A stretch of 52,734 nucleotides of DNA, from the UHGV virus genome UHGV-0124967; one strand, given 5' to 3'. The position numbers and the translations under genes are program-made. This stretch comes from a virus. A model generated the notes under the pieces. It ran no database searches. It was not told the origin of the DNA and worked only from the letters and a program-made list of their open reading frames with translations. Positions 1 through 52,734 of this stretch are shown piece after piece; positions within the stretch are counted from its first letter, which is position 1, and each line of letters starts with the position of its first letter.

Positions 1-1646
1 GTTTCGCTGCTTAACTTACCGTTACTGACTACACATGTGGACCGTTCGGACTTTACCCGCATACCAATAAGCATTTTTTCCAGCCCGGCATTTTCATTTA
101 TTCGTCGGTCTGAACCACCTATATCACAATACGGAAAACCGTCGTACCCACCTGATGAACCAAACCCCATTACGATCCCCGCATCTGCCTGATGCCGGTA
201 TGTGTCAAAAACACGCGGTGCTGCATTTGGCGTTTTATACCAGTTCTTATGTACCTCACAAAGAACCGTAAAAGGAAGATTATAAAGGTTATTCTTGATT
301 GGGACTATCACCATATCGCTTGCCCGCGTTGCTGGTGTCGACCCCGTAACAATAAAAGATGATGCGCCTGCACCAGCCTCAATCTGTGGAGTGGTTACAT
401 CGAGACAATCCCCTGATGCCACCATCTGACCTGTATCCGGAGAATACTGGACTAAACCACCAACCGTATTTTCTGTTGTATTTGCTTTTAATGTAGCCTC
501 AAAAAATATCCAGCCAGTTGCATCATCCTTAACAGACCTTGCTGTAACACGGCTTGTCTGACCTGTCTTGCTAATTATGCGGGTGGTAAGGTTCAGGCTT
601 GCTGTTCCTATTGATGTACTTCCCTCCCCATCATAATGTTCAAATAAAATACGAACGGCGATATTATCAACTTCACTTTTTACCCGACAGGATATAGTTA
701 CATACTTTTCGTCCCCTGAAGTATCAACCCCTCCGGCACTCGAATACAGTCCGATAATGGTATGCGCTTTATTTGTACCAACAATCGAATCCCGTACGAC
801 AAACCGGCCATAATTAAACCCAAAACTATCTGTGCCTGTTTCTGTAACGTCCAGTGAATTTGACTTATTCCACTTCGAAGGGTCTGTACTGTTTATTAAC
901 AGGTTTGTGCGCGTCCCCTCAATCAGTAATCCTTCGCGTTCAAAACGTGGCTCATTAATACCAGCCACAGTTAAAACACCTGATTTGTTAATGTAAGTAG
1001 CAGTGCTTACGCGTGAGAAAGAAACAACTTTATCTGATGATATTGTTTTTTCTTCCCCATTAATGGTTACTTTTTTAGTACCAGGGCCGTAGCCCGTGAT
1101 CATATCGAGAGAATCGTTAAACGGTATCCATACGTCCGGCAGCGGTTGCAAAACATACGCGTAAGGCTGTGCGGTCTGATTGGCGTATTCGTGGGCTTCG
1201 TCTCTGTATGTCTTAGCTGAATCGGCTGCGCTTGTCGCTGTTGTTGCAGCGTTGGTTGCAGTGGTAGCTGATTGTGATGCTAATTTTGAGGCTGAAATCA
1301 CATCTTTGTTGTCGCTAAAAAATTCAACTGCGTCCGCTATTTCTGATTCTTTGCCCTGATAGTAACGCAGTGTTTCGGCGACATCCTGAGCAAGACCATC
1401 CACAGAGATCGAATCTGAAAGCAGGATGCTAAATTTAGTTCCAGCCGGAATAGCCGGACTTGCCGCAGGAGTTACCGACAAACTTGTTGCGCTTTTTACC
1501 TTTGTGATTGAAAAAATCTGCACCGGATCGCTAATGGCAATAAGAGTGCAACCCACTCTGATCAGAGATAATGCGGCGTTGAATTCAGTCCCTGCCCCGG
1601 TAACTGTGTTTCCGCTAACAGCTATAGTGCCTGTTGTGTAAATCAT
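1..1646 (-). CDS. tail fibre protein, N-terminal ~548 codons; 3' end beyond window start
   Basis: Minus-strand frame open from ATG 1646..1644 (GGAG complement at 1655-1658) to position 1, absent from ORF track only because it runs off the edge. Begins MIYTTGTIAVSGNTVTGAGTEF. Lies downstream of J. Confidence 0.7.
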   Translation of the reverse strand, partial: MIYTTGTIAVSGNTVTGAGTEFNAALSLIRVGCTLIAISDPVQIFSITKVKSATSLSVTPAASPAIPAGTKFSILLSDSISVDGLAQDVAETLRYYQGKESEIADAVEFFSDNKDVISASKLASQSATTATNAATTATSAADSAKTYRDEAHEYANQTAQPYAYVLQPLPDVWIPFNDSLDMITGYGPGTKKVTINGEEKTISSDKVVSFSRVSTATYINKSGVLTVAGINEPRFEREGLLIEGTRTNLLINSTDPSKWNKSNSLDVTETGTDSFGFNYGRFVVRDSIVGTNKAHTIIGLYSSAGGVDTSGDEKYVTISCRVKSEVDNIAVRILFEHYDGEGSTSIGTASLNLTTRIISKTGQTSRVTARSVKDDATGWIFFEATLKANTTENTVGGLVQYSPDTGQMVASGDCLDVTTPQIEAGAGASSFIVTGSTPATRASDMVIVPIKNNLYNLPFTVLCEVHKNWYKTPNAAPRVFDTYRHQADAGIVMGFGSSGGYDGFPYCDIGGSDRRINENAGLEKMLIGMRVKSERSTCVVSNGKLSSE

Positions 1647-1843
1647 CGCAATAACTCCGTTTTGTTAATTAACTAAACAATTCTACCATTTTGTGATCTG
1701 TGTTACACTTTGGGCTTATACATAATGTGTTTTTTGATCTATATCAACATACGAAATGATAGCTTCTGCGGTGATTTGCTCATCGGATGGGTGGATCATC
1801 ACGAACAACAAATGACAGTAAAACAAACAGTAAGGTGAATACA

Positions 1844-2089
1844 ATGAAAAAACTAATTGTTGCTTGCATCTTATCAGCTCTGTCTTTTGGTGCTTTTGCT
1901 TCTGTAAATTCGACAGATAAGAGTGATGCTGGCACTGCTCAATATGGTGATACTGGCCTTGATAACCAACGTTCGAGTTATTTCAATACTGACTCATGGA
2001 AAGAAAAACAACTACAAGGTAAAATTATTGACAGTGAATGTAATTTACCTATCCATTTTTCTGGTGTAAATGATGGGTGTAAAAAATAA
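1844..2089 (+). CDS. small secreted protein, 81 aa (tail-region moron), function unknown
   Basis: ATG at 1844 with AAGGTGA 8 nt upstream; MKKLIVACILSALSFGAFA looks like a cleavable signal peptide; two Cys in mature part; opposite strand to flanking tail genes. Confidence 0.55.
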   Translation: MKKLIVACILSALSFGAFASVNSTDKSDAGTAQYGDTGLDNQRSSYFNTDSWKEKQLQGKIIDSECNLPIHFSGVNDGCKK

Positions 2090-2100
2090 AAACAATGCAT

Positions 2101-2130
2101 AAAAAAAACGGGGCTTATGCCCCGTTTTTT
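2101..2130. terminator. bidirectional rho-independent terminator
   Basis: A8-CGGGGC-TTAT-GCCCCG-T6: perfect hairpin flanked by A-run and T-run; follows the plus-strand moron and overlaps the J stop codon. Confidence 0.75.
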
Positions 2131-5100
2131 ATGCTGTCGTTGATGTTCTAAATGATCCGGTGCCTCTTGCTACTATCATTGTTGGAGAATACAACGCGGT
2201 ACAATATGCGTATCCTTTAGATGATGATGTTTGAGGACAATATATTTTCCCGATAATATCTGATGCTTCTAAACCAGAAAAAGCGCATTGCACTGTTAAT
2301 GTGCATCCACCATAAGGCACGTAATATGAAATTGTTTTGTTTTTATCTCCGCAACTAAACGTTACGTTATAAATGGATCTATATTCACCAGACATTAATG
2401 AAATAGTCGCCATAAGCATAACTGATTTCGTCAATGCATTATCCGTGCTGTCTTTATATGTGATGGTTGCGCTATAACTTTCGTTATGCCCAAGCACTCG
2501 ATCTGGACCAACCCCCATGTTAGCAACGTCACCGACAAATGACTTTGCCTCTACTGTACCTTTAAACTTCCCGCTTGTGGCCTGAATCTCACCAGTGAAT
2601 TTACCAGATGTTGCGTACACCGTACCGCGTACAGTGACGTTGTTGAACTCCGCATTGCCGTTTTTATTTAGCATCCAGCCATCCGAACCAGCTTTATAGT
2701 TGGTTGACTGAATTTGCTGCGCAATCTTCGCGGTAGTGATTGATGCGTCTCTGATCCACGCATCACGGATGTAGCAAGCACCGTTAGTAACATAGAACGG
2801 GGTCTGATAGGAGCCACCTGCCGCAGTCATAAGCACGAAACTGTCAACGAGGAAAATACACCGCGATTGAACGTTAGTCCCGCTACCAGTAAGGCCGAGC
2901 GACATTCCTGTAGCGTATTTCATACCGTTTTTATCAGTGGCAATCTTAATTGAATATGACGCATCAACGTTACCTTTGAAGTCAGTCAGTGCTTTTGATG
3001 TCGTTTCTATCGCCGTTGTGTTTCCGTTAATAGTTACTTTCAACTGGTCGATTCTGGTTGACAATGCCTCGTCTGCCGTTGCCATAGCCTGTGACCATTC
3101 CGTGATGCTTGAGTTTACATCGTCGAAAGATGCCGAGATCTGGCCAAATTTTTCCGCGCTTGATGTTTCATGCGTAGAAAGTGCAGTTGACACTTCGGAT
3201 ACTTTCGAATTAATCGTACTGGTAAGCGATGAGTTAAGGCTGCTGATTGCGTCAGTGCGTGCATTCTTCTCATCTGCGATCGCTTTATCCATCCTAGTTA
3301 CGTTGCTTGTCACCTTGCTATCGAGCGTGGAAATTGACGCATTAACCCCGCTAATAGCTTCTGCGCGTGTGCTTGATTCGTCAGCGATAGCTTGATCAAG
3401 ACGGCTAACACTGGCATTTGTGTTATTTTCAAGCGTTGTTAAATCAGCTTTAACCTCTGTTATTGCGTCGCTTCTTGCCTGCGTTTCATCTGATATTGCC
3501 TTATCGAGGCGCTTAACACTGGCGTCAGTTTTCTTGTCAAGCGTTGAGATACTTGCGTTCACGTCGCTGATAGCCTGAGTACGCGCACTTGTTTCGTCTG
3601 CAATTGCCCGATCAAGACGGTTTACGCTGGCGTCAGTTTTCTTGTCAAGATTGCTTATTGAGGCATTTACACCGTTAATAGCTTCAGCGCGAGCGCTGGC
3701 CTCGTCAGCTACTGCGCGTTGCACATTAGAGATCTGACCTTTAAGGTTTGTGTCCATCACATTCATTTCTGCCGTGATGGTTTCCAGTGATTCCGCTGTC
3801 GCTTTTTTCTCTTCAGCGATAACGTTGTCAATGCGGTCAATTTCCGCTTTCGTCTCTGTCCTGCCTTTCTTGTACTGAGCGGTAAGAGTTACGCGAGTGT
3901 TAGTCTGTGCAAGCGAGTTATTAATAAGAGCAAGTGAGGCGTTTTGCAGACTTGCTTTTGCTTGCGCCAGTTCGCTGCCAACTTTTTCGCTAGACACCTC
4001 CAGCGAGTCGATTCTCGACTCATGCTGTCCAATATCATCGGAGTTTTCCTTAACTATTTTATAAAGATCTTCCGTTTCTTTTTTGAGCGTATCAGTATCA
4101 GCTTTTATTGATCCTGTTTCTATGGTTAGGTTGTCAGTAGCAGTTTTAAGGTCATTCGTAGCGCTTTCGATAAGATCAGTGCGGTCGCCTAGATCTTTAA
4201 TGTCACCAACCATTTCTTTAAATTGTTCGGAATTCATTACGTCTTTGGTGACGTAATCGGTAATTTCATCAAAGTTTTCTGTTGGCTTACCTGACGCTTC
4301 CACAAAGTCAGACACACCAAAAGCGTTACGCGCGCGCACATAAACGTAATATGTGTGACCTGTATTCATGCCGCCAAACGTCCACTGATGACCACGCCCG
4401 GTATATTGTGCTTTAGTGGTTATTGATGCCGGATCAGTGATCTGCGTTTCACCTGAGTAATAAAACTCGTAACTGGTATCAGTGGTGAGCATTGTTCTGC
4501 TGATCGGGTAAACTGTAGCCTGGAATACACCGGGAACCCAATTAACGCCAACTGGGGCCGCTGGTGCGCCAATAACCAGATCGACAATGCTTTCCGCACC
4601 CTTCATGCCCGTGTCATTTCTGCCACGAATGCCTAATGAGTAGTTGCCAGCATCAATGCCATAAAAATCATAACTGTAATTCGTGGTTTCGTAGCTTTTA
4701 ACTACAGCGCCTTCGGCGTTATACACGCGAATCTCAAAGGTCAGGCGACGCGTTGTCGTCTGTGTTTCCCATGTTGCGCGACATTGAACCGTTTCAGATC
4801 CAACGTTTAACACCTTCAGATTTTCAATGTTCGGCACGCGGAAGTGATTAAGCGTGTCGTTATTGATCTCGAAGATTGCGCCATTATCGACTTCGGCCTG
4901 CTTATGTGGATCATGCTGTGCGGCCTCGATGGTGTATACGCTGTTATTTTCTGTTTCTGCTACACTGGTGATTCGACATAAAACGGGTTTTGCTGCGTTG
5001 GTTGATACAGCAAAAACAGTGCCGTTACGAATCCACGCCGGGGCGGCTGCAAGGGTGATAATGTTCCCGTTAACTCCGATGATCTGGTGTTTTTTAAATT

Positions 5101-6682
5101 TACCATCGCTATCAAGTAAGCTGATGGTGTCGCCAGCCGCGATATATTCAGAATCAACCTTGTCGACCGTGATCGCTCTGCCATTGTTCGCCACGATGCG
5201 ACCGCCTAAACGAGCGCCTGCGCGATTATTATCGAGGATCTCGATTATATCCCCCGGCGTAAAGTGAATGGCGTCACGGGCCATTTTAAATGTGAATTTT
5301 GACGGCTCGCGTTTCGCTGTTTCGATCAGCCATTTACCAGCGCGGTGCGCTTGCCCGCGTGAAGTGCAACCGAACGCCTCCAACGTGGTTTCGTTATAAC
5401 CATCACGGGCGATTAGTTTATCATCTGCGACATATTCTTTTGATTGCTCCCAGCCGTTTTCAGGGTCAGTCCAGGATACGATCACGGCGTTGTAGCATTC
5501 TGCGCGTGCGATACTTGAACGAGTAAACGCGCCATCAACGACGTTTGCATTTGTGATGGTGGCGATTGGATCTTGTGGCGCATCAATCATCACGGTAAGA
5601 CGTTGTCCGTCCCATAACGCGATACCACGGAACATACCTGCGATGTTATCCAGTAGGTCGCGGGCGCTCATTTGCTCCGTAATGTAAGCGTTAAGCGTCA
5701 TGCGAGGTTCAAGGCCACCATAGCCATCATCAACCAACTGATCGCAGTATTGAGAAAGCACGTACAAAGCGCCATCATCAACATCAATGTAACCAGCATG
5801 TCGAGCAAGTCCAAAGCGCTCGTTTTTAACCAGATACCGGAAAAGCCATGCAGGGTTATTGGTATACGCCTTTTTAAATCCACCAAGCCATAAACCTGAA
5901 TATGTGCGCGTTTCAGGGTTGTAGTTGTCAGGCACATCAACAATCAGGCCGCGAAGGTGATAGGTGCGGGTAGGCGTATCAGTATACTGATCATGGTCAA
6001 TTACGGCGCCAGCTACAGCGGTATGAGGATAAGACAGATTATCATCTATTATTTCGCTGTAACTACTCCACCGCGTATCATTCCGCAATAGATCGCTGTT
6101 GCTGTCTGGTGTTGTGCGACGAACGCGAATATCAAACGGTTTTTCATCCGGCGCTTTAATGATGTGAGCTTCCAGGTATTCACCGCTTTGTTTACCAGGG
6201 CCAATGTGTATGTCTTTAATCGGCGACCACGTAGAAGATGATGACGGTTTAACATCAACCATCAACATGACGGATGTATTACATTGATTGCCCTTTTCAT
6301 CTGACTGAACGAGAGCATCAACACCAAGATTCAACCTGACGCGGGTAACGTTTGGATCTGAAACAGTCCTGATTATTGGTGTGTCGTGAGTTACCTTTGC
6401 GTTGACAATAACGGTTGACTCAATGGCGTTAAAACCATTAATCGGCGATTGGTCAGCCGTGCCGTTGCGCCAGGCTATACTAATCCCCGGAATTGATGTA
6501 TTCCCGTTTGCGTCAGTAACAGGAGTGTCATTAAGCATCACGTCATTCAATGGCGCTTTCTGGTTTACCGGACCGTATATCGGCCCTTCGCTGAGAATAT
6601 CTAAAACACGATAAAACTGTTTGTGATACAGGTTATCGTTCAATAATGTTGGTGTTTTGGCTTTGCCGCCGCCGCTACTCAT
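2129..6682 (-). CDS. J: tail tip / host specificity protein J, 1517 aa, with extended C-terminal region
   Basis: Very large ORF after tail assembly genes I/K/L; AGGAG RBS; N-terminal two-thirds reads like lambda J family; C-terminal third has coiled-coil repeats and a distal domain. Confidence 0.9.
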   Translation of the reverse strand: MSSGGGKAKTPTLLNDNLYHKQFYRVLDILSEGPIYGPVNQKAPLNDVMLNDTPVTDANGNTSIPGISIAWRNGTADQSPINGFNAIESTVIVNAKVTHDTPIIRTVSDPNVTRVRLNLGVDALVQSDEKGNQCNTSVMLMVDVKPSSSSTWSPIKDIHIGPGKQSGEYLEAHIIKAPDEKPFDIRVRRTTPDSNSDLLRNDTRWSSYSEIIDDNLSYPHTAVAGAVIDHDQYTDTPTRTYHLRGLIVDVPDNYNPETRTYSGLWLGGFKKAYTNNPAWLFRYLVKNERFGLARHAGYIDVDDGALYVLSQYCDQLVDDGYGGLEPRMTLNAYITEQMSARDLLDNIAGMFRGIALWDGQRLTVMIDAPQDPIATITNANVVDGAFTRSSIARAECYNAVIVSWTDPENGWEQSKEYVADDKLIARDGYNETTLEAFGCTSRGQAHRAGKWLIETAKREPSKFTFKMARDAIHFTPGDIIEILDNNRAGARLGGRIVANNGRAITVDKVDSEYIAAGDTISLLDSDGKFKKHQIIGVNGNIITLAAAPAWIRNGTVFAVSTNAAKPVLCRITSVAETENNSVYTIEAAQHDPHKQAEVDNGAIFEINNDTLNHFRVPNIENLKVLNVGSETVQCRATWETQTTTRRLTFEIRVYNAEGAVVKSYETTNYSYDFYGIDAGNYSLGIRGRNDTGMKGAESIVDLVIGAPAAPVGVNWVPGVFQATVYPISRTMLTTDTSYEFYYSGETQITDPASITTKAQYTGRGHQWTFGGMNTGHTYYVYVRARNAFGVSDFVEASGKPTENFDEITDYVTKDVMNSEQFKEMVGDIKDLGDRTDLIESATNDLKTATDNLTIETGSIKADTDTLKKETEDLYKIVKENSDDIGQHESRIDSLEVSSEKVGSELAQAKASLQNASLALINNSLAQTNTRVTLTAQYKKGRTETKAEIDRIDNVIAEEKKATAESLETITAEMNVMDTNLKGQISNVQRAVADEASARAEAINGVNASISNLDKKTDASVNRLDRAIADETSARTQAISDVNASISTLDKKTDASVKRLDKAISDETQARSDAITEVKADLTTLENNTNASVSRLDQAIADESSTRAEAISGVNASISTLDSKVTSNVTRMDKAIADEKNARTDAISSLNSSLTSTINSKVSEVSTALSTHETSSAEKFGQISASFDDVNSSITEWSQAMATADEALSTRIDQLKVTINGNTTAIETTSKALTDFKGNVDASYSIKIATDKNGMKYATGMSLGLTGSGTNVQSRCIFLVDSFVLMTAAGGSYQTPFYVTNGACYIRDAWIRDASITTAKIAQQIQSTNYKAGSDGWMLNKNGNAEFNNVTVRGTVYATSGKFTGEIQATSGKFKGTVEAKSFVGDVANMGVGPDRVLGHNESYSATITYKDSTDNALTKSVMLMATISLMSGEYRSIYNVTFSCGDKNKTISYYVPYGGCTLTVQCAFSGLEASDIIGKIYCPQTSSSKGYAYCTALYSPTMIVARGTGSFRTSTTA
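3200..3730 (-). repeat. about five tandem ~35-codon coiled-coil repeats inside J
   Basis: Protein repeats AIADETSARTQAISDVNASISTLDKKTDASVKRLDK and variants; the DNA repeats are visible by eye. Coordinates approximate. Confidence 0.6.
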
Positions 6683-6695
6683 GGTTTTTCTCCTG

Positions 6696-7226
6696 TTAAC
6701 TTACAACGTCTAAGGCGTCTTTATTGTTGCTTGTGTCTATGCCTAACGATCCGACGTTTGAACCTATTTTCATTTCACCTAATAGTATTGGCACTGGTCT
6801 ACCCTGGCCCACCTTGTTTTCAATGCTGGTGTAGGTGTTGTTCGTTATGGTGTTATCTTGTGCGCTTTCTGCCGATGTTTTTATCTTCATGTTGCGGGAC
6901 ATAAAGATTGAGAACGCAACGCTAACCACCGAAACACCAATCAGGATCCAGCCTACAACACCAATCCCAGCAATACCGCCTTCAACTACTGGCGCAATAA
7001 TGACGGTAGTTCCGTCAGGGTATTTACTATTAACCGCTGCCGGGGCCGTCTTTTCGTTATAATCTTTCCCGGCAATCCGTAACCGCAAAGGTGTATTTAA
7101 AAAAGCCTTCTTGAACTCCTGATTCTGCGCGGTCAATAGGCTAAGTCCTTGTGCTGGCGTATCAACGTTTAAACACACTTTGCCGTAATATCTTCGAAGA
7201 TTGCCCGTAAATCTAAATTTGAGCAT
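6696..7226 (-). CDS. I: tail assembly protein, lambda I-like
   Basis: 176 aa between K and J; GGAG RBS; central hydrophobic stretch GGIAGIGVVGWILIGVSVVSVAF as in I-family proteins. Confidence 0.6.
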   Translation of the reverse strand: MLKFRFTGNLRRYYGKVCLNVDTPAQGLSLLTAQNQEFKKAFLNTPLRLRIAGKDYNEKTAPAAVNSKYPDGTTVIIAPVVEGGIAGIGVVGWILIGVSVVSVAFSIFMSRNMKIKTSAESAQDNTITNNTYTSIENKVGQGRPVPILLGEMKIGSNVGSLGIDTSNNKDALDVVS

Positions 7227-7900
7227 TTGTCAGATCTCCATATTGAATGCGTTTGTCGAACATACGCGGGCCGCATTTGCTCGCGGCGGCTTAGCAGTCC
7301 GGCATTGTCATGATGCAAAACAGTGTTATCGCCCAGGTAAATCATCGCGTGACATGGGTCAGCACCCTTGAACGGCTGGCGAATAATCACGTCACCAGGC
7401 TGAATGCTTTGCGCATCAACCATGAAAAACCCGTTCAATGGCAGGTTTTTTATGTACAGGTTTTCCCCACGCAGCCACCACCCATCGTGGCGTTCAAAGT
7501 CAGGCAGATCCACGCCGCAAAGGTGATAGGCGTCACGAAAAAGCGAGTAGCAATCTGTTTTCCCGTGTTCAAATTTACGGCCTAACAGGTGCGCCACCGG
7601 GCGGAATTTCCTCACCATGCCACCGGAACATAAAAACCACGGCAGGCCGGAAATAACCTGCTGTTGTCGATCCCGTGCCGACAATACCGGAATATCTTCA
7701 ACGTGAGAGTGGAAAACGGCTGTTATAACGCCCAATTCGTCAGCTTTGATATAATCGTCAGGCGAGATTTTAAAGCTGTTGTGCGGCGTTTCAGACACGT
7801 TAGCGCACGGGTAAAAATAATCGTTATCTATCACCAGCCCGCACACTTCCTCGCGCGGGTGGGCTGCTGCATAGCGAATCATTTTATCTTCAAGTGCCAT
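7169..7900 (-). CDS. K: tail assembly protein K (JAB/MPN-like plus NlpC/P60-like)
   Basis: First ATG with RBS (AAGGTGG) is at 7900, 2 nt after the L stop; track ORF extends to 7996 with a non-ATG start. JAMM-like motif FHSHVEDIPVLSARD. Confidence 0.8.
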   Translation of the reverse strand: MALEDKMIRYAAAHPREEVCGLVIDNDYFYPCANVSETPHNSFKISPDDYIKADELGVITAVFHSHVEDIPVLSARDRQQQVISGLPWFLCSGGMVRKFRPVAHLLGRKFEHGKTDCYSLFRDAYHLCGVDLPDFERHDGWWLRGENLYIKNLPLNGFFMVDAQSIQPGDVIIRQPFKGADPCHAMIYLGDNTVLHHDNAGLLSRREQMRPAYVRQTHSIWRSDKCSNLDLRAIFEDITAKCV

Positions 7901-7902
7901 AA

Positions 7903-8607
7903 TCAACCCACCTTGCTCGATCCTGGGAAACATGAAATTGGTAACGGATTCGGGCGCGGGAAACGTAAACGGCAACCGCTCAGGCGGTGGCTGCATTTAT
8001 CCAGCTTTGGATCGCTGGTCGATTCGTCTTTATCAGTAGCTACAGGGCCGCCACTGTATCCGCAACCGTCGCCGCGATATTGCCATTGGCAAACGTCAGC
8101 AAGGATTGTGCGCCCTGGGATAACCGCCTTGTCAGCATCAATTGGCGTTGACAGCTCATATTGCACCTGGTCGGCTGTTTCTTCGCTCATCGCCTCAACG
8201 ACGTAAAAAGACACCGCCTCGATAGACGGATCTGCATCCGGGTTGCCGTTGGGGAAGTTGATGGCGTCCAGGTATTTTACTTCCACCTGGCGGCGTGTAA
8301 CTTTCATTCCTCGCAGGTCGTTGAAATCGTTATTCATCCCAGTGATTAGGCCGCCAATGTTGGCTACAACCATTTGCGGGCGTGAATAGACACCCTCGTT
8401 TTTCATTTCGAAGCCAGTGGCCTCGATAGGGTAGCTGTTGTAAGCCACCCCCTTCCAGATAACCGGGCCGTAATGGCCATTCACGCCGGAATGGAAGCGG
8501 ATAACCTCGCCACCCAGGGGCGTGAGGTCTAATTCAAACAAGTCAATTACCGCGCCGACTCCGGCATCGACGGAATCAATAATCATTTCTCTCGGAATAT
8601 TGCGCAT
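7903..8607 (-). CDS. L: minor tail protein L
   Basis: 234 aa, AAGGTGAG RBS, position upstream of K; Cys-rich C-terminus typical of L family. Confidence 0.8.
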   Translation of the reverse strand: MRNIPREMIIDSVDAGVGAVIDLFELDLTPLGGEVIRFHSGVNGHYGPVIWKGVAYNSYPIEATGFEMKNEGVYSRPQMVVANIGGLITGMNNDFNDLRGMKVTRRQVEVKYLDAINFPNGNPDADPSIEAVSFYVVEAMSEETADQVQYELSTPIDADKAVIPGRTILADVCQWQYRGDGCGYSGGPVATDKDESTSDPKLDKCSHRLSGCRLRFPRPNPLPISCFPGSSKVG

Positions 8608-8661
8608 TTTCTCACCTTGTCATTCTGTGATCTGCGTCACGCTAAATCATACCAAAATGGA

Positions 8662-8690
8662 TTGATCGCGGTTTTTACAATATGTATATT
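8662..8690 (+). promoter_or_regulatory. putative sigma70 promoter for plus-strand moron operon
   Basis: TTGATC (8662-8667), 17-bp spacer, TATATT (8685-8690) with TG at 8683-8684; about 45 bp upstream of first moron gene. Confidence 0.45.
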
Positions 8691-8736
8691 TTACTCAAAC
8701 GGAAGCATAGTTAACAAAATGGCGCGGAGGTGCGTT

Positions 8737-8901
8737 ATGACTGAAAAGCTATGGAAGTTGACGGTATTCATGACAGACGGTAGGGAAAAGGTTATCGCCC
8801 TGTATGACGACGAGGGTGAAGCATTGGTTGACGCGCTTTTACTTGCTGAGGATGACCGCCTTTTGGGATACCAGATCGAACCTGTCAAATATGAGGGTTA
8901 G
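8737..8901 (+). CDS. hypothetical small acidic protein, 54 aa (moron)
   Basis: ATG 8737 with GGAGG 6 nt upstream; inside longer track ORF 8617..8901. Confidence 0.5.
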   Translation: MTEKLWKLTVFMTDGREKVIALYDDEGEALVDALLLAEDDRLLGYQIEPVKYEG

Positions 8902-8905
8902 CAAA

Positions 8906-9259
8906 ATGCAAAAGTATCGTCTTGATGTCTGGATGGCTGGTAGTGATGATTGGGAAGGTTACGGTTTGCATGACAGTTACGAAATGGCGGTCGAGGAAGG
9001 AGAAAAACTCGTTCGATTCTTCGGTCGCGCCAGAGAATTCAAAATTACTCCAGTACAAATACCGGATAAGGTGGAAGATATGAACCCGAAAGATATTAAT
9101 GGTAGCTTCACTGCTTATTATGCAGATTCTATGGACCAGTCTTGCCCTGGTGAAATACACGCAAAAGGTTTCCCGGCTGACGATCCAGAAGCAAAACGCG
9201 AATACGAAAAAGCGGCGAAAGATTTCTGTATCGATAACCTTTCAGCATTCGATAAATAA
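8906..9259 (+). CDS. hypothetical protein, 117 aa (moron)
   Basis: ATG 8906, 5 nt after previous stop, GAGGGT RBS; loosely resembles the preceding protein. Confidence 0.55.
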   Translation: MQKYRLDVWMAGSDDWEGYGLHDSYEMAVEEGEKLVRFFGRAREFKITPVQIPDKVEDMNPKDINGSFTAYYADSMDQSCPGEIHAKGFPADDPEAKREYEKAAKDFCIDNLSAFDK

Positions 9260-9268
9260 GGCGGCAAC

Positions 9269-9517
9269 ATGGGGCGGCGCAATTACGGTGATTATGTGTA
9301 CACGTTGAAACAGGCCGCCCGCCTCGTCGGTTATCATGAGCACGAATTTATTGATTTGATGATTGAGCGCGGGATACTGTACCAGGTCTGTTTAACGCTG
9401 TACCCAAAAGCGAAATACCTACAGGAAAAGTTATTCATCATCATGACAGATGAAAACCAGGTTAACCATTCATTCGTCACTGATAAGGGCGTTAATTATC
9501 TGCGTGATAACTTATAG
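9269..9517 (+). CDS. hypothetical protein, 82 aa (moron)
   Basis: ATG 9269 following previous gene; same strand and spacing. Confidence 0.5.
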   Translation: MGRRNYGDYVYTLKQAARLVGYHEHEFIDLMIERGILYQVCLTLYPKAKYLQEKLFIIMTDENQVNHSFVTDKGVNYLRDNL

Positions 9518-9527
9518 GTGACAGATT

Positions 9528-9644
9528 ATGAAAATAGAAGTTTTGGCGCTAATAATAATGGGATTGATAGTATTTGGCGTTCATTCTGTAGATCTGGACT
9601 GGAAAACGATAGCAGAAAATATAGCATTAATGGAAATGGAATAA
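9528..9644 (+). CDS. putative small membrane protein, 38 aa
   Basis: ATG 9528 with AGGTGA RBS; MKIEVLALIIMGLIVFGVHS hydrophobic; below ORF-track size cutoff. Confidence 0.35.
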   Translation: MKIEVLALIIMGLIVFGVHSVDLDWKTIAENIALMEME

Positions 9645-9650
9645 TAATAA

Positions 9651-9677
9651 CCCCGCTTCTCGCGGGGTCGTGTTTAT
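9651..9677 (+). terminator. rho-independent terminator ending the plus-strand moron operon
   Basis: CCCCGC-TTCTC-GCGGGG hairpin followed by T-rich TCGTGTTTAT. Confidence 0.6.
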
Positions 9678-9874
9678 ACGCCATCAAGCAAAAACAAAAC
9701 TTCCTTCCCTTCTCTGGATCTGCACCCCACATACCCATCACCAACGTCGTGAAGATACCATATATCGCCATTATCAGCTTTTACAGCAAGGTCGTTGATC
9801 TCATAGTCATCAAACAATGTGAAAGCGTCAGTTTTGTCCACTACACAAGTCCCGTACATATTAACCACCATCAT
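9674..9874 (-). CDS. hypothetical protein, 66 aa, translationally coupled to M
   Basis: ATG at 9874..9872 overlaps the M stop (ATGA). Confidence 0.4.
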   Translation of the reverse strand: MMVVNMYGTCVVDKTDAFTLFDDYEINDLAVKADNGDIWYLHDVGDGYVGCRSREGKEVLFLLDGV

Positions 9875-10224
9875 CTAACAACTTGCTCAAACGTTGCGTT
9901 AAGCGTGTATACATGACCGTCTTTCGTCATACTCCAGCTACGGCAAACAAAAAGCCTTTGCACGCCATCCATCGACGGCGACCAGTAAAAAGCCTCGACA
10001 GCGCCGCGCGCCATCAAGAATGCTTCAGCCTGGATCGCCACGTTTCCACCATCACCGCATCCTGCGCTACTGCCTTTAAAGACCAGGGTGTAGCTGTCAA
10101 GCAATGTGTTGATCCCTTTCGCCTGGCGCTGTTCATAACCATCACCAAGTTTGACAACGGACACATTCGGTTCCCTGGTTACGCTGTAGCTTCGTTGCGG
10201 CGTCCATTTGAACACTTCCGGCAT
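9871..10224 (-). CDS. M: minor tail protein M
   Basis: 117 aa between tape measure and L; G-rich RBS. Confidence 0.75.
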   Translation of the reverse strand: MPEVFKWTPQRSYSVTREPNVSVVKLGDGYEQRQAKGINTLLDSYTLVFKGSSAGCGDGGNVAIQAEAFLMARGAVEAFYWSPSMDGVQRLFVCRSWSMTKDGHVYTLNATFEQVVR

Positions 10225-10285
10225 AAAACCCCCCCATAAGTTACATTTTGTATATATCTTTACGCGCTTCTACGCGAAAAATAAG

Positions 10286-10302
10286 ATCATTGTCACAATG
10301 AT
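10286..10302. promoter_or_regulatory. perfect palindrome ATCATTG-TCA-CAATGAT (possible operator)
   Basis: 7-3-7 inverted repeat between divergent M and plus-strand moron genes. Confidence 0.3.
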
Positions 10303-10324
10303 TATAGCTAGTTTACAAAATGGC

Positions 10325-10353
10325 TTCACATAGTACGCAACAAGATGTATATA
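10325..10353 (+). promoter_or_regulatory. putative promoter for plus-strand moron pair
   Basis: TTCACA (10325-10330), 17 bp, TG-n-TATATA (10346-10353); about 40 bp upstream of ATG 10394. Confidence 0.4.
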
Positions 10354-10393
10354 GAAAGCAAGAAGAAAGTAGTACCAACGAAGGAGGCCCAAA

Positions 10394-10549
10394 ATGAAAC
10401 GCTATGTAGTAGTAATGCTAAATAACGCATTCGAACAAGTGGAAATAGCAATCGTTAAGGGTTTCGACGACGCATTCAAATACGGTCAATTCATGATGAA
10501 TGCGAAAGAAGATGAATACCGGGACTTCTTCCTGAAGGCACTTAACTAA
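10394..10549 (+). CDS. hypothetical small protein, 51 aa (moron)
   Basis: ATG 10394 with AAGGAGG 6 nt upstream; below ORF-track cutoff. Confidence 0.45.
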   Translation: MKRYVVVMLNNAFEQVEIAIVKGFDDAFKYGQFMMNAKEDEYRDFFLKALN

Positions 10550-10566
10550 GGATGATGGGGTGAGTT

Positions 10567-10821
10567 ATGAAACTGGTAGCGATTGACAGAAATCTGAAAG
10601 CACAGAAAAACGCACATGACCGGATCATCAAGAAAGGTAAGGAATTACTTAAAGCCTTTCTGAGAAAAGAAGTTTACCCCAAAAAGTTACGCGACGGTTA
10701 CGGATACAAAATGGATATCAATCTTGATTGGAGGCTGTTTAGCGAAGATTTGAAGGTTTGGTTAATTGTTGAGCACCATGCCTATAACAAGTTATGTGGC
10801 GTGAAAGGCACTCATAAGTGA
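10567..10821 (+). CDS. hypothetical basic protein, 84 aa (moron)
   Basis: Track ORF; same strand directly downstream of 10394 gene. Confidence 0.5.
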   Translation: MKLVAIDRNLKAQKNAHDRIIKKGKELLKAFLRKEVYPKKLRDGYGYKMDINLDWRLFSEDLKVWLIVEHHAYNKLCGVKGTHK

Positions 10822-10874
10822 GTCGAGATATTCGAAAGGGGATATATCGCGCGGAATGGTCGTTTATAAATACG

Positions 10875-10913
10875 AAAAATAACCCCGGCATTGCACCGGG
10901 GTTTAGTTTATTT
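10875..10913. terminator. bidirectional rho-independent terminator
   Basis: CCCCGG-CATTGCA-CCGGGG hairpin (10883-10901) with A-run before and T-rich after; overlaps tape-measure stop. Confidence 0.65.
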
Positions 10914-13250
10914 GCGGCGAGGTTGCAACATTCCGCCTGGTCTTTGAGATTCCCTTGTTATCATTTTCATGGCTACACGTTCCATTGTTAATTCAAGTCT
11001 GCGGCTGTCTTCGTCGCTGAATCCGTTCGTGGTCTGAATGCTGATACTGACAGGCATACTAATACCGCCACCGCCGCCAATATCACGGCCCGGAATAACT
11101 CTGCCGTTCTCGCCAGGAATCATATATTGATTCCCGTTAGATGTCTGGAATAGCTCCGGCCTGTTGTGTTCCCCTACACGGTACATATTGCCACCAATGA
11201 CGCTACCACCATTAAAGCGACCGCCGCCAAAAATTGACGTAGCCAGCGACATGATCGCAGTGAGTGCCGCAGAACCAGCCGCCGCCCATGCGCCGCCAGT
11301 TGACGCCGCTGTTGCCGCCGCCGCCGGGGCCGCCGCCGCAGCAATCTGGCCTTGCGCCGCTACCGCGCCCGCCGTGGTACTTGCCTGAGTCGCTTTGCTT
11401 TGCGTTTCCATCATGATCTGATCTGCTATCCAGTTTGCAGCTATGTCTGAAAGCCTGTTACCGATATTCCCGAGGATATTGCTGCCTAAGTTAGCAAAAA
11501 CATCACTCAATGATTGAGTACCATTTAACAGGCCAACAAGTGCATTGCTCATACCACCTTTAAGGCCATTAACGCAATCACCGATAAGGCTGTTTGTGTC
11601 GCTTTGCGCCTGCCATTGCTCCCACTTCAGATCGCGGATCTGTTGCTCATAGGCTAACAGTTCCTGTTTCTGTTGCGCTTCCGTCACGCCCAGGTCGATA
11701 AGCATTTGCTTACGGACGGCCCATTCATTTTGAACCTGCTGAATAGGGTCTACTTCGCCCTTTAGCTGATCCATCGGGCTTACTATTTGCTCCCATTTGT
11801 CGCGCAATTCCTCTACCGGAATTTGTGCTAATTCTTCCTTTAGTTCCTTACCTATCCCTTTTTGCGCGGCGCGGTACTCAAGGAGAGTGATTTTACCCTG
11901 GGCGAATGCAGCATCAATGGCCTTGCCGCTCTCTAACGCTTTGCGCATAGCGGCGGCGTCTTTGTTGTACTGGTCAGAAACGCTTATACCTTTATCGCCA
12001 AGACGATCAGCTTCAGATTTCTTCTCTTTTTTCTGTTTTTTCGGTTTGTCTACTGGCTTGCCGGATCCGGTAATCGCTCCGTCATTGGCGGCATTCTGTT
12101 CATTTTTCCTTGCTTCTTCTGTAGCCTGGATTGCTGCGGTCAGATCATCCTGTAGTTGCATGACCTTGCCAACGGTCTTACCGTATTTCTTCTCGTAGTT
12201 GCTGTTATATTCGTCGGTTTGCTCTCCTACGACCTCCTTCATCCATTTGTAGGCATCCATTAGTGCCTTGATTGGCGTCACCATTGCGATGATCTTCTCG
12301 GCTACCTCGCCAGCCTTGATTCTGACATCTTCAAACATGTCGATGAATTCGCCACCAGCCGTCTTCAGGGTGTTAAAGCAGGTTTTAGCGAAATCAGCGC
12401 CTTCACTTAAAGCCTTAACACCTTTCGTTACAAGATCGATACCAGCAACAACCGTATCGGATACACCGAAAAGATCATCCAATTGCTCAACAAGTCCCAT
12501 AACCTCGACTTTAAGCTCATTCAGGGCCATGCCGGATGTGCGCGGCAACTGCGCAAACTTCTCGTTTGTTTCCTGCGTAGCCGCCTGGATTGCGTTAACC
12601 ATCCTTTCTGCCGTGATCTTACCGTCCAGCATTTCGGCGCGGAATTGGCCCATTGATAACCCCATCTGGCGTGCCATTGTCTGTACGATGGTCGGGGTGT
12701 TTTCTAACAGGCTGTTGAATTCTTCAGCACGCAACACGCCACCGTCGATAGACTGACGGAATTGACGCATTGAGTTTGACATCTGCTCCGCTGACGCGCC
12801 GCCCAACGCCCCCATTTTCTGAATCGTACCTACCAGGTTAAGCAATTGCCCTTCAGTGGCGGACGTGTTCTTCAGTGAGATAGCTAAGCCTTGCCACAGA
12901 TCCCCGGTATCCTTCATGCTTTGGCCTGTTTCTTTTGATATTGCTTTCAGGCCATCAAAAACCCGTCCGGCGGACTCCGCATCGCCCGTAAGCATTTTGA
13001 TTTTTACGCGAAGCATTTTTGCTTGCTCCGCCATATCCATAAATTGACGCACGGCCTCCGCAGCAATTAGCAAATGGATAACCCTGGTCAGTGCCTTGAT
13101 GGATGTTTTCAGGGTGTTTACCTGGCGGTCAGCCTGTTTTGCGCCGCGCTCTATACGCCCAAAGGCCTGGTCTGCCTGTCGTTGTGCAACGAGAAGTTGA
13201 CCAGTTTTCGCATCAACTTCGTAATAAATTGTACCTACACTGGTAGCCAT
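10908..13250 (-). CDS. H: tail tape measure protein
   Basis: 780 aa; alpha-helical Ala/Gln-rich body, Gly-rich C-terminus; between chaperone and M. Confidence 0.85.
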   Translation of the reverse strand: MATSVGTIYYEVDAKTGQLLVAQRQADQAFGRIERGAKQADRQVNTLKTSIKALTRVIHLLIAAEAVRQFMDMAEQAKMLRVKIKMLTGDAESAGRVFDGLKAISKETGQSMKDTGDLWQGLAISLKNTSATEGQLLNLVGTIQKMGALGGASAEQMSNSMRQFRQSIDGGVLRAEEFNSLLENTPTIVQTMARQMGLSMGQFRAEMLDGKITAERMVNAIQAATQETNEKFAQLPRTSGMALNELKVEVMGLVEQLDDLFGVSDTVVAGIDLVTKGVKALSEGADFAKTCFNTLKTAGGEFIDMFEDVRIKAGEVAEKIIAMVTPIKALMDAYKWMKEVVGEQTDEYNSNYEKKYGKTVGKVMQLQDDLTAAIQATEEARKNEQNAANDGAITGSGKPVDKPKKQKKEKKSEADRLGDKGISVSDQYNKDAAAMRKALESGKAIDAAFAQGKITLLEYRAAQKGIGKELKEELAQIPVEELRDKWEQIVSPMDQLKGEVDPIQQVQNEWAVRKQMLIDLGVTEAQQKQELLAYEQQIRDLKWEQWQAQSDTNSLIGDCVNGLKGGMSNALVGLLNGTQSLSDVFANLGSNILGNIGNRLSDIAANWIADQIMMETQSKATQASTTAGAVAAQGQIAAAAAPAAAATAASTGGAWAAAGSAALTAIMSLATSIFGGGRFNGGSVIGGNMYRVGEHNRPELFQTSNGNQYMIPGENGRVIPGRDIGGGGGISMPVSISIQTTNGFSDEDSRRLELTMERVAMKMITRESQRPGGMLQPRRK

Positions 13251-13303
13251 GATTTAACCTCATGCAAAAATGTGATCTGTGTATCTATTTTATACAAAAT
13301 GGC

Positions 13304-13332
13304 TTTACTTCAACGACTACATTTTGTATAAA
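13304..13332 (+). promoter_or_regulatory. putative promoter for lipoprotein moron
   Basis: TTTACT (13304-13309), 17 bp, TG-n-TATAAA (13324-13332); partner inverted copy at 13291-13302 faces tape measure. Confidence 0.45.
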
Positions 13333-13377
13333 GAAGCCAAAGGGAATGGTCAGTAAATCAAGTTAGCGAGGTGGGTT

Positions 13378-14037
13378 ATGAAACGGTTAGCAAAAGTGGC
13401 AATGATTGCGGCGGTATTGGGTCTGGTTGGTTGCAATGAGGATAATGAAAAAGCGCCTATAGTGACCACTCAAGAACAACAAGCATTAGCAGAGAAAAAT
13501 GCTAAATGGCTTGCAGAACAACAAGCAAAACAAGCCGCATATGAGGCACAGTTAGCAAAAGAAAAAGCTGGTAAACAGTGGCTTGTGGTCGAAAGAAAAG
13601 ATGATATGCAGGACACAAAAAACGTGTTCCTTTTCGTGAAAGCAGAACATTTCAGCGGAAGTCTTGATGCTTTCCCTACACTGAAAGCACGGGATGAAAA
13701 CAAACCTGTATTAACAATCGCTTGCCAGGGTAATAAAACAAAAATGTTCGTAGCATGGTCAAACCATGTAACTGACGCTGGGGACACTACTTATATTAAC
13801 TACCGGATCGGCGATCACAAAGCTGTAGCTACTGAATGGAGTCGGTCAACTAACTATAAAGCTCTTGGATTATGGAACGGCAAAAAAGCCATTCCAATGA
13901 TTAAAAAACTGGTTAACGAAAAACAATTTATCATTGAAGTAGTGCCGGAAGCTGGCGACATTGAGAAAGCAGTGTTTAACATTGATGGTCTTTATAACCA
14001 CATCGACAAAGTGAAAAACGCTTGCAACTGGAATTAA
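13378..14037 (+). CDS. lipoprotein, 219 aa (tail-region moron), function unknown
   Basis: ATG 13378 with GAGGTGG RBS; signal peptide with lipobox LVGC; coiled-coil-like segment; AT-rich compared with neighbours. Confidence 0.7.
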   Translation: MKRLAKVAMIAAVLGLVGCNEDNEKAPIVTTQEQQALAEKNAKWLAEQQAKQAAYEAQLAKEKAGKQWLVVERKDDMQDTKNVFLFVKAEHFSGSLDAFPTLKARDENKPVLTIACQGNKTKMFVAWSNHVTDAGDTTYINYRIGDHKAVATEWSRSTNYKALGLWNGKKAIPMIKKLVNEKQFIIEVVPEAGDIEKAVFNIDGLYNHIDKVKNACNWN

Positions 14038-14046
14038 GGGTGAAAC

Positions 14047-14367
14047 ATGAAACGCGATGAATGGATGAGAAAATGGGAACATAAACAAGTAGCATATAAT
14101 CGCAAGATGAACCGCGAATTTGACTTCGGTGTCGCAGAGCGTGATTGTGGGTATAAAGGAAATCTAAATGGTGCATATGTTCAACATGTTGGCGATAAAC
14201 AGTATTATTACATTGTCAACTTCAACCATGTATTGCACGCAGATCTGGTTGTTATTGATGGGAAAACAAAAATAGTAGCGAATAAACGCATTAATAAGAA
14301 CGCAGCAATCAATATATTAACAGTGATTCGCACCCAGATGAATGTGCTTTACGAAAAAATAGCATAA
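14047..14367 (+). CDS. hypothetical protein, 106 aa, co-transcribed with lipoprotein
   Basis: ATG 14047, 7 nt after lipoprotein stop, AAGGGTGA RBS. Confidence 0.55.
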   Translation: MKRDEWMRKWEHKQVAYNRKMNREFDFGVAERDCGYKGNLNGAYVQHVGDKQYYYIVNFNHVLHADLVVIDGKTKIVANKRINKNAAINILTVIRTQMNVLYEKIA

Positions 14368-14380
14368 GCGAACTTAACAA

Positions 14381-14409
14381 AAACGCCCGGATCTACCGGG
14401 CTTTTTCTT
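14381..14409. terminator. bidirectional rho-independent terminator
   Basis: GCCCGG-ATCTA-CCGGGC followed by T5CTT; the minus-strand chaperone stop sits in the loop. Confidence 0.65.
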
Positions 14410-15070
14410 GCTCGCGATTTTTCATTCTTTTTAGTATCTCCATAGCACCATTCATTCCATCGTCATAAGCCTTTTTATCCAGCAATACATTTGGGCGTTT
14501 TTGTTTGTTTCTTGCTTCTGGCGGCGTTTTAGCGCGTACAGCGGCCCTATATCCGGTCATTGTCATATTCCATGCTTCTGATTCTGATAACCCCAGGTGA
14601 GCTACGGCAGAATAAACGAATTCCAGCACGTTAAAAGTCGGCTTATATTCCCCTTCCCGGATCTCTCCGGCGTCTTCTTCTGGCCCGTCACCGATTAAAC
14701 CGTGGTACATGCAATGTTGTGCCAGCGTGATAACGTCACTGGTCGGCATCAGTCCGGGTTTTAGTCGTAACTTGGCGGAAGAAGTTAACCTACATTCACC
14801 CAATAACGGGGCTATTTCGTCGTCTGAGCAACATTTCAGGATGCGCATTGACGTTTGTACTATCTCACCATAACACCGCGCCATAATGCGATTGCGGAGG
14901 TCTGGATCTGCAGGCAATCGTGATGGGTATTTGCTGCCGTGGATAAGTGCGAAATATTCGACAAGCTCACTATCGTTGCCGATTTTAGCCATCGCAGCAA
15001 AGCAAGGATTAAACTCATAGCGCTTACCGTTCACCACGGCAGCAAATTGTCCTGTACGAACATGGATCAT
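14393..15070 (-). CDS. putative tail assembly chaperone (lambda G/GT position)
   Basis: 225 aa from first ATG (15070, AAGGTGA RBS); track ORF starts at a GTG at 15079. Called by position between major tail and tape measure only. Confidence 0.45.
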   Translation of the reverse strand: MIHVRTGQFAAVVNGKRYEFNPCFAAMAKIGNDSELVEYFALIHGSKYPSRLPADPDLRNRIMARCYGEIVQTSMRILKCCSDDEIAPLLGECRLTSSAKLRLKPGLMPTSDVITLAQHCMYHGLIGDGPEEDAGEIREGEYKPTFNVLEFVYSAVAHLGLSESEAWNMTMTGYRAAVRAKTPPEARNKQKRPNVLLDKKAYDDGMNGAMEILKRMKNREQEKAR

Positions 15071-15082
15071 AGTATTCACCTT

Positions 15083-15107
15083 AAAAGAAAAGGGGCCAAA
15101 TGGCCCC
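15083..15107 (-). terminator. hairpin terminator/attenuator after major tail gene
   Basis: GGGGCC-AAAT-GGCCCC followed on minus strand by T-run. Confidence 0.6.
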
Positions 15108-15125
15108 GATTGTTAATATTGGCTG

Positions 15126-15602
15126 TTATGCTGGCGGAACGTCGCCTACCGTTACCTTGCCAGCGCTTTCGCACTCAATAGACCAGGTGGAAACATCATC
15201 ATGCGGATCTTCTTCTTTAAAGGAAGCGCAAAGGAATGGGCCTTCAGTTACGTCTACAGGAGAAACGATCTTCAGCCATACATAAGGTTGTGATCCGGTG
15301 GTTTCATCTGGCGTAATTACGTGGCGTTTCAGCGCTTTCTGATTATGGATTTCTTCAGTGCGGGACACACCGTCGCCGGAGAAAGAAACGGATTTGTAAG
15401 TAACCATTGATTCTTTCGTGTAATCGGCTGATTTATCGGCGGTGGCGTCAGCGGTTTCCCATTCAACGGAAAGTGTTTTACCACGCATCATGCCTAACGC
15501 TTTGTACGCTCCATCTTCCGGCTTCGCATTTGGACAAGCGATAGCGAAGAATACAGCAACGTCACGGCCTGTAAACGTGCCTTTTTCGCAAGTCTGAGAC
15601 AT
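15126..15602 (-). CDS. major tail protein
   Basis: 158 aa, AGAGGT RBS, followed by attenuator hairpin; position after neck genes. Confidence 0.65.
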   Translation of the reverse strand: MSQTCEKGTFTGRDVAVFFAIACPNAKPEDGAYKALGMMRGKTLSVEWETADATADKSADYTKESMVTYKSVSFSGDGVSRTEEIHNQKALKRHVITPDETTGSQPYVWLKIVSPVDVTEGPFLCASFKEEDPHDDVSTWSIECESAGKVTVGDVPPA

Positions 15603-15615
15603 GTTAATTTACCTC

Positions 15616-16002
15616 TTATCTTGATATGATGGTTTGAAAGGCTACGGTGAAAATAAAGCGCCCTTCTCTTGTCTGTATTGCAGGAATAGCGCCAACTGGC
15701 TTCATGTGTGTAATTTTATCAGTTTTATATTCTGTTAACATACTTTGACGGATGGTATCGGCAAGGTCTTCCACCTCACTGATATTTGCATCATTACGCG
15801 CTGAAATAACCAGGATGCGGAAATAATCACGGGTTATTGCTTCCTCACCAGCCGCGCCGCCGTTTTGCTGGATCACGATGTATCTGTCATTATTCGAATT
15901 ACTTCGCTCATTCCAGAAACGGGCCTGCAAAATATAGCCTTCATCGTATCCGTGGGATTGAATCCAATCCCTTATTTCGTCGTAAACTTCGCTGCGTTTC
16001 AT
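15616..16002 (-). CDS. putative tail terminator / tail completion protein
   Basis: 128 aa immediately upstream of major tail gene. Confidence 0.5.
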   Translation of the reverse strand: MKRSEVYDEIRDWIQSHGYDEGYILQARFWNERSNSNNDRYIVIQQNGGAAGEEAITRDYFRILVISARNDANISEVEDLADTIRQSMLTEYKTDKITHMKPVGAIPAIQTREGRFIFTVAFQTIISR

Positions 16003-16463
16003 ACTTTGTAACCTTCTACAATTTCTTTATAAATATCATCGGCGTGGTTAGGATCTTCGAATGCCTTACGCAAGAATCCAGGCTCCGCATTTGGATCCCA
16101 ATAATTACCCTTTCCAGTACCACCACCAAAACTAATTACCTGTTTCGGTCCGAAATCTGAAAGGTTATTCGTTTTGCCGAAATCTTCGCGCGGCTGGCCT
16201 TTTAATGTACCCGGCATATTGTGCACCCATTCAGCGTAGCGGGCCGTATATCCCAGGCGTAATTGCATACCGTCCGCCGTGTTCCCTATGTACTGGAACT
16301 GACTGTTAATTAAGAAGCCCGTATCGACTGGCGTCATATTAGCCGCGAAGCCACCAGCCAGCATACCGACGCGCCATAAAACTTCGTGCGTCTTTTTATC
16401 GGTGATTTCCTTTAGTTCCTGCTTTAATCTCTCACGGACGCGTTTAACCCCCTTGATAGGCAT
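15999..16463 (-). CDS. neck protein, HK97 gp10-like
   Basis: 154 aa; ATGA overlap with downstream gene; position in neck module. Confidence 0.55.
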   Translation of the reverse strand: MPIKGVKRVRERLKQELKEITDKKTHEVLWRVGMLAGGFAANMTPVDTGFLINSQFQYIGNTADGMQLRLGYTARYAEWVHNMPGTLKGQPREDFGKTNNLSDFGPKQVISFGGGTGKGNYWDPNAEPGFLRKAFEDPNHADDIYKEIVEGYKV

Positions 16464-16465
16464 GA

Positions 16466-16834
16466 TTAACCCCCTGTCACGATCTTATAATCCGGCGTGT
16501 CGTTAAACATGCTCATATCCCATTCAACGATCCCGGTAATAACGTTGGCCCCAGCCACCAGCGGGTCGGAAATATTAGTGGTGTCGCCAGTGGCAATCAT
16601 CCAGCCGTTTTTCGGGCGCTGCACTGGCTGCATATTATGAAGCAGTTCGGTAAATACGGTTATTGTATTGCTAACCTCATTACCGTTTGTGTCTGTTGCA
16701 GTGCCGTCGGTGCGCTCCCATGCGCAGTTAATCAGGTATGGTGCGCCGTATACGTCGGCGTTTGTCCAGTCGTCATGCGTTACGGGGTAGATGGTGGCTA
16801 ATGCCTTGTAACTGAATCGCGCAATCTTACTCAT
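16466..16834 (-). CDS. putative head closure / head-tail joining protein
   Basis: 122 aa in neck module. Confidence 0.5.
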   Translation of the reverse strand: MSKIARFSYKALATIYPVTHDDWTNADVYGAPYLINCAWERTDGTATDTNGNEVSNTITVFTELLHNMQPVQRPKNGWMIATGDTTNISDPLVAGANVITGIVEWDMSMFNDTPDYKIVTGG

Positions 16835-17012
16835 AGCCGTAACTCCAGCTAATGACCTTTGGATGAGTTTTCGCCACGCGCGGGCAAAGAATTACCCATA
16901 AGCCAGCATCATTGAGGTAGGCCGCCACCTGGCGTCCGCTATCCGTTTTAACCCACACGCGGGTAAATGGTTTCGGCAATACTGGATTTGGTAATGTCAG
17001 GTCGTTCCACAT
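16827..17012 (-). CDS. small hypothetical protein, 61 aa
   Basis: First ATG at 17012 with AGGAGG 8 nt upstream; track ORF starts at GTG 17018. Confidence 0.4.
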   Translation of the reverse strand: MWNDLTLPNPVLPKPFTRVWVKTDSGRQVAAYLNDAGLWVILCPRVAKTHPKVISWSYGYE

Positions 17013-17014
17013 TG

Positions 17015-17401
17015 TCACATCCTCCTGCTCTTACCAATCCACAGCCCGGCGTGCGCGGTGTTTTCTGGATCTGGTGGAATTAGTTCGGCTGTACAATGGT
17101 GTTTGTCCAGTGAGTAAAGCAACGAATAGGCCGCCTTCCATCGCTTATTAAAATCGACATAGCGGTAAGACTGGCTTGCACCGTTCGGACCAGTCTGCGA
17201 GGAAACGTATTTATCAGCCTGGCTGAGTCCTAACAGGCCAATGAGATAAAGCTGAATCAATGTTGCAGTGGAGGACGGATAATTGGCATCAAGGCATTCA
17301 TTAACGCTATTTGCCTGCTCCACCAGCAAAGATAAAACCACGTCTGGTATTTCAATCCCCTGGCTTTCGAGATATTCCCGCGCCTGTTGTGTGGTAACCA
17401 T
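17015..17401 (-). CDS. putative head-tail adaptor (gp6-like)
   Basis: ATG 17401 with GGAGAAAAC RBS (track ORF extends to 17437); first gene after capsid terminator. Confidence 0.5.
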   Translation of the reverse strand: MVTTQQAREYLESQGIEIPDVVLSLLVEQANSVNECLDANYPSSTATLIQLYLIGLLGLSQADKYVSSQTGPNGASQSYRYVDFNKRWKAAYSLLYSLDKHHCTAELIPPDPENTAHAGLWIGKSRRM

Positions 17402-17419
17402 TTTGTTTTCTCCACATAC

Positions 17420-17447
17420 AAAAAAAATCCCCGGCATTGCGCCGGGG
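17420..17447 (-). terminator. hairpin terminator/attenuator after major capsid gene
   Basis: CCCCGGC-ATTGC-GCCGGGG followed on minus strand by T8; near-identical stem to 10883-10901. Confidence 0.65.
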
Positions 17448-17466
17448 AGCTACAGAAACATATCAA

Positions 17467-18531
17467 TCAGATATTGCTGCCGTAGACCACTCCTGAACGA
17501 CCTTTCATGTCACGGGTGATTTGCAGACCCTCAGCGGACATGATGCGGAAGTTGTAGTTATCAGTCGGCATCATGCGCGGTAACGGTACAACACCAGTAG
17601 TCATACCAATCAGCGGGGTAATTACGCTACGGCTGCGCTGATAAGCAATGAACTCGTTGCCGGACAATGCATAGCTCTGGCGAATCTCACCAACCGGAGC
17701 GAACGGCATAATGACGCTCAGCACGCTACCAACTACAGCACCATTGACGATGTGCGGACGGGCCAGGTTAGCCATGATCTCAGGCGATACCCACATGACG
17801 TCGTATTTAGCTACGAAGTTGGCGCGAGCCAGCTTGCCGAACTCACCAACGGTGAAGAAGTCAATGATCTTGTCGAAACCCACAGTAGGCAGGTCGACTT
17901 TTGCGACGGTTTTTAGTTTAAGCTGCTGGGTGCTTTTGTGGTTTTTAATACCCATAGCTTTATGACCATCAACCACGATGCGATCGTTACCATTCAGGTA
18001 GAACTGGACGCGTGCTTTGTTGAATTTTTTCAGTTTCAGGCGCTGACTATCCAGGGCAAGGTCGATGCCTACAGTACTCAAGCCCTGAGCGAGACGCCAG
18101 TTAACACCGTAACCAGCCGCGAACATCGGGATCGGGTCGCCATCGCTATCGTATTCGGTGTGATCAAAGCCGTGTGGCGCTTGACCATCCATAGACATCA
18201 CAACTTCATCATTGATGTCACCGGATACGTTGTACATTTTCAGCGTTTTACCGACTGGCAGTACGGTTTGCACACCCATCAGGTCGTTTACGATCTCAAT
18301 ACCGATTTCTTCGGTGTTCAGTTCGATAATCTGGTTATCGATTTCTTTCCAGAATTCTTTTGCGAAGCCGCCGACGGCGTTACAGGCCAACATTTCAGCG
18401 GTCATATTTGCCTGATTTGCTGCAATCATGGCGTTGTGCTGCGCGTTGAAGATATTGCGTTGCGCCCACAGTTCTTTCCAATGGCCCTGCATACGGGCGT
18501 TGGTGGCAAGGTTTTCTTTTGTAAAGTACAT
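17467..18531 (-). CDS. major capsid protein
   Basis: 354 aa between decoration and neck genes, followed by attenuator. Confidence 0.7.
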   Translation of the reverse strand: MYFTKENLATNARMQGHWKELWAQRNIFNAQHNAMIAANQANMTAEMLACNAVGGFAKEFWKEIDNQIIELNTEEIGIEIVNDLMGVQTVLPVGKTLKMYNVSGDINDEVVMSMDGQAPHGFDHTEYDSDGDPIPMFAAGYGVNWRLAQGLSTVGIDLALDSQRLKLKKFNKARVQFYLNGNDRIVVDGHKAMGIKNHKSTQQLKLKTVAKVDLPTVGFDKIIDFFTVGEFGKLARANFVAKYDVMWVSPEIMANLARPHIVNGAVVGSVLSVIMPFAPVGEIRQSYALSGNEFIAYQRSRSVITPLIGMTTGVVPLPRMMPTDNYNFRIMSAEGLQITRDMKGRSGVVYGSNI

Positions 18532-18548
18532 GTTTTTCCCCTTTTAAA

Positions 18549-18977
18549 TTAAGCAACGCGAACGCGGATAAAATCTTCCGCCCCCAGGGTTACGTCTTCC
18601 TGGCAGTATGCGATGATCGGATCTGGCGCTGCCTGTTCACTTGGCACAGCAAACAGTTTCACCCCGTCGGCTGCGAGAGCAATAGCTGCACCCTTAACAT
18701 AAGCGGCTGCAGGAACAAGGAGAGCAAACTCTCGGCCCTGTTCCACATAATCAGCAACAACAGTTTCATTTGCAGCGATTGCATCAGTAATGGTTTTGCC
18801 TTCGTGGAATGCCGGGTTGACGATGTACAACTGAGCTGCACCGACATCAGCACTGGTTGCTTTTGCAAACTTACCTTTGTCCAGTTTTACCAGTTCACCT
18901 GGTTTTACTGCGACCTTAGCAGTGTAGGTTTCGGTAATGGATTTACCATCAATATTTACACGACGAAAACGAGACAT
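18549..18977 (-). CDS. head decoration protein
   Basis: 142 aa, GGAGGG RBS, Ala/Val-rich, directly upstream of capsid. Confidence 0.6.
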   Translation of the reverse strand: MSRFRRVNIDGKSITETYTAKVAVKPGELVKLDKGKFAKATSADVGAAQLYIVNPAFHEGKTITDAIAANETVVADYVEQGREFALLVPAAAYVKGAAIALAADGVKLFAVPSEQAAPDPIIAYCQEDVTLGAEDFIRVRVA

Positions 18978-18991
18978 TGTATTCCCTCCAG

Positions 18992-20281
18992 TTAGAAATA
19001 AGTGTTAAAGTCAGGGACTTCGCCTTTTTTGTTTTCACTTGCTGTGTTGGCGGCTAGCGGAGTTGCTTTACCCAGGGATTTAAACATTGCCTCTAATGCT
19101 TCACCGCTTAATGCGTTAGCAACAATTTCGCCGTGAACTTTTGCTACTGCGGCGCGTTTTTCTGCTACTTCTTTATTTGCGTTTGCTGCAATTTCTTCTT
19201 TAATTGCTTTCTGGTTGGTCTGTAATTCTTCTTGGTTGGTCTGCAATTCTTTTACGCTTGCCTGTACTGGTTTTAATGCCTCTGCTACTGCATTAGCGAT
19301 ATTGGCGGCTAAGCCTTCGTTAATTTCTTTTACCAGTTCGGCGCGTTCTTCTTTTGTCAAAGGCATGGGATCGTCCTCCGATTTATTGGCCTTAATTTTT
19401 TCATTCAGGGAGAAAAGATTAGAAAGGTGTTCAGCGAACTGAGCAAACCATGATTTACTTTCCTCGTTGGTTGCAAGCTCGCCATTATTGATAATAATTT
19501 TATCAGCCTGTTTTTCGTAGTTGTATCTTTCCGCACGGTTTTCATTAGTGGCGATCGTCACCTCTCTATCAGTGAAGTCCACCACGTATACGTAATCAGC
19601 GTCAGGGAACATTTCCCGCGCGGCAGCGGTTAACTGTTTTTCAAGTGTGCGATAGCTATTTTCTTTCATTGCCACCGCCATTAACGGCTTCGCCTGGTCG
19701 GTATTAACCATTAAGCCTACGCCCTGTTCCGGCGAAGCGGCTGGCGGCTCATGCAGCAAGATAGCGTCATGGTCGATCGACATGATTTTCACTACATGGT
19801 CAGCACCCTGGGCTTTCATTTTTTCGGTGGCTGGCATACGCTGGCGATATACAGCGACGGACGACCAGATAGGATCTTTGCTTTCTCCTTTCTCCAGTGC
19901 TTCCAGTCGGGCTAATAATTCGCGGCCCTGGCTTGAATGGCTGGCGGTTTCCACATCCACCCATTTTTCCACATAAACACGGTTGCCGCGTAACTCAACG
20001 TTTCTGTTCCACGCACCACAAAAACCCGTGTTTAATCCTTCCGGGCTAAATGCTGAAACAAATTTACCGTCAACGGTAGGATGGCCCAGCGGGGCAAGCG
20101 TACCCTCCAGTGACTGGTAATTAGCGATAATTTCAGCTTCCGGGTAATATTCCCGGTTCATTACGATGTTAAAGGGTAACGTGTAGGACGGAACAACAAT
20201 ATGTTCCCGCCCGTTATACGTTTCCCGGCGTATGGTATTAGCGGTTAATTTGGTATTAACCTGAATTAATTCTTTACTCAC
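18992..20281 (-). CDS. putative prohead protease / scaffold protein
   Basis: Likely GTG start at 20281 with GGGAG 8 nt upstream (track ORF begins at TTG 20296); C-terminal half is coiled-coil scaffold-like with ELQTNQEELQTNQK repeat. Confidence 0.55.
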   Translation of the reverse strand: MSKELIQVNTKLTANTIRRETYNGREHIVVPSYTLPFNIVMNREYYPEAEIIANYQSLEGTLAPLGHPTVDGKFVSAFSPEGLNTGFCGAWNRNVELRGNRVYVEKWVDVETASHSSQGRELLARLEALEKGESKDPIWSSVAVYRQRMPATEKMKAQGADHVVKIMSIDHDAILLHEPPAASPEQGVGLMVNTDQAKPLMAVAMKENSYRTLEKQLTAAAREMFPDADYVYVVDFTDREVTIATNENRAERYNYEKQADKIIINNGELATNEESKSWFAQFAEHLSNLFSLNEKIKANKSEDDPMPLTKEERAELVKEINEGLAANIANAVAEALKPVQASVKELQTNQEELQTNQKAIKEEIAANANKEVAEKRAAVAKVHGEIVANALSGEALEAMFKSLGKATPLAANTASENKKGEVPDFNTYF

Positions 20282-20286
20282 GGTTT

Positions 20287-21231
20287 TTACTCCCAATCTT
20301 CGCCATATTTAGCGTGCGCAACTTTATAGTTTTCTTGCGCCCGATCTAATATTCGTTCGTTTAATATGTTACCGTCTTCGTCAACTAATACGGTAATCGT
20401 GCTACATTTGCAGTTAATTGAATTAGGGGATCTACTCCACCATTCGCGCTGCTCATCTATGGTGTATGTTTTACCGTGCCGCTGCGCGTGCGATAGCCTG
20501 GTAGTCGGTGATAATGCCGAAATGTGCATTTGCATAGTGCGCAGATTAAATTCTTCTGTCGCCGCTTCTGCCTCATCCATACGCGCTGTGCGTAACGCTG
20601 TGCATATTTCAGTTCGGGCAATACGTTTGCACCTGTATAGCGGTAACCGCGTCTCCTGATTCAATGTGCGCGCTATTTCCAGTGGATTTAAACCGCGTGC
20701 CATACCTTCGGTTAATCTTCTTGCCATATCCTTTTTGATCTGTGCGGTCAGCCCGCGCATTTCCTCAAATACACGGGTACGTACCAGGGCAAGGCGGGTG
20801 CGGTAAGTTGTGCTTGATAACACGGCAGATACATCAGGGTAGGCGCTTGAGTACGTGACAGACTGGTTAGCGAGGTTGGCATATTCCTGTGCCGTGCCGC
20901 GCTGATAGGCCACCTTCACGTAATTCTGCCAGAACCAGAAGTTTTCCGGGTCTGTTAACTCGAATATCTCATCAATCATGTCGCTTGCGTCCTCCAGCAT
21001 GTCGTGAAATTCATCCATGTAAATCTGAAAGGTGTATTTCTTATTAACAGCCAGGCTATATTGGATTCTGTCCAATATGGCGATATATGGATCGGCTACT
21101 TTTTTCAGGCAGGATTTGAAACGCTTAATAGCACCAGACCTTAACTTCCCTGTCATGGTCGGGTCTTCGGTGTTAGATGGCATTATCGCGGCTGGAGGTA
21201 TTCGCCTGATTATCTTCTTCACTTTCATCAT
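20287..21231 (-). CDS. head morphogenesis protein (Mu F / SPP1 gp7-like)
   Basis: 314 aa downstream of portal; start ambiguous (21231, or 21183 which reduces overlap with portal). Confidence 0.7.
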   Translation of the reverse strand: MMKVKKIIRRIPPAAIMPSNTEDPTMTGKLRSGAIKRFKSCLKKVADPYIAILDRIQYSLAVNKKYTFQIYMDEFHDMLEDASDMIDEIFELTDPENFWFWQNYVKVAYQRGTAQEYANLANQSVTYSSAYPDVSAVLSSTTYRTRLALVRTRVFEEMRGLTAQIKKDMARRLTEGMARGLNPLEIARTLNQETRLPLYRCKRIARTEICTALRTARMDEAEAATEEFNLRTMQMHISALSPTTRLSHAQRHGKTYTIDEQREWWSRSPNSINCKCSTITVLVDEDGNILNERILDRAQENYKVAHAKYGEDWE

Positions 21232-22543
21232 CGTTTTCCTCTTCCAGTTCTACCTCACTAGCCGGGCCATTATATCCGGCAGCTTCGCGGATCTCGTCAC
21301 CGCTGAATATTTCCTCACCAGTAGCGAGACATGCCTGATTGATTTGTGCCATTTTGTATGCCGCGTCGAGTAGCTCTGCTTTTGTCATGGCGTTAAGGTC
21401 GTCCCACAGTACAGATACGTCTACTGGCATACTGATAAGGCGGAGATCTGCCATCTTGAGGAATAGCTCCTCAAGCTCGCCTCCTATTTCCTCACGGCGG
21501 GTCATGCAGCGGTTATTGAAGTAGCGGAGGTCTTCGGTTGATGCGCGTTCGCCCTGCTGATTCCCAACCAGGATACGCGTTGGAATATCGATACCAGCGG
21601 CTGCGGTTTGCAGGTTGACGTCATAGGTAGCGGAAGGATCTGCTACGGCAGTAACCAGCGGGCTAACGGTAGCTCCCTGTAATGCCATCATCACATCATT
21701 ACCTTTATTTATATCCTCTGCCGCTTCATTGAATTTTTCGCGTAGCTCTGTAACGTCGCAACCGTATGTTGCAGCCAGAGAACGGAAATCAATTTCTTTA
21801 TCGAACGAGATAGCCAGTTGACGTGCTGCGTTTTTCAGGAATGATTCACCGCTGCCGCCTTCCACTTTCTCCAGCGAAACGAATGCGTTATAGGACGGTT
21901 CAAGGAAGGCGATGGCATCATCAGAATAGTCGCCAAAGATAAATATGCGATCGGGATGTATCTTTCTTGCTATGGCCTTACTGTTAATGCGCTCCTTGTA
22001 TTCCCACCATGTCGGCAGGCCATAGTTTTCATTATCCGGGTTTTCTTCGAAGTCCTTCGGTGTAAGAGCACCAGCCCATACAGGGGTAAATTTGGCAATG
22101 CCTACACCTTTTGTTACTGGCTGATCCCACGGCTTGTTATCCCTGACGTGAATTAACAGTCCAGCATAACGACCGATGAGGCGGCGGCGATCGCATTCAG
22201 CTATGACGCGCCAGAAACGATTATCAAATTGTTTTTTGATTTCTCTTTCCCACGATGTTTCATTTTCCGCTTTCTCGTCTTCCGTACCTTCAATCAGCGT
22301 TGGCCTGGTGCGCCAGCACGTAGTAATGATCTTCTCAATAGCACCGTGAGCGATACCACCGCGACGATACAGTTTGTATAAATCGGCATAGGTGATTTCT
22401 TCTTTGAATCCGTATTCACTCCACGCAGCATCACGTTTTGCATCAATACCCATTGAGAATGGGTTAGCAGCTGCATAGCGGGCAAAGGCCGCCTGGCGTT
22501 GAGACAAGGCAGCATTAACCGCCAATTCTAAATTGGATGGCAT
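21173..22543 (-). CDS. portal protein
   Basis: ATG 22543 with AGGAG RBS (track ORF starts 22564); acidic C-terminus; between TerL and head morphogenesis gene. Confidence 0.7.
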   Translation of the reverse strand: MPSNLELAVNAALSQRQAAFARYAAANPFSMGIDAKRDAAWSEYGFKEEITYADLYKLYRRGGIAHGAIEKIITTCWRTRPTLIEGTEDEKAENETSWEREIKKQFDNRFWRVIAECDRRRLIGRYAGLLIHVRDNKPWDQPVTKGVGIAKFTPVWAGALTPKDFEENPDNENYGLPTWWEYKERINSKAIARKIHPDRIFIFGDYSDDAIAFLEPSYNAFVSLEKVEGGSGESFLKNAARQLAISFDKEIDFRSLAATYGCDVTELREKFNEAAEDINKGNDVMMALQGATVSPLVTAVADPSATYDVNLQTAAAGIDIPTRILVGNQQGERASTEDLRYFNNRCMTRREEIGGELEELFLKMADLRLISMPVDVSVLWDDLNAMTKAELLDAAYKMAQINQACLATGEEIFSGDEIREAAGYNGPASEVELEEENDDESEEDNQANTSSRDNAI

Positions 22544-22691
22544 AATGTTTACTCCTGAATACATGTTTACGCGTTGCTACGCGAAAAATAGAAAAACTTG
22601 TGGGGGATTGTGAGACAGATTTTATGTAGCCAATTGAGAATTATTCTTGTTCATCTTCGAAAATTTTTCGAAGTTGATAATAATCAATAAC

Positions 22692-24206
22692 TTAAAATAC
22701 GCGCAGGCGTTTAGGTAACATAAGACCCATCGCCTGTGGTTGGCTTAATTCAGTGATCCCCCATACCATCGCATCCATACGGTCAGGGGATTTTTTAGCG
22801 GTAGCTGGCACATATTCCATCATTTGATTTTCCAGCGTGTACAGGCTGCCAGTGTGGGCTACCCTACCCTGTGCATACAATGCAGATATTGGTTCGGCGC
22901 GGGCAAATTTACCCTTGCTTGCGTGCACCTTAACAATGCGGCCCTTAAATCCTGCATTGCGTAGTGTGGCCTCTGCCATATCACCACCCTGGTTGGTTTC
23001 GATAACCATCGCGTCAGCTTCATGGATGTTGTAGGCGTTCATTGCTGCTTGCGCCCAGTCATTAGGTGACATGCGGCCTGAATAGTCACCGTCTACTGAA
23101 TACTGAGCATTCTTGCCACCACCATAAGCGGAACAGGCTACAATCCCTGTTTCGTCTGACTCATCAGATGATGTTGTCGCCGGGTCGATGGCTATCACCG
23201 TGCGAATTTTCTCCTGCGTTATCTGCATCCTGTGCGCGGCGGTTATCATCGCTTCAGTCCACAATGCGCCCTCTTGATCGAACTTGCGCGGACACTGCAT
23301 ATATTGAGCTTCGAATGTTCGGCGATGTGATTTAAGAGTTGATTCATCTTTATCACTATGCTTATGCAACCATAGCCAGCCATCCGGCAGGTTGTGAGGA
23401 ACAGGAATAGCAAATTTGTTTTCCGGGTACAGATCCCAATAGTCAAGACTGTTGTCGATCTTCACTGGCAGGCAAAGGTGATGCCATTTCTCACCACTAC
23501 CGCCACGTAACAGGTAGCCGGATAAATCATCGTAGTGGATACGCTGCATGATGACGATCACTGGCGTTGTTTGCACAGCCAGGCGCGAAGAAAGCGTGTC
23601 GTTGTAATTGGTATTAACCTGCTTTCGCACCACATCAGAATAAGCGTCAGCTGGTTTCAGGGGGTCATCAATAATCATTGCGCCGTTAAACCCAGGTTCC
23701 ATGTACCCGGCGCGGAACCCTGTCACCTGTCCAAGCGATGACGTCGCATACACGCCGCCACCCTGAGTGGTCCACCACAGGTTTTTCGCGTTCGAATCGT
23801 TGCGCATTTGCATAGGCCACAATTCCTGATATTGCGGCATCGTGATTATGTTTCTTGTCTCTGAGGAATTAAGCAAGGCGAGTCCGTGTGAATACGATAC
23901 ATGCAGGAATCTGGTGCGGGGTTCTATTGCGAGGCAGCGGGCCATCATGTGAATTGTGGCAATCATTGTTTTGCCATAGCCCGGTGGGATGTTGATTATC
24001 AACCTGGTGATTTCACCATTAATAACTCGTTGTAGCGTATCGGCAATTATTCTGTGATGACGCCCAACCAAAAAGTCCTTGCCAACCTGTTGCTTATAAA
24101 AGTAGGAACTAAAAAACAAAGGTGCTGATATGTCTTTGGGAGCACAACCTTTAACACACAACCCCCTTAGAACCTCTCTGTCAATCTTTGTCGTCGCAGT
24201 CTCCAT
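22692..24206 (-). CDS. terL: terminase large subunit
   Basis: 504 aa; Walker A PPGYGKT; overlaps TerS end by 26 nt. Confidence 0.9.
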   Translation of the reverse strand: METATTKIDREVLRGLCVKGCAPKDISAPLFFSSYFYKQQVGKDFLVGRHHRIIADTLQRVINGEITRLIINIPPGYGKTMIATIHMMARCLAIEPRTRFLHVSYSHGLALLNSSETRNIITMPQYQELWPMQMRNDSNAKNLWWTTQGGGVYATSSLGQVTGFRAGYMEPGFNGAMIIDDPLKPADAYSDVVRKQVNTNYNDTLSSRLAVQTTPVIVIMQRIHYDDLSGYLLRGGSGEKWHHLCLPVKIDNSLDYWDLYPENKFAIPVPHNLPDGWLWLHKHSDKDESTLKSHRRTFEAQYMQCPRKFDQEGALWTEAMITAAHRMQITQEKIRTVIAIDPATTSSDESDETGIVACSAYGGGKNAQYSVDGDYSGRMSPNDWAQAAMNAYNIHEADAMVIETNQGGDMAEATLRNAGFKGRIVKVHASKGKFARAEPISALYAQGRVAHTGSLYTLENQMMEYVPATAKKSPDRMDAMVWGITELSQPQAMGLMLPKRLRVF

Positions 24207-24696
24207 GAGTATTGTACTCCTTATTCAGGTTATCGATTATCTCAAGGACAGTAGTCTGATTTACTTCTACCTGGACGGGTGCTTCTTCCTTGTTACCGAC
24301 GATCTCTTGTGTGACGCGTTCGCCGTATTTGCGCGGCTGGAGTTTTGCCAGTAGCCACTTGCGTGTCTCAATCATCAGTTGATGGCGGCGCAATTGGTCC
24401 TTATCTGCGTTCTCTGCGGCATCAGCCAGATCGATGATTTCATCAGCCAACACCTCGAAGCCGATTTCCTTCGCGCGCGCGTACATGATCGAGAATTCCG
24501 GTACATCCCTAAACCATTTCAGAATTGTGGAACGGGTAGGCATACCAGGCATTTTAGATATTTGGTTAATGCTCTGACCGTCCGCCACCAGTTCGCAGAT
24601 CTCTAACGCTTTTTCTTCTGTATAACCATGCGGACGGCCCACCCTTTTTGCGGCTGGCTTTTTATCGTCAGCATTTGCCTTTTTAGTGCGGGCCAT
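24181..24696 (-). CDS. terS: terminase small subunit (HTH)
   Basis: 171 aa; basic N-terminus and HTH-like segment; GAGAGGTGA RBS; directly upstream of TerL. Confidence 0.7.
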   Translation of the reverse strand: MARTKKANADDKKPAAKRVGRPHGYTEEKALEICELVADGQSINQISKMPGMPTRSTILKWFRDVPEFSIMYARAKEIGFEVLADEIIDLADAAENADKDQLRRHQLMIETRKWLLAKLQPRKYGERVTQEIVGNKEEAPVQVEVNQTTVLEIIDNLNKEYNTHGDCDDKD

Positions 24697-24843
24697 AATT
24701 CACCTCTCAATATTTATTGATGATATATACGCAAGCTACAAAACTTGCGCAGTATGTTAAAACTTCCAACCAGTCGAACAGCTCTTTCATTGTTTACCTT
24801 TATGCGAAGAAAACGATAACGACTAACAACGTGCATTAGGCGT

Positions 24844-24939
24844 TCATAATTTACTCTTTACGGTTATCAGCGCAGCAATGACAAAACACACCAGAAATAC
24901 AGAAACACCGATTAGTCCGGCGATGATGTTCTCATCCAT
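24844..24939 (-). CDS. putative small membrane peptide, 31 aa
   Basis: MDENIIAGLIGVSVFLVCFVIAALITVKSKL; ATG 24939 follows stop of the preceding peptide. Confidence 0.3.
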   Translation of the reverse strand: MDENIIAGLIGVSVFLVCFVIAALITVKSKL

Positions 24940-24943
24940 AATA

Positions 24944-25012
24944 TTAATGCCCGTATATCAAGATCACAGCGGCAGCAATACCAACAAATACGCCTAACAG
25001 AAAAGTAAACAT
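24944..25012 (-). CDS. putative small membrane peptide, 22 aa
   Basis: MFTFLLGVFVGIAAAVILIYGH; ATG 25012 with GAGGG RBS, 2 nt after the stop of the HExxH gene. Confidence 0.3.
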   Translation of the reverse strand: MFTFLLGVFVGIAAAVILIYGH

Positions 25013-25014
25013 AA

Positions 25015-25557
25015 TCACCCTCGTTTAAAGCTCATTACGCGCGGCACATACGCCTCTTTTGATTTCGGCTTACGTTTGCCTTTCTTCGCGGGTTTTTCTT
25101 CTTCCTTCGGCTGTTCTGCCTGGTCCATCGCCTGATCTACTACTTCTGCCGCCTGCATTGCTGCAACCTGTGCTTCGTTTGATTCTGCTAGGATAGGGAA
25201 AAACGCATCGAAGATACGGCCTACCATGTAAGCGTAAGTCTCATTCGCCGGATGGGTAGGATCCGTGGTAGCCACGACGCCTACATCACTTAAAACGTGG
25301 AATGTAGTGTGGGCGCATTCATGGACCAGCGTTCCCAACTCATTGTCGAATACTGCGATCACGTAGAAGTTACCACCATTCTCGCCAGTGCAAGTAAGCG
25401 TTAATCCACCAGCCAACTCGAAATCAGGTTCAATCGGAATTCCTGCCTTTTCGCAAAATTCATAGAACATCTCGCGGGTCGGGCAAAAGAAAACGGTTGT
25501 ATGCTCAAAGAGTGGGATCTTAAATTGAGGCAATTTAATGCCTTTAGCCTTAGCCAT
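25015..25557 (-). CDS. hypothetical protein with HExxH motif and lysine-rich C-terminal tail
   Basis: 180 aa; AGGAG RBS; LVHECAHTTFH suggests a zinc-metallopeptidase-like site; tail KEEEKPAKKGKRKPKSKE. Confidence 0.55.
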   Translation of the reverse strand: MAKAKGIKLPQFKIPLFEHTTVFFCPTREMFYEFCEKAGIPIEPDFELAGGLTLTCTGENGGNFYVIAVFDNELGTLVHECAHTTFHVLSDVGVVATTDPTHPANETYAYMVGRIFDAFFPILAESNEAQVAAMQAAEVVDQAMDQAEQPKEEEKPAKKGKRKPKSKEAYVPRVMSFKRG

Positions 25558-25836
25558 CAGAATAATCTCCTATTCTGAAAAATATAACCCCCGCAAAACT
25601 CGACACCGCAGGGAGTGAAAACAGTTATAAAACACTGAAAACGGCGCTTCATCAGTACCGTTTCCAGAATTTTATAAAATTGGTGAATGGCGCTTTCTTC
25701 TACCCAGGTAGCGCCTGACCTGTTAATGGGACTGTTGATCCGGTATTACGTGTTTTTGACTATTCCGCCGTCGCTCGCGGGAAGGATTGGCCCGGTTATG
25801 GCTGGCTGACAGAAACGGCGACACGTCCACGCGCTG

Positions 25837-26307
25837 CTATTCTTTGCGTAAACACTGAGTTTTGATGTAGTCCTGTAGGCCAGTGATCTGTGCGTCTTTC
25901 TCTTTTAGTTGTTCTCTGAGGGATAGATAAGATTGTCTAGCAGTGGCATCAAGCTCGCAGGTGGCTCCATCAATGCGGCTGGCGGTCGCGGCGGGGTCGG
26001 ACACTCGCACGGGTATTGCGTTGACGCGCAACCGGATAGTACCGTTATCAATGCCAGTGCGCAGATCGGCAATGTCAGATCTGATAGCTTTAATCTCATC
26101 GTGATACCTCTTATCAAGTTTTGACAGTTCGGCGTTTCGCTCCTTCATCTGCTGAATAGTGTTACTTGCCGTTTTCAGTGCGCCTTTCGTTACCGTGACT
26201 TCTTCCTGTAACCTTGCCGCCTCACCATGGTAATAACATGTTACGGCGGTCAGTCCGGCAATAATGCAAACAACAGCGGCGATGATTAACGTCTTCACCT
26301 TGTCCAT
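25837..26307 (-). CDS. Rz: i-spanin Rz
   Basis: 156 aa; N-terminal TM segment then coiled coil; directly downstream of endolysin. Confidence 0.8.
25905..26099 (-). CDS. Rz1: o-spanin Rz1 (lipoprotein embedded in Rz, +1 frame)
   Basis: First ATG 26099; lipobox LSGC; Pro-rich mature part; entirely inside Rz. Confidence 0.7.
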   Translation of the reverse strand: MRLKLSDLTLPICALALITVLSGCASTQYPCECPTPPRPPAALMEPPASLMPLLDNLIYPSENN

Positions 26308-26786
26308 GTTTCACCCCATTCGCAAACGGCATACTCAACATCACGGCGATTAATTAACCCTTGCCACTGCTTACCGCCAGCATATATCCAGCGTTTAAGC
26401 TGTGCGCACGCCTCTGATTTCTTACCGTCATTGAGTAGTTTTAATAAGGTTGATGTTTTGAAGTTGGTAGCGCCTACGTTATAGGCGAATGAATAAAGTG
26501 CTGCGCGGGTAAAATCTGATATTTCGACTTTGATATATGGGTCAATCGCTTTTGCGGTCTTGTGTAGATCTTTATTTAACAAAGCATCGCATTCTGATTG
26601 CGTGTAAGTCTTACCAAGCATGATGTCTTTTCCGACGTGTCCATAACATATCGTGTAAACACCGATGACATCTCTGTATGGCTTATACTCAACGCCTTCA
26701 AGATCTTTTATCATCACCGCCGCAATAGCGATCGCCCCACCAGCCGCCGCCGCAACAATCTTGTTTTTCAGCGATTGGCTAATCAT
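26295..26786 (-). CDS. SAR endolysin (T4-lysozyme-like)
   Basis: 163 aa; N-terminal Gly/Ala-rich weakly hydrophobic SAR segment then catalytic region [22 protein letters not shown]; close to phage 21 R as recalled. Confidence 0.9.
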
Positions 26787-26987
26787 TTACTTATTCCCCA
26801 TTCGCGCGTCGTGTTCCTCTTGCGCCCGCTTGTTCTCCTGTGATTTGAAGTAATAATTAACGGCAAATGTGCCTACGGTTGATAAGATACCAACGAAAAC
26901 AGCGATGTCATTGATGGTTATCGCGCCGAAAAAAGCAGTTACGGCCCCAGTCACATACGCACACGCCTCACGTATTCTGTCGAACAT
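26787..26987 (-). CDS. class II holin (pinholin-like)
   Basis: 66 aa, two hydrophobic segments, charged C-terminus; directly upstream of SAR endolysin. Confidence 0.7.
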   Translation of the reverse strand: MFDRIREACAYVTGAVTAFFGAITINDIAVFVGILSTVGTFAVNYYFKSQENKRAQEEHDARMGNK

Positions 26988-26999
26988 GGATTTTCCTCC

Positions 27000-27028
27000 A
27001 ACAAAGCAAAACCCGGCGCGGGGCCGGG
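27000..27028 (-). terminator. intrinsic terminator in late leader (tR'-like)
   Basis: CCCGGC-GCGGG-GCCGGG hairpin followed on minus strand by T-rich TTTTGCTTTGTT, about 20 nt upstream of holin RBS. Confidence 0.5.
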
Positions 27029-27056
27029 TAATTACAATTTCGCATTGTTAGGAAAT

Positions 27057-27085
27057 ATTTTAATCTGTTTGTTTGCGCTCTACAA
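27057..27085 (-). promoter_or_regulatory. putative late promoter (pR'-like)
   Basis: Minus strand TTGTAG (27085..27080), 17 bp, TAAAAT (27062..27057); leader of about 50 nt ends in the hairpin above. Confidence 0.45.
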
Positions 27086-27093
27086 ATACGGCG

Positions 27094-27321
27094 TTAACGA
27101 TAAGGTCCAAGCAAACGAACAAGCCATTCTTTGTATTTGACGGCAACGTGTTTTGGTGCAAAATATCCTTGCACTTCCTTACCGCCTCGCCACTCCCTTC
27201 TAAATTCGCACTCGTTTTGATACTCCTTTCCGCTTTTACTATCCAGCCAGCAAGCAGGTGAGTAACCTTTTTCACTTCCGAACCGATGCCATATTGATGA
27301 CAGCAAAACCCTTTCTTCCAT
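27094..27321 (-). CDS. hypothetical protein, 75 aa
   Basis: ATG start; preferred over overlapping GTG-start ORF 27060..27275, which would overlap the predicted promoter. Confidence 0.5.
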   Translation of the reverse strand: MEERVLLSSIWHRFGSEKGYSPACWLDSKSGKEYQNECEFRREWRGGKEVQGYFAPKHVAVKYKEWLVRLLGPYR

Positions 27322-27486
27322 ATTACCCCAACAAATACGGCTTTACTGCTTTCTGTATATCAGGCCATTATCAAGCAATGTTTGCATGTGTTCGCGATCC
27401 ATGCCGCTTGATTCCCAATGTGGCCCAGGTATTCGCAACCAATCGTAAACCCAGGGTATTCGCCTTTACACCGGATTTTGTAAAGT

Positions 27487-27810
27487 TTATTTGATGCGCT
27501 CAATTTCCGACCCTCCACTTTCTGCTTCAGTGATTTTGTATTCTGCCGCCAGTTCAGCGCCAAGCAATTCCACTTCCATATTAGCGATACCGTGGAACAT
27601 CAGATAGGCAAAAACTAGGCTTTTAATTCTATCCGGGTCTTCAAGATGGTCTGCATTAAAAGGCGGTTCCGATATGTGGAAGCATTTAACATGCGCATCG
27701 TCTTCAGTGGCTACACGGAAACATGTGCCAGGTTGCCCGGCGAATTCCCCCCATCTTTCTTCGTTCGGTAAAGTACCACGGAAAACTTTAACGCTGATAA
27801 ATTTAGTCAT
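27487..27810 (-). CDS. hypothetical protein, 107 aa
   Basis: Track ORF with ATG start; part of co-directional small-gene array. Confidence 0.5.
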   Translation of the reverse strand: MTKFISVKVFRGTLPNEERWGEFAGQPGTCFRVATEDDAHVKCFHISEPPFNADHLEDPDRIKSLVFAYLMFHGIANMEVELLGAELAAEYKITEAESGGSEIERIK

Positions 27811-27813
27811 TGT

Positions 27814-28095
27814 TTATTCTCCTTCGTAAAGAGTTGCCACCAGTTCGGCATCTGTTAGCGTGTTATAATCTGTATAAAACCCGCAACGCATAAGTGAAGA
27901 AAGGCCAGCCACTTTGCACCACATAGGGGTCGATTCGCTCAAATATTCATTCTCCCTTTTTTCGCTGTATTCCAGTTCATAAAACCGACTATTGTTAACA
28001 CCCTCAATTACACGGCTGTATGTGCCATCAAGCCTACTAACTCCGCGCCATAGTCTGATCACAACCATAATTTCTACTCCGTTTGATGGGGCCAT
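27814..28095 (-). CDS. hypothetical protein, 93 aa (or 84 aa from ATG 28068, which has a GGAG RBS)
   Basis: Track ORF; stop 4 nt before next gene start. Confidence 0.5.
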   Translation of the reverse strand: MAPSNGVEIMVVIRLWRGVSRLDGTYSRVIEGVNNSRFYELEYSEKRENEYLSESTPMWCKVAGLSSLMRCGFYTDYNTLTDAELVATLYEGE

Positions 28096-28107
28096 TCGGC
28101 CCCGTGT

Positions 28108-28248
28108 TTATTCTTCTTCTCCTCCTCTAAATCCTAAGCACTCCGCGTATTCGTCAATGCTTGATGCTTCTTCACCTGGTGCCAATACTTCAAAGTAGCG
28201 GGCGTATAGTTCGAAAACCCAGGCCGGATATTTAGCGTTAGCGTTCAT
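28108..28248 (-). CDS. hypothetical acidic protein, 46 aa
   Basis: ATG 28248 with AAGGGGGAA RBS; fills the gap between two track ORFs. Confidence 0.4.
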   Translation of the reverse strand: MNANAKYPAWVFELYARYFEVLAPGEEASSIDEYAECLGFRGGEEE

Positions 28249-28257
28249 GGTTCCCCC

Positions 28258-28536
28258 TTATGCCATGCGTGCAAATTCAAGTGATTTGCATTCGTAGTCT
28301 TCCTCTGCCTGTTCGATGACTGCCATCATCATTTCGTTTGCGTTGTTGAATGCGTTGCTTTGTGCGAACTTGTCGGCTCCACCTTCTTCTTCGAACTCCG
28401 CGTTGTTTGCTGCAATGTAGTGATATTCGATGTTGTTCAGGTAAGGGCTTGCAGCGTGTGCTGGGTCTTCTTTCTCCACCATCTCCCAAAATGCGTTTAA
28501 GCGAGATTCGACTTCTTTGTTAATCCAGCGTTTCAT
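28258..28536 (-). CDS. hypothetical acidic protein, 92 aa
   Basis: GGAGGG RBS; preceded by 98-bp intergenic region with inverted repeat and CRP-like site. Confidence 0.5.
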   Translation of the reverse strand: MKRWINKEVESRLNAFWEMVEKEDPAHAASPYLNNIEYHYIAANNAEFEEEGGADKFAQSNAFNNANEMMMAVIEQAEEDYECKSLEFARMA

Positions 28537-28617
28537 TTTTCTACCCTCCGCATCGTTCTCTCTTCAGCTTCTTTATAACAAAATGGCACTGCCGAAACAA
28601 TGCCATTTCGTAAACCT

Positions 28618-28633
28618 TGTGATACAGATCACA
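28618..28633. promoter_or_regulatory. CRP-consensus-like palindrome TGTGA-N6-TCACA
   Basis: TGTGATACAGATCACA; adjacent to inverted repeat AAATGGCA...TGCCATTT (28582-28608). Confidence 0.35.
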
Positions 28634-28634
28634 T

Positions 28635-28859
28635 TTACGTTTCTTCCGTAAAAGTAACCTTCATCGCCCCATCCGAACTACGGACAACATAACGACCAAT
28701 ACCGCCTAGCGGCCCTGCATACCATAAGTGACCGTAAGTGTCAGTCACGACGATAAACGGAAATTTAGGAGACAATCCCATCGGTTTTTCAGCCGTATAC
28801 TGTGCGCCTTCTTCAAAACAGCCTAATTTCGATTCGTTACACGTTAAAATCATTTTCAT
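28635..28859 (-). CDS. small protein, paralogue family member A (74 aa)
   Basis: Shares F..G.IY...D..G.LW.F-type pattern with the next three genes. Confidence 0.55.
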   Translation of the reverse strand: MKMILTCNESKLGCFEEGAQYTAEKPMGLSPKFPFIVVTDTYGHLWYAGPLGGIGRYVVRSSDGAMKVTFTEET

Positions 28860-29095
28860 ACCCCTACATACGAAAACGCAGCAAAAGCACCACCACCAGC
28901 ACGCGCATAAACAAGTGCCGTGCCATACCCCATCTTATAAAATCGCCATAACTGACCCTGGTCGTCAGTAATGGCATGAATATATTCCTGATCCTTTGCG
29001 TCAACCAATGCCGCGTCAACCTCGTAGATCTTGCCATTCTTAAAAAACGCGCTGCATCGTGAGTATGTGCACTGGTATCTATGTTTCCGATTCAT
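28856..29095 (-). CDS. small protein, paralogue family member B (79 aa)
   Basis: GTGAGGTG RBS; ATGA overlap with A. Confidence 0.55.
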   Translation of the reverse strand: MNRKHRYQCTYSRCSAFFKNGKIYEVDAALVDAKDQEYIHAITDDQGQLWRFYKMGYGTALVYARAGGGAFAAFSYVGV

Positions 29096-29105
29096 AGCAC
29101 CTCAC

Positions 29106-29363
29106 TTATTCCGGTTTACTGCCTTCGCGGGCGCAAAACTCCGCGATCTCACGGAAATCATGCACTATGCGATAAATATACAAACCAGCGGCGTTATTGA
29201 TATGGCTAACATAAGCGAAATAAACTTTATCATCATCGCCAGTTATCGCCATTGCACCATCACCGCCCGGTGCGCCGTGGAGTTGAACGCCGCAATAGAT
29301 CTTCCCTTCTTCAAAAATATTGCGGTCGCGCGTCTGTAATACCTCAAAATATAAATGTTTCAT
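29106..29363 (-). CDS. small protein, paralogue family member C (85 aa)
   Basis: ATG 29363 with AAAGGGG RBS (track ORF extends to 29399). Confidence 0.55.
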   Translation of the reverse strand: MKHLYFEVLQTRDRNIFEEGKIYCGVQLHGAPGGDGAMAITGDDDKVYFAYVSHINNAAGLYIYRIVHDFREIAEFCAREGSKPE

Positions 29364-29373
29364 TGTTGCCCCT

Positions 29374-29586
29374 TTAATAACGTTCAAAGCTGGCAGCAAA
29401 ACCTACACCGGATATTTCACCGCCTTCATAGCTCGGCCTGAATACCCATATTTCGTCATGATTATCAATCAAGGCAAGGCAATTACTCATTGTGTGTGCT
29501 TCATTGCCATAAACGATGTGAACGTCATAAATACTCCCAATCGTGAAAACACTGTCATTGCTTGAGTATGAGCATTTAACTTGCAT
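29374..29586 (-). CDS. small protein, paralogue family member D (70 aa)
   Basis: Start overlaps upstream stop by 1 nt. Confidence 0.55.
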   Translation of the reverse strand: MQVKCSYSSNDSVFTIGSIYDVHIVYGNEAHTMSNCLALIDNHDEIWVFRPSYEGGEISGVGFAASFERY

Positions 29587-29831
29587 CAGAAAACCCCTTT
29601 ATAATCGACCGTGTATTTTGCTATCAGATTCCAGTCGCAGTAATTAAGCATGTTGCGAGGCTGCCAGCCTTTCATCCCGACCGCCCGCCGCGCAGCGTGA
29701 CGGCGATAATCATCGTTATAGTCAGCTATGCACCACGGCTGGAGAACAAACATATAATTTGCTTCATTAACCAGGATAGCCACCAGCTTTCCTGTTGCCT
29801 TGTCTTTTGCCCTGAAATAATTCACTTTCAT
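29586..29831 (-). CDS. hypothetical protein, 81 aa
   Basis: Track ORF, coupled to neighbours. Confidence 0.5.
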   Translation of the reverse strand: MKVNYFRAKDKATGKLVAILVNEANYMFVLQPWCIADYNDDYRRHAARRAVGMKGWQPRNMLNYCDWNLIAKYTVDYKGVF

Positions 29832-30043
29832 TTTAACACCTCGTCGATCAACATTTCTTCTTCCAGGTTAGCCGGACGTTTACGAAATATCCCGGCAAAA
29901 ACCAGATCTTCGAGTAGGTCTTTACGCTTAAATAACCACTCTTTCATTATCACCCCGTCGTTGCTGCGATATACGACGCCGCTTTTCAGAAAATAAAAAG
30001 TGCGGCTATTGGTCTGTAGGTAGAGATCTTCGTAAACGTCCAT
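29828..30043 (-). CDS. hypothetical protein, 71 aa
   Basis: Track ORF, 4-nt overlap with downstream gene. Confidence 0.5.
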   Translation of the reverse strand: MDVYEDLYLQTNSRTFYFLKSGVVYRSNDGVIMKEWLFKRKDLLEDLVFAGIFRKRPANLEEEMLIDEVLK

Positions 30044-30047
30044 ACCG

Positions 30048-30275
30048 TTAATCCTCTACAATCTCAAGCCCGCGCCCCTTGTCCCCGACGAAATCGCCCA
30101 AGCTGAACGTATACGACCACGCCGGATTGATGTAATGGTCATCAGCACCAGCGGCAATGAGATCAGCACCATTAATCATGCAAGTAATATCATCGCTATG
30201 AACGACATTAACGACCTTACCAACAACCTGTTTCAATGACTGGTATCCGTGATCGTGCAAGAATTTAACTTTCAT
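30048..30275 (-). CDS. hypothetical protein, 75 aa (distant resemblance to the A-D family)
   Basis: Track ORF with ATG. Confidence 0.5.
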   Translation of the reverse strand: MKVKFLHDHGYQSLKQVVGKVVNVVHSDDITCMINGADLIAAGADDHYINPAWSYTFSLGDFVGDKGRGLEIVED

Positions 30276-30505
30276 TCGTCTGCCTCCCAGTGGTCTATGC
30301 TGATTAAAAAGTCCCGGATAGCGTGTCGTTCGTCGCGCGTTGGCTTGCGCTTACGGTAAATCTTAAAGTCAAACCATTCTTTTTCTTGTTCGAAATCCAG
30401 GTTGTAAGCAAGCACCTCAATATATCCACATTCGTGATACTGGTACGCCACGCCAGCACGAACAAAAAAGCGGGTTTTATCCCGCTTGTGTTCATAGATA
30501 CGCAT
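30272..30505 (-). CDS. hypothetical protein, 77 aa
   Basis: Track ORF; ATGA overlap. Confidence 0.5.
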   Translation of the reverse strand: MRIYEHKRDKTRFFVRAGVAYQYHECGYIEVLAYNLDFEQEKEWFDFKIYRKRKPTRDERHAIRDFLISIDHWEADE

Positions 30506-30515
30506 ATTTGCCCCA

Positions 30516-30746
30516 CTATGCAGTCGTGTAACTATCTACCAGCTTTTCATCCTTCATTCTGGCAAGCTGGGAGATATTCATCGTGTAGCCTTCATCAGAG
30601 AAAAGCCACTCCGCAGCCTTGCGACGAAAAGCTATATCATCATGGTTGCGCGTCCATGTAGCGATCACCACGCGCTTTCCATCAGTGGCAAACATGGTTA
30701 ATTCGTTATCAACAACGTCGATAGCCTGCCAGATTTTTAGTTCCAT
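30516..30746 (-). CDS. hypothetical protein, 76 aa
   Basis: Track ORF. Confidence 0.5.
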   Translation of the reverse strand: MELKIWQAIDVVDNELTMFATDGKRVVIATWTRNHDDIAFRRKAAEWLFSDEGYTMNISQLARMKDEKLVDSYTTA

Positions 30747-31102
30747 GATTTATCACCGTAGATCTTGAATAGTTCACACGCTTTCTGATCTTCAAATATA
30801 TTCATATGCAGGTCACGCAGACGGCGCATTGTTCGGAATCGCGGTCTAAACTCCTGGCTCCGTTTAATGTATTTGCCGCCAATTGAATAAATATGCCCGT
30901 ATGAATACCATCTATTCCCTACCCATATTTCATATTCTTTGCCTTCGTAATTGAATTTTATCGTTAGCTCGTCCACTTCAACTATTGACCATTTATCAAT
31001 GATGTCATTAAGCATTTCGTCCCATTCTTTCAGGAATGGATGCTGATAAAAACCGAAAAGCGTATTTGCAGCGTGGCAAAGGTAATCAATGATTATTTGC
31101 AT
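30737..31102 (-). CDS. hypothetical protein, 121 aa
   Basis: Track ORF; Trp/Tyr-rich. Confidence 0.55.
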   Translation of the reverse strand: MQIIIDYLCHAANTLFGFYQHPFLKEWDEMLNDIIDKWSIVEVDELTIKFNYEGKEYEIWVGNRWYSYGHIYSIGGKYIKRSQEFRPRFRTMRRLRDLHMNIFEDQKACELFKIYGDKSWN

Positions 31103-31322
31103 ATTTCCACCTTCTCAATATGTAGTAAATGTTATCGTAAGCTATATTATCCGCATCTTCCTGTGTTATATGTCTGGCATCAAAAAAGAAATCAGCGTCG
31201 TGCCATACATGAAAAAGAAGTCGCGCGAATTATCTGCGGCGGCGCTTACTGCGTGATAGTTCGTTAAATTCTATTAACGCTTTATCATATGCTCTTATCA
31301 TGCGCTTACGGTTACTTTTCAT
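31085..31322 (-). pseudogene. tandem paralogue of 31327..31527 interrupted by an in-frame TAA
   Basis: ATG 31322 gives MKSNRKRMIRAYDKALIEFNELSRSKRRRR, then TAA (31232..31230), then same frame continues FARLLFHVWHDAD...DNIYYI; this matches the upstream gene product on both sides of the stop. Confidence 0.45.
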
Positions 31323-31326
31323 ATTG

Positions 31327-31527
31327 TCACCACATCATATAGTAAACGTTATCATCTGCTAATTCGTCTGCGTCTCTTTGGCAGTCGATTGTCGCATCAT
31401 CTTCGTGCCATTCTTTAGCAAATAAACGCGCCCATTTACGACGCTCACGTTTATTGTGCCGCAGGTCACTAAAAACCATTAAAGCCTTGTCGTAAGCTCT
31501 TACCAGGCGTTTCATTCTACTTTTCAT
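31327..31527 (-). CDS. hypothetical basic protein, 66 aa (intact copy of duplicated gene)
   Basis: MKSRMKRLVRAYDKALMVF...DNVYYMMW. Confidence 0.5.
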   Translation of the reverse strand: MKSRMKRLVRAYDKALMVFSDLRHNKRERRKWARLFAKEWHEDDATIDCQRDADELADDNVYYMMW

Positions 31528-31733
31528 TTTTCACCCTTCCTTAATTCCTTAATTTCAATATTGCGTAACCGGACGTCGCACGGCGTTTCAGATTTACCAG
31601 TAAGCGCCAGCGTCAGGTTTTCAGGTGTCGTGTAAAGAATTATCTCTTTACCAGTGCTAAATTTAATTTCTATGCGGATCTCGTTTTCATCACCGCACAA
31701 TACGCGGCTAATTGACAGGCCAGCTTTTTTCAT
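31524..31733 (-). CDS. hypothetical protein, 69 aa
   Basis: Track ORF; ATGA overlap. Confidence 0.5.
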   Translation of the reverse strand: MKKAGLSISRVLCGDENEIRIEIKFSTGKEIILYTTPENLTLALTGKSETPCDVRLRNIEIKELRKGEK

Positions 31734-31746
31734 TGCTCAACAAACC

Positions 31747-32058
31747 TTAAAATCTGTATTGCCAGTAAATATCACACTTTATTGCGAATACCTTCACCGG
31801 ATCAGGGCCGAATAGTGGATGTTGAATCAACTTGATTTCGTACCCCATGTAAGGCAATACGATAATCCGGTCTTTCTCATCATCCGATGGATAACCCCAT
31901 TTAATGATTAATCTTGTGTACTCCCGCCCCTCCAGGCGTTTACGCCAGTATTCATTGTAAAGCCGGTATTCTTCCACCTTCTTTCCCGCCCGGATGGCGT
32001 GGAAGTATTCACCTTTTAAATTCAAATGTAAGTGTTTATTTGCCATCGCTATGATCAT
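31747..32058 (-). CDS. putative ASCH-domain protein (start 32058 or 32046)
   Basis: HAIRAGKKVEEYRL fits the ASCH GxKxxExR motif. Confidence 0.5.
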   Translation of the reverse strand: MIIAMANKHLHLNLKGEYFHAIRAGKKVEEYRLYNEYWRKRLEGREYTRLIIKWGYPSDDEKDRIIVLPYMGYEIKLIQHPLFGPDPVKVFAIKCDIYWQYRF

Positions 32059-32305
32059 GTAAACAGTCGTTATAGCCTTCGATGTATCCGGTTAATCCTG
32101 TGTTACTTACTGACCAATCAGCCGAACGGCGCTTGATGGCCTTGTCCATAGTCATCTCGTCACCTGGCCCGCCTGGCTCGATGTATTTTCTTAAATCCCT
32201 TACTATCCACGCCCTTAATTGTTGCGTATCACTGCACACACGCGCCGTTAATGTCAGATTATTAACCAGCTTTGCGAATAGATGTTCTTTTAATTTAGGC
32301 TTCAT
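32036..32305 (-). CDS. hypothetical protein, 89 aa
   Basis: GAGGTGA RBS. Confidence 0.5.
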   Translation of the reverse strand: MKPKLKEHLFAKLVNNLTLTARVCSDTQQLRAWIVRDLRKYIEPGGPGDEMTMDKAIKRRSADWSVSNTGLTGYIEGYNDCLHDHSDGK

Positions 32306-32501
32306 CCTTCACCTCGCGACGATAGATTTCTACTGGCTTAACCGGAATAGCGTTAAAATCACCTTCATCCAGTGCGGCAATAAACGTTAGCGCCAACCGT
32401 GCTTCAACACCGCTTAAATACTTGCACCATGCCTCACCGTTATAATCTTTAAAAAGAATAATCACTTTTTCATGTTTATCTCTTGTTGTTTCATTATTCA
32501 C
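32295..32501 (-). CDS. hypothetical protein, 68 aa, non-ATG (GTG) start
   Basis: No in-frame ATG; begins at GTG overlapping the Q stop. Confidence 0.4.
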   Translation of the reverse strand: MNNETTRDKHEKVIILFKDYNGEAWCKYLSGVEARLALTFIAALDEGDFNAIPVKPVEIYRREVKDEA

Positions 32502-33216
32502 CCCGTGTCACTCGTTTAATTTCGTTATCAGCCCGCGCCTCTTCTTTGAACAATTCAGTAATGGCGTCTTCATAGAAAGCACGGTATTTCTTCCACCACG
32601 TTGATCGGCTTACCGGAAATACAAGCTGATTAACCGCACGCCGGACAAGATCTACAGGGAAACGCGAGTACCCGCGCCCGCCGCAATGCTGGCACGTTTT
32701 GAACACTGGCATTTCCGCTGCTTCACTGGCTGCTTTATCCGGTATCTCGCCGCGCCCTTTGCATCGTTTACAATGATTGCGAACTTTTCCATGCCCCTTG
32801 CATTTTTTGCAAAGGTGTTTTTCTCCGTAGTCGTCAAACGTAAATTTATATCCGCCGCAATCCATACAAGTTTTTTCTGTCGCGGCACTCTGGCAGTAAT
32901 CCCGAAACGCGAAAACGGCAACAAGAATAATAAGATCATTGCGTTTGTCCTCGTCCAACTCCATGACGTATTCGTAATCTTTTGCCATAGCTCTTAAACG
33001 CTCTGTAAGCAAAACTACGGCCCTGTGTTTTTCGGCTTGCGATAATTCCATCTTCCCTAAAAAAGCGCTATAACCAAGCTCTACGCGCGATTGCGCCATA
33101 CCTGCTGCGGTTAGTGCATCAGTAGTATTAAGCGAGTCTGGGGACGTGCCCCGGCTTTCATCTGACAAACGCGGTGATTTTGGGAAGTGGAATTTAAGAA
33201 TAGATTCCAAATTCAT
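32494..33216 (-). CDS. Q: late-gene antitermination protein Q (zinc-finger type)
   Basis: 240 aa; four CxxCxGxG repeats; follows RusA and a small gene as in nin regions. Confidence 0.65.
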   Translation of the reverse strand: MNLESILKFHFPKSPRLSDESRGTSPDSLNTTDALTAAGMAQSRVELGYSAFLGKMELSQAEKHRAVVLLTERLRAMAKDYEYVMELDEDKRNDLIILVAVFAFRDYCQSAATEKTCMDCGGYKFTFDDYGEKHLCKKCKGHGKVRNHCKRCKGRGEIPDKAASEAAEMPVFKTCQHCGGRGYSRFPVDLVRRAVNQLVFPVSRSTWWKKYRAFYEDAITELFKEEARADNEIKRVTRGE

Positions 33217-33398
33217 TATTTACCCCCGTAACGTGCAACCAGTCTTTTGCGATCAGATATTGATTGCACTAGCTTTCTTTCAAACTCTTTCAGTGCAAGT
33301 AATTCTCGCATGTGAAAAGCCTGAATTTGTCGGACTGTGGCTAAATCACGCTCGTCGCGCTGAATATCTATTTGCAGATCTTTAATTTCGTTTTTCAT
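33216..33398 (-). CDS. small protein between rusA and Q, 60 aa from first ATG
   Basis: ATG 33398 directly after RusA stop; track ORF extends to GTG 33410. Confidence 0.45.
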   Translation of the reverse strand: MKNEIKDLQIDIQRDERDLATVRQIQAFHMRELLALKEFERKLVQSISDRKRLVARYGGK

Positions 33399-33400
33399 TG

Positions 33401-33802
33401 TTACCACCACATATTAGTCAAGTATTCGTTAATATCCGGTAACAGGTCGCCGCGTTCGCGTACCTTGATAAACAATCGCCCTCTTTTTACCTTCCGGCAG
33501 CGGACAAATTTCATTGCGTCAACCTGGCTATCATCAGCCCAAAAACCGGAATAAGTTATAGCGTCAAATAATGCCTTCCCTACATTGTCAATATCGCGGC
33601 GTCTGTTATCTGGCGGTGCAATATACACCGTTATTGATAGCCTACACTTAAGATTAATTTTCAGATTAAGCAGTTTTATAATGTCTTTTACCTGCTCCCT
33701 GTATTCCTTACCTTCCTTGCTTATATAGTGGAAACCGCGCGAATGCCGGTAATATTTATTGTTCGATGGCGGGTAAGGCAGGCTAAAAGTATATTCATTC
33801 AT
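33401..33802 (-). CDS. rusA: Holliday junction resolvase RusA
   Basis: 133 aa; LPYPPSNNKYYRH...RRRRDIDN...FWADDSQV close to RusA as recalled. Confidence 0.85.
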   Translation of the reverse strand: MNEYTFSLPYPPSNNKYYRHSRGFHYISKEGKEYREQVKDIIKLLNLKINLKCRLSITVYIAPPDNRRRDIDNVGKALFDAITYSGFWADDSQVDAMKFVRCRKVKRGRLFIKVRERGDLLPDINEYLTNMWW

Positions 33803-34404
33803 GCTGCCTTTCTCCTTAAGGCGTCCAATTTAGCCTGATAGACTTTTATGATCTCCTTGCATTCTTCGATCGCCCATTTATGAGTTTCGTTGTTGTTCTC
33901 CAGCGCTTCCACCCTGGCAAGGCCAATTTTCCTAATCAGCGCTGGGCGATATGCTTCTATGTTGCCATCTAATGTCTGGTTGCAGTGCCTGCATTGTTTG
34001 TGGCAATTATCCTCGTTAAAACGAAGGTGCCCGGCGGCGGCAACCGTTCTATAGTGTCCGGCATCTGCTCCGCATTGTTCGTAATAGTAAGTCCCGCATG
34101 ATATGCACGGCTGACCCGCGTCACGTTCGCGGATATAGGCATTAAATACCGCTTGTGCCTGCTTCAACCAATAACTACGCGGATTTAACTGCTTCCGCTT
34201 CCGGTTGCGTTCTTCCCGCTGGCTATCACGGCGTTTCTTCCGTTCCATAGCCTTCATAGCCTTCTCACGGTCGCGGCATAGCTGATCAAACTTCAGCTCT
34301 TCCAGACACTCATCACTGCACCACGTTTGATTGTGATATTTAGGCTCAAAAAAAACGCCGCAGCACTTGCAACGGCGTCTTATTGGTTTTTTAGGGTTCT
34401 GCAT
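33799..34404 (-). CDS. ninG: recombination protein NinG (Rap-like)
   Basis: First ATG 34404 gives MQNPKKPIRRRCKCCGVFFEP...; Cys-rich N-terminus and basic linker (track ORF extends to 34494). Confidence 0.7.
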   Translation of the reverse strand: MQNPKKPIRRRCKCCGVFFEPKYHNQTWCSDECLEELKFDQLCRDREKAMKAMERKKRRDSQREERNRKRKQLNPRSYWLKQAQAVFNAYIRERDAGQPCISCGTYYYEQCGADAGHYRTVAAAGHLRFNEDNCHKQCRHCNQTLDGNIEAYRPALIRKIGLARVEALENNNETHKWAIEECKEIIKVYQAKLDALRRKAA

Positions 34405-34418
34405 AAAAACCACCCCTA

Positions 34419-34595
34419 TTATTTTTGATTCTCTGTTTCGTTCAGCCTTTCGGTGTGTCCGGCCCTTAGCCAATGATCTAAGCATTCGTTGCACTCGTTA
34501 CAGCCTCCTTTCTTTGTGCTGCATACATTGCACATTGCACGCATGACGCTTTCTCGTTCATAGTCGTCATGCCATTGGTAATTATCAAAAGACAT
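34419..34595 (-). CDS. small Cys-rich protein, 58 aa (zinc-ribbon-like)
   Basis: ATG 34595 with AGGGAGGGA RBS; CNVCSTKKGGCNECNEC. Confidence 0.4.
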   Translation of the reverse strand: MSFDNYQWHDDYERESVMRAMCNVCSTKKGGCNECNECLDHWLRAGHTERLNETENQK

Positions 34596-34754
34596 AATGC
34601 TCCCTCCCTTTAAGGTGATTTCTACGCATTTCAGCGCTGCCGGATTTTTAAAGAGCATTTCGTTTGCTTGAAGTATACAAAATGGATACACGTAAACAAG
34701 ACGAAAAGCGCCATTATGTGACCTGTATCACACAATGACGCCATTTTGTAAACT

Positions 34755-35516
34755 TCAGTCCGGTAAAACGCGGTTGAGCGTAGTACGATTGATGGCCCGG
34801 TCGTTAGCCAGGAATACAGCACGGGCAAAGCCACGCGGCGTTAGTGAGCGGATCATCTTAGTGCGTTTCGACTTTCCTCCTAACTTAGCGTGCTGCTTAC
34901 TGTCTTCCCATTCATCAGGCATTGGCACAGGCAGGAATAGCGGCTGATTAAATCCATTCCCGCACCAGATACAAGTTTTCTTCGTGTATGCGTCGCGGTC
35001 GGCGATGTATTCCGGGAAGGCAGGATGTTTGTCATCTTCAGGCAGGTAGCCACCGTAAGCGCACGGGTTGAAGATAAAATCCGGCTTACGCCATAACGTT
35101 GACAGCGCACCTACCGGATTTTCCACCATCCACGGGACGTGGTACATATCAGCAAGCGTTTCTACCAGTTTTGCGTTGTATGCCGCCTTCTGCTGGAAGT
35201 AAGGTTCTTTTTTCCGCTTATCAGCAAACCAGCGAGCGCCGGACACCGCAAGATCGTCGCACGGAGGAAAGCCCAGGATAATGTCAGGATCTGGATAAAC
35301 AGACAATTCAGGGGAGAACATTACCAGGAAATGGCTGTCAATCCATACGTTGATATACTCAATGTTCGGATGAATGATTTTTGACGCCTTCATAATCGCC
35401 GTGATTAGCGCCATCATAGTTGAAGCAATAGCATTTATAACCAGCGTCGGCCCAATCTTTAACGGCGTATCCGCTGCCGTCGTACAGCGACCACACCACC
35501 CAATTTCTAAGTCCAC
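34755..35516 (-). CDS. DNA cytosine-5 methyltransferase-like protein (short, atypical N-terminus)
   Basis: PDPDIILGFPPCDDLAVSG resembles motif IV and WMVENPVG motif VI; no clean motif I, so may be truncated or frameshifted. Confidence 0.5.
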   Translation of the reverse strand: MDLEIGWCGRCTTAADTPLKIGPTLVINAIASTMMALITAIMKASKIIHPNIEYINVWIDSHFLVMFSPELSVYPDPDIILGFPPCDDLAVSGARWFADKRKKEPYFQQKAAYNAKLVETLADMYHVPWMVENPVGALSTLWRKPDFIFNPCAYGGYLPEDDKHPAFPEYIADRDAYTKKTCIWCGNGFNQPLFLPVPMPDEWEDSKQHAKLGGKSKRTKMIRSLTPRGFARAVFLANDRAINRTTLNRVLPD

Positions 35517-36019
35517 TCTTTCCTACCCTCGAACGTAAAGTAGCGGCGCATGATGATAGTGATCACCGTTACCGCCGCCATTTTTGAGATGAATTGCATA
35601 GCTGATATTTCCGGCATGAATGCCATAAACGATAGCGTTGGGAAAATTAACGCATCGCCAATGGCGGACGCTATATTTGCAGGCCAGCGTTTAGAATCGA
35701 AATCACCAGGTAAAACCCGGTAAACGCCGCCAGAAATAAGCGCACCGGAAACAACCGCGACGAATGACGCGATCGCCACCATTCCGGCGTCGTAATTTAT
35801 CAGCACCGTGATTGCGCCAGCGGCGGCGCATGTTGTAGCCGACCATTTAAGGCCGCCGTCATATAACAGAAAATCACGAATCATCATATTGACACACACT
35901 GCGGCTACCGTGGTGATCGGAATTACCCACGGGCCACAGTGGTTAACAATAAGATTGATGATCACGAAAACGGCGACATAAACGCAGGCTAATAACCTGT
36001 CAATTGTCACCCTTTTCAT
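35507..36019 (-). CDS. multi-pass inner membrane protein, 170 aa
   Basis: ATG 36019 with AAGAGGT RBS (track ORF starts at TTG 36061); several hydrophobic helices. Confidence 0.5.
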   Translation of the reverse strand: MKRVTIDRLLACVYVAVFVIINLIVNHCGPWVIPITTVAAVCVNMMIRDFLLYDGGLKWSATTCAAAGAITVLINYDAGMVAIASFVAVVSGALISGGVYRVLPGDFDSKRWPANIASAIGDALIFPTLSFMAFMPEISAMQFISKMAAVTVITIIMRRYFTFEGRKEWT

Positions 36020-36500
36020 TTGGATCGTACCTCTTATCACGAATAGCTTCAGCTCTATCAAACTTCAAATCAAGTCGAGTTGAAATGCAACCACATTGAG
36101 GGTTAAGCATAGAAGGCGGCAATCCCTTACAACTGGTTATAGCTTCATCTTTTATTAATCCACCATTCAGCGGCATATCAAAAACAGCCTGTTTCTTTCT
36201 TTGTTCTTCCTCACGTTCCGTTAATATTTGCTCAGCTTTTAGCGCGTTATAGCTAATTAAATCAATTAGTGTGTCTGTCGGATCGCTGTTATTGCTCAAA
36301 ATAGCCTCTAAACGCGCCTCCTTGAGACAAATTAGCAGATCCCATACATCAAGCGTGGTTAAATCTGCCCCCTTCTTAGCGTTGTAAATAGTGGCTATTT
36401 TTGGCGCTGATTTTTCCTCTTTTTTGTCGTAGCCGTTTTGCTTACCTCTTTGCTCTATGGTTTCTGATGCAAGTCTTAATAAATCTGCTGCCTTAGTCAT
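36000..36500 (-). CDS. hypothetical protein, 166 aa
   Basis: Track ORF; overlaps Dam end by 8 nt. Confidence 0.5.
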   Translation of the reverse strand: MTKAADLLRLASETIEQRGKQNGYDKKEEKSAPKIATIYNAKKGADLTTLDVWDLLICLKEARLEAILSNNSDPTDTLIDLISYNALKAEQILTEREEEQRKKQAVFDMPLNGGLIKDEAITSCKGLPPSMLNPQCGCISTRLDLKFDRAEAIRDKRYDPNEKGDN

Positions 36501-37032
36501 TATTTGCGCCTCTCGCGTATAGCTCTTTACGTGTTATCTGCGTGAAAATACATTCATGTCTGCACCGTGGATGCCAGATCAAGAACAAGCTCCCTTTATT
36601 GTTTCCGCTTGCTGGTTTCCCTGTCGCGGCATTTATAAAAGCCAGCCGCCCGCGCGTAATTAATCGGCATTCGTTTGCCGTCTCCACGCCGTTCATAAAC
36701 CAGTTAACAGAAATGTCAGCGGGCAATAACATTACACAGCCAATGTGATTTCGTTGATGTTCAAGCGCCGCCTTATCAACGAATGGCCCCGGATTAGAAT
36801 ATGGCGGATTCATCCAGACATACTCACCAGGCATCGCCACCGCTCCCCACGGATAATGGAGCGTGTCCATTTCTTCGGTTATATATCGCGGTATTAATGC
36901 GTTTGCCTTGTTTGCCGCCACATCCGCGACGAATTCGAATTCCAGATCCATTCCTCTAAAAACAGGTTTCGGCGTCTGCCATAGGTCTTTTATTTCTTTC
37001 GGCGTGTTGCTGCCGCCGTAATCATTTTTCAT
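36493..37032 (-). CDS. DNA N6-adenine methyltransferase (phage Dam-like)
   Basis: 179 aa; catalytic motif WMNPPYS. Confidence 0.85.
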   Translation of the reverse strand: MKNDYGGSNTPKEIKDLWQTPKPVFRGMDLEFEFVADVAANKANALIPRYITEEMDTLHYPWGAVAMPGEYVWMNPPYSNPGPFVDKAALEHQRNHIGCVMLLPADISVNWFMNGVETANECRLITRGRLAFINAATGKPASGNNKGSLFLIWHPRCRHECIFTQITRKELYARGANND

Positions 37033-37041
37033 TACGCCCCC

Positions 37042-37293
37042 TTAGAAATAATCCTGATCAGTTCCCCATCGGTTGTTTAAATACCCCACCAGCCAGACAA
37101 AACGCTCGATACTGATTAGCGGGGCGACCTTGCGATAATGCTTGTCTAATATCAGCCGCGTGGCTTTATCGCTGTAGCCGTTCTTTTCCACCTCCGCTTT
37201 GCAGGCCGAAAGCGCCGCGCGGGCGGCAGTTTTTACGGCGTTAAATTGCGGCTCTGACATATTGAATAAAGCCATAGGATCACCATGTATCAT
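37042..37293 (-). CDS. hypothetical protein, 83 aa
   Basis: Track ORF with ATG. Confidence 0.5.
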   Translation of the reverse strand: MIHGDPMALFNMSEPQFNAVKTAARAALSACKAEVEKNGYSDKATRLILDKHYRKVAPLISIERFVWLVGYLNNRWGTDQDYF

Positions 37294-37477
37294 CCCAATC
37301 CGGCGCGGCAGTCAAGCAAAAACCAATGAATGCGCTCACAGCCAATAAAGCGCGGGCTGCAAAAAGAATATTCCCAATGTCGTTAAATTCAGGCAGCGAC
37401 CACGTAATAAACATACCCCCCAGCATAATAACACCGATAACAGTCAGGGCCGCCAGGAAAACAAAAAGCGTAGCCAA
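37280..37477 (-). CDS. putative membrane protein; start uncertain (TTG 37477 or ATG 37426)
   Basis: Hydrophobic throughout. Confidence 0.35.
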   Translation of the reverse strand: MATLFVFLAALTVIGVIMLGGMFITWSLPEFNDIGNILFAARALLAVSAFIGFCLTAAPDWDDTW

Positions 37478-37518
37478 AAGCCACGCCCCCCAACCAGTTA
37501 AAAAAGCTCTTAAGCATT

Positions 37519-37722
37519 TTAAACGTCCTCAATTACCCCGCCTTTCACGCGCTCTTTAATATCCCATACGTGAGGCTTGCACATTTCTTGATAGTAGTGA
37601 TCCGGCCTGCTGCCGAAATACCATTTGCCATCCATATAAAAATAAACGCCAGAAAAATTTCCTGGTGCTGCCTTTGTCGCTGCTTCTGGAATTTTCCATT
37701 CTTTATAGTGTTTAAACTTCAT
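37519..37722 (-). CDS. hypothetical protein, 67 aa
   Basis: Track ORF with ATG. Confidence 0.45.
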   Translation of the reverse strand: MKFKHYKEWKIPEAATKAAPGNFSGVYFYMDGKWYFGSRPDHYYQEMCKPHVWDIKERVKGGVIEDV

Positions 37723-37906
37723 GAGCTTTTAAATAACCTCTTCTGAATGCTTTGATGTAAAGTCCTAGCCTTCTTATATGCTGAACGCCATCAATGAGGC
37801 GCACTAAATAAATCGCCCCGTTTGCGTCAGATACAAAACTACAACCAAAACCAATGCCTACTAACTTCAGGTTTTCAGGTATTCTATAATCAGTTTCCTG
37901 TTCCAT
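37712..37906 (-). CDS. hypothetical protein, 64 aa
   Basis: GAGGTGAGG RBS. Confidence 0.45.
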   Translation of the reverse strand: MEQETDYRIPENLKLVGIGFGCSFVSDANGAIYLVRLIDGVQHIRRLGLYIKAFRRGYLKAHEV

Positions 37907-38322
37907 GCCTCACCTCATATGGTATTCAATAAACCACCTAATAAACAGGCATAAGGCAATAAAACACCAGCAACAGCACATATAAAACAATGTGTCGTCC
38001 ATAATTAAGCCTCAATAACACCATAATCAAACGTGCCTAAATACTGTTCGATACTTACAACCTCAATACCATCAATGCACCGTTTCTACACAGACACCCT
38101 GCTTTCATTTTCCCGGAAGTGCATATTAGAAAGCACTTCATCGGCTGGATAGCCTTTCCCAGCGACGTAGGCATCGAGACCTACTCCACCCTCAACACAA
38201 TAAAGCATTAATTCGCTGGCCATCTTGTTTTCCTCCGCGCCGTAAACCTTTTGATTTCAGTTCACAAAACGGATTCGCGATCACAACACAAAATGTATTT
38301 TTATGTGATCGCCATCACTATG

Positions 38323-38943
38323 TTAATGAAGTACGCGTTTTTCATGTTCTGGCATTGGCTGTGCGTCTTTCCGCGCGTCATTAAGCACGGCTACAGCCGC
38401 CTGCACACCGAAATCATTTGCACGCATATCATTGCCAACCATTTCGCCGTAAAATAATGGCATAAGATGTTTAACATCTTCTTCTTCGTAGCCATCATCA
38501 ATGAATTTCTGTAATAAATTAACCTCAAATAGTTTTTTCATAATGCCGCGCATAGAATACAGCGCAACGCTACCCATATGATTTTCATCTAACGGGAAAA
38601 TAACAGCACTTCCGAACGCCAGTGGGTCAACTTCTTCCGGCACTGGTACGCGACCATATTCTTCTTCCATTCGTTTTACGAAAGTAAGGCAGAAGACATA
38701 ACGAGCTACAGCCGTTTTTTCTTCAGCACTTAAAGACACATAATCGCGGATCAACGCATCCATCATAATATCAACAATCTGTAATGCCAGATTCAAATCA
38801 GCGTCATACTTGCCAGCTTCCATATCTTTCAATACTTCGTGATAATCTTTAATTTCCACTTTATGAAAACTTGCGTCTTCAGTGTAGCGAGTGATTAACA
38901 TGCCTTCGCTGTCGAGTGAATAAGCTGTTTTGATGTCGTTCAT
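38323..38943 (-). CDS. hypothetical protein, 206 aa
   Basis: Track ORF; acidic; followed by 416-bp gap. Confidence 0.55.
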   Translation of the reverse strand: MNDIKTAYSLDSEGMLITRYTEDASFHKVEIKDYHEVLKDMEAGKYDADLNLALQIVDIMMDALIRDYVSLSAEEKTAVARYVFCLTFVKRMEEEYGRVPVPEEVDPLAFGSAVIFPLDENHMGSVALYSMRGIMKKLFEVNLLQKFIDDGYEEEDVKHLMPLFYGEMVGNDMRANDFGVQAAVAVLNDARKDAQPMPEHEKRVLH

Positions 38944-38954
38944 GATATTTATCC

Positions 38955-39287
38955 TTATAACGGGTGATGCCAGCGCATTTCAGTTTCTGAATTAAACGGG
39001 ATACCTTCTCTTGAAAGGAATAAATCACGCTCCCGCTTCAGTTCTTCCGGGCTTATTTCTATTTCATCAATCTGACCGAACGATCCCGGCATCATTCGTT
39101 TTAAATCAGATAGCGGACGCATAAGGCAGCAACCACGTAACAGCATATCGACCGCGAATTGTCGCCGACCGCCAGCGTCATTGAATCGCCTCGAATAAGG
39201 CACAACCACGATCCTGCGTTCGAATTCAATAAATAGCGATAGCTTGTTTGTGTTAGCGTCATACGCTTTATAGAATTTAATTTTCAT
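38955..39287 (-). CDS. hypothetical protein, 110 aa
   Basis: Track ORF; ATGA overlap with upstream gene. Confidence 0.5.
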   Translation of the reverse strand: MKIKFYKAYDANTNKLSLFIEFERRIVVVPYSRRFNDAGGRRQFAVDMLLRGCCLMRPLSDLKRMMPGSFGQIDEIEISPEELKRERDLFLSREGIPFNSETEMRWHHPL

Positions 39288-39469
39288 CCCAGCACCTCTA
39301 CATATTGTTCAAGATGCCATTGGCCCACCTCTTCGTAATCTTCATCGAATATTGTTACCTGACCACCAGGGCCGAAATAAAACTCAGTAGCAATAAATTC
39401 ATAACTGAACCACGCGCGGAGTTTTTCGCCGCCTTTCAGGTGCTTTACCTTCACTAATTTTATAGCCAT
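39284..39469 (-). CDS. hypothetical protein, 61 aa
   Basis: Track ORF. Confidence 0.45.
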   Translation of the reverse strand: MAIKLVKVKHLKGGEKLRAWFSYEFIATEFYFGPGGQVTIFDEDYEEVGQWHLEQYVEVLG

Positions 39470-39732
39470 ACGCCAAACATCCCATTCAGACCAGCGAACA
39501 ACCGCCGCCAGTGGTTTTCAACATAAGCCCGGAACGGCTTAACGCGAACATTGCGGGCCTTCAGTTCAATCTTGTCGAAGAAACGCGGCTCTATAATTGT
39601 TCCGTCCAGATATTTAACCAGGATCGGGCGCTCAAGATCGTTATATGTCTTGTTCAGCACAACCAGACCAGGGTCACTACGATATTCAGGCAAAACAACA
39701 AGATCGCCCTCTTTTACATTCCAAGTAACCAT
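39460..39732 (-). CDS. hypothetical protein, 90 aa
   Basis: ATG 39732 overlaps stop of upstream peptide gene by 1 nt. Confidence 0.5.
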   Translation of the reverse strand: MVTWNVKEGDLVVLPEYRSDPGLVVLNKTYNDLERPILVKYLDGTIIEPRFFDKIELKARNVRVKPFRAYVENHWRRLFAGLNGMFGVWL

Positions 39733-39851
39733 CACATCACCACCTTACCAATAAAAGCCAATACCGCAGCAAGTGCTCCGCAAAATACAATCGTAAACAG
39801 GAAACAAATAACGCAAAACGCGACCGTCACAATATCCTTACCGACTTTCAT
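39732..39851 (-). CDS. putative small membrane peptide, 39 aa
   Basis: MKVGKDIVTVAFCVICFLFTIVFCGALAAVLAFIGKVVM; ATG 39851 with TGAGGT RBS. Confidence 0.35.
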   Translation of the reverse strand: MKVGKDIVTVAFCVICFLFTIVFCGALAAVLAFIGKVVM

Positions 39852-39859
39852 GATTAACC

Positions 39860-39973
39860 TCACATATTAGTAATCAGTTTTATGATCGCTACCGCGATAT
39901 AAAGCGAAGCGGCAAGATAAGCAACCGCTATTGCAACCCCTGCGGCTAACGCTGCTATTTTTATCATGTTCAT
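39860..39973 (-). CDS. putative small membrane peptide, 37 aa
   Basis: MNMIKIAALAAGVAIAVAYLAASLYIAVAIIKLITNM; ATG 39973 with GGAGG 9 nt upstream. Confidence 0.35.
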   Translation of the reverse strand: MNMIKIAALAAGVAIAVAYLAASLYIAVAIIKLITNM

Positions 39974-40194
39974 TTTTCAGCCTCCGCAATGAATTTATCC
40001 AGCCATTTGTTATTTGCCAGGCGTTCTGAGTCTTCGCCAAATGATTTACGATCGCTTAATTCCTGGCGCGTTGGGAAATTCCAGTGGTCATGCCATCCAG
40101 CCGATGTTTCGAATTCATACAAGCCGCCGCTAAAAGTAACAAGCTCATCAGCACCGTCCGGCATTTCCTTATCAACTTCTTTACCTTCGATCAT
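39970..40194 (-). CDS. hypothetical acidic protein, 74 aa
   Basis: ATG 40194 with TGAGGT RBS (track ORF extends to 40422 in same frame). Confidence 0.45.
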   Translation of the reverse strand: MIEGKEVDKEMPDGADELVTFSGGLYEFETSAGWHDHWNFPTRQELSDRKSFGEDSERLANNKWLDKFIAEAEK

Positions 40195-40207
40195 GATTAA
40201 TACCTCA

Positions 40208-40486
40208 TTAATCGTTAATAACCTGGCCCATACGCCCGCGATATTTGCGCATACGTGGATCGACATATTCAGGCCAATGCATATCCGGTTTTCTTTGCAG
40301 TGGGTAAAAACTTGCCTGCCAGTTGTCGAACCATATTTGCTTTGCGTACAGGTCACTAAATCTTTTTGCCATCCGATCCGCTGCCGTGCCGCATAAAAAA
40401 AGCCCGCGATCGATTTGATCACGGGCTTCTTTTAATACTTGCTCTTTTGTTCGTGGTTGCGGTGGCGGTTTTAGATAATCACTCAT
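40208..40486 (-). CDS. hypothetical protein, 92 aa
   Basis: First ATG downstream of ssb stop (track ORF extends into ssb). Confidence 0.45.
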   Translation of the reverse strand: MSDYLKPPPQPRTKEQVLKEARDQIDRGLFLCGTAADRMAKRFSDLYAKQIWFDNWQASFYPLQRKPDMHWPEYVDPRMRKYRGRMGQVIND

Positions 40487-40502
40487 CGCTAACACATTGA
40501 TT

Positions 40503-40922
40503 CTAAAAAGGAATATCGTCGTCAAAGTCCATCGGAGGCGGATTATTCCCGTTATTATTCTGCTGCTGCGGCGGCGCTTTCTGCTGCTGTCCTTGCTGCT
40601 GGCCTTGTTGGTTAACATTCATGAATTCAAATTCGTTAACCGCCACTTCTACCGCAGTCCACTTCGTGCCGTCGTTCCGGTCATATTGCCGAACATCCAG
40701 GCGACCGCTTACCACTATTTTTCCACCCTTGCGGATATGTGGCGCTAATTTTTCCGCACGCTCGCCAAATACCAGACAAGTGATCCACATTACCCGCTTA
40801 TTATCACCGTAGCCATTCGTTACAGCTAACGGGAAGCTACCGATCGCTTTACCGCTTTGCGTGTAGCGGACTTCCATGTCATTTCCGATATTCCCGCCCA
40901 GCGTAATTGAATTTAAGCTCAT
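40503..40922 (-). CDS. ssb: single-stranded DNA-binding protein
   Basis: 139 aa; OB-fold-like N-terminus, Gln/Gly/Pro-rich linker, acidic tail ending DDDIPF. Confidence 0.9.
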   Translation of the reverse strand: MSLNSITLGGNIGNDMEVRYTQSGKAIGSFPLAVTNGYGDNKRVMWITCLVFGERAEKLAPHIRKGGKIVVSGRLDVRQYDRNDGTKWTAVEVAVNEFEFMNVNQQGQQQGQQQKAPPQQQNNNGNNPPPMDFDDDIPF

Positions 40923-41563
40923 TAACCCATCTCCCCGTTAAGCTCTGATTTTCTGATCTGGTATACATCGCTCGCTTTCTGTCGTTGCTCTGAGTTTTCA
41001 GGTAATAACTTCCAGCATTTAGCAAAAATATCTTTAAGCGCTTTTTCGTCCTGCGCTTTCGCTGCCGCATCACAGAAACGTGCTAATACTTCATCAGGAT
41101 TTGGCGGCGCTTTCTGCTGCTGCGGTTGTTGTTTTGGTGGGTTTTTCTGTTGTCGCGGCTGCTGGCCTGTCTGCTTCGCGTAATCATCAGTATCAGGATC
41201 GCGAGCATCATCTATGCAGAATAAACCGTTCAAAGCATATTTCCGCGCGTAACTTGATGTTGCTCCTGTTAGCTGGCTGGCGTCCATACCCTTCTTGCTT
41301 TCTTCCTCCCTGGCATAAGCAGTTACCGCTATTACGTCTTCACCGTCGCTTAGCGTCGCCGTGGCTTTCACATAATAGCGATTGCCGATCAGGACAATTT
41401 CATCACTAACAGTCAGTGTGATATTTTGAAGCAGTGGTTTAACCGCCTCTAAAATATCCTCCGCAGACCTGTAATTATAGCCACCGAAGTTATTACGCTG
41501 ATTTTTCGGCGCATTCAGCGTTTGCTGAATCGTCCATAGTTTTTTATGTAACTCTGTTTTCAC
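40922..41563 (-). CDS. erf: Erf-family single-strand annealing protein
   Basis: GTG start with AAGGAG RBS; closely resembles P22 Erf as recalled (LNAPKNQ...KATATLSDGE...ASQLTGATSSYARKYALNGLF). Confidence 0.9.
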   Translation of the reverse strand: MKTELHKKLWTIQQTLNAPKNQRNNFGGYNYRSAEDILEAVKPLLQNITLTVSDEIVLIGNRYYVKATATLSDGEDVIAVTAYAREEESKKGMDASQLTGATSSYARKYALNGLFCIDDARDPDTDDYAKQTGQQPRQQKNPPKQQPQQQKAPPNPDEVLARFCDAAAKAQDEKALKDIFAKCWKLLPENSEQRQKASDVYQIRKSELNGEMG

Positions 41564-41712
41564 CCTTTAATCTCCTTCGCTGTTAACACTATGTATAAGG
41601 CTTTATTCGCGGCGCTCCACATTTCGGCATCATGAAGCATTTCCGCTACCGCCAGTTTGAATTGAAGCGCCAGAATAACCATAATGTCACCTCCGAACGT
41701 TTACATTTTGTA

Positions 41713-42003
41713 TTAATGGTAGCGGACTTTATCCAGGGGTTTTTCCCCTAAATGGCGTGGTTGCGTTGCGTGGTAGTAGCTGCCGCTTTCATTTTCCGTA
41801 TACCATTTTACTGATCCTTTGCGACGTTCTTTAATGCTATTTGGTTTGCATCTTTCCTCGTTTGCAAATCGAATAGCTTTATCCACATTGTCTGTTTTAT
41901 TGATTGCAGGTGATGATTTTCTTTCGTTTTCTCTTTTTATCCTTCTGCGTTCCCTGGCATTCATTTTGCTATCACATTTGCCATATATAATTGTAACGCT
42001 CAT
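41713..42003 (-). CDS. basic protein with arginine-rich motif; possible N-like antiterminator
   Basis: 96 aa; GGAG RBS; NARERRRIKRENERK near N-terminus; first gene of the leftward operon after CI. Confidence 0.5.
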   Translation of the reverse strand: MSVTIIYGKCDSKMNARERRRIKRENERKSSPAINKTDNVDKAIRFANEERCKPNSIKERRKGSVKWYTENESGSYYHATQPRHLGEKPLDKVRYH

Positions 42004-42465
42004 AATCTGATCTCCGTATATCCTTGATAAAAATTAATAAAAATCATCTTCGTTAATTGCCGCACTTCCAGCGGCTGACCAGATTGTTAATGAGCGGCTT
42101 AACATCTTTCAACTAATCCCGCAATCATCGCCGTTCCCGGCGTGACCTTGCTCACTCCAAGCAAGCTGACTCGTCGCCTTGCGTGCGGTTTCGTGGGGGA
42201 TGTAACGCTTTAAACACCCCATGCGCCTTGTTATCAGTGCCGCTTTCGGTCCCCCATCGGGGAGTTACTCCACGGTTGACAAGGTGTTAAGCCTGATTTT
42301 TAAAGTGCCAGGAAGTTGCTTTTGTTACCTGCGACCTTCCTTTGACTCGCAATATACGCCCCGTAAAACATCGAGTCAATCCATTTTGTATACTTTTTTA
42401 AAATATTTTATATGCTATTGATATTTAAACAATAAATAACGTTTTCTGTTTACGTTTTGGCGTTT

Positions 42466-42496
42466 TCCAGGCAAAGAAAAGCCGCCATCCGGCGGC
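42466..42496 (-). terminator. intrinsic terminator after the repressor gene
   Basis: GCCGCC-ATCC-GGCGGC followed on minus strand by TTTTCTTTG, 7 nt after CI stop. Confidence 0.55.
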
Positions 42497-42502
42497 TAAT
42501 GT

Positions 42503-43150
42503 TTATGGCAGGTTTACGATCTTCGCATCAACCACCACGCCTATAATTTTTGATTCTGGATTCATAGGGATTGGCGGATACAGCGGATTGAGCGAACGTA
42601 AAAGCCTTTGACCTCCATCAATAATCAACTGTTTAAACGTCGGTATCTGCCATTCCTCAAGCTGGGCTATAACCAGTTTGCCGTCAATAGCTGGCGCGTG
42701 CGGGTCAACAAGTATCATCGTCCCCGCCGGGATGCTCAACCCCTGCGGCGCGTTCATTGATTCACCTTTGGCAACCAGCCAGTAACTGTCATCTGAACAA
42801 ATAACGCTAGTCGTAACGTGTCGTAATGCTGAACGCCTTGCGTCATCCATATTGTTTACTGTGTCCTTCCAGTCAATAACCGGGTAACTACCTAAATCAC
42901 GCGGCGGCACAGCCTGAAGTGTATTAGAAACAGAATCATCAATGACCATACCATCATGTGTAACAGTGAACTGCCGACGACCAAGCTCTCGCATAATCCG
43001 CGCAATATCTTCAAGATTTGGCTCGCGGCGACCGTTCAGCCAGTGTGACAGGTCGCCTTTAGTTATCCCCATGCGATCCGCTAGTGAATCCTGGCTCATG
43101 CCCTGCGCCCGCATGAGCTGCTTTGCTAAGTCATACCATTTTGTTTTCAT
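42503..43150 (-). CDS. CI-like repressor (HTH plus S24 LexA-like self-cleaving domain)
   Basis: 215 aa; N-terminal HTH (QDSLADRMGITKGDLSHWLNGRR), C-terminal GESM...K pattern. Confidence 0.85.
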   Translation of the reverse strand: MKTKWYDLAKQLMRAQGMSQDSLADRMGITKGDLSHWLNGRREPNLEDIARIMRELGRRQFTVTHDGMVIDDSVSNTLQAVPPRDLGSYPVIDWKDTVNNMDDARRSALRHVTTSVICSDDSYWLVAKGESMNAPQGLSIPAGTMILVDPHAPAIDGKLVIAQLEEWQIPTFKQLIIDGGQRLLRSLNPLYPPIPMNPESKIIGVVVDAKIVNLP

Positions 43151-43210
43151 GTCGCTACCCTATAACCTCAAAAAAGTTTGATGCAAGTCACAAAACGTGT
43201 ATTTTAAGCC

Positions 43211-43238
43211 TTGATCTTAAAATTCCATTTTGTAAACT
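43211..43238 (+). promoter_or_regulatory. putative rightward early promoter (pR-like)
   Basis: TTGATC (43211-43216), 16 bp, TG-n-TAAACT (43231-43238); followed by palindromes. Confidence 0.45.
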
Positions 43239-43275
43239 TGCAGACAAGGTAAGGCCATACTTGCAAAGACGCAAG
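43237..43275. promoter_or_regulatory. candidate operator palindromes
   Basis: CTTGCAGACAAG (43237-43248) and CTTGCAAAGACGCAAG (43260-43275); similar GCAAG/CTTGC half-sites at 42161-42183. Confidence 0.35.
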
Positions 43276-43456
43276 GAAAAAGATAACGGAAGGCACAAAA
43301 AGGCACTTACCTTAAGCTCTTTAAAAATCCGGTGTCGCTGCGAAGCGAAAAACAAATATCACGCAACGGCGGGATCTGTTGAGCGGTCAGTCACTGCTAT
43401 CTAATGCTAATGGGATGCCCGCCCGCGCGTTCACTCTAACCATAGGAGAAAACACG

Positions 43457-43714
43457 ATGAGTATGCACATGATGAATGAAGTATGGAACGTAAAACTTAA
43501 CAGCCCGATTCAAAAACTTGTCTTAATGGCTCTGGCTGAAAAGGCAGATAACAAAGGACGGGTACATGATGCATCACGCAAAGAAGTAGCCGCAATGTGT
43601 GAACTTCCTGTTCATACGGTACATGATGCTTTCGCCGCGTTAATGGATAAAGGATTTGTTTGTCGTCTTGATGCATTCAGTGATGTCTATGTAGTGATGT
43701 TGCCGGAGGGATGA
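43457..43714 (+). CDS. HTH DNA-binding protein, 85 aa (first gene of rightward operon)
   Basis: ATG 43457 with AGGAG RBS (track ORF begins upstream at 43379); could be a Cro-like regulator or N-terminal module of the initiator. Confidence 0.55.
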   Translation: MSMHMMNEVWNVKLNSPIQKLVLMALAEKADNKGRVHDASRKEVAAMCELPVHTVHDAFAALMDKGFVCRLDAFSDVYVVMLPEG

Positions 43715-43717
43715 TCT

Positions 43718-44770
43718 ATGAAGTGGTTTAAGCATGACAGCGATGCGAACCGCGATGAAAAACTTCAAAACGTTTTGTTAGATTATGGCCTGGAAGGGTA
43801 CGGGCTTTATTGGTATTGCCTAGAGCTAATAACTTATGACGTAGATCAGCACAATCTAACTTTTGACCTACGACATGACGCAAGAATAATTGCGCGAAAC
43901 GTCGGATCTACTGAAAAACGTATAGAAGAAATGATGAAATACTTCATCGAAATTGGTTTGTTTGAATGTTCTCAAGGCCACATAACTTGTTTAAAGTTAT
44001 TGAAAAGGCTGGACCAATCAATGACTTCTAAAAGCGCTTACAGGGCCGCCATAAACACAGCGAAGGAGCAATTAAAATTAGAAAAGTTAATCAATCCAAC
44101 ACAAAAAGGTCATGATAGGGTCATGACCGGGTCAGGAAAGGGTCATGAATTAGAATTAGAAGTAGAAAAAGAAAGAGAAAAAGATATATACACTTCGTGT
44201 ATTGTCGAAAATGAACAAAAAATGGTCAATCAGGATGGCGTAAACGAAGCGGCATTGCGTTGCCTTGCCTTCTACAACGACAAGGCAGGATGCAAATGTC
44301 GTGATGCTAAGCCATTCGTAGAACTACTGACAGAAACAAAAACACGTAAAGCGTATACGGAGAATGAGATCACGTTAGTAATTGAGTGGGCTTTAACCCA
44401 ATGGCGTAGCCGTGGTGGAGTACCTAAGCCTATCAACATTTGCCGGGTAACTAAATTTGATGGGTATCTGACTGATGCTGAACAATGGCGCAAACTGTCA
44501 GCCACTGTAAACGCTGCCGACGTGGTGGAAGCATTTAACAGCACGTTTGACGGCCTGTTACCACCTGCCGAACTGGATCGGGATCTTGAACGCAAGATCT
44601 ATGCGTTCACTGACTACCTGAAAGACAAAAGCATTAACGGCTTTGTCGCCTACTTCGAAACGTTCAAAAACACGGCTTCAGATTTTTACTTCGGCGATGG
44701 CTTCACCGCGACACTTGATTTCCTGCTTAAACCAAAAACGCTACGTGATACGCGCGCTGGCGTTCTTTGA
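43718..44770 (+). CDS. putative replication initiator / replisome organiser with internal origin
   Basis: 350 aa; GGAGGG RBS; iteron array lies inside the coding sequence, as in lambda O-type initiators. Confidence 0.6.
   Translation: MKWFKHDSDANRDEKLQNVLLDYGLEGYGLYWYCLELITYDVDQHNLTFDLRHDARIIARNVGSTEKRIEEMMKYFIEIGLFECSQGHITCLKLLKRLDQSMTSKSAYRAAINTAKEQLKLEKLINPTQKGHDRVMTGSGKGHELELEVEKEREKDIYTSCIVENEQKMVNQDGVNEAALRCLAFYNDKAGCKCRDAKPFVELLTETKTRKAYTENEITLVIEWALTQWRSRGGVPKPINICRVTKFDGYLTDAEQWRKLSATVNAADVVEAFNSTFDGLLPPAELDRDLERKIYAFTDYLKDKSINGFVAYFETFKNTASDFYFGDGFTATLDFLLKPKTLRDTRAGVL
44108..44200. repeat. putative origin of replication: four iterons plus AT-rich region
   Basis: GGTCATGA 44108-44115, GGGTCATGA 44118-44126, GGGTCAGGA 44129-44137, GGGTCATGA 44140-44148 (about 11-bp phasing), then an A/T-rich run. 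Confidence 0.55.
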
Positions 44771-44903
44771 CCAATCACGATCCGCAAAAATCCAAAATTA
44801 CCCACAAAACAACCTCACCAGCGAGCTAAATCGCATGTGGTGCTACACTTGCTTACCTTTTTGCGATTAGCTCGTTATAGAGCGTTACAGAGAGGATTTT
44901 AAA

Positions 44904-45005
44904 ATGGACGGTAAACACGTTTTCGCCCTGGCTTTTGCCATCGCTGCGGCAATCGATGTTAACGTCGCCTTGTTCGGCGGTCTGTACCTGCTAATCAATC
45001 CATAA
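44904..45005 (+). CDS. putative small membrane peptide, 33 aa
   Basis: ATG 44904 with GAGGAT RBS; MDGKHVFALAFAIAAAIDVNVALFGGLYLLINP. Confidence 0.3.
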   Translation: MDGKHVFALAFAIAAAIDVNVALFGGLYLLINP

Positions 45006-45145
45006 CCTACCTACCATTCTGTAAATCGAAAATTAGCCACCTGATGGCGCCTCTGACGCAATAAGACACTGCAACCCGTGCAAATGGGTTACGCGGTGGT
45101 TTTTTGCATTGTAGCGCGTCTGAGGCGTTTTAAGGAGTTGGAACG

Positions 45146-45646
45146 ATGCGCAAGTTAACACACGAAGAACACATCACAGATATAGCCAAAGTTAACACTT
45201 ATGTTGAAGTATTGGGAAAAATTAAGAACCATAGAGATAAAGTCCCGTGCCGCTGCAAGATCTGTAGTCATGAGTGGTCTGCCAGGCCTTGCAACCTTAA
45301 AAGCGGGTACGGCTGTCCAAAATGCGCGAAATACGGTTTCCTTCGTCATGAGTATGGCAAACTTTACATCATGGTTGATGATCTGGAAGTGCCTACACAA
45401 ATGAAAATTGGGGTAAGTGTTCAGGAAAATAAACGAAGAAACGAGATATTAAAAAGCGCACATAAAGCAGGCGTTAGAATTCCTAATTTGCATATCGTGA
45501 AAACGTTAGAAGGGCCAACCGAAAATATACATGAACTAGAAAACACGATGCATAAGGCTTTTAGCAATTATAAAATTAACTTTCCTGTAAAATTTGATGG
45601 TAGCAATGAGTTTTTTATTACAGGCCGGAAGTATTCGACATGGTAG
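45146..45646 (+). CDS. zinc-ribbon plus T5orf172-like (GIY-YIG-like) domain protein
   Basis: 166 aa; AAGGAG RBS; CRCKICSHEW...CPKCAKYG, then KLYIMVDD...MKIGVSVQENKRRNEIL...NEFF. Confidence 0.55.
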   Translation: MRKLTHEEHITDIAKVNTYVEVLGKIKNHRDKVPCRCKICSHEWSARPCNLKSGYGCPKCAKYGFLRHEYGKLYIMVDDLEVPTQMKIGVSVQENKRRNEILKSAHKAGVRIPNLHIVKTLEGPTENIHELENTMHKAFSNYKINFPVKFDGSNEFFITGRKYSTW

Positions 45647-45715
45647 AAGAAGCATTTAAAGAGATTGTTTGCTGCCAATGAATATACAAAATGTAAAACC
45701 TGAGGATATAACATT

Positions 45716-46834
45716 ATGTGTCAAAGAAAGATTAGTGATGAACAGCTAATCACTGAACATAACAACGGTCTAACGTATAAACAGATCGCCGAAAAATACG
45801 GAATGGCAAAACGCAACGTCGAACGCCTGGGCGCACGGTTGGCGAAACGCGGTTTAATATCCACGCGTCGCGCGCCGGGTTTTGGCGTCAATGGTGAGTC
45901 ATTGCTCGTCGATAAGGATGGCAATGTGATTATGCGCTGGATTAAAACAGCCCGTGATCGCGATGAAATGGAAAGGCTAATGCAATCTGCTTGTGACGCC
46001 TTCACGGAAGAAATACCCCGCGCGGAGTCCGTGCCAGTGCCGGAAATTGATTTCCAAAAAAGCCTGGCCCTTTATCCGGTATTTGATCTGCATATCGGGG
46101 CGCTTGCTCATAAAGCTGAATGCGGCGATAGCTACGACACCGGGATCGCTGAGCGCGTGCTAAATGATTTCTTCGACTACGCGGTAGGCGCTGCACCGAT
46201 GTCTGAAAAAGCTGTTTTGCTGTTAGGAGGGGATGTGCTCCACACTGACGGACTGTTACCAGTGACGCCATCAAGTAATCACGTTTTGGATTGTGATTCA
46301 CGCTACGCAAAACTTGTTTACGTGGCGATCCGGTCGGTCAGGCGTGCTGTAGGTAAGATGTTGTTGAATCATAAGGATGTAGAAATTCAGGTGTTATCAG
46401 GTAATCACGACCAGTCAGGAATGATCTGGCTACGTGCGGCGCTGAAGGCTTTTTACGAAGATGAACCGCGCGTTACTGTTGATGTGTCACCTGCCATCGT
46501 CCACCACACACAGTACGGCAAAACATTCCTTGCATATCATCACGGTCATACTATCAAAAAACCTGACAATTTGTTGTCTGCCTGCGTCTCTGACTGGCGA
46601 GAAGACTTTGGCAAGTCTGCGGCGGTTTACGCTCATTGCGGGCACTGGCATCATCAACGGCTAATTGAATCATCGTTAGGCGTTGTTGAGTATCACGGCA
46701 CGTTAGCGGGTAAAGACGCTTACTCAACTAATGGCGGCTGGCGGTCACGTCGTATGGCAGCGGTGATTATTTACAGCCAGGATTATGGTGAGATCGGGCG
46801 CTTTGTTTATTACCCTGAATATTCCATTTTGTAA
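45716..46834 (+). CDS. HTH plus calcineurin-like metallophosphoesterase domain protein
   Basis: 372 aa; N-terminal HTH; phosphoesterase motifs DLHIG, GGDVLHTDG, GNHD, HHGH, GHWHH. Confidence 0.6.
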   Translation: MCQRKISDEQLITEHNNGLTYKQIAEKYGMAKRNVERLGARLAKRGLISTRRAPGFGVNGESLLVDKDGNVIMRWIKTARDRDEMERLMQSACDAFTEEIPRAESVPVPEIDFQKSLALYPVFDLHIGALAHKAECGDSYDTGIAERVLNDFFDYAVGAAPMSEKAVLLLGGDVLHTDGLLPVTPSSNHVLDCDSRYAKLVYVAIRSVRRAVGKMLLNHKDVEIQVLSGNHDQSGMIWLRAALKAFYEDEPRVTVDVSPAIVHHTQYGKTFLAYHHGHTIKKPDNLLSACVSDWREDFGKSAAVYAHCGHWHHQRLIESSLGVVEYHGTLAGKDAYSTNGGWRSRRMAAVIIYSQDYGEIGRFVYYPEYSIL

Positions 46835-46852
46835 ACCGGAGGTAATGACATA

Positions 46853-48274
46853 ATGGTAACTGAGCAGATAAACTCACTACTGCAGGAACGTGAAGCGTCA
46901 GTTATCGGCGGGCTGCTATTAGGCGGCCTCACTCCTAACGCGCAAGATGTTCTCGCTACGCTAGATCCTGAAGTGTTCACTATTCCGCTGTATAAGCGGG
47001 CGTTTGAAATTATCCGGGCGCAAGCCAGAAACAGGAATCTTATCGACGCGTTATTGGTTGGTGATGAGATTGGTAATGAAAACTTTGTACCGCTAATGCA
47101 AACGGCGCGATCGTGCCCTTCTGCTGCCAACCTGAAGGGATATGCACAGCTACTACGTGAAGAGCACCAGCGGCGGCAGATGTTGGAACTCATCGACGAT
47201 ATGCGCTACAAACTGGAAACTGGGACACTTGAGGTCGTCAAAGAGACGATGAAAGATTTTGATTCCCGGTATTCAAAATTAAAGGTAACAAAAGATCAGA
47301 TTATCCCGGTGCTGTTGCGCGATGCTGTCCAGGAATACACGGAAGTGCTAAGTAAACGCATGGAGTGTGGCGTGAACTCTGACAACATCAAAACAGGGAT
47401 TGACCCACTCGACGAAATGTTAGGCGGCATTAACGCTACTGATCTGGTGCTTATCGCCGGACGCCCAGGGTCTGGTAAATCGGCGTTGGCGTTGGCAATT
47501 GCCCGCGCGGCTGCTGAACGCCAATACCCTGGCGGAGAAGGTCAGCGGGTCGGCGTTTTGTTGTTCACGCTTGAAATGTCGCTCGATCAGATGACTGAAC
47601 GCGCTATCGCTGGCGCAGGGAACTTGTCAACGGATTGCTTACGTAATCCGGTAAAACTGGATGACGAAGGATGGGCGCACGTTGCCCAGGGAATGAACGC
47701 ACTTGCTGATCTCGATGTGTGGATTGTTGATGCATCACAGTTAACTGTCGAGGAAATACGCGCCACAACTGAACGAATGAAGCAGGATTATCCCAACCTG
47801 GGTATGGTAATGATTGACTACATCGGGTTAATGAAGCTGGCTAAGGCAGAACGTCACGATCTCGCTGTAGGGCAATTGTCATGGTCGTTGAAGATGATGG
47901 CGAAAGAATTGCGCGTACCAGTGTTGGCACTGGCGCAATTATCCCGCCGCGTTGAGGAACGACCAAACAAGCGCCCGAACAATTCTGATCTGCGTGATTC
48001 CGGTAATCTTGAACAGGACGCAGACCGGATCATCATGGTCTACCGCGACGGGTACTATGATGAACAGTCTGTTGCCCGCGAATATATGGAGATCATTGTT
48101 TCGAAAAACCGTCACGGGAAAACGGGGACTGTTTACCAGCGGTTTGACGACAACGGCAACATCTTACCATGCGACCAGGCCCGCGCGGCGTCAGCTTGCA
48201 TCCAGTCAATGCAACAACGTCCGTCTGCAAGCCGATTCTCACCACGAAACAACCAGAATAACGCATCTTTTTAA
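46853..48274 (+). CDS. replicative DNA helicase (DnaB family)
   Basis: 473 aa; Walker A GRPGSGKS, LFTLEMS, VMIDYIGLM, LAQLSRRVEERPNKRPNNSDLRDSGNLEQDADRIIMVYRD. Confidence 0.9.
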   Translation: MVTEQINSLLQEREASVIGGLLLGGLTPNAQDVLATLDPEVFTIPLYKRAFEIIRAQARNRNLIDALLVGDEIGNENFVPLMQTARSCPSAANLKGYAQLLREEHQRRQMLELIDDMRYKLETGTLEVVKETMKDFDSRYSKLKVTKDQIIPVLLRDAVQEYTEVLSKRMECGVNSDNIKTGIDPLDEMLGGINATDLVLIAGRPGSGKSALALAIARAAAERQYPGGEGQRVGVLLFTLEMSLDQMTERAIAGAGNLSTDCLRNPVKLDDEGWAHVAQGMNALADLDVWIVDASQLTVEEIRATTERMKQDYPNLGMVMIDYIGLMKLAKAERHDLAVGQLSWSLKMMAKELRVPVLALAQLSRRVEERPNKRPNNSDLRDSGNLEQDADRIIMVYRDGYYDEQSVAREYMEIIVSKNRHGKTGTVYQRFDDNGNILPCDQARAASACIQSMQQRPSASRFSPRNNQNNASF

Positions 48275-48352
48275 TTAACTTGAGAAACGGCTTACCGGAA
48301 AGTTTACCGCTTTCTGGTGGCTGTTTTCGCGCTTAAATCGAGGCTAGAAACA

Positions 48353-48880
48353 ATGAAAACCATTTATAAAACACAAATAGCGAAATTTTTACAGGATGCC
48401 ACTGTTGCTGGTGAAGCAACAATTATTAAATCTATTCCAGGTCCTGAAATCGAGATCGTTAATAGTTTGCGTGATATGGTTTCTGACGGCGCTATTATTC
48501 CTGTTGAAATGGGAGTGCCGCGATTATCATATTGCTTGAAGTCAGTGCGCGAAATGGCAATAAAAAAAATCATGCCTTTATTTCTGAATAGTAGCGATTA
48601 TTTTTCTGCTGAGGATGTTAAAAAAGAATTAAAACTCGAAATAAAACAGAGGAAAATTTGTCGGGTTTTAAAGATGTTAGGCAGTGAAAATTTATTAACA
48701 GTTAATAAATTTGATGGGAAATACTTTTTTAGATCAGCTCGCTTCTATGGTTGTTCGAGTCCTATCGTATTTGAATTTAACAACCGCCTGAATGAATACC
48801 GGAAAAATAACGGCCTGCTGCCGGATAAACCAGTATTTGAGATCGAAAAACTTAACGGTGAAACGGGGTTGGAATTATGA
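48353..48880 (+). CDS. hypothetical protein, 175 aa, AT-rich gene
   Basis: First ATG 48353 (track ORF starts 48317); conspicuously AT-rich compared with flanking genes. Confidence 0.5.
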   Translation: MKTIYKTQIAKFLQDATVAGEATIIKSIPGPEIEIVNSLRDMVSDGAIIPVEMGVPRLSYCLKSVREMAIKKIMPLFLNSSDYFSAEDVKKELKLEIKQRKICRVLKMLGSENLLTVNKFDGKYFFRSARFYGCSSPIVFEFNNRLNEYRKNNGLLPDKPVFEIEKLNGETGLEL

Positions 48881-49083
48881 GACTGGTAATCTTTTATTCA
48901 GTTGAAACGTTTATTGACGATACGCGCGTTTATTATCCGTGGGAAGGATACGACGCAAAGGTGTATACACCGCCACTGATGCGGAAATATAAACACGTAA
49001 AATTTAACCGGGTTTTTGTACCAATGCGTGATGCACTGCAGGCGCTGCGCGGTGAATTACGAAACACAATGCGTATTGTGTGA
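48877..49083 (+). CDS. hypothetical protein, 68 aa
   Basis: ATGA overlap with previous gene. Confidence 0.45.
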   Translation: MRLVIFYSVETFIDDTRVYYPWEGYDAKVYTPPLMRKYKHVKFNRVFVPMRDALQALRGELRNTMRIV

Positions 49084-49092
49084 GGTGGCGTT

Positions 49093-49218
49093 ATGGATAA
49101 GGAATTAGATTTAACAGTTGAAGACCTGAGCACGATTGCGGAATACATGCGCGACGATGATCCTGATCGTCCTGTCGTCGTTGATATGAAAAAACTAAAA
49201 AAACGACCATATGGCTAG
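49093..49218 (+). CDS. hypothetical acidic protein, 41 aa
   Basis: ATG 49093 with GAGGTGG RBS; below track cutoff. Confidence 0.35.
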   Translation: MDKELDLTVEDLSTIAEYMRDDDPDRPVVVDMKKLKKRPYG

Positions 49219-49287
49219 TTCAAGGCTCATTTCTTTATGGGCGATCATGTATGCGCGGGCGCAATGGAAAAATAGCAACGGTGTATT

Positions 49288-49719
49288 ATGAGGCAAATTA
49301 GATTTGAGATAGTCAACGACGCCGTGAAAGAAAATGCTATCAGGCAGATAAGGGAAATACAGCCTGATAGCAAAAGCCCGCTGATAATCACCATCCAGGA
49401 GAAAACCCGCTCGCTAAGCCAAAATAGCCTTCTATGGGCGTTGCTAACCGACATTAGTGATCAGGTTAATTGGTACGGTAAGAGGCTGTCGCCGGAAGAC
49501 TGGAAGGCGGTATTCACTGCCGGGCTTAAGAAATATGGCGTTGTCCCTAACCTGGACAAATCAGGCTTTGTTGTGCTGGGAACATCAACCAGCCGGATGA
49601 GTAAAGCGGAATTTAGCGAATTAATCGAACTGATCTACTCGTTCGGTGCTGAACATAATGTTCAATGGTCAGGTGATACGAAATTAAACGAGGAATTTAT
49701 AAAACGCTGGGGGCAATAA
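49288..49719 (+). CDS. ninB: recombination protein NinB
   Basis: 143 aa; close to lambda NinB as recalled (TIQEKTRSLSQNSLLWALL...SPEDWKAVFTAGLKK...PNLDKSGFVVLGTSTSRMSKAEFSELIEL). Confidence 0.85.
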   Translation: MRQIRFEIVNDAVKENAIRQIREIQPDSKSPLIITIQEKTRSLSQNSLLWALLTDISDQVNWYGKRLSPEDWKAVFTAGLKKYGVVPNLDKSGFVVLGTSTSRMSKAEFSELIELIYSFGAEHNVQWSGDTKLNEEFIKRWGQ

Positions 49720-49895
49720 TGGCTAGTTATTACATGGCTAAACCTACAGGCATTTTGTATAAGGTTGATGGCGAATACGTTTATTACTTTCACAACCAGG
49801 CGCGTGAGTGGCGATTGTGTCACGCGCACTTTAAGCACGAAATAGAAAATCATCCTGAATATTTTATTAAGGTTGACAATGTAACAGTGGCGTAA
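49719..49895 (+). CDS. hypothetical protein, 58 aa
   Basis: ATG overlaps NinB stop (TAATG). Confidence 0.4.
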   Translation: MASYYMAKPTGILYKVDGEYVYYFHNQAREWRLCHAHFKHEIENHPEYFIKVDNVTVA

Positions 49896-49910
49896 TTGAG
49901 GATAAACAAA

Positions 49911-50573
49911 ATGAGTGAATCAAGAGTAATTGGCATAATTCGTCATCGCACTAACCCTGATGTTTACCCATCGTTTGAGGTAACAACATGCCGCACGGAA
50001 TACAATTTTGGATCATGCTATTTAGTTGGCGTCCGCGCTGATACTCGCGGCACTTATTCAGTTATGGCGGCAAGCTGGAAATTTGATAAATACGCTAATT
50101 TATCTAACAAGGATGATGACGGCATGAATAAAGAAAGTGAAATTATTGATGGATTAATCGAAGATGAACGCCGTGACTGCGAAACACAACAAGAAAAAAC
50201 GGAATGGGTCGTAGGTGATAAGCCTCCTGTTAATGTGTGGCTTGATTGCGTAGGTTTGACAAGTGGAACTATTCTTGATGTCGTCAGGTTTAAATATGTT
50301 GGTGATAAATGGGCTATATGTGAAAGCAAGGAAGATTTTTGTGGCGAGAGGCCGCTATCATGGACAACATGCTCTTTCAAGCTGCATATAGATCCGAAAG
50401 AAAAGGCACTTGCTGAAATCGCGCTTGCACTTGCTGTCAATGTTATGGGTGAAGACGCGGCAAAAGAGATTGACTTTAACCACGACAATGATTTTTCGTG
50501 CGATTATCGCAATATGGCGCAAGCTATTATTGATGGATGTATCGGACACGTTGAATACACGGGGGATAAATAA
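49911..50573 (+). CDS. hypothetical protein, 220 aa
   Basis: ATG 49911 with GAGGAT RBS (track ORF from 49896); Cys-containing, acidic. Confidence 0.5.
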   Translation: MSESRVIGIIRHRTNPDVYPSFEVTTCRTEYNFGSCYLVGVRADTRGTYSVMAASWKFDKYANLSNKDDDGMNKESEIIDGLIEDERRDCETQQEKTEWVVGDKPPVNVWLDCVGLTSGTILDVVRFKYVGDKWAICESKEDFCGERPLSWTTCSFKLHIDPKEKALAEIALALAVNVMGEDAAKEIDFNHDNDFSCDYRNMAQAIIDGCIGHVEYTGDK

Positions 50574-50803
50574 TGGATAAAACCGGGACAATCCTTCTTA
50601 GTCGCCCTGCCATCTGCCGGATGCTTGGGGGAATTAGCAGGGGAACGTTTTACTTATGGCGTAAAAAATGGGAACGGAACGGAACTCCGTTCCCCGACCC
50701 GGTTGACGTACTTGGGACCGGGCGTGGCGTTATGTACCGCTATCAGGACGTAATGCAGTTCTTTGATCGGATTGGTTTAACGTCAGCCAAAGATAACACA
50801 TAA
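50573..50803 (+). CDS. AlpA-family HTH regulator / putative excisionase
   Basis: 76 aa; LGGISRGTFYLWRKKWERNGTPFPDPVDVLGTGRGVMYRYQDVMQFF pattern; convergent with integrase 3' end. Confidence 0.65.
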   Translation: MDKTGTILLSRPAICRMLGGISRGTFYLWRKKWERNGTPFPDPVDVLGTGRGVMYRYQDVMQFFDRIGLTSAKDNT

Positions 50804-51958
50804 TCAGCAAACTTATTTAGTGCCTCCTTTTGTTCATCAAGATAATCATATTTGTCGTACACCGCCAGTATTCCCCTTAATGAATGGCCTAAGATCTTTT
50901 CTGCAATATGTACCGGAACACCTATAGCTGAAAGGTGTGTCCGGCACGTCCTGCGGAGGTCGTGACAGGACCATGATTTACCGCCCATCCTTTTACGCAC
51001 GAATATTGCAGCTACTTTTATCACTGATACGTTTACTGGCCTGTTGCCGCCGTTAATCACTGGCGGGAATACATAATCATACTCATGGGAGGTTAAAACC
51101 TCCCTGAGCATTTTTATCGACAAGTCAGATAATCCCCGCCTGATTTCACTTCTTGTCTTCGCCACCGCCGCCGGAACGGTCCATACACCGTTGTCCAGAT
51201 CTAGGTGTTCCCTTCTCATTTTCTGCAATTCACCAACCCTGCACCCGGTTAGCAATAATAGCTTTAAGGCTATTTTGTTCTGCGGATAGATCTGCGAACT
51301 GTCTACCGTGCGCCAGAAGTGGCCTATCTCCTCACATGAAAGGTAACGCTCCCCCCACCGCATAATGCTCGCCAACGTCAGCTACACGGATATTGTTTAT
51401 CGCCGTGTTAGTCATTAGCCCACGCCTGATTGCGCTGTTAACGATGATTTTCATTCGCTTCAATATCAAACCAGCCGTAACCGCGTGACCCGCCGCAGTG
51501 ATCTCGCCAAATATATCCATCCACTGTTTTGTCGTTACGTCGTCAGCTATGTAGTCGCCGTACTTGTTGACTACGTGGCGCATCAATGCGCTTTTGACTT
51601 CTTTATATGCCACCAGCTTAATGACGTTCGGCAGGGATAGATAGTCTTCCACTACGTCGGATATAGATCGCTTGCCCTGCTCAAAGGCTATGGCCTGCTT
51701 TACGCACAGTGCCGGATTCTTCCCTTTCGTAAGCAACTCCCTGTATTCAGACACCGCATAGCGGGCGTCTTTCAGACTCATTTTCCCGTATTCACCGATC
51801 TTCATTCGCACTGGCTTACCGTTGAATCTGTAACGGTACTGGAAAGTAATTTTCCCTTTTGGGTTTATCCTGGCTGACAGGCCATCACGATCAGCTATCT
51901 CGCTTGGACCGTCGTATGGCTTGTTGGCGATGGCCCTTAACCTGGTATCCGTAAGCAT
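50743..51958 (-). pseudogene. tyrosine integrase disrupted by a frameshift
   Basis: Two overlapping frames (51332..51958 N-terminal, 50743..51375 C-terminal with HDLRR, LGHS, AVYDKYDY motifs). They meet at a C6 run (51351-51356); deleting one base would give continuous ...GEHYAVGERYLSCEEIGHFW.... Could be a real pseudogene or a sequencing error. Confidence 0.7.
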
Positions 51959-51972
51959 GTTGCCCCCCCATT

Positions 51973-52235
51973 TTTGGTCACGTTTTGGTACACAGTTTTT
52001 GTTGTACGGATATTAACAGTATTGTACGGAATTAGAAACGTGATGCCGGGTTTTGGTTACAACTTTATGATTTTTAAGTGATTTTATTGACGTGATTGAA
52101 CGGAGTTAAACGCCTTTAAACATAGTGCGCTGGTCCTGTCTGGAATGATTAGTGTAACGAATAATCATTTATAAAACATAATGTTATGTTGTTTTTGATT
52201 TTAGTTTTTGATATTTGGTCACTATTTGGTACACA
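51973..52235. repeat. two copies of a ~22-bp direct repeat flanking an AT-rich region; candidate integrase arm sites / att region
   Basis: TTTGGTCACGTTTTGGTACACA (51975-51996) and TTTGGTCACTATTTGGTACACA (52214-52235); each is itself a tandem of TTTGGT(C/A)AC. Confidence 0.35.
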
Positions 52236-52263
52236 AAAAGAAACGAGGCGTTAGCCTCGTTTC
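52235..52263 (-). terminator. rho-independent terminator for minus-strand gene 52307..52591
   Basis: GAAACGAGGC-GTTA-GCCTCGTTTC followed on minus strand by T5. Confidence 0.5.
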
Positions 52264-52306
52264 TCGGCGATGCTTTCAACATCACCATGCTATCACTGCC
52301 GCATCA

Positions 52307-52591
52307 TTAAGCCCATGCGCGGACGCCTGGATCTGGAACGATGAAAGGCTCAAGCTGAGAAATATCAACATCGTCACCAGTTATACGCACGTTGACGTAA
52401 TAACCTTTTTTTCCAATAAGTACAGGTGTCTCGCTTTCTGGATCGTCGAATACAAGGACAAAACCGATATCATCAATAAACACGGTTGACCAATTGGCAT
52501 CCAGCCAGCCGCTATTAATCACAATGTCGTTGTATTGCTGTTTGTCAGTAAATTGCAAGCTAACGTCTTTCATGTTAACCACCTTAAACAA
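52307..52591 (-). CDS. hypothetical protein, 94 aa (outside or at edge of prophage)
   Basis: Track ORF with AAGGTGG RBS; followed by terminator. Confidence 0.45.
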   Translation of the reverse strand: MFKVVNMKDVSLQFTDKQQYNDIVINSGWLDANWSTVFIDDIGFVLVFDDPESETPVLIGKKGYYVNVRITGDDVDISQLEPFIVPDPGVRAWA

Positions 52592-52593
52592 TT

Positions 52594-52734
52594 TCGCTTA
52601 ATTGCGCATCAGTTAATGCCTTATGCCATACTCGAAAATTTCTAACATGACCAAATAAATGACGTTGTCCTGTCGTTGTCTGACCACCGATACGAATAGT
52701 TGCGGAGCTTTGAATATAAGTCCAGGTTGTTTTT
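52594..52734 (-). CDS. C-terminal fragment of a protein with a LamG/jelly-roll-like terminus; gene starts beyond window end
   Basis: Open minus frame from window end to TAA at 52594; ends ...GQRHLFGHVRNFRVWHKALTDAQLSEIV. Confidence 0.4.

Follow-up and report, generated by a model that had tools for sequence, protein, structure and literature searches.

Four anciently diverged tandem genes of a temperate coliphage encode small proteins with a predicted Gp54-type barrel fold

Four consecutive small genes, here called A to D, lie between positions 28635 and 29586 of UHGV virus genome UHGV-0124967, the 52,734 nucleotides of which are referred to below as the window. A sequence-only reading of this locus had taken the genes for tandem paralogues and had suggested that their diversification reflects selection for variants. 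This raises the questions of whether the four genes descend from a single ancestor, what kind of protein they encode, and why a phage would carry that protein in several versions.

All four ORFs were found at the positions given in that reading, on the minus strand. In the order of transcription, they are D (29374 to 29586; 70 aa), C (29106 to 29363; 85 aa), B (28856 to 29095; 79 aa), and A (28635 to 28859; 74 aa from the first ATG). D and C are separated by 10 nt, as are C and B, whereas B and A overlap by 4 nt, and the gene upstream of D shares 1 nt of its stop codon with the start of D. A Shine-Dalgarno-like box (AGGGG or GAGGTG) can be read from the sequence in front of each gene. Gene A most likely starts at its second ATG, at 28853 (MILTC...), and would then encode 72 aa: the AGGGG box is properly spaced only for this codon, the RefSeq annotation of relatives uses the same start, and the resulting N terminus agrees with the M-x-h-x-C start of the other members. 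B is the most central paralogue in sequence comparisons and C the most divergent one, lacking the N-terminal Cys and having longer beta4 to beta6 strands and a C-terminal tail; D is predicted to represent the minimal six-stranded form. None of the four protein sequences contains a signal peptide or a membrane segment. Their pI values are 4.6 to 5.5, except for that of B (9.0), with charges of -6 for D and -4 for C, and most members of the wider family are also acidic (pI 4.2 to 5.7). A long ORF on the opposite strand (29031 to 29339) overlaps the array. However, the dN/dS values of A to D (0.13 to 0.19) identify these as the real coding genes, and the opposite-strand ORF is unnecessary for explaining the sequence.

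A to D are true, anciently diverged tandem duplicates of one gene. Their pairwise identities are 19 to 28%, and Smith-Waterman comparisons with shuffled sequences gave a clear result for the B-D pair (z, 7.4; BLASTP E, 9e-6), borderline results for A-B (z, 4.0; E, 0.003) and B-C (z, 3.2; E, 0.014), and noise-level scores for A-C, A-D, and C-D. All of the alignments are colinear across F-x-x-G-x-I-Y followed by h-h-x-D-D-x-G-x-x-W-x-F, which bears out the shared motif pattern described in the sequence-only reading. In the family alignment, F and Y are invariant and G is near-invariant, the beta-strand start usually has a Cys, and A-x-F is found close to the C terminus. Profile comparisons carried the main weight. 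Each subfamily was left out in turn, and an HMM profile of the remaining subfamilies was run against 368 real ORFs and 3,680 shuffled decoys. The left-out gene was recovered with E values of 3.8e-5 (A), 3.8e-11 (B), 1.3e-4 (C), and 3.5e-8 (D); the best of the decoys had an E value of at least 0.06 (11 bits), and no unrelated neighboring gene scored better than E 2.4. The corresponding leave-one-out hhalign P values were 5.6e-5 (A, full length), 1.6e-11 (B), 6.1e-6 (C), and 7.9e-11 (D), and the other gene families of the region reached a probability of at most 4% each, with the exception of f34, a family that is absent from the window and borderline (27% probability; P, 6.7e-4; HMM E, 0.025). 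Subfamilies found in relatives (see below) also bridge the paralogues by BLASTP: A-f37 (4.4e-6), B-f41 (2e-5), D-f37 (2e-5), and B-f37 (6e-5). The claim of four tandem paralogues was thus upheld by profiles that beat all of the shuffled controls, though some single pairs do not. When the entire window was scanned in all six frames, the family HMM detected exactly four members. The loose similarity previously seen in a fifth gene (gene E; 30048 to 30275) did not hold, as this gene had no HMM match at E ≤ 10 and an hhalign probability of 0.8% and belongs to phrog_5009 rather than to phrog_31142. Gene U3 was likewise rejected as a hidden member, its local similarity to B (E, 6e-4) having no profile support.

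No Pfam, NCBIfam, or PADLOC model matched the family. Weak Pfam matches to DUF6436, DUF6156, DUF6363, Caskin1-CID, and DUF7244 were dismissed, as they were far below the cut-offs and differed from member to member. B (6e-7) and D (8e-5) matched phrog_31142, as did 9 of the 15 family representatives (best value, 3.5e-45), and four representatives matched phrog_4927; neither PHROG carries a functional annotation. A and C alone match neither of them and are linked to them only through the family profile. A word-seeded search with B alone retrieved only proteins at least 74% identical to B over the aligned part, and every match with a named source came from E. coli or one of its phages. When 1.84 billion representative proteins were searched exhaustively with the HMM, 27 of them matched at E ≤ 1e-3. 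Beyond the known subfamilies, this search added two small relatives and one two-domain relative; among the additions were a D-like protein of 67 aa (P0085) and a protein of 212 aa in which the domain occurs twice in tandem, ahead of a membrane anchor at the C terminus (P0086). The other matches were to WD40 and BNR propeller proteins, by way of numerous weak repeats (see below). Both searches added few relatives, so by sequence the family is a narrow one.

The gene for P0086 lies on a contig of 50 kb (L013), and the terminase of this contig is identical to that of T1-like phages, for instance Shfl1 and vB_EcoS_SH2. The same contig contains a phrog_4927 member (9740 to 9943; 2.9e-31; family HMM E, 7.5e-7), a possible further member (3862 to 4053; family HMM E, 0.007), and a true Gp54-family gene (2365 to 2559), which is the only one seen on this sole T1-like contig examined. 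On the example of L013, virulent T1-like relatives carry several family members per genome beside a true Gp54 gene.

The region from Q to the lysis genes was compared across 12 related phages and prophages, with all ORFs clustered. The sequence-only reading had proposed looking for the family and for copy number variation in other prophages, and both were found. Five further subfamilies were identified in the relatives, four of them (f33, f37, f41, and f32) in the same slot and one (f39) elsewhere, between the RusA and Q genes. Overall, nine subfamilies were found in 13 (pro)phages, and the slot holds zero to five copies, with the subfamily content differing between phages. According to a six-frame HMM scan and gene maps, and in transcription order, the array D C B A of the window is preceded by f32 in MagusPhagus (L001) and L005 (f32 D C B A), and also in L004, where D is frameshifted, and by f37 in L003 (f37 D C B A). 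The array is f41 f37 C B A in L006 and f41 f37 B A in L009, f33 B A in mEp044 (L002), mEp010 (L007), and L010, f33 D A in L011, and f32 D A in L012; f39 is present elsewhere in L009 and mEp044. No family member was found in the whole 54.7-kb genome of mEp021 (best match, E 0.08), and because mEp021 forms plaques, the family is non-essential.

Several chimeric genes were also seen. In the protein database, P0039 joins the N terminus of allele A2 to the C terminus of allele A. In P0073, f32 is fused in register to A at a common TCNE, and in P0067, f33 is fused to A2. Other fusions involve genes outside the family: D is joined to the unrelated gene U3 in P0078, and B or f32 is joined to the tail of U4 in P0007, P0012, and P0038. 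The chimeras suggest that recombination and deletion have taken place in the array and next to it; some of them may be assembly artifacts.

Each of the four genes is under purifying selection, like the neighboring genes. The dN/dS values among orthologues were 0.17 (A), 0.13 (B), 0.15 (C), and 0.19 (D), compared with 0.06 to 0.36 for the neighbors and 0.13 for Q, and these values gave no sign of gene-wide positive selection. Allelic differences are localized. Among the D alleles, pN is 0.015 in residues 1 to 27 and 0.42 in residues 28 to 53; among the A alleles, it is 0.05 in residues 28 to 44 and 0.49 in residues 45 to 70, and A has two allelic C-terminal halves, of which P0039 is the hybrid. 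In the C alleles, residues 1 to 52 are conserved (pN, 0.024) and the following ~10 residues are replaced. In the variable cassettes of D and A, pN/pS was below 1 (about 0.6), with pS near saturation. We read this segmental divergence as a probable exchange of old alleles and not as demonstrable positive selection. The earlier suggestion of selection for variants is therefore retained in part: the diverged copies and the localized cassettes in A, C, and D agree with it, whereas the purifying dN/dS values and the lack of statistical evidence for positive selection do not.

AlphaFold2 models were made for D and C, with a shallow alignment of 37 family sequences as the input. The D model (pLDDT, 82.7; pTM, 0.70) has strands at residues 2 to 8, 19 to 25, 36 to 40, 46 to 49, 57 to 60, and 63 to 69, and the C model (pLDDT, 82.1; pTM, 0.72) has strands at residues 3 to 11, 22 to 28, 37 to 41, 47 to 55, 62 to 68, and 71 to 78. 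Both folds are wholly beta: each model has six strands, and a loop of 10 residues connects beta1 to beta2. Independently of each other, the two models single out one structure as their match, that of Gp54 from Escherichia phage Bas11 (PDB 9axb; phrog_7421; Pfam PF25180, "Phage antiviral trigger protein Gp54"). The family is thus predicted to have the six-stranded beta-barrel fold of Gp54. Gp54 has been described as a six-stranded barrel of a rare kind, in which the beta1-beta2 loop is prominent; the protein is non-essential and binds the sensor domain of CapRelSJ46 directly, even its close homologues fail at activating CapRelSJ46, and it may, according to its authors, inhibit another defense system (PMC11578894).

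At the sequence level, PF25180 gave no match at E ≤ 1 for A to D or the 15 representatives, the array and Gp54 profiles were aligned by hhalign with a probability of 0.2 to 0.4% (in local, global, and greedy modes and also with the T1-like members added), and a scan of the window with the Gp54 HMM found nothing. The fold match could be due to convergence and not to distant homology. In a low-confidence colinear alignment, the F-x-x-G of the family falls on F21-K-K-G24 of Gp54 and D-x-G-x-x-W falls on S-G-L-x-W; G24 is a site of escape mutation, and the next residue, I25, belongs to the CapRel interface. A Foldseek search of BFVD returned only uncharacterized small proteins of enterobacterial siphophages, with marginal E values (2e-3 and weaker). 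Small SH3-like beta-barrels (SH3, Tudor, FeoA, and PliC-like) have five strands as opposed to the six predicted for the array proteins, their structural scores were far below that of the Gp54 match, and they showed no sequence signal. A single-blade beta-propeller was also considered, prompted by matches to designed "Cake" propellers (E, 1e-11) and to WD40 and BNR proteins, and was rejected. The Cake match is a sum of identical repeats of 5.8 bits each (E, 140 for a repeat taken independently), and repetition likewise inflates the scores of the WD40 and BNR proteins, in which 3 to 15 stretches match weakly. What the family and the Cake propellers have in common is a beta-hairpin motif, h-h-D-D-x-G-x-h-W-h-F; a propeller blade is an open four-stranded sheet, whereas the models of C and D are closed barrels.

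The nucleotide identity of the window to mEp044, mEp010, mEp021, and MagusPhagus is 83 to 88%, and it reaches 99% in comparisons with prophages from a few E. coli chromosomes. By these comparisons, it is assigned to the mEpimmI group of temperate coliphages, as a relative of mEp021. Phages of this group are Nus-dependent, non-lambdoid temperate siphophages (PMC11893012). The array sits among ~25 small same-strand genes that span ~5.5 kb, from the gene for the Q-type antitermination protein upstream (32494 to 33216, minus strand; Pfam PF03589 Antiterm, E 2.6e-30; annotated as antitermination protein in relatives) to the holin and lysozyme genes downstream (26295 to 26987). Directly downstream of gene A, a terminator-like hairpin on the minus strand (28578 to 28611) marks the end of the array; it has a 15-bp stem (-28.3 kcal/mol; z, -3.3; fold of 28537 to 28640), and the records of mEp044 and mEp010 carry the annotation of a Rho-independent terminator at the homologous site. 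A nearby gene, X2 (29828 to 30043), is a homologue of mEp021_41, which was found in virions by mass spectrometry (PMC11893012).

In an alignment of seven phages, the ~105 nt preceding the holin gene (26988 to 27095, minus strand) are almost invariant, although the genes before them differ. Judging from consensus and conservation alone, we read this block as a putative late promoter (TTGTAG, 17 nt, TAAAAT), apparently followed by a leader of ~40 nt, an intrinsic terminator (27029 to 27011), a Shine-Dalgarno sequence, and the holin ATG. A terminator scan detected a strong intrinsic terminator at 27029 to 27011, the same place as TERM_5 of mEp021. We infer that the layout is that of a Q-dependent late promoter with its terminator. 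No sigma-70-like site was found ahead of the array on the coding strand. If the late promoter is correctly placed, the array lies upstream of it and outside the late operon and would be transcribed at the end of the rightward delayed-early transcript, from which Q is also made. Expression of this kind would suit an early part in taking over the host, and the genes would then be unlikely to be expressed from a repressed prophage.

Taken as a whole, the explanation that we favor, tentatively and at slightly short of even confidence, is that the locus is a dispensable array of Gp54-fold proteins, each copy of which binds a different host protein. The structural and evolutionary part is well supported. 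A to D are four anciently diverged copies of a small cytoplasmic protein (~70 aa) with a predicted barrel of the Gp54 type; in lytic development, they are probably cotranscribed, most likely toward the end of the delayed-early rightward transcript, and individually translated. The conserved core would hold the barrel together, with beta1, F-x-x-G-x-h-Y at beta2, the D-D-x-G turn, W/Y in beta4, and A-x-F in beta6, and the loops and C-terminal strands, which differ between paralogues and alleles, would form the binding surfaces. Between phages, the array is reshuffled in a birth-and-death fashion, as copies are gained and lost, alleles are replaced, and genes recombine. The functional part, according to which the copies are host-directed binding modules, is more doubtful, and we regard it as possible rather than probable. 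Each copy would bind a different host protein, most plausibly a component of anti-phage defense or another host factor, and phages would carry different sets according to the hosts that they have met. Protein binding fits better than nucleic acid binding because the proteins are mostly acidic and lack signal peptides and membrane segments. The hypothesis of the sequence-only reading that the array is directed against variable host targets is made more plausible by the predicted Gp54 fold. A more specific version, which we consider unlikely, is that the array proteins are portable, recombining Gp54-fold binders that clamp sensor or regulatory domains of different immune proteins, such as the zinc-finger-like antitoxin domains in fused toxin-antitoxins of the CapRel type, and block or trigger them, with Gp54 as one member of a larger superfamily invisible at the sequence level. 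If this were true, the copies carried by a phage would help decide in which E. coli strains it grows.

Small SH3-like barrels also act in nucleic acid binding and virion assembly, and both functions have to be weighed against host-directed binding. Nucleic acid-binding regulators of the SH3, Sm, Tudor, or KOW type, tuning phage transcription or translation, are improbable here: the acidity of most members and the net charges of D and C do not suit them, the alignment shows no conservation of a basic patch, the SH3 and Tudor matches were far below the Gp54 match, and dispensability together with a variable copy number would be unusual for core regulators. We rate a little lower still the idea that the proteins are associated with the virion or accessory to its assembly, in decoration, scaffolding, or a chaperone-like role. 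The nearby X2, with its virion-detected homologue, favors it, as does a weak match of the second domain of P0086 to phrog_14592, "virion structural protein" (1.7e-6). However, A to D do not match phrog_14592, mEp021 makes virions without any family member, copy number varies from zero to five among phages with near-identical structural modules, and the array is located at a distance from the structural genes and ahead of the putative late promoter.

Genes for lysogenic conversion or superinfection exclusion, expressed from the prophage to the benefit of the host, could be expected in a flexible accessory region of a temperate phage, and the C-terminal membrane anchor of P0086 recalls some exclusion proteins. 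The missing promoter-like site on the coding strand and the head-to-tail packing in a long same-strand run from Q, which should be silent under repression, speak against this explanation, as do the relatives in strictly virulent T1-like phages, the absence of membrane segments from A to D, and the lack of any PADLOC match; we judge it to be as improbable as a virion role. Finally, the noise-level A-C, A-D, and C-D scores and the low identities between paralogues might suggest that unrelated small ORFs resemble each other by chance or composition. This is scarcely credible given that the leave-one-out HMM and hhalign comparisons recover every paralogue far above the decoys, that intermediate subfamilies join A, B, and D by BLASTP at 1e-4 to 4e-6, that the colinear alignment keeps F and Y without exception and G almost without exception, and that the independent models of C and D share one unique structural match.

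What is new here is the definition of the family, which has no Pfam entry, its variation from zero to five copies with chimeras, and, in a temperate group and in T1-like phages, a predicted structural relationship to the rare Gp54 fold that is not accompanied by sequence similarity. To our knowledge, Gp54 of Bas11, which was characterized as the target of an immune sensor, is so far the sole protein with this rare six-stranded barrel to have been studied. Our results suggest that the Gp54-type fold may be a widespread, fast-diversifying phage tool rather than a one-off. The cultured phages that grow on E. coli K-12 with zero (mEp021), three (mEp010 and mEp044), or five (MagusPhagus) copies provide a natural experiment, in which the functions of Gp54-fold proteins, and their possible sensing by immune systems, become tractable questions. 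The uncurated family could be defined in Pfam, and it also shows how the flexible region of mEpimmI phages evolves.

Compared with Gp54, the array proteins are likewise small (70 to 85 aa), non-essential accessory proteins of coliphages, with a six-stranded barrel and a prominent beta1-beta2 loop in the predicted models. They differ in forming a tandem array of diverged copies, whereas one Gp54-family gene was seen on L013, in having a longer beta2-beta3 loop, and in their PHROGs (31142 and 4927 versus 7421), and their phage is a temperate member of the mEpimmI group, whereas that of Gp54 is a virulent member of the Drexlerviridae. Phages commonly carry small accessory genes in paralogous runs, so the existence of such an array is unsurprising. 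Small, non-essential, mosaic genes that vary between related phages are also found in the lambda nin region, at the Q-S moron sites, and in anti-defense islands, and the accessory regions of lambdoid phages are similarly placed beside the Q and lysis genes; for the lambdoid regions, the comparison draws on general knowledge and on PMC11893012. In contrast to these regions, the array duplicates one fold family in tandem, with genes that apparently lack promoters of their own, and its anti-defense role is hypothetical.

In the virulent T1-like phage contig L013, protein P0086 (6001 to 6639) is a two-domain, membrane-anchored member of the family formed by the tandem paralogues A to D. The same contig carries one or two single-domain family members (9740 to 9943 and 3862 to 4053) and a true gene (2365 to 2559) of the family of Gp54, the Bas11 phage protein whose six-stranded barrel fold the models of C and D resemble. 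All of these genes lie inside a stretch of ~8 kb made up of small early genes. Directly upstream of the P0086 gene is an ASCH/DUF3850 gene, and an ASCH-like gene, annotated in relatives as "RNA-binding protein," is found in the window at positions 31747 to 32058.

Gene U3 (27814 to 28095) showed local similarity to gene B (28856 to 29095; BLASTP E value, 6e-4), which was not supported by profile comparison. U3 is duplicated in tandem in two prophages (L003, 2144 to 2682; L004, 2147 to 2685), and a chimeric database protein, P0078, combines the N terminus of D with U3. In addition, the small gene at 29828 to 30043 scored above shuffled sequences against two others of the same run, those at 30272 to 30505 (z, 4.7) and 27487 to 27810 (z, 4.8). 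The small-gene region may contain additional paralogue families.

The gene at 29828 to 30043 (minus strand) is a homologue of mEp021_41, which was annotated as a virion structural protein on the basis of mass spectrometry even though it is located among early accessory genes (PMC11893012). The same mEpimmI paper termed it a "mislocated" structural gene and reported its distant likeness to an RNA-binding translational repressor (PMC11893012). A terminator-like hairpin (30468 to 30487, minus strand), consisting of a 7-bp GC-rich stem followed by TTTTTGTT, falls within the start of gene 30272 to 30505 and may be a chance occurrence or an internal attenuator.

In the GenBank record of mEp010, a 133-amino-acid ORF in an alternative frame (L007, 3609 to 4010; listed alongside window positions 28864 to 29037) spans gene B and extends into A, and the intact B gene of this phage, 92% identical to that of the window, is left unannotated. 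The 133-amino-acid ORF is probably a gene-calling error.

Between gene 27487 to 27810 and the putative late promoter, the window (27030 to 27486) contains only weak ORFs (27094 to 27321 and 27360 to 27563), for which most of the 12 relatives compared have no counterpart. This stretch is shared by 2 of them, whereas most of the others have three to five small genes at this position, indicating that the accessory run is highly variable at its left end as well.

The ~105 nucleotides preceding the holin start (26988 to 27095, minus strand) are nearly invariant across seven mEpimmI phages and prophages, and the flanking genes differ among the same seven. The block contains a putative promoter (TTGTAG, 17 nucleotides, TAAAAT) with a ~40-nucleotide leader, an apparently strong intrinsic terminator (27029 to 27011), and then a Shine-Dalgarno sequence. 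By its layout, it reads as a lambda-like PR'/tR' late module. This putative module lies not adjacent to the antiterminator gene Q (32494 to 33216, minus strand) but ~5.5 kb downstream of it.

Follow-up and report, generated by a model that had tools for sequence, protein, structure and literature searches.

A probable recent pseudogene, marked by a private ochre codon, in a tandem pair of phrog_8758 genes of a temperate coliphage

Introduction

Does an interval of phage DNA that looks intergenic hold a gene, and if so, is the stop codon in the middle of that gene a lesion, a recoding signal, or a mistake of the assembly? These questions are raised by a short stretch on the minus strand of the virus genome UHGV-0124967, the whole 52,734 nucleotides of which were analyzed and are called the window here. 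Between an intact gene for a 66-aa protein (copy 1) and a downstream gene for a 121-aa protein lies an interval in which the original prediction, made from the letters alone, had recognized a second copy of the 66-aa gene (copy 2), carrying an in-frame TAA that might mark either a fresh pseudogene or a candidate for stop-codon readthrough.

Results

Phage genome and relatives

The window is a complete circular genome of 52,734 bp from a human gut metagenome, and it represents the excised attP form of a temperate E. coli phage of the mEpimmI group (mEp021-like). The region matches the coliphages MagusPhagus, mEp013, mEp044, mEp554, and mEp010 with 80-88% nucleotide identity, and some 30 E. coli prophages match it too. 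In lysogens, dgcM adjoins the integrase end of the prophage, at a junction that corresponds to window position 52144; the other prophage end is the final 585 bases of the window, which run directly into position 1 (M1/5 coordinates 2683375/2683376). The integrase end and this other end are fused in the window at about 52144/52145, and the circle is permuted such that the window's end (52734) joins its start (1) inside a tail/head fibre gene.

Two human-gut metagenome contigs in ENA carry the same genome, namely, ERZ917507 k127_23615 (52,811 nt) and ERZ28625000 QINJ12-1 scaffold_102 (52,748 nt), of which the latter is permuted differently from the window. Over every part that was compared, both agree with the window at 99.995-100% identity, and their lengths fit a 52,734-bp circle plus an assembler overlap.

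The mEpimmI group has been described as Nus-dependent non-lambdoid coliphages by Negrete-Mendez et al. 2025 (PMC11893012), whose account makes no mention of paralogs, duplications, or pseudogenes in this region. Elsewhere in the genome, the nearest relatives L015, L020, and L021 have about 485 bp more than the window at ~24837-24839 (between 24696 and 25015), in an intergenic position upstream of the small terminase gene; this extra DNA holds neither a tRNA nor a convincing ORF. In the structural half (window ~1-24839), the annotation of relatives includes an anti-CBASS Acb1-family protein, and the gene table of the metagenome contig shows, within the tail module (window 9800-10900), two genes on the opposite strand, one ParE-like and one with a VasI domain.

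Gene order at the locus

The tandem pair belongs to a string of about 25 small ORFs (45-121 aa) on the minus strand at window ~27400-32500, between the Q-like antiterminator and the holin. Nearly all of these ORFs match no Pfam family, and they are tightly packed, with stops and starts that overlap or lie 4 nt apart. At the position after Q, lambdoid phages usually go straight to the lysis genes. A promoter and terminator scan returned counts at shuffled expectation. Table 1 gives the features around the two copies, and the order of ASCH-like gene, 69-aa gene, copy 1, copy 2, and 121-aa gene is conserved.

Table 1. Features of the tandem pair and its neighbors, in window positions
Feature	Position	Strand	Match or remark
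ASCH-like gene	31747..32058	minus-strand string	99-aa 'RNA-binding protein' product
Upstream 69-aa gene	31524..31733	minus	phrog_1222
Copy 1, intact 66-aa gene (MKSRMKRLVRAYDKAL...DNVYYMMW)	31327..31527	minus	phrog_8758, E=2.3e-24
Copy 2, ancestral frame of 78 codons plus TGA, disrupted in the window	31086..31322	minus	phrog_8758, E=1.2e-24
Residual 30-codon ORF of copy 2 (MKSNRKRMIRAYDKALIEFNELSRSKRRRR)	31230..31322	minus	from the ORF list
Premature ochre TAA, codon 31 of copy 2	31230..31232	minus	CAA (Gln) in relatives
AAGGTGG, Shine-Dalgarno-like motif for the 121-aa gene	31107..31113	minus	upstream sequence CTACATATTGAGAAGGTGGAAAT, then ATG
Downstream 121-aa gene	30737..31102	minus	phrog_16975

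Copy 1 encodes a protein that is found in identical form on 380 contigs; in E. coli M1/5 and FAH, its annotation is that of a hypothetical protein (WP_001703266.1). The TGA of copy 1 precedes the ATG of copy 2 by 4 nt. At its other end, the ancestral frame of copy 2 overlaps the 121-aa gene by 17 nt, and the ATG of the latter, at 31102, sits within these last 17 nt of the frame. The 121-aa protein is listed in identical form in about 214 blocks of the sequence collection. Its AAGGTGG motif, a putative ribosome-binding site, falls in the rearranged 3' end that distinguishes copy 2 and its closest kin (the F-type alleles described below); canonical alleles have TGTGGTGA there.

Homology of the two copies

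Direct translation bears out the reading frame that had been proposed for the interval. ATG 31322..31320 on the minus strand opens copy 2, which reads MKSNRKRMIRAYDKALIEFNELSRSKRRRR and then meets TAA 31232..31230, and past this codon the same frame stays open as FARLLFHVWHDADFFFDARHITQEDADNIAYDNIYYILRRWKYANNH for 47 further codons, up to TGA 31088..31086. Thus, of the limits originally drawn at 31085 and 31322, the start at 31322 holds and the end does not, as the feature stops at 31086 with the last base of its TGA.

The apparently intergenic interval is a homologous copy of the upstream 66-aa gene, as evidenced by a BLASTP identity of 49% over 69 columns (E=2e-13). A nucleotide alignment of copy 1 with copy 2 gave 62% identity (125/201), and at such an E value, the homology is not spurious. 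In the alignment, Lys31 and Trp32 of copy 1 face, respectively, the TAA and the TTC (Phe) codon that follows it, as had been noted. Moreover, both copies match phrog_8758 at E values of about 1e-24 and over the same profile positions, 71-151, when copy 2 is searched with its stop replaced.

The term tandem duplicate is apt with regard to position and homology, and a recent duplication is not supported. Indeed, recent tandem duplication is ruled out by the 62% nucleotide identity and by a saturated synonymous distance between the copies, for which dN is 0.37. Copy 2 is nearer to the single-copy orthologs of other phages than to copy 1. Judged from these comparisons, the two copies are old paralogs in tandem that were brought or kept together.

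The phrog_8758 family

Members of the family share the N-terminus MKSNRKR.VRAYDKAL and a C-terminal DNVYY motif, and an alignment of 27 sequences has 21 invariant columns. Copy 2 belongs to a sub-family termed F-type, which is recognized by RRRRQFAR and by the C-terminus YYILRRWKYANNH; that is, F-type members have QF in place of KW at residues 31-32, and their C-terminus is extended.

The genomic slot of the family is constant. In MagusPhagus, mEp013, mEp044, M1/5, CB7286, FAH, MS 21-1, and Ecol_244, it lies between the ASCH-like and 69-aa genes on one side and the 121-aa phrog_16975 gene on the other. What fills the slot varies, however. The single-copy phages MagusPhagus, mEp013, and mEp044 and the prophage CB7286 have an intact 70-71-aa gene at the position of copy 2, and MS 21-1 has the 66-aa type only. 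E. coli FAH carries an intact tandem pair of 66 aa plus 68 aa, and Ecol_244 carries one of 68 aa plus 73 aa, both of which are annotated by PGAP. Given that intact pairs and single copies vary among relatives, the phrog_8758 locus is a small variable cassette, filled by one copy or by several different tandem combinations, and tandem pairs are recurrent and normal in it. All alleles are nearly identical in their first ~30 and last ~30 nucleotides, and the junction TGAYAATATG is common; these shared ends and this junction would make allele exchange and unequal recombination easy.

PHROG attaches no function to phrog_8758, and Pfam assigned neither copy to a family, giving only a sub-threshold match to UL17 (E=0.05). 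An AlphaFold2 model of copy 1, built from the 27-sequence alignment, has a pLDDT of 90 and helices at residues 2-23, 26-40, and 50-65, which makes the predicted fold of the family that of a three-helix protein. Foldseek searches with this model returned 0 matches in the PDB and nothing below E=0.6 in BFVD. The phrog_8758 proteins combine a strongly basic N-terminal half (KRxRRKWAR) with an acidic C-terminal half; that they bind nucleic acid or a polymerase is a guess only. One database label deserves caution. The 90%-identity cluster that contains the 66-aa copy-1 protein is represented by a 99-aa 'RNA-binding protein,' which we rejected as a copy-1 homolog, being the product of the neighboring ASCH-like gene; its presence in the cluster is probably a clustering artefact from a fused or mis-called sequence.

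Distribution of the stop codon

Comparison with related prophages and contigs, which the original prediction had proposed, gave a uniform answer: in 18 of 18 related contigs with the allele, codon 31 is CAA, not TAA. These contigs comprise E. coli M1/5, three from IMG/VR, nine genome or metagenome contigs found via the identical downstream protein, and five JGI metagenome contigs. As the minus-strand base at 31232 is C in every relative and T in the window, the stop is a private C-to-T transition that turned CAA (Gln31) into TAA. E. coli M1/5 is 99.4% identical locally and has CAA at the codon within an open 78-aa frame. The nearest relatives (L010-L012, L015, and L021) are 99.8-99.9% identical locally, and position 31232 is among the very few differences. 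Other than in the window, the TAA occurs only in the ERZ917507 contig, which is of the same phage, and a scan of a one-genome-per-species contig collection for the 30-nt pattern around codon 31 gave no match.

Outside this phage, the allele is intact and widespread. The copy-2 ORF is uninterrupted in L004, L008-L022, L027, and L029-L031, and the intact 78-aa protein is recorded on more than 200 contigs (152, 57, and several more; clusters P0001/P0004). A sister allele of 73 aa is found on about 90 contigs. By contrast with these records, an exact look-up of the 30-aa truncated product retrieved no gene on record.

The 30-codon residual ORF is probably still translated, by way of an assumed coupling with copy 1, and ribosomes that start at ATG 31322 would be released by an efficient TAA-T signal once 30 codons have been read. 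In-frame ATG, GTG, or TTG codons occur in copy 2 only at codons 1, 8, and 69 of 78, and because there is no restart between the stop and codon 69, the C-terminal 47 residues would not be made. On the copy-1 model, the 30-residue product would reach through helix 1 and a few residues into helix 2 and could not form the three-helix fold. The 121-aa downstream gene, with its own putative AAGGTGG ribosome-binding site, would be expected to be expressed regardless.

Other private lesions in the same genome

The stop in copy 2 is not the only change of its kind. When the window was compared with eight 20-kb relatives over ~19 kb, its private changes came to five 1-bp indels and about 11 substitutions, of which 2 are nonsense, 8 missense, and 1 synonymous. 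Besides the TAA, at least four further private gene-disrupting lesions lie within 7 kb of the same genome, and about 30 neighboring genes are protein-identical to those of relatives. All told, the disruptive changes in small early and post-Q accessory genes of these 7 kb number two nonsense codons and three or four frameshifts.

Individually, the other lesions, all read on the minus strand, are as follows. At 38087, in the gene at 38005..38223, TGG (present in 8/8 relatives) has become TAG at codon 46 of a 72-aa gene. At 37491, a private G in a G-run (G6 versus G5) shifts the frame of the 78-aa gene at 37280..37517; a separate G-run indel is found in L015, 70 nt from this one, which indicates that this gene has been hit repeatedly. 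At 35518, a private loss of T destroys the ATGA stop/start overlap between genes for proteins of 167 aa (35517..36019) and 254 aa (34755..35519), and 136 nt downstream, at 35382, a private A in an A-run restores the frame. What results is a GTG-started ORF of 253 aa, the first ~44 residues of which are out of frame relative to relatives; to judge from the reading frames, the pair looks like a compensated frameshift. Finally, at 32465-32470, in the gene at 32295..32494, which directly follows the Q-like antiterminator, the window has A5 in place of the A6 of all relatives (ATGAAAAAAGTG), a frameshift at codon 10 of a 66-aa gene (MKQQEINMKK, then a stop). An ORF of 68 aa that starts at GTG 32501 leads back into the old frame and could still supply most of the protein; the 68-aa variant is found on only 5 contigs, apparently all of the same phage. 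Overall, the lesions look like recent mutations in dispensable accessory genes that selection has not yet filtered.

Discussion

We consider copy 2 to be, very probably, an accessory gene that was recently inactivated by a private ochre mutation, and thus an ordinary fresh pseudogene, which was one of the two readings put forward at the outset. The sequence comparisons that favor this reading are the CAA codon of 18/18 relatives, their near identity to the window around the codon, and the intact product on so many contigs. Copy 2 would then have lost its function, and the phage would be able to dispense with it. Several other accounts of the same TAA have to be weighed against this one.

The other original reading, that of a stop-codon readthrough candidate, finds little in its favor. 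It would require the TAA to be decoded at a useful rate, by programmed readthrough or suppression, yielding both a 30-aa and a 78-aa product, and we regard it as very improbable. The frame after the stop does remain open and homologous, as this account would have it, and near-cognate decoding of UAA, which inserts Gln, would recreate the ancestral protein. However, the open frame is explained by a very recent mutation. A stop at or near codon 31 is found in 0/18 close relatives and in none of the family clusters, of which there are about 35; conservation would be expected of a programmed signal, and a TAA unique to one genome is therefore not programmed. The sequence across the stop (CGCCGCAGA-TAA-TTCGCG) places it in the context AGA-TAA-T, within CGCAGA-TAA-TTCGCG, and UAA-U is reportedly the most efficiently terminated tetranucleotide in E. 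coli (Poole, Brown & Tate 1995). TAA is also the main genuine stop locally, ending 22 of 37 neighboring genes. ARAGORN found no tRNA gene in the 52.7-kb genome, and a search of 30500-32000 with Rfam for stimulatory elements returned only a chance-level match to sroH (E=0.08). Reassignment of the code, or a phage that carries a suppressor, was rejected as well: besides the lack of a tRNA, the in-frame stops seen are just two, one TAA in place of Gln and one TAG in place of Trp, and since they replace different residues, no single reassignment fits.

If the TAA is a plain stop, it might still be an error or a late event. According to the first of these accounts, position 31232 is really C, copy 2 still encodes its 78 aa without interruption, and nothing biological needs explaining. 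Only one base is changed, and only in this genome, which also has private 1-bp indels (four or five, of which four lie in homopolymer runs), a pattern that some sequencing chemistries also give; moreover, contigs of exactly this phage may all derive from one sample, and the allele may come from one biological source only. Yet site 31232 lies outside any homopolymer, and the -1/+1 indel pair at 35518/35382 restores the reading frame, which resembles biology rather than noise. Separately assembled, ERZ917507 k127_23615 has the same TAA and the same A5 run and is 100% identical over 6.2 kb, with 1 mismatch elsewhere in 21 kb. ERZ28625000, a second assembly, is 100% identical over the 27.6 kb compared, all of it outside the copy-2 region, and closes to the same 52,734-bp circle. 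The cohort data are presumably Illumina short reads, in which consensus substitution and indel errors are rare at good coverage. Because the independent assembly ERZ917507 has the same TAA, a real mutation is the likelier of the two, judged from assembled contigs, and we consider an error quite unlikely. It is also unlikely, in our judgment, that the F-type copy 2 was an older relic, redundant beside copy 1, and that the TAA is a second lesion on an existing pseudogene. F-type alleles have Phe in place of a Trp32 that is conserved in 24 of 27 aligned family members; they lack the canonical YYMMW-TGA end and read 17 nt into the next gene; and the 78-aa ORF goes uncalled by PGAP in M1/5 and in the gene tables of loci L011-L022. 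The metagenome contig L028 (OHCS01021251.1, 1,069 nt) even has a lesion of another kind in copy 2, a deletion of 31 nt, but this short contig is of low quality and has further unique indels, including a 1-bp deletion in the 121-aa gene. Against early decay, roughly 300 contigs carry an open ORF, in at least 8 distinct sequence variants of 73-78 aa; the sister allele of 73 aa is annotated by PGAP in Ecol_244, and the 78-aa protein itself appears in several NCBI records. Furthermore, dN/dS values calculated by the method of Nei and Gojobori (NG86) are 0.2-0.5 rather than ~1: 0.49 for the 78-aa allele versus its 73-aa sister (7 synonymous and 16 non-synonymous differences) and 0.22-0.29 for the 78-aa allele versus canonical 70-71-aa orthologs, compared with 0.11-0.35 for other family pairs as background. 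These values, from small counts, argue for mild purifying selection on the 78-aa allele before the TAA arose.

A last account accepts the mutation as real and recent and gives it a cause. The TAA would be part of a private burst of knock-outs in an excised, circular, and apparently replicating gut phage genome, a burst to which the 8 missense substitutions against 1 synonymous would also belong, owed either to a mutator (mismatch-repair-deficient) host or to selection for shedding accessory genes, and the truncated, arginine-rich peptide of 30 residues might keep some activity. We hold this elaboration to be improbable.

For the pseudogene reading, the practical upshot is one of annotation, beyond which the feature matters little. 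Positions 31086-31322 should be annotated as a nonsense-disrupted phrog_8758 paralog of the upstream gene and as neither intergenic DNA nor recoding. Those who use this metagenome-derived genome as a reference should know that it holds several private disruptive mutations. A modest side value is that the intact 78-aa allele has been left unannotated in at least one RefSeq genome, that of E. coli M1/5, where the ORF occupies L004 779-1015 (NZ_CP053296.1 ~2716542-2716778), in the gap between HLK60_RS12860 and HLK60_RS12855.

Several known systems help to place the locus. With the mEpimmI group, the window shares the gene order of mEp013, mEp044, mEp554, and mEp010, including a Q-like antiterminator followed by many small ORFs, as well as integration next to dgcM in lysogens; it differs in being a metagenome-derived circular genome and none of the described isolates. 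The closest known counterparts of the two copies are mEp013_51 (WWQ70332.1), mEp044_51, and MagusPhagus CDS0086, which agree with them in phrog_8758 profile, genome position, and N- and C-terminal motifs. These are single copies, however, whereas the window has two in tandem, of which copy 2 is from a divergent sub-group and bears a premature TAA. Known readthrough in phages uses UGA, as in Q-beta A1. Like Q-beta A1, copy 2 has an in-frame stop with an open, homologous frame 3' of it, but its stop is not conserved and is UAA-U rather than a leaky UGA. A better parallel is offered by the classical ochre alleles of phages, nonsense alleles that can be suppressed only by an ochre suppressor tRNA. 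In them, as would be the case in copy 2, a single transition turns a Gln codon (CAA) into UAA and truncates a dispensable phage protein; the allele in the window differs in that it arose naturally, in a gut phage population and along with other private lesions, and not as a conditional-lethal mutant of the laboratory.

Follow-up and report, generated by a model that had tools for sequence, protein, structure and literature searches.

An overlapping early gene block with an intact Dam methyltransferase and a probable C5-cytosine methyltransferase-like pseudogene in an mEp021-group coliphage

Virus genome UHGV-0124967, analyzed here over a stretch of 52,734 nt (the window), carries four overlapping minus-strand genes at 34755–37032, in which two predicted DNA methyltransferases flank a membrane protein and a 166-aa protein; this arrangement raises the questions of whether the four genes form one DNA-modification system and whether both methyltransferases can still act. 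The window phage was identified as the excised form of an mEp021-group (mEpimmI) coliphage, a group of known temperate gut E. coli phages. In particular, mEp021, MagusPhagus, and about 35 E. coli prophages showed 85–94% DNA identity to the window with the same gene order, and thus both identity and synteny place the window phage in the mEpimmI (mEp021-like) group. The ORF coordinates were verified, and the four genes and the gene preceding them are as follows.

37042–37293, minus strand: small gene directly upstream of Dam (phrog_303, E = 3.8e-25), at the place of mEp021 ipe (gp29) and in synteny with mEp021_29; given for context only.
36493–37032, minus strand: phage Dam-family N6-adenine DNA methyltransferase, 179 aa, intact (PF05869, TIGR01712, phrog_111).
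36000–36500, minus strand: DUF6378-domain protein, 166 aa (PF19905; phrog_9871/474), with an 8-nt overlap with the end of the Dam gene.
35507–36019, minus strand: predicted divergent short VUT/YhhQ-type membrane transporter, 170 aa (phrog_4899, E = 1.2e-46; PF02592 via intermediates).
34755–35516, minus strand: main ORF of the C5-cytosine-methyltransferase-like (C5-like) gene, 253 aa with a GTG start (phrog_757, E = 2.9e-71, residues 47–246).

The four-gene block was found in 25/25 relatives examined, and in the window it lies between the recombination genes and ninG-rusA-Q. In mEp021 (MH706966; mEpimmI), whose DNA is 85–87% identical to that of the window, the block corresponds to gp30–gp33, and the order is the same: ipe, Dam, a hypothetical protein (DUF6378), a membrane protein with six transmembrane segments, a putative cytosine methyltransferase, a terminator, NinF, NinG, RusA, and Q. 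Unlike in mEp021, the cytosine methyltransferase homologue in the window has a frameshift and no ATG start, and the membrane protein gene is three codons longer. The initial annotation had assigned the block to an early-left operon. The operon is indeed early, lies on the same strand as the repressor, and begins with an arginine-rich N-like gene (41713–42003) followed by erf and ssb, resembling the lambda left operon; however, "left" is a conventional label here, as the operon continues into ninG, rusA, Q, and the late genes, and the nut sites of mEp021 are named nutR1 and nutR2 on the published map (PMC11893012).

The Dam gene showed no notable difference from the phage Dam family. Its product matched the family models over the full length and far above the curated cut-offs, with 174.5 bits against PF05869 (cut-off 28.1; E = 1.9e-51) and 140 bits against TIGR01712 (cut-off 97.05), and the translation contains YVWMNPPYSN, in which NPPY corresponds to the (D/N)PP(Y/F) catalytic motif. 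The earlier proposal of a Dam-like N6-adenine enzyme, based on WMNPPYS, is thus upheld by the profile matches that had been suggested as its check; a PDB search gave no meaningful match for this protein. The identical Dam protein was present on 94 contigs, E. coli isolates among them, and the genome shows no depletion of GATC (247 sites vs. 173 ± 13 in shuffled sequences). Upon early transcription, the intact enzyme would be expected to methylate adenines at N6 in replicating phage DNA and in host DNA.

The adjoining 166-aa ORF, previously listed as an unknown between the methyltransferases, could be given a domain name, as it matched PF19905 (DUF6378) with 30.3 bits against a gathering score of 27.1. 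Its N-terminal ~105 aa are helical and conserved, and the relatives differ in the length of the remaining C-terminal part (~60 aa); compared with relative L005, the window showed many indels at 36043–36203 within this gene. An AF2 model was of low confidence (pLDDT 59) and placed four helices in residues 4–106, and Foldseek as well as PDB sequence and profile searches gave no significant match. The idea that DUF6378 might be MazG-like was dropped as unsupported; an hhalign comparison with a MazG-like protein encoded next to a distant VUT gene covered no more than 12 columns.

The third gene encodes a multi-pass membrane protein, as had been noted from the sequence, and its mEp021 homologue is annotated with six transmembrane segments. 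The ATG at 36019 (170 aa) is the most likely start codon and is preferred to the TTG at 36061. The mEp021 record and the available part of the accompanying paper (PMC11893012) give the protein no family. The window protein itself had no direct match to PF02592 or TIGR00697 at threshold, and close homologues aligned with the whole Vut_1 profile at E values of 0.15–0.29 (12–13 bits vs. a threshold of 27.2). An exhaustive profile search recovered 286 relatives; 37 of the 40 sampled matched PF02592 (Vut_1), with a best value of 2.5e-15, one relative was fused to QueF, and one viral relative matched TIGR00697 weakly (E = 8e-4). Judged by transitive homology, the mEpimmI "hypothetical membrane protein" is a predicted YhhQ/VUT-type transporter, an identity absent from the initial annotation. 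The transporter of this block is ~165–170 aa long, whereas the NCBIfam model of the enterobacterial transporter has 221 positions.

The genomic company of this transporter differs from that of its relatives elsewhere. Phage YhhQ proteins of 7-deazaguanine clusters belong to the VUT superfamily and share PF02592 with the window protein by transitive homology; in phage CAjan the cluster reads folE-queD-queE-queC-yhhQ-dpdA (PMC7544227, PMC6884629). A DpdA-type transglycosylase accompanied the VUT-like relatives in 76 of 80 other viral loci and stood directly upstream in 60 of the 80, where the VUT-like genes fall into PHROG 4899, as does the window protein. Unlike in those clusters, the direct neighbours of the window transporter are the DUF6378 and C5-like genes, and searches for a DpdA-type gene were negative: an HMM trained on 76 viral DpdA-type proteins, representing one DpdA subfamily, had no match in the window at E ≤ 10, none was detected among the 10 unknown window genes with PHROGs, and the annotations of the relatives included neither DpdA nor a preQ0-synthesis gene. 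The third gene encodes a predicted divergent transporter of the type whose cargo, in characterized cases, consists of 7-deazaguanine precursors, and its conservation without a detectable DpdA-type DNA transglycosylase partner, which in viral contigs is elsewhere almost always just upstream, was unexpected. A general pairing of VUT-like genes with C5-like or MazG-like genes was also considered, and it was rejected by the locus surveys.

Assignment of the fourth gene required PHROGs, family-wide scanning, and structure. None of the C5-like ORFs in the window matched Pfam or NCBIfam, and three intact close homologues gave nothing against PF00145 even at E ≤ 10, so that the proteins of this lineage fall under the Pfam threshold; PF00145 was reached by 12/24 more distant family members (best, 1.3e-6). 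The family, phrog_757, comprises 2,381 sequence clusters. GSG, PPC, ENPV, WR, and RSLT.RG are invariant in 24 diverse members, including P93, P94, and C95 of motif IV with its Pro-Cys nucleophile and E141, N142, P143, and V144 of motif VI with its Glu-Asn pair. An AF2 model (pLDDT 85) had DNMT3A/B as its top Foldseek matches at about E = 1e-6, which confirms the C5-cytosine methyltransferase catalytic-domain fold and with it the C5-cytosine-like label given earlier. Compared with C5-cytosine DNA methyltransferases (PF00145; M.HhaI and the DNMT3A/3B catalytic domains), the family is compact, at just 230–260 aa, and has PC(T/D) in place of PCQ and ENPV in place of ENV; where other C5 enzymes carry a variable target-recognition domain, the family has only a very short and strongly conserved stretch linking the core to the C-terminal helix. 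Neither a QxRxR motif VIII nor a separate motif X could be clearly assigned by sequence, and WRKP and the C-terminal RSLTPRGFA helix alone are conserved. Alignment of the family to M.HhaI with hhalign covered motifs I–IV only (the M.HhaI sequence used matched 10mh_A over its full length with 752 bits), the matches of the family alignment in a profile search of the PDB were all N-terminal and below threshold, and a search with the C-terminal fragment gave nothing useful. In a literature search for experimental reports on the family, none showing DNA methylation was found. We proposed that the ancestor of the fourth gene belonged to this compact DNMT3-like family, which is common in phages. In intact relatives, the enzyme would be expected to flip out the cytosine it targets; the PPC Cys would then attack C6, the ENPV Glu would protonate N3, and AdoMet would donate the methyl group. 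The activity and recognition sequence of the enzyme are predicted, and protection of the relatives against restriction would be a reasonable function to expect from it.

In the window itself, the gene departs from this plan. The initial annotation had recorded GFPPC and ENV motifs and no clean motif I, and had suggested that the gene was decaying or frameshifted at its 5' end. GFPPC is present (ILGFPPCDD), the motif given as ENV reads ENPV (MVENPVG), and motif I is missing from the main ORF and was found in another frame. The main ORF follows the ancestral frame only from about codon 47 (35377 downward) and contains GFPPC, ENPV, WRKP, and RSLTPRGFA; in intact relatives, motif I and this core lie in one polypeptide. 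Comparison of the 5' end with four or five intact homologues (an alignment of mEp021, MagusPhagus, PAR, and M15, and L005 by blastn) located the lesions and revealed that the suspicion had been understated, because both a frameshift and the loss of the start codon were observed.

35518–35519, minus strand: loss of the T of the ancestral ATG; the relatives read GGAAATGAG, in which ATGA overlaps the upstream stop, and the window reads GGAAAGAG.
35359–35499, minus strand: detached 5' fragment, a 46-aa ORF containing motif I (VWSLYDGSGY) and a CFN..HG.Y block, ending at a premature TGA.
35378–35382, minus strand: frameshift site, an A5 run (GTCAAAAATC) with an extra A; intact homologues have GTN AAA/AAG ATC.

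The extra A places motif I in a separate ORF with a premature TGA, and the 1-nt deletion at 35518/19 extends the membrane protein at its end by three codons (EWT). A local HMM of 24 family members matched both fragments (1e-99, and 6e-22 for the detached motif I frame), which, like the phrog_757 match of the in-frame part, lies far outside chance expectation, and the product read in two frames is 94–98% identical to that of L005. The C5-like gene was intact in 23/25 relative loci, and relative L112 has an independent 1-nt deletion in this gene. Judging from these sequence comparisons, the window copy appears to be a recent pseudogene, in which the lost ATG and the +1 frameshift would separate the catalytic core from motif I, the AdoMet-binding element; since the gene would thus yield no normal enzyme, at most Dam can act. 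Counts of functional anti-restriction genes should accordingly leave this copy out.

An artefact of sequencing or assembly, with the real gene intact and both methyltransferases active, is an alternative to the pseudogene that we consider unlikely. Many differences between the window and its close relatives are changes in homopolymer length, including A4 to A5 at 35378–82, G5 to G6 at 37490, C6 to C7 at 51356, C9 to C7 at 51970, and others, and sequencing errors look alike; apart from such an indel, the integrase shares 99.7% identity with an intact counterpart. The exact frameshifted product and its EWT-extended neighbour were each found on five assembled contigs, which may share one sample, so that all contigs bearing the allele may stem from one read set, and an exact-pattern scan of IMG/VR and JGI metagenome contigs did not find the frameshift allele. 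However, Logan, ENA, and JGI/IMG record the same products, and one matching contig, 100% identical to the window over 6.8 kb, is an ENA metagenome contig (run SRR341586) assembled with MEGAHIT (k127). MEGAHIT is a short-read assembler, and consensus indels in runs of 5–7 nt are rare in deep short-read assemblies. Moreover, the ATG lesion does not fall into the homopolymer class, and two lesions fell inside one 760-nt gene. All frame-breaking indels found were in dispensable genes (the C5-like gene twice, a gp28-like gene, a zinc-ribbon gene, and the integrase), with zero in structural, lysis, or replication genes, a pattern that random errors would produce in ~1–2% of cases by a rough estimate. 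That a truly broken gene might still give activity is hardly conceivable. A +1 slip of tRNA-Lys in the A5 run, on AAA-AAT, would restore ...GVKIIHP... and the wild-type protein, or the enzyme could work in two pieces; an in-frame GTG at 35499 and internal ATGs are present, and the JGI gene call is a 220-aa product. Yet the start codon that was coupled to the upstream stop has been lost, neither a stop nor a rare codon nor any comparable stimulatory element occurs at the site, a run of five A's is short for ribosomal slippage, and the relatives encode the protein in one frame.

Other readings concern the chemistry of the intact family and the cooperation of the four genes. It seems quite improbable that the compact family is something other than a plain 5mC DNA methyltransferase, acting on RNA like DNMT2 or adding another C5 group, such as a carboxymethyl from host Cx-SAM. 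The model for the latter is CmoX, the DNA cytosine C5-carboxymethyltransferase of Synechococcus phage S-B43, which is encoded beside cmoA and a ligase gene; a cofactor-selecting Arg at the position of M.HhaI Asn304 and a neighbouring cmoA define its type (PMC12783734). The C5-like family does have an invariant Arg in its C-terminal motif, but the alignments cover motifs I–IV only and do not establish its equivalence to the Asn304 position. In DNMT3 enzymes, GRS stands at the same motif, and yet they are AdoMet users. Furthermore, neither cmoA nor the ligase gene is annotated in mEp021-group relatives, CmoX is larger (372 aa in PDB entry 8yf3 vs. 230–260 aa), and the best structural matches of the family are ordinary DNA 5mC enzymes. 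Little probability likewise attaches to the variant in which the family installs a different C5 group, perhaps jointly with the DpdA-less VUT transporter and DUF6378 in an undescribed route of base modification or precursor salvage. We give still less credence to a single DNA-modification pathway of Dam, DUF6378, the VUT-like transporter, and the C5-like enzyme, in which the transporter would import a precursor that the others install. The four genes overlap end to end and occur together in all 25 mEp021-like loci, and the linkage of VUT-like genes to DpdA-type enzymes shows how closely they can accompany a DNA-modifying enzyme elsewhere. Outside the lineage, however, a VUT-like gene was found less than 5 kb from the C5-like gene in 0/55 loci, Dam in 7/55, and DUF6378 in 6/55, and a C5-like gene occurred in just 2/80 VUT loci; DpdA was not detected in the window, and the C5-like gene has been lost in the window phage and in L112 with its neighbours intact. 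Because the four genes do not travel together outside the lineage, we regarded them as an accessory set rather than a pathway.

Taken together, the results suggest that the block is probably a set of lineage-specific, translationally overlapping accessory genes in an N-like-antiterminated early operon, comprising an intact Dam, a DUF6378 protein, a VUT-type transporter, and a recent C5-like pseudogene. The region is mostly ordinary, with known kinds of genes in a known phage group. It also draws attention to very small DNMT3-like enzymes that form a large family across phages, carry the name "DNA cytosine methyltransferase" without Pfam support in this lineage, and have a predicted activity; intact relatives could reveal the recognition sequence of this minimal C5 enzyme and how a precursor transporter is used without a base-inserting enzyme.

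Two further elements were observed downstream of the C5-like gene.

34707–34742, minus strand: terminator-like hairpin immediately past the C5-like stop codon, with a stem of 16 pairs and a trailing T-rich stretch, conserved in relatives and at the position of mEp021 TERM_4.
34623–34657, minus strand: boxA-like TGCTCTTTAAAAA and boxB-like GCAGCGCTGAAATGCGTA elements, near-invariant in four phages.

The boxA-like element was called by its likeness to the lambda consensus. In mEp021, nutR2 lies downstream of the cytosine methyltransferase gene, according to the published description (PMC11893012), and the boxA-like and boxB-like elements of the window occupy this nutR2 position.

The block consists of four minus-strand ORFs, each overlapping the next, and is arranged with its flanking elements as follows.

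Features of the block and its surroundings
42503-43150, minus strand: LexA-family repressor, upstream of the block
41713-42003, minus strand: arginine-rich N-like gene, upstream of the block
36493-37032, minus strand: Dam, 179 aa
36000-36500, minus strand: DUF6378 protein, 166 aa
35507-36061, minus strand: membrane protein ORF; probable true start ATG at 36019, giving 170 aa
34755-35516, minus strand: main ORF of the C5-cytosine-methyltransferase-like (C5-like) gene, 253 aa
34742 to 34707, minus strand: terminator-like 16-bp hairpin with a T-rich tail, after the C5-like stop codon
~34657-34623, minus strand: boxA-like and boxB-like elements, in a near-invariant non-coding stretch after the hairpin
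34595 (real start), minus strand: NinF-like gene, downstream of the block, with NinG, RusA and the Q antiterminator

The region showed 85-93% identity, with unchanged gene order, to mEp021, mEp010/013/044/515/554, MagusPhagus and ~35 E. coli prophages, and the prophage of E. coli CB7286 reached 94.6% identity along a 25-kb stretch of the window. Small genes, ssb and erf also lie upstream of the block on the same strand, and the replication genes are on the opposite strand. This strand layout, together with the N-like gene and repressor on the block strand, indicated that the block is part of an early N-type-antiterminated operon, the start of which resembles the left operon of lambda and the end its nin/Q region. 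On the published mEp021 map, the nut sites flanking the block are called nutR1 and nutR2, and nutR2 is placed at the position of the boxA-like and boxB-like elements (PMC11893012). The final 585 window bases match a head-spike-fibre gene at the opposite end of these prophages, which in E. coli genomes is separated from the integrase by ~53 kb. The window (50400-52144 and 52150-52734) therefore spans attP and represents an excised or circular form, despite its broken integrase.

The Dam-like N6-adenine enzyme of the initial annotation was borne out by a full-length match to phage Dam (PF05869, E 1.9e-51; TIGR01712 over its cut-off), with NPPY present; the exact protein occurred in 94 contigs, and the gene is intact. 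No avoidance of GATC was seen in the window genome: compared with dinucleotide-preserving shuffles of the whole window, both GATC (247 versus 173 +/- 13) and CCWGG (120 versus 59 +/- 8) were over-represented, and the genome does not avoid host Dam or Dcm sites. The 166-aa protein matched the DUF6378 domain over threshold, its low-confidence structure model resembled nothing searched, and its C-terminal third carries many indels between relatives.

The C5-like family (phrog_757) comprises 2,381 clusters of ~227-262 aa and occurs both in lambdoid-like phages and in large ones of ~150 kb, Salmonella phage SSE121 and Escherichia phage A7_1 among them. Pfam gave no match for the window ORFs or three intact close homologues, and NCBIfam gave none for the window ORF or for two of the three; PF00145 was matched by 12 of 24 diverse members (best 1.3e-6), and GSG, PPC, ENPV and WR were invariant in the family. 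Motifs I-IV aligned weakly to DNMT3B, M.HaeIII and M.HhaI, and the AF2 model (pLDDT 85) found DNMT3A/B as its best Foldseek matches (~1e-6). By these matches, motifs and the model, the family belongs to the C5-methyltransferase fold. Where a target-recognition domain would be expected, family members have only a short segment of ~70 residues that varies little between them, which may mean that they share one specificity or have hardly any. We found no experimental characterisation of the family in the literature, and a different C5 adduct, comparable to that of CmoX (PMC12783734), has a low probability as its product.

The GFPPC motif noted initially in the window gene is present, the motif given as ENV is in fact ENPV, and motif I, thought not to be clean, exists as VWSLYDGSGY but is coded out of frame in ORF 35359-35499. 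The 5' frameshift suspected there was recovered on alignment with four intact homologues: one surplus base lies in GTCAAAAATC (35378-35382), and the ATG, which overlaps the stop codon of the preceding gene in relatives, has lost its T at 35518/19; the latter lesion also adds three codons (EWT) to the membrane protein. With the surplus A taken out and the T put back, the gene encodes a 254-aa protein with 96% identity to the nearest cluster. By these comparisons the gene is probably a recent pseudogene, ~96% identical to intact copies.

A sequencing or assembly artefact would be the main alternative to a pseudogene, and we consider it unlikely. Several other indels in the window are homopolymer-length changes, as an artefact would produce, but the ATG lesion is not of this type, and two lesions fall in one gene. 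The 253-aa product, in its exact sequence, was recorded on five contigs, as was the neighbour with the EWT extension; the sources include Logan, ENA and JGI/IMG, although one read set may underlie all five. A 52,811-bp contig from human-gut run SRR341586, identical (100%) to window 31755-38516, came from an ENA metagenome assembly by MEGAHIT, which assembles short reads. Moreover, the frame-breaking indels found relative to close relatives were confined to dispensable genes, namely the C5-like gene (twice), a gp28-like gene (37490), a zinc-ribbon gene (45616) and the integrase (51356), whereas the structural, lysis and replication ORFs were all intact; if ~57% of the genome is taken to be needed for lytic growth, errors placed at random would, by a rough estimate, be distributed in this way ~1-2% of the time. 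The C5-like gene was intact in 23 of 25 relatives, and an mEp021-like prophage (IMGVR_UViG_2609459822_000013, ~5345-5363) carries an independent 1-nt deletion that leaves ORFs of 118 and 130 aa. Rescue of the product of the window pseudogene by +1 slippage is also improbable.

At ~37490, a homologue of a 78-aa small membrane protein (37280-37532, minus strand; mEp021 gp28 position) is frameshifted by G6 versus G5, leaving ORFs of 47 and 65 aa. The zinc-ribbon/HNH-like gene (45146-45646, plus strand) encodes 166 aa versus 303 aa in the E. coli CB7286 relative, with repeat-region differences, and the loss of one base close to the 3' end (~45616) alters the final ~22 codons. The tyrosine integrase (50743-51958, minus strand) is split into overlapping ORFs, 51332-51958 (Arm-binding and central domains) and 50743-51375 (catalytic domain), because of one extra C at ~51356 (C7 versus C6 in the 99.7%-identical intact integrase of E. 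coli LP-26-E1-261); just upstream (~51970) is a second run-length difference, C7 versus C9.

For the membrane protein, a word-indexed search returned nothing beyond close relatives except a single cluster at 35% identity, and an exhaustive profile search returned 286 relatives. Vut_1 was matched by 37 of 40 sampled relatives (best 2.5e-15), one of them fused to a QueF domain, and weakly but over the full length by close homologues, which identifies the protein as a YhhQ/VUT-type transporter of short and divergent form. The preQ0 transporter is YhhQ, and phage copies occur in 7-deazaguanine clusters (PMC6884629, PMC7544227). In 80 IMG/VR loci whose VUT relatives cluster with a member of phrog_4899, the PHROG of the window protein, a 243-aa DpdA-type transglycosylase (phrog_887, E 1.4e-69) was present in 76 and directly upstream in 60. 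An HMM of those DpdA-type proteins, which represents a single DpdA subfamily, had no match in the window even at E <= 10; phrog_887 was not seen among ten scanned window genes of unknown function, and no TGT or Que genes are listed in the PGAP annotation of relatives. Thus, the transporter appears to be conserved in this phage group without its usual DpdA partner, and nothing else in the region is as unexpected. More widely, tblastn confirmed >500 stretches of viral contigs with short VUT-like genes that group with a phrog_4899 member, almost always downstream of a ~243-aa DpdA-type gene without a Pfam or NCBIfam match; 11 of the 80 loci also contain a PAPS-reductase-like gene.

Whether the block is a single module was judged from the neighbours located up to 5 kb from the C5-like gene in 80 IMG/VR loci (25 mEp021-like and 55 other).

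Neighbours of C5-like genes (mEp021-like loci; other loci)
VUT-like: 25/25; 0/55
Dam: 25/25; 7/55
DUF6378: 23/25; 6/55
DpdA-type: 0/25; 0/55

Conversely, just 2 of the 80 VUT loci contained a C5-like gene, and a distant VUT gene is flanked by DNA ligase and MazG-like genes. The block is probably not a single module, and these counts suggest accessory genes strung together in this lineage; that the four genes form one pathway has a low probability. The distant, 35%-identical gene lies on a ~95-kb phage contig (6001-7198 of a 12.5-kb locus), where the MazG/PRA-PH-like pyrophosphohydrolase is 234 aa and the Pfam listing contains no DpdA-type gene.

In intact relatives, early transcription would give two enzymes, a Dam-type m6A methyltransferase and a minimal DNMT3-like C5 enzyme. 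By established family chemistry, the Cys of the latter would attack C6, Glu would protonate N3 and AdoMet would give the methyl group. Both marks would be placed on replicating phage DNA, and shielding from restriction is plausible; in the window genome, only Dam could act. The finding is real and mostly ordinary, since the genes are of known kinds and the phage group has been described; what merits experimental work is the DpdA-less transporter and the compact, uncharacterised C5-like family.

Elsewhere in the window, the gene at 21173-22564 (minus strand) corresponds to a 456-aa gene, flanked by those for the large terminase and minor head protein, that RefSeq calls 'anti-CBASS protein Acb1 family protein' in a relative (13174-14544 of that locus); since a portal gene would normally occupy this position, the name may have been transferred in error. 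Two plus-strand genes (13378-14367) inside the minus-strand tail genes are likely morons; the first has a homologue in a relative annotated 'type VI secretion system-associated protein TagO', with a ParE-like toxin gene nearby.

Follow-up and report, generated by a model that had tools for sequence, protein, structure and literature searches.

In E. coli, the small regulators AcrZ, KdpF, CydX, MgtS, MgrB and PmrR are 30–50 aa in length and consist of one transmembrane helix with almost no extramembrane part, and proteins of this type are often overlooked in annotation. The type I toxins (TisB, Hok/Gef, Ldr, Ibs, ShoB, DinQ and ZorO) are inner-membrane peptides, short and very hydrophobic, with a single helix each; prophages frequently contain them. 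T4 Imm and Sp, HK97 gp15, P22 SieA, and the holins and antiholins are small phage-encoded proteins of the inner membrane. Many bacterial proteins of 50 aa or less are single-helix membrane proteins that regulate larger ones (bioRxiv 10.1101/511675; PMC11188072).

Here we describe two adjacent microgenes, P1 and P2, in a virus genome of 52,734 nucleotides (UHGV-0124967; this whole stretch of DNA is referred to below as the window). Both have the form of the small regulators, with a single predicted transmembrane helix, no more than 50 aa, and minimal extramembrane sequence. They resemble the type I toxins in being short and very hydrophobic, and the other phage proteins in being small, phage-encoded and, by prediction, located in the inner membrane.

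Two coupled microgenes in the early operon of an mEp021-like phage

The 3.3 kb surrounding the pair is 84–86% identical to seven GenBank phages (mEp021, mEp010, mEp013, mEp044, mEp515, mEp554 and MagusPhagus), and we assign the window, from its sequence, to an mEp021-like temperate coliphage of the mEpimmI group. Phages of this group are Nus-dependent and non-lambdoid, their antitermination system has been described, and the proteomics carried out on them was virion mass spectrometry (PMC11893012). The features of the locus, in the order in which the operon is read, are as follows.

41713–42003, coding strand of the operon: N-like antiterminator, a homologue of gp17, following a CI-like repressor and promoter region
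41560–41682: Kil-like ORF of 40 aa (Pfam Lambda_Kil, E = 2.4e-4, under the curated cut-off; phrog_2055, E = 0.0019)
40922–41563: erf
40503–40922: ssb
40208–40486: abc2
39970–40194, minus strand: 74-aa gene (phrog_28542), upstream of P1
39981–39985, minus strand: P1 Shine-Dalgarno site GGAGG, 7 nt 5' of the P1 ATG and within the last codons of the 74-aa gene
39860–39973 including the stop codon, minus strand: P1, an ORF of 37 aa (ATG 39971–39973, TGA 39860–39862)
39858–39862, minus strand: P2 Shine-Dalgarno site TGAGG, 6 nt 5' of the P2 ATG and containing the P1 stop codon TGA
39732–39851 including the stop codon, minus strand: P2, an ORF of 39 aa (ATG 39849–39851, TGA 39732–39734)
39460–39732, minus strand: 90-aa gene (phrog_28396), downstream of P2

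A first-pass annotation had reported tandem ORFs of 37 and 39 aa at 39732–39973 and had placed them in the early operon. Both ORFs are present as it described, on the minus strand, which it did not give, and the operon assignment is correct in that the pair lies downstream of the gp17 homologue, the Kil-like ORF, erf, ssb, abc2 and the 74-aa gene. The 90-aa gene is followed by ORFs of 61–63, 110 and 206 aa, and then by ipe, methyltransferases, the nin genes, Q and the lysis cassette. The same operon also encodes a 170-aa multi-pass protein (35507–36061; phrog_4899). The gene order abc2, 74 aa, P1, P2, 90 aa, 63 aa, 110 aa, 206 aa is common to the relatives, and synteny is identical in the most diverged of them.

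The two flanking genes were also modelled. The AF2 model of the 74-aa protein is uninformative (pLDDT 53), and that of the 90-aa protein (pLDDT 58) shows a small beta-rich domain and a C-terminal helix, for which Foldseek returned no match at E ≤ 0.001. PGAP names the 90-aa gene 'toxin-antitoxin system toxin subunit', a label that we consider unsupported because the protein has no sequence match in Pfam, NCBIfam, PADLOC or the PDB.

P1 translates as MNMIKIAALAAGVAIAVAYLAASLYIAVAIIKLITNM (37 aa) and P2 as MKVGKDIVTVAFCVICFLFTIVFCGALAAVLAFIGKVVM (39 aa). The TGA of the 74-aa gene overlaps the P1 ATG as ATGA, a stop-start overlap that indicates translational coupling; P1 and P2 are separated by a spacer of 8 nt; and the P2 stop codon overlaps the ATG of the 90-aa gene as TGATG (TGATG or ATGA among the relatives). 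The initiation signals are themselves conserved. All 29 unique relatives carry the motif GCGGAGG, which includes the Shine-Dalgarno site of P1, without change, although the adjoining wobble positions vary. Before P2, almost every relative keeps the arrangement TGAGG N5–6 ATG, and the allele that diverges most has GGGGTGAG in its place. The earlier description of tandem mini-genes with good ribosome-binding sites is thus borne out, with GGAGG and TGAGG sites joined to stop-start coupling.

An alternative form of P2 in the ORF list is 43 aa long and begins at a GTG at 39863. This codon is not preceded by a Shine-Dalgarno site, and in MagusPhagus-type relatives it falls in another frame; we therefore take the ATG as the conserved P2 start. 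Taken as a whole, the arrangement of frames and signals indicates that P1 and P2 truly encode proteins and are produced together, in a tightly coupled chain running from the 74-aa gene through P1 and P2 to the 90-aa gene and onward.

Both reading frames are conserved and under purifying selection

We compared 51 loci, comprising the window, the 7 phages, 2 E. coli prophages, 37 IMG/VR contigs collected through the 90-aa neighbour and 4 further contigs collected through diverged 74-aa neighbours. The first-pass annotation had named conservation of the frames in related phages as one check on its proposal, and the frames have clearly not been lost: that of P1 is open in 50 of the 51 loci and that of P2 in all 51. 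The one locus with a broken P1 frame (L010) comes from a metagenome contig that has lost 1 nt in an A-run. This conservation extends across 33 distinct DNA versions of the P1–P2 region, with a median pairwise identity of 74% and a minimum of 59%. The other five frames of the region contain on average 3–6 stops per sequence, the best one being open in some relatives. A 119-aa plus-strand ORF at 39511–39870 was rejected as an antisense artefact, its frame being interrupted by stops in most relatives.

The pattern of substitution is that of coding sequence. Variable columns at codon positions 1, 2 and 3 number 24, 18 and 35 in P1 and 21, 22 and 35 in P2. By the Nei-Gojobori method, pooled pN/pS is 0.31 for P1 and 0.42 for P2, and the median pairwise dN/dS is 0.16 and 0.28, respectively. 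These dN/dS values fall within the same range as those of the flanking genes at the same loci, for which the medians are 0.20 (74-aa gene) and 0.17 (90-aa gene). Individual residues are also fixed. M1, K5, I6, A7, L9, A11, Y19, S23, I30, L33 and I34 of P1 are invariant and Y25 is nearly so; M1, V3, F12, F17, F19, G25, A28, A29 and I34 of P2 are invariant, and its three Cys residues are usually conserved. The comparison shows that purifying selection acts on the peptide sequences of P1 and P2 and not merely on open frames, and it marks the two as lineage-specific core genes of the mEpimmI phage group.

The P2 protein found in the window is encoded beside a different P1 allele as well (locus L016), so strict co-adaptation of P1 and P2 is not demonstrated.

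P1 and P2 are predicted to be single-pass membrane proteins

The prediction of one membrane helix for each peptide, made in the first-pass annotation, is upheld by their composition. In the window, the uncharged core of P1 takes up residues 6–31 (26 residues) between K5 and K32, and that of P2, which is rich in Phe and Cys, takes up residues 7–35 (29 residues); the Kyte-Doolittle maxima, as 19-residue means, are 2.49 and 2.80. These properties are maintained across the alleles. None of the 19 protein variants of P1 departs from a core of exactly 26 residues, which always has Lys at its N-terminal edge and either Lys or Glu at its C-terminal edge; in P2 the core measures 26–33 residues across all 26 variants. 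The 19-residue Kyte-Doolittle maxima over the variants (2.19–2.56 for P1 and 2.58–3.08 for P2) are well within the transmembrane-helix range. Little lies outside the core: each product has 4–6 residues at either end, the flanks measure 4–9 residues over the variants, and the C-terminal tails have 4–6 residues with at most one charged residue. We conclude that P1 and P2 are, by prediction, genuine single-pass membrane microproteins.

Positive charges in the N-terminal flank equal or outnumber those in the C-terminal flank in every variant of P1 and P2. This slight N-terminal positive excess weakly favours an orientation with the N-terminus inside and the C-terminus outside. Conservation was not significantly concentrated on one helical face (helical conservation moment, P = 0.10 for P1 and P = 0.32 for P2); being spread round each helix, it makes no specific interaction surface evident. 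A tandem duplication was rejected: P1 and P2 show no similarity to each other in a profile–profile comparison and are not detectable paralogues.

Taking the coupled frames, their conservation and their hydrophobic character together, we regard P1 and P2 as very probably real, translated membrane microproteins.

An orphan family with uneven annotation

Searches of Pfam, PHROGs, NCBIfam and PADLOC gave no family match for P1 or P2, the best hits being non-significant (E 0.06–0.08). A P2 profile run against 1.84 billion representative proteins matched only three clusters, which appear to be the family itself, a cluster of 38-aa variants and a frameshifted assembly. An artificial concatenate of P1 and P2 used as a protein query matched only 40-aa P2 variants (22 clusters) and frameshifted assemblies. 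Among phages, tblastn found P2 only in the seven mEpimmI phages; with P1 it gave no hits, which says nothing about absence because the query was most probably masked as low-complexity sequence. Two scans of the GTDB species-representative genomes, in the first of which one of the two patterns crossed the artificial P1–P2 junction, found no relatives. These searches indicate that the pair has no detectable homologues outside the mEpimmI phage group. In 5,426 complete E. coli genomes, the 242-bp region is present in 31 and the surrounding phage half in 35, all of them chromosomal. The exact peptides of the window occur in public protein collections on 4 contigs (P1) and 99 contigs (P2), under the name 'hypothetical protein' and once as 'putative membrane protein', and sister alleles of P1 and P2 occur on up to 290 contigs.

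Annotation of the locus differs between pipelines. In six of the seven GenBank relatives, which are PHANOTATE- and Pharokka-type records, both ORFs are called 'hypothetical protein' (mEp010_29/_30, mEp044_27/_28, mEp013_28/_29, mEp554_27/_28, mEp515_31/_32 and MagusPhagus CDS0113/CDS0112). PGAP annotations of E. coli prophages leave a gap of about 238 bp where P1 and P2 sit; the mEp021 reference record omits the ORFs and shows at this place only TERM_2, a predicted terminator, and a ribosome-binding site; and the paper on the mEpimmI group does not discuss the two ORFs (PMC11893012). The pair therefore constitutes an orphan family of phage-encoded single-pass membrane microproteins, which some records already contain under the name of hypothetical proteins. 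The first-pass remark that such peptides are usually missed by annotation is right for PGAP and for the mEp021 record, and wrong for the six relatives in which both ORFs are listed. Window P1 is 69–70% identical to four representative variants, and window P2 is 46–82% identical to the P2 proteins of the relatives.

The same annotation had drawn attention to three similar unannotated peptides elsewhere in the window. All three exist and are alike in kind, but they have no sequence likeness to P1 or P2 and are not their homologues. The first, given as 24844–25012, had been drawn too long: the ORF is 24844–24939 (31 aa), and it is conserved and annotated in relatives. The second, at 44904–45005 (33 aa), is conserved, and it too is annotated in relatives. 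In the third, at 9528–9644, only the N-terminal half is conserved in mEp010, and the ORF is not conserved in MagusPhagus.

A tentative role as helix–helix modulators

Having no soluble domain, P1 and P2 could act only within the inner membrane. The position of the pair in the operon suggests that it would be expressed only after loss of the repressor and with antitermination by the N-like Gp17, that is, during lytic growth or induction. Both peptides would then insert into the inner membrane during lytic development and associate through helix–helix contacts, with each other and/or with a larger membrane protein of the host or the phage. The 170-aa multi-pass protein of the same operon is a candidate for a phage-encoded partner. 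The outcome would be an alteration of host membrane physiology while the phage develops. This helix–helix modulator mechanism is the one that we favour, tentatively and at somewhat less than even odds, by analogy with small bacterial regulators such as AcrZ, KdpF, CydX and MgtS, which work in this way (bioRxiv 10.1101/511675). For the combined proposition that P1 and P2 are real, translated membrane microproteins acting as membrane modulators, we consider the chances evenly balanced.

In a more specific version, which we think improbable, P1 and P2 would form a hetero-oligomeric helix bundle in the membrane and serve as a two-peptide early takeover factor of a type not described before. The bundle would bind and inhibit a specific host inner-membrane machine, such as the ManYZ or PtsG DNA-entry route, a membrane-bound defence or a respiratory complex, and might recruit the 90-aa protein by the hydrophobic C-terminal helix of the latter.

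Alternative explanations

Of the alternatives, a membrane-damaging activity survives best, although we judge it unlikely. P1 and P2 could oligomerize in the inner membrane in the manner of a type I toxin or pore-former, dissipate the proton-motive force and aid early host shutdown, or could be a phage-borne growth-arrest toxin. Their size, extreme hydrophobicity and lack of a soluble domain recall toxins of the TisB, Hok, Ldr, Ibs, ShoB and DinQ type. P1 is rich in Ala and other small residues (A7, A8, A10, A11, G12, A14, A16 and A18), which together with the invariant Y19 and S23 and the near-invariant Y25 could support self-association. Expression of the pair is held back by the repressor and by terminators, as would be expected for harmful products, and Ipe, encoded in the same operon, causes cell death on overexpression (PMC6379469).

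However, no toxin family in Pfam, NCBIfam or PADLOC was matched at E ≤ 1, PADLOC giving one non-significant match to a candidate defence protein, and no Rfam antitoxin RNA was matched. No conserved antisense promoter or RNA was found, which leaves a weak, undescribed sRNA as an improbable alternative. In the window the antisense strand has a single promoter-like site, with 9 of 12 matches, and the count of promoter-like sites is 7 against a shuffle mean of 6.7; in the relatives, such antisense sites reach 8–9 of 12 matches at best and none exceeds 9 of 12. The antisense consensus fold has an energy of -5.4 kcal/mol with a covariation term of +0.21. A short GC hairpin followed by a T-run does recur in many relatives on the antisense strand of P1 codons 5–12, in a register that differs between alleles; the simplest account is that the conserved K-I-A-A-L-x-A-A codons give rise to it. 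In addition, P1 and P2 are translationally coupled within a long antiterminated operon and do not form a separate unit of transcription or translation, and save for the boundary Lys or Glu their helices lack the charged residues typical of pore-lining toxins. Of the roles that the first-pass annotation had put forward for such peptides (toxin, exclusion factor or membrane-protein modulator), these results do not favour the toxin, and on the sequence evidence a type I toxin–antitoxin reading of the pair is not supported.

A role in superinfection exclusion is distinctly less probable. P1 and P2 would here block superinfection or DNA entry during replication by binding an inner-membrane route of genome entry such as ManYZ or PtsG. 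Early expression and predicted embedding in the membrane fit a block to DNA entry, and small inner-membrane proteins such as T4 Imm and HK97 gp15 are commonly used by phages against superinfection. Exclusion is also established in this group: mEpimmI phages have lambda-like J tail tips, use LamB, OmpA or OmpC, and exclude through lipoproteins (PMC11893012). Experiments have, however, assigned exclusion in the group to Lpp lipoproteins (PMC11893012). P1 and P2 have neither a lipobox nor any similarity to families of the Imm, SieA or gp15 type, and prophages usually express the exclusion genes known so far, whereas the pair lies in a repressed, antitermination-dependent operon.

Three further classes were considered. 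P1 and P2 are not exclusion lipoproteins like Cor, Llp or the mEpimmI Lpp proteins: applying the motif [LVI][ASTVI][GAS]C after a signal peptide (PMC11893012), no lipobox precedes any P2 Cys, and P1 contains no Cys. Nor are they a holin and antiholin, as they lack a charged hydrophilic C-terminal tail and the mEp021 operon carries a cassette of class II holin, lysozyme and lysis protein about 9 kb further along. Inhibition of cell division by P1 and P2 is less likely because the operon already contains a Kil-like ORF.

We regard as very improbable the suggestion that P1 and P2 are ribosome relays, which would maintain coupling between the 74-aa and 90-aa genes while the peptides themselves have no function. 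Stop-start overlaps with both neighbours, together with the spacer of 8 nt between P1 and P2, show that ribosomes are passed down the chain. Yet a relay needs only an open frame, and amino-acid change in both peptides is as constrained as in the flanking genes, the length of the P1 core is fixed in every variant, and both P1 and P2 retain invariant residues across divergent alleles.

We give almost no credence to a non-coding reading, in which the 238-bp stretch contains an intrinsic terminator and the ORFs are accidental: TERM_2 of the mEp021 record (score 85) does fall on P1 codons 6–12 and many relatives have a 5–6-bp GC hairpin at its position, but the hairpin shifts in position and register between alleles and is weak in the window, the sense-strand U-tract is missing in mEp010-type and window-type sequences, the covariation term of the hairpin is about zero, runs of GCN alanine codons make such hairpins by themselves, and non-coding DNA cannot explain two frames that stay open across 59–100% DNA identity with an excess of third-position changes.

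Discussion

The membrane-microprotein interpretation of P1 and P2 bears directly on how these genomes are annotated. The mEpimmI phages are common in the human gut, and two of their conserved core genes are passed over by the standard NCBI pipeline; in mEp021, the reference genome of the group, the stretch is labelled as intergenic with a terminator, so that its correction alters both the gene count and the operon model. To specialists, the existence of such genes will be unsurprising, as small accessory genes of this sort are well known from phages. P1 and P2 are nevertheless an experimentally tractable piece of phage 'dark matter', an orphan single-helix pair on which purifying selection acts, and genetic tools as well as an E. 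coli K-12 host are available for the phage. Should a membrane target be found, the pair would join the few phage microproteins whose mechanism is known.

The locus can be set against the known systems in turn. The phage proteins T4 Imm and Sp, HK97 gp15, P22 SieA and the holins and antiholins differ from P1 and P2 in being larger, usually with at least two helices or a charged C-terminal domain, and in being expressed from the prophage or from a late lysis cassette. Compared with the type I toxins, P1 and P2 have, Tyr and Ser aside, no charged or polar residues to line a pore. From regulators of the AcrZ, KdpF, CydX and MgtS type they are set apart by the absence of sequence similarity (no Pfam or NCBIfam match) and by being phage-encoded, arranged in tandem and located in a lytic early operon. 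The pairs deposited from the mEpimmI phages are the nearest of all. With lengths of 35–39 and 38–40 aa and 46–89% protein identity to the peptides of the window, they occupy the same slot between the 74-aa and 90-aa genes, have the same ribosome-binding sites and coupling, and do not differ in kind from P1 and P2.

Allelic variation and mosaicism of the mini-genes

Comparison of the window (39732-39973) with the related loci L009, L011, L001 and L016 separates P1, the 37-aa member of the pair of single-helix membrane mini-genes, into three classes of divergent alleles, with lengths of 37, 35 and 39 aa. In L016, a P2 with a protein sequence identical to that of the window adjoins a different P1 allele, and several of the E. 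coli matches to the 242-bp P1/P2 region are partial. On these patterns, mosaic recombination boundaries seem to lie within or between the two mini-genes. Public assemblies also hold frameshifted or fused versions of the pair (positions 2733-3010 of the related locus L010; protein records P0023-P0026); in one example an A-run has lost 1 nt, and in another P2 is fused to the 90-aa protein encoded directly downstream, giving a product of 130 aa. These versions probably reflect sequencing or assembly errors and not biology.

The start of P1 coincides with a feature of the mEp021 reference record:

39930-39965 (5883-5899 in L054, the mEp021 locus): TERM_2, annotated as an intrinsic terminator, inside the 5' part of the P1 ORF

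Many alleles carry a GC hairpin accompanied by an antisense T-run at this position, although in differing registers and with no net covariation, and the hairpin of the window is weak.

Reading frames overlapping or adjoining P2

Two further reading frames border on or span P2:

39460-39732, minus strand: 90-aa protein, named a toxin-antitoxin toxin subunit by PGAP and in the mEp021 record
39511-39870, plus strand: 119-aa ORF on the opposite strand, spanning P2 and the 90-aa gene

The toxin-antitoxin label of the 90-aa protein is unsupported; Pfam, NCBIfam, PADLOC and PDB sequence searches all returned no match. In its AF2 model (pLDDT 58), a small domain rich in beta structure is followed by a hydrophobic helix at the C-terminus, and the family is found only in E. 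coli prophages. The 119-aa ORF was rejected as a gene; because stops interrupt its frame in most relatives, it is an antisense artefact.

Other hydrophobic mini-ORFs

Three more short hydrophobic ORFs lie elsewhere in the window:

24844-24939, minus strand: 31-aa single-helix peptide MDENIIAGLIGVSVFLVCFVIAALITVKSKL, flanked by a 180-aa gene and the terminase region
44904-45005, plus strand: 33-aa hydrophobic peptide MDGKHVFALAFAIAAAIDVNVALFGGLYLLINP, after the replication gene
9528-9644, plus strand: 38-aa ORF with a hydrophobic N-terminal half

The first-pass annotation described the peptide at 24844 as similar to P1 and P2 and unannotated. It is unrelated to either mini-gene, and it is conserved and annotated in related phages as mEp044_73 and MagusPhagus CDS0058, the latter adjoining a second hydrophobic mini-ORF (CDS0059). 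The 33-aa peptide, likewise conserved, corresponds to mEp010_14 and MagusPhagus CDS0006; it matches no family. For the 38-aa ORF, conservation in mEp010_107 (45 aa) covers the hydrophobic N-terminal half. Its reading frame is not maintained in MagusPhagus, which makes its status as a coding gene doubtful.

Other genes of the early operon

Three other early-operon products were considered alongside the mini-genes:

35507-36061, minus strand: 170-aa multi-pass membrane protein (phrog_4899)
41560-41682, minus strand: 40-aa Kil-like ORF, with the N-like gene on one side and erf on the other
37042-37293, minus strand: Ipe homologue, identical to mEp021 Ipe at 73 of 77 residues

The 170-aa protein is encoded within the same operon as P1 and P2, with the DUF6378 and Dam genes to one side of it and the cytosine methyltransferase gene to the other. 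It has no Pfam match, and its homologue is named a 6-transmembrane protein in the mEp021 record. It is conceivable that this protein is a partner of the mini-proteins.

Lambda Kil is a septation inhibitor. The match of the 40-aa ORF to the Kil family PF06301 in Pfam (E = 2.4e-4) falls short of the curated cut-off; phrog_2055 matches at E = 0.0019, and the ORF's own family is phrog_34942. The ORF is probably the 'Kil-like protein' of PMC11893012. In the operon that holds P1 and P2, the Ipe homologue follows them at a distance of about 2.4 kb; overexpression of Ipe, the 'inducer of pleiotropic effects', leads to cell death and to HlyE-vesicle haemolysis (PMC6379469).

Follow-up and report, generated by a model that had tools for sequence, protein, structure and literature searches.

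What is the product of the 96-codon open reading frame at positions 41713..42003 (minus strand) of the 52,734-nucleotide viral genome analysed here (the whole stretch is referred to as the window), and does it act on the early transcripts of its phage in the manner of the N protein of phage lambda? A preliminary description, based on the letters of the DNA, had proposed that it is an N-like antiterminator and had forecast where its nut sites should lie. We conclude, with a probability that we estimate at about 0.9, that this reading frame encodes an N-type processive antiterminator of a temperate coliphage or prophage of the mEp021 group (mEpimmI). The original proposal finds support in the 93% identity of the product to Gp17 of phage mEp021, in its profile homology to N proteins, and in the presence of three nut sites in the window.

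The gene is a listed open reading frame with an ATG start codon, and a ribosome-binding site, GGAG (42012..42015, minus strand), can be read from the sequence 8 nt before it. The product is a 96-residue basic protein, as had been described, with a pI of 9.96 and 24 lysine and arginine residues against 13 aspartate and glutamate residues, and the arginine-rich motif noted near its N-terminus corresponds to NARERRRIKRENERK at residues 15–29. This motif is followed by a conserved helix with the pattern D-x-V-x-K-A-I (residues ~38–44) and by a C-terminal motif, KWY..E.SG.Y.HA.Q.R..GE.PL, that is conserved in the Gp17 family; the C-terminus of this family is distinctive and strongly conserved, and ends in ...PLDKVRYH. 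The structural model of the protein contains only two helices (residues 16–30 and 36–49), with the remainder modeled as low-confidence coil (mean pLDDT of 57), and helix 16–30, which holds the arginine-rich motif, is the part modeled with the highest confidence. Low confidence outside of the helices is to be expected of an N-like protein that is largely disordered, and the model is consistent with a small basic protein that would be mostly disordered and in which an arginine-rich helix is predicted to bind boxB RNA.

Judged by its sequence, the gene is the ortholog of mEp021 gp17. The two proteins are of equal length and are identical at 89 of 96 residues (93%; mEp021_17), with L14M among the seven substitutions that separate them, and the product of MagusPhagus (XNS39445.1), which carries the GenBank name "anti-termination protein N-like protein", is 100% identical to that of the window. 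The gene is found in only seven phages (mEp021, 010, 013, 044, 515, 554, and MagusPhagus) among 50,697 phage records. At the nucleotide level, the gp17 region is 90–93% identical to the six "mEp" coliphages (mEp021, 010, 013, 044, 515, and 554) and 97% identical to MagusPhagus, and the early half of the window is an mEp021-type genome, with ~86–93% DNA identity to mEp021 over the early region. IMG/VR contributes 42 related sequences that are 88–100% identical, apart from one at 69%, and a protein collection contains a narrow Escherichia coli family of gp17-like proteins with 60–98% identity.

The mEp phages of immunity group I are Nus-dependent, non-lambdoid, temperate coliphages (PMC11893012; Front Microbiol 2025). 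According to the same article, which cites Valencia-Toxqui et al. 2023 (Arch Virol 168:92), Gp17 was shown experimentally to be a lambda-N-like early antiterminator of mEp021, and it acts at three nut sites designated nutR1, nutR2, and nutL. Arginines 17, 19, 20, and 24 of Gp17 are fully conserved and R21 is nearly so (PMC11893012), and all five (R17, R19, R20, R21, and R24) are present in the protein of the window. Antitermination, Nus dependence, and the use of three nut sites are properties taken from the literature on a 93%-identical protein and not from this sequence. The gene order of mEp021 (repressor, terminator, promoter, nut site, gp17, kil-like ORF, erf, and ssb) is identical to that of the window, the repressors are 93% identical, and the three nut sites are at the described positions; the window represents another isolate or prophage, with no functional differences apparent.

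As in mEp021, the gene is situated 3′ of a Rep021-type repressor gene and its terminator, and 5′ of erf and ssb. The repressor gene (42503..43150, minus strand) is the ortholog of Rep021 and codes for a CI-type protein with HTH_3 and Peptidase_S24 domains that is 93% identical to mEp021_15. That this upstream cI gene ends in its own terminator had been pointed out previously, and the intrinsic terminator is indeed present at 42472..42497 (minus strand), where AGCCGCCGGATGGCGGCT is followed by a T-run; it corresponds to TERM_1 of mEp021, and the hairpin with its T-run is also reported at 42497..42480. The best promoter-like site in the interval (TTGACT-17-TATATT; 42351..42379, minus strand) is within a block that is conserved across the relatives. 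Since the repressor terminator lies upstream and this promoter-like site lies between, no substantial gene precedes gp17 in the leftward early operon, and its earlier placement as the first gene is essentially right; from the promoter-like site at 42379..42351 the leader is ~340 nt long. A permissive Rfam scan of the leader returned only two sub-threshold small RNA matches, both centred on the repressor terminator, which were dismissed, and there were no matches to Rfam at gathering thresholds in the whole window. Immediately downstream of gp17 is a 40-residue reading frame (41560..41682, minus strand) that resembles lambda Kil weakly, at a score below threshold (PF06301, E 2.4e-4); in lambda and P22, too, kil genes are found close to N.

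The nut sites were located by searching for the boxA sequence CGCTCTTTA with one mismatch allowed, which gave three matches on the early-transcription strands at sensible places. In all three, boxA is separated by ~11–12 nt from a boxB consisting of a short hairpin with a GC stem and a GNRA-type loop. The first site is in the gp17 leader (42059..42096, minus strand), and has boxA CGCTCATTA at 42096..42088, a 12-nt spacer, and boxB GCCGC-UGGAAGU-GCGGC at 42075..42059. The second is in the rightward leader (43315..43348, plus strand), with boxA AGCTCTTTA at 43315-43323 and boxB UCGCU-GCGA-AGCGA, which has a GNRA tetraloop, at 43335-43348. The third is at 34624..34657 (minus strand), with boxA TGCTCTTTA at 34657..34649 and boxB GCGC-UGAAAU-GCGU at 34637..34624. 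The preliminary description had suggested that the leaders be searched for boxA followed by a short hairpin, had predicted one nut-like site within 42004-42480 and another to the right of 43240, and had held that a lack of such sites would count against an N protein; the first two sites fall where they were forecast, and the third was absent from that prediction. Cognate nut sites are thus present on the early transcripts, in positions that are promoter-proximal to terminators, and the three are placed as they are in the mEpimmI Gp17 system.

The third site is located 3′ of an open reading frame matching the mEp021 cytosine methyltransferase and of TERM_4, and is followed by ninG and Q. TERM_4 corresponds in the window to a terminator-like hairpin with a T-run directly upstream of the site (34707..34742, minus strand), and further candidate terminators are present at 37665..37649 and 37492..37462. 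PMC11893012 places nutR1 5′ of gp17, nutL across the repressor gene with transcription in the opposite direction, and nutR2 3′ of the cytosine-methyltransferase gene. The gp17-leader site is probably the equivalent of nutR1, the rightward-leader site is probably that of nutL, and the third is probably that of nutR2; the position of the third site fits both the description in PMC11893012 and the mEp021 annotation, and the correspondence is one of position. The sequence GCTCTTTAAAAATCCGG is exactly common to the rightward and third sites, in agreement with the published statement that, among the nut sites, nutL resembles nutR2 most closely (PMC11893012). The first rightward gene (43458..43714, plus strand), 5′ of which the rightward nut site is located, codes for an 85-residue HTH protein that is MarR-like in mEp021. 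The nutR of lambda and that of P22 come after cro, and the arrangement in the window, with the nut site before the first rightward gene and not after cro, differs from both.

The sites are conserved among the relatives, and the boxB stem covaries. First, they occur at equal relative positions in 44 related sequences, with the gp17-leader site present in 43 of 44, the rightward site in 41 of 44, and the third site in 42–43 of 44. Second, the hairpins vary in a manner that preserves their form. At the gp17-leader site the boxA varies among the relatives and the boxB is nearly invariant; at the rightward site the loop also occurs as GUGA and GCAA, both of which conform to GNRA; and at the third site there are compensatory changes in the stem (G.U, A-U, and C-G). 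Across the sites the loop variants remain of the GNRA type (GAAA, GCGA, GUGA, and GCAA), and the gp17-proximal loop is one nucleotide longer than those of the other sites. Third, covariation in boxB, computed on 18 distinct ungapped variants (from 27 nut variants in all), scores 0.281, compared to 0.072 for shuffled sequences (none of 500 reach 0.281) and no more than 0.058 when the partner column is slid. The four core pairs are paired in 94–100% of these 18 variants, with one occurring in five forms (U-A, G.U, A-U, C-G, and G-C) and another in which G-C is replaced by A-U in the sequence that diverges most. This covariation is supportive rather than overwhelming, as there are few independent changes among closely related phages. 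The minimum-energy fold of the gp17-leader nut site is the boxB hairpin; the folding energies of single nut hairpins are not distinguishable from those of shuffled sequence, as is expected for hairpins of 4–5 bp. The 17-mer GCTCWTTAAMAATCYGG is found at just these three places in the window and in none of 100 shuffles; as the pattern was taken from the sites themselves, this count speaks for uniqueness alone and cannot serve as an independent test.

The relationship of the protein to the N family is not evident from simple comparisons. A BLASTP comparison with lambda N gives nothing, a PDB sequence search has no N-related match, and a HMMER profile search of 1.84 billion representative proteins reached no classical N proteins, recovering only the family itself and two further proteins, P0033 and P0032. 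The first of these (P0033, 115 aa) is a distant Gp17 relative with 37% identity that has the N-terminus, the arginine-rich motif, and the C-terminal motif in common, and a 19-residue insertion after the arginine-rich motif; the second (P0032, 3778 aa) contains four stretches that match positions 35-82 of the Gp17 profile (E 2e-11). The protein has no match to PF11438 and scores below the gathering threshold of the Pfam family for the P22-type "N peptide" (PF25694; 15.9 bits against a cutoff of 27.9, E 0.019), to which it is aligned in register from the N-terminus. Lambda N itself scores only 16.4 bits on PF25694, and the sub-threshold score reflects the narrowness of the Pfam models and not exclusion from the wider N family.

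Comparisons of profiles are more informative. A full-length match to PHROG 271 ("anti-termination protein N-like") is obtained with the gp17-like protein (E 1.3e-13) as well as with lambda N (E 4e-23). An hhalign comparison of the Gp17 family with the P22 gp24-type N family has a probability of 92% (E 6e-7) over residues 2–49, an alignment that takes in the N-terminus, the arginine-rich motif, and the D-x-V-x-K-A-I motif. Direct comparison with the lambda N clade aligns the arginine-rich motif only, with a probability of 15%. A large subfamily of N proteins in Salmonella prophages (P0166, P0184, P0230, P0243, and their relatives) is mosaic, in that the N-terminal two thirds are of the P22 gp24 type and the C-terminus (...YY.DANPLGNKIHAVQ...KSIPLI) is of the lambda N type, and it connects Gp17 with P22 N and lambda N when profiles are compared. 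The Gp17 family matches this mosaic N over residues 3–90 (probability 94%, E 1.3e-7), and the mosaic N matches lambda N over residues 2–107 (probability 97%, E 1.4e-11). By way of the mosaic proteins, the Gp17 C-terminus (KWY..E.SG.Y.HA.Q....GE.PL) lines up with the W-Y...G...Q...P-L pattern of lambda N, and the C-terminal part of lambda N is its RNA polymerase-binding region. The link from Gp17 to lambda N is remote and transitive, yet it spans the whole protein, and these alignments indicate homology to bona fide N proteins that extends beyond the arginine cluster. An alignment with N proteins had been put forward as a check on the original proposal, with homology to a different family as grounds for abandoning it; the profiles lead to P22-type N (E 6e-7 to 1e-7) and, transitively, to lambda N.

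Among the classical systems, that of P22 offers many points of resemblance. P22 gp24 and the window protein have the N-terminus MTVI.YGK in common (MTV-ITYGKSTFAGNAKTRR compared to MSVTIIYGKCDSKMNARERR), an arginine-rich motif of the form NA[KR].RR..[KR]R that is equally far from the start, and the D-x-V-x-K-A-I motif. The P22 boxA is CGCTCTTTA, P22 nutR reads CGCTCTTTACCAATCTGAAC-CGCCGACAACGCGG, and its boxA and spacer (CGCTCTTTACCAATCTGAAC) match those of the gp17-proximal site (CGCTCATTAACAATCTGGTC) at 16 of 20 positions; similarly, the boxB of P22 nutL is GCGCUGACAAAGCGC, and the window has GCGCUGAAAUGCGU. There are also differences. P22 gp24 has ~20 residues between the arginine-rich motif and DRVTKAI (ICNIIDSIFGCDAPDASQEV) that have no counterpart in the gp17-like protein, and the C-terminal third differs, with that of the gp17-like protein resembling the lambda-type C-terminus. 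P22 has GNRA-like pentaloops, whereas two of the three boxB hairpins in the window have plain GNRA tetraloops, and P22 has two nut sites where the window has three, as already published for this group.

Lambda N is alike in role and map position, its arginine-rich motif aligns with that of the window protein (MNARERRRIKRENERKS against MDAQTRRRERRAEKQAQ), and lambda nutL reads CGCTCTTAAAAATTAA-GCCCUGAAGAAGGGC where the window sites read GCTCTTTAAAAATCCGG followed by the hairpin. However, the two proteins have no pairwise similarity, the gp17-like protein has a 14-residue N-terminal extension preceding the arginine-rich motif, and there is no tryptophan at the position of W18 of lambda N. The backbone of the phage in the window is also non-lambdoid (PMC11893012), in contrast to that of lambda.

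Several other explanations need to be weighed against an N-type antiterminator acting at three nut sites. Arginine-rich stretches of low complexity are common, and the lack of N proteins outside of the family itself in the HMMER search of 1.84 billion representatives, together with a PDB sequence search without a relevant match, could be taken to indicate an unrelated small basic protein, such as a DNA-binding or nucleoid-type protein, with an arginine cluster that is N-like by chance. The alignment with P22-type N profiles nonetheless spans residues 3-90, well beyond the arginines, and includes the N-terminal MTVI.YGK motif of P22 gp24; the order of repressor, promoter, nut site, and gene is the one in which N is found in lambda and P22; and there are both cognate nut sites and a function reported for Gp17 (PMC11893012). 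The full-length profile alignment and the synteny effectively rule out a chance resemblance. A more specific alternative is offered by Nun of phage HK022, which is an N-family protein with an arginine-rich motif, encoded next to the repressor region at the map position of N. The nut RNA on which Nun terminates transcription is foreign, and antitermination in HK022 itself depends on put RNA. In favour of a Nun-like exclusion factor, which would bind the boxB RNA of a rival phage and halt or end transcription there rather than antiterminate on its own transcripts, are the weak direct match to lambda N and the distinctive, strongly conserved C-terminus (...PLDKVRYH). Such a role is very unlikely here, because the early transcripts of this phage carry three cognate nut sites that are conserved and followed by terminators, which a Nun-type phage does not need; moreover, the C-terminus aligns with the RNA polymerase-binding C-terminus of N-type proteins, and antitermination by the Gp17 ortholog is reported in PMC11893012.

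The number of working sites can be questioned separately from the identity of the protein. If the product is an N-like antiterminator, only the leader-proximal and rightward sites might be functional, with the third (34657) being a relic or belonging to a separate promoter, in place of a role in re-loading polymerases that come from the leftward early promoter. The terminator-like hairpin and a conserved promoter-like element (TTGTT-N16-TATACT) are directly upstream of the third site, so that transcripts could start there independently. However, conservation is greatest at the third site, and it is counted among the three targets of Gp17 in PMC11893012, and we consider its exclusion from the system to be improbable. 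The upstream hairpin itself (34742..34707) contains a perfect palindrome, TGTGA-N6-TCACA, and could be read as a CRP site rather than as a terminator. Across the relatives its longer stem is conserved, its loop is hypervariable, and a T-run follows, and these features favour the terminator.

The gp17 leader contains a further element, a structured insertion of 214 nt (42088..42301, minus strand) located inside the boxA of the gp17-proximal nut site. A degenerate boxA copy, GGCACTTTAAAAATCAGG (42309..42292), flanks it upstream, and the functional-looking boxA CGCTCATTA downstream. Of the 44 related sequences, 34, the window included, have the insertion and the other 10 lack it; these short-leader relatives have a single intact boxA ~45 nt after the promoter. 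The long leader folds more stably than shuffled sequence (z = -3.7), and the ends of the insertion pair with each other. In E. coli the insertion is present in 31 of 5426 complete genomes, in one copy each and without an annotated feature. Within it is a candidate open reading frame of 37 codons (42223..42110, minus strand; MGCLKRYIPHETARKATSQLAWSEQGHAGNGDDCGIS), which corresponds to gp16 of mEp021, is not called by PGAP, and is missing from the 10 of 44 relatives with short leaders. The insertion could conceivably be a regulatory RNA module through which Gp17 synthesis or nut function is adjusted, such as a leader-peptide cassette, a small RNA, or a target of RNase III, or else an insertion that targets boxA, although we regard these suggestions as tentative and rather unlikely.

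A short repeated sequence is also associated with the early control regions. The 13-mer CCATTTTGTAWAC has 21 matches in the window when up to two mismatches are permitted, compared to 3.9 expected, and exact copies are located at 10311 (minus), 34673 (minus), 34741 (plus), 42381 (plus), 43225 (plus), and 46824 (plus). Each of the three nut sites has, upstream of it, a promoter-like element with an exact copy next to it, and the copy at 42381-42393 (CCATTTTGTATAC) abuts the leftward promoter-like site. Upstream of the third nut site, at 34673..34753 (minus strand), an inverted pair of the 13-mer brackets the hairpin with the CRP-like palindrome and its T-run, and the conserved promoter-like TTGTT-N16-TATACT follows the hairpin. 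Related modules, in which a 13-mer pair is accompanied by TGTGATACAGATCACA, are present near 13290-13331 and 28560-28640. The 13-mer may be an operator or a candidate site for another regulator; the operators of the repressor are not defined in PMC11893012.

The manner in which these elements could operate together is as follows. Once repression is lifted, RNA polymerase would start from two early promoters that diverge on either side of the repressor gene, and each early transcript would bear a nut site, with a boxA resembling GCTCTTTA, ~11–12 nt of spacer, and a boxB hairpin with a GC stem of 4–5 bp and a GNRA-type loop. The arginine-rich helix (residues 15–29) would bind boxB on the nascent RNA and boxA would recruit the host factors NusB and NusE, and the tethered protein, acting through its conserved C-terminal part with NusA and NusG, would render the polymerase resistant to termination. 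Leftward read-through would extend into erf, ssb, and the methylase genes, and then past the third nut site into ninG and Q; rightward read-through of terminators would reach the replication genes. This would be the standard N mechanism placed in a non-lambdoid phage. The window itself provides the gene, its identity with Gp17, the profile homology to N, the three conserved nut sites with covarying stems, and the terminator-like hairpins downstream; the individual molecular contacts are carried over by analogy with the N proteins of lambda and P22.

The system of Gp17 and three nut sites in mEp021-type phages is already known, having been published in 2023 and 2025. Its identification in this genome confirms that an N-type antiterminator can be recognised correctly, and the places of its nut sites forecast, by reading raw sequence. 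To the published account are added base-level coordinates of the three nut sites in this genome, the description of boxB as GNRA-capped hairpins with compensatory stem changes, a chain of profile homology that leads from Gp17 to the P22-type and lambda-type N proteins almost end to end, and the recognition that the gp17 leader exists in short and long forms. If either reading of the 214-nt insertion were true, the insertion would represent a feature without counterpart in the N leaders of lambda or P22.
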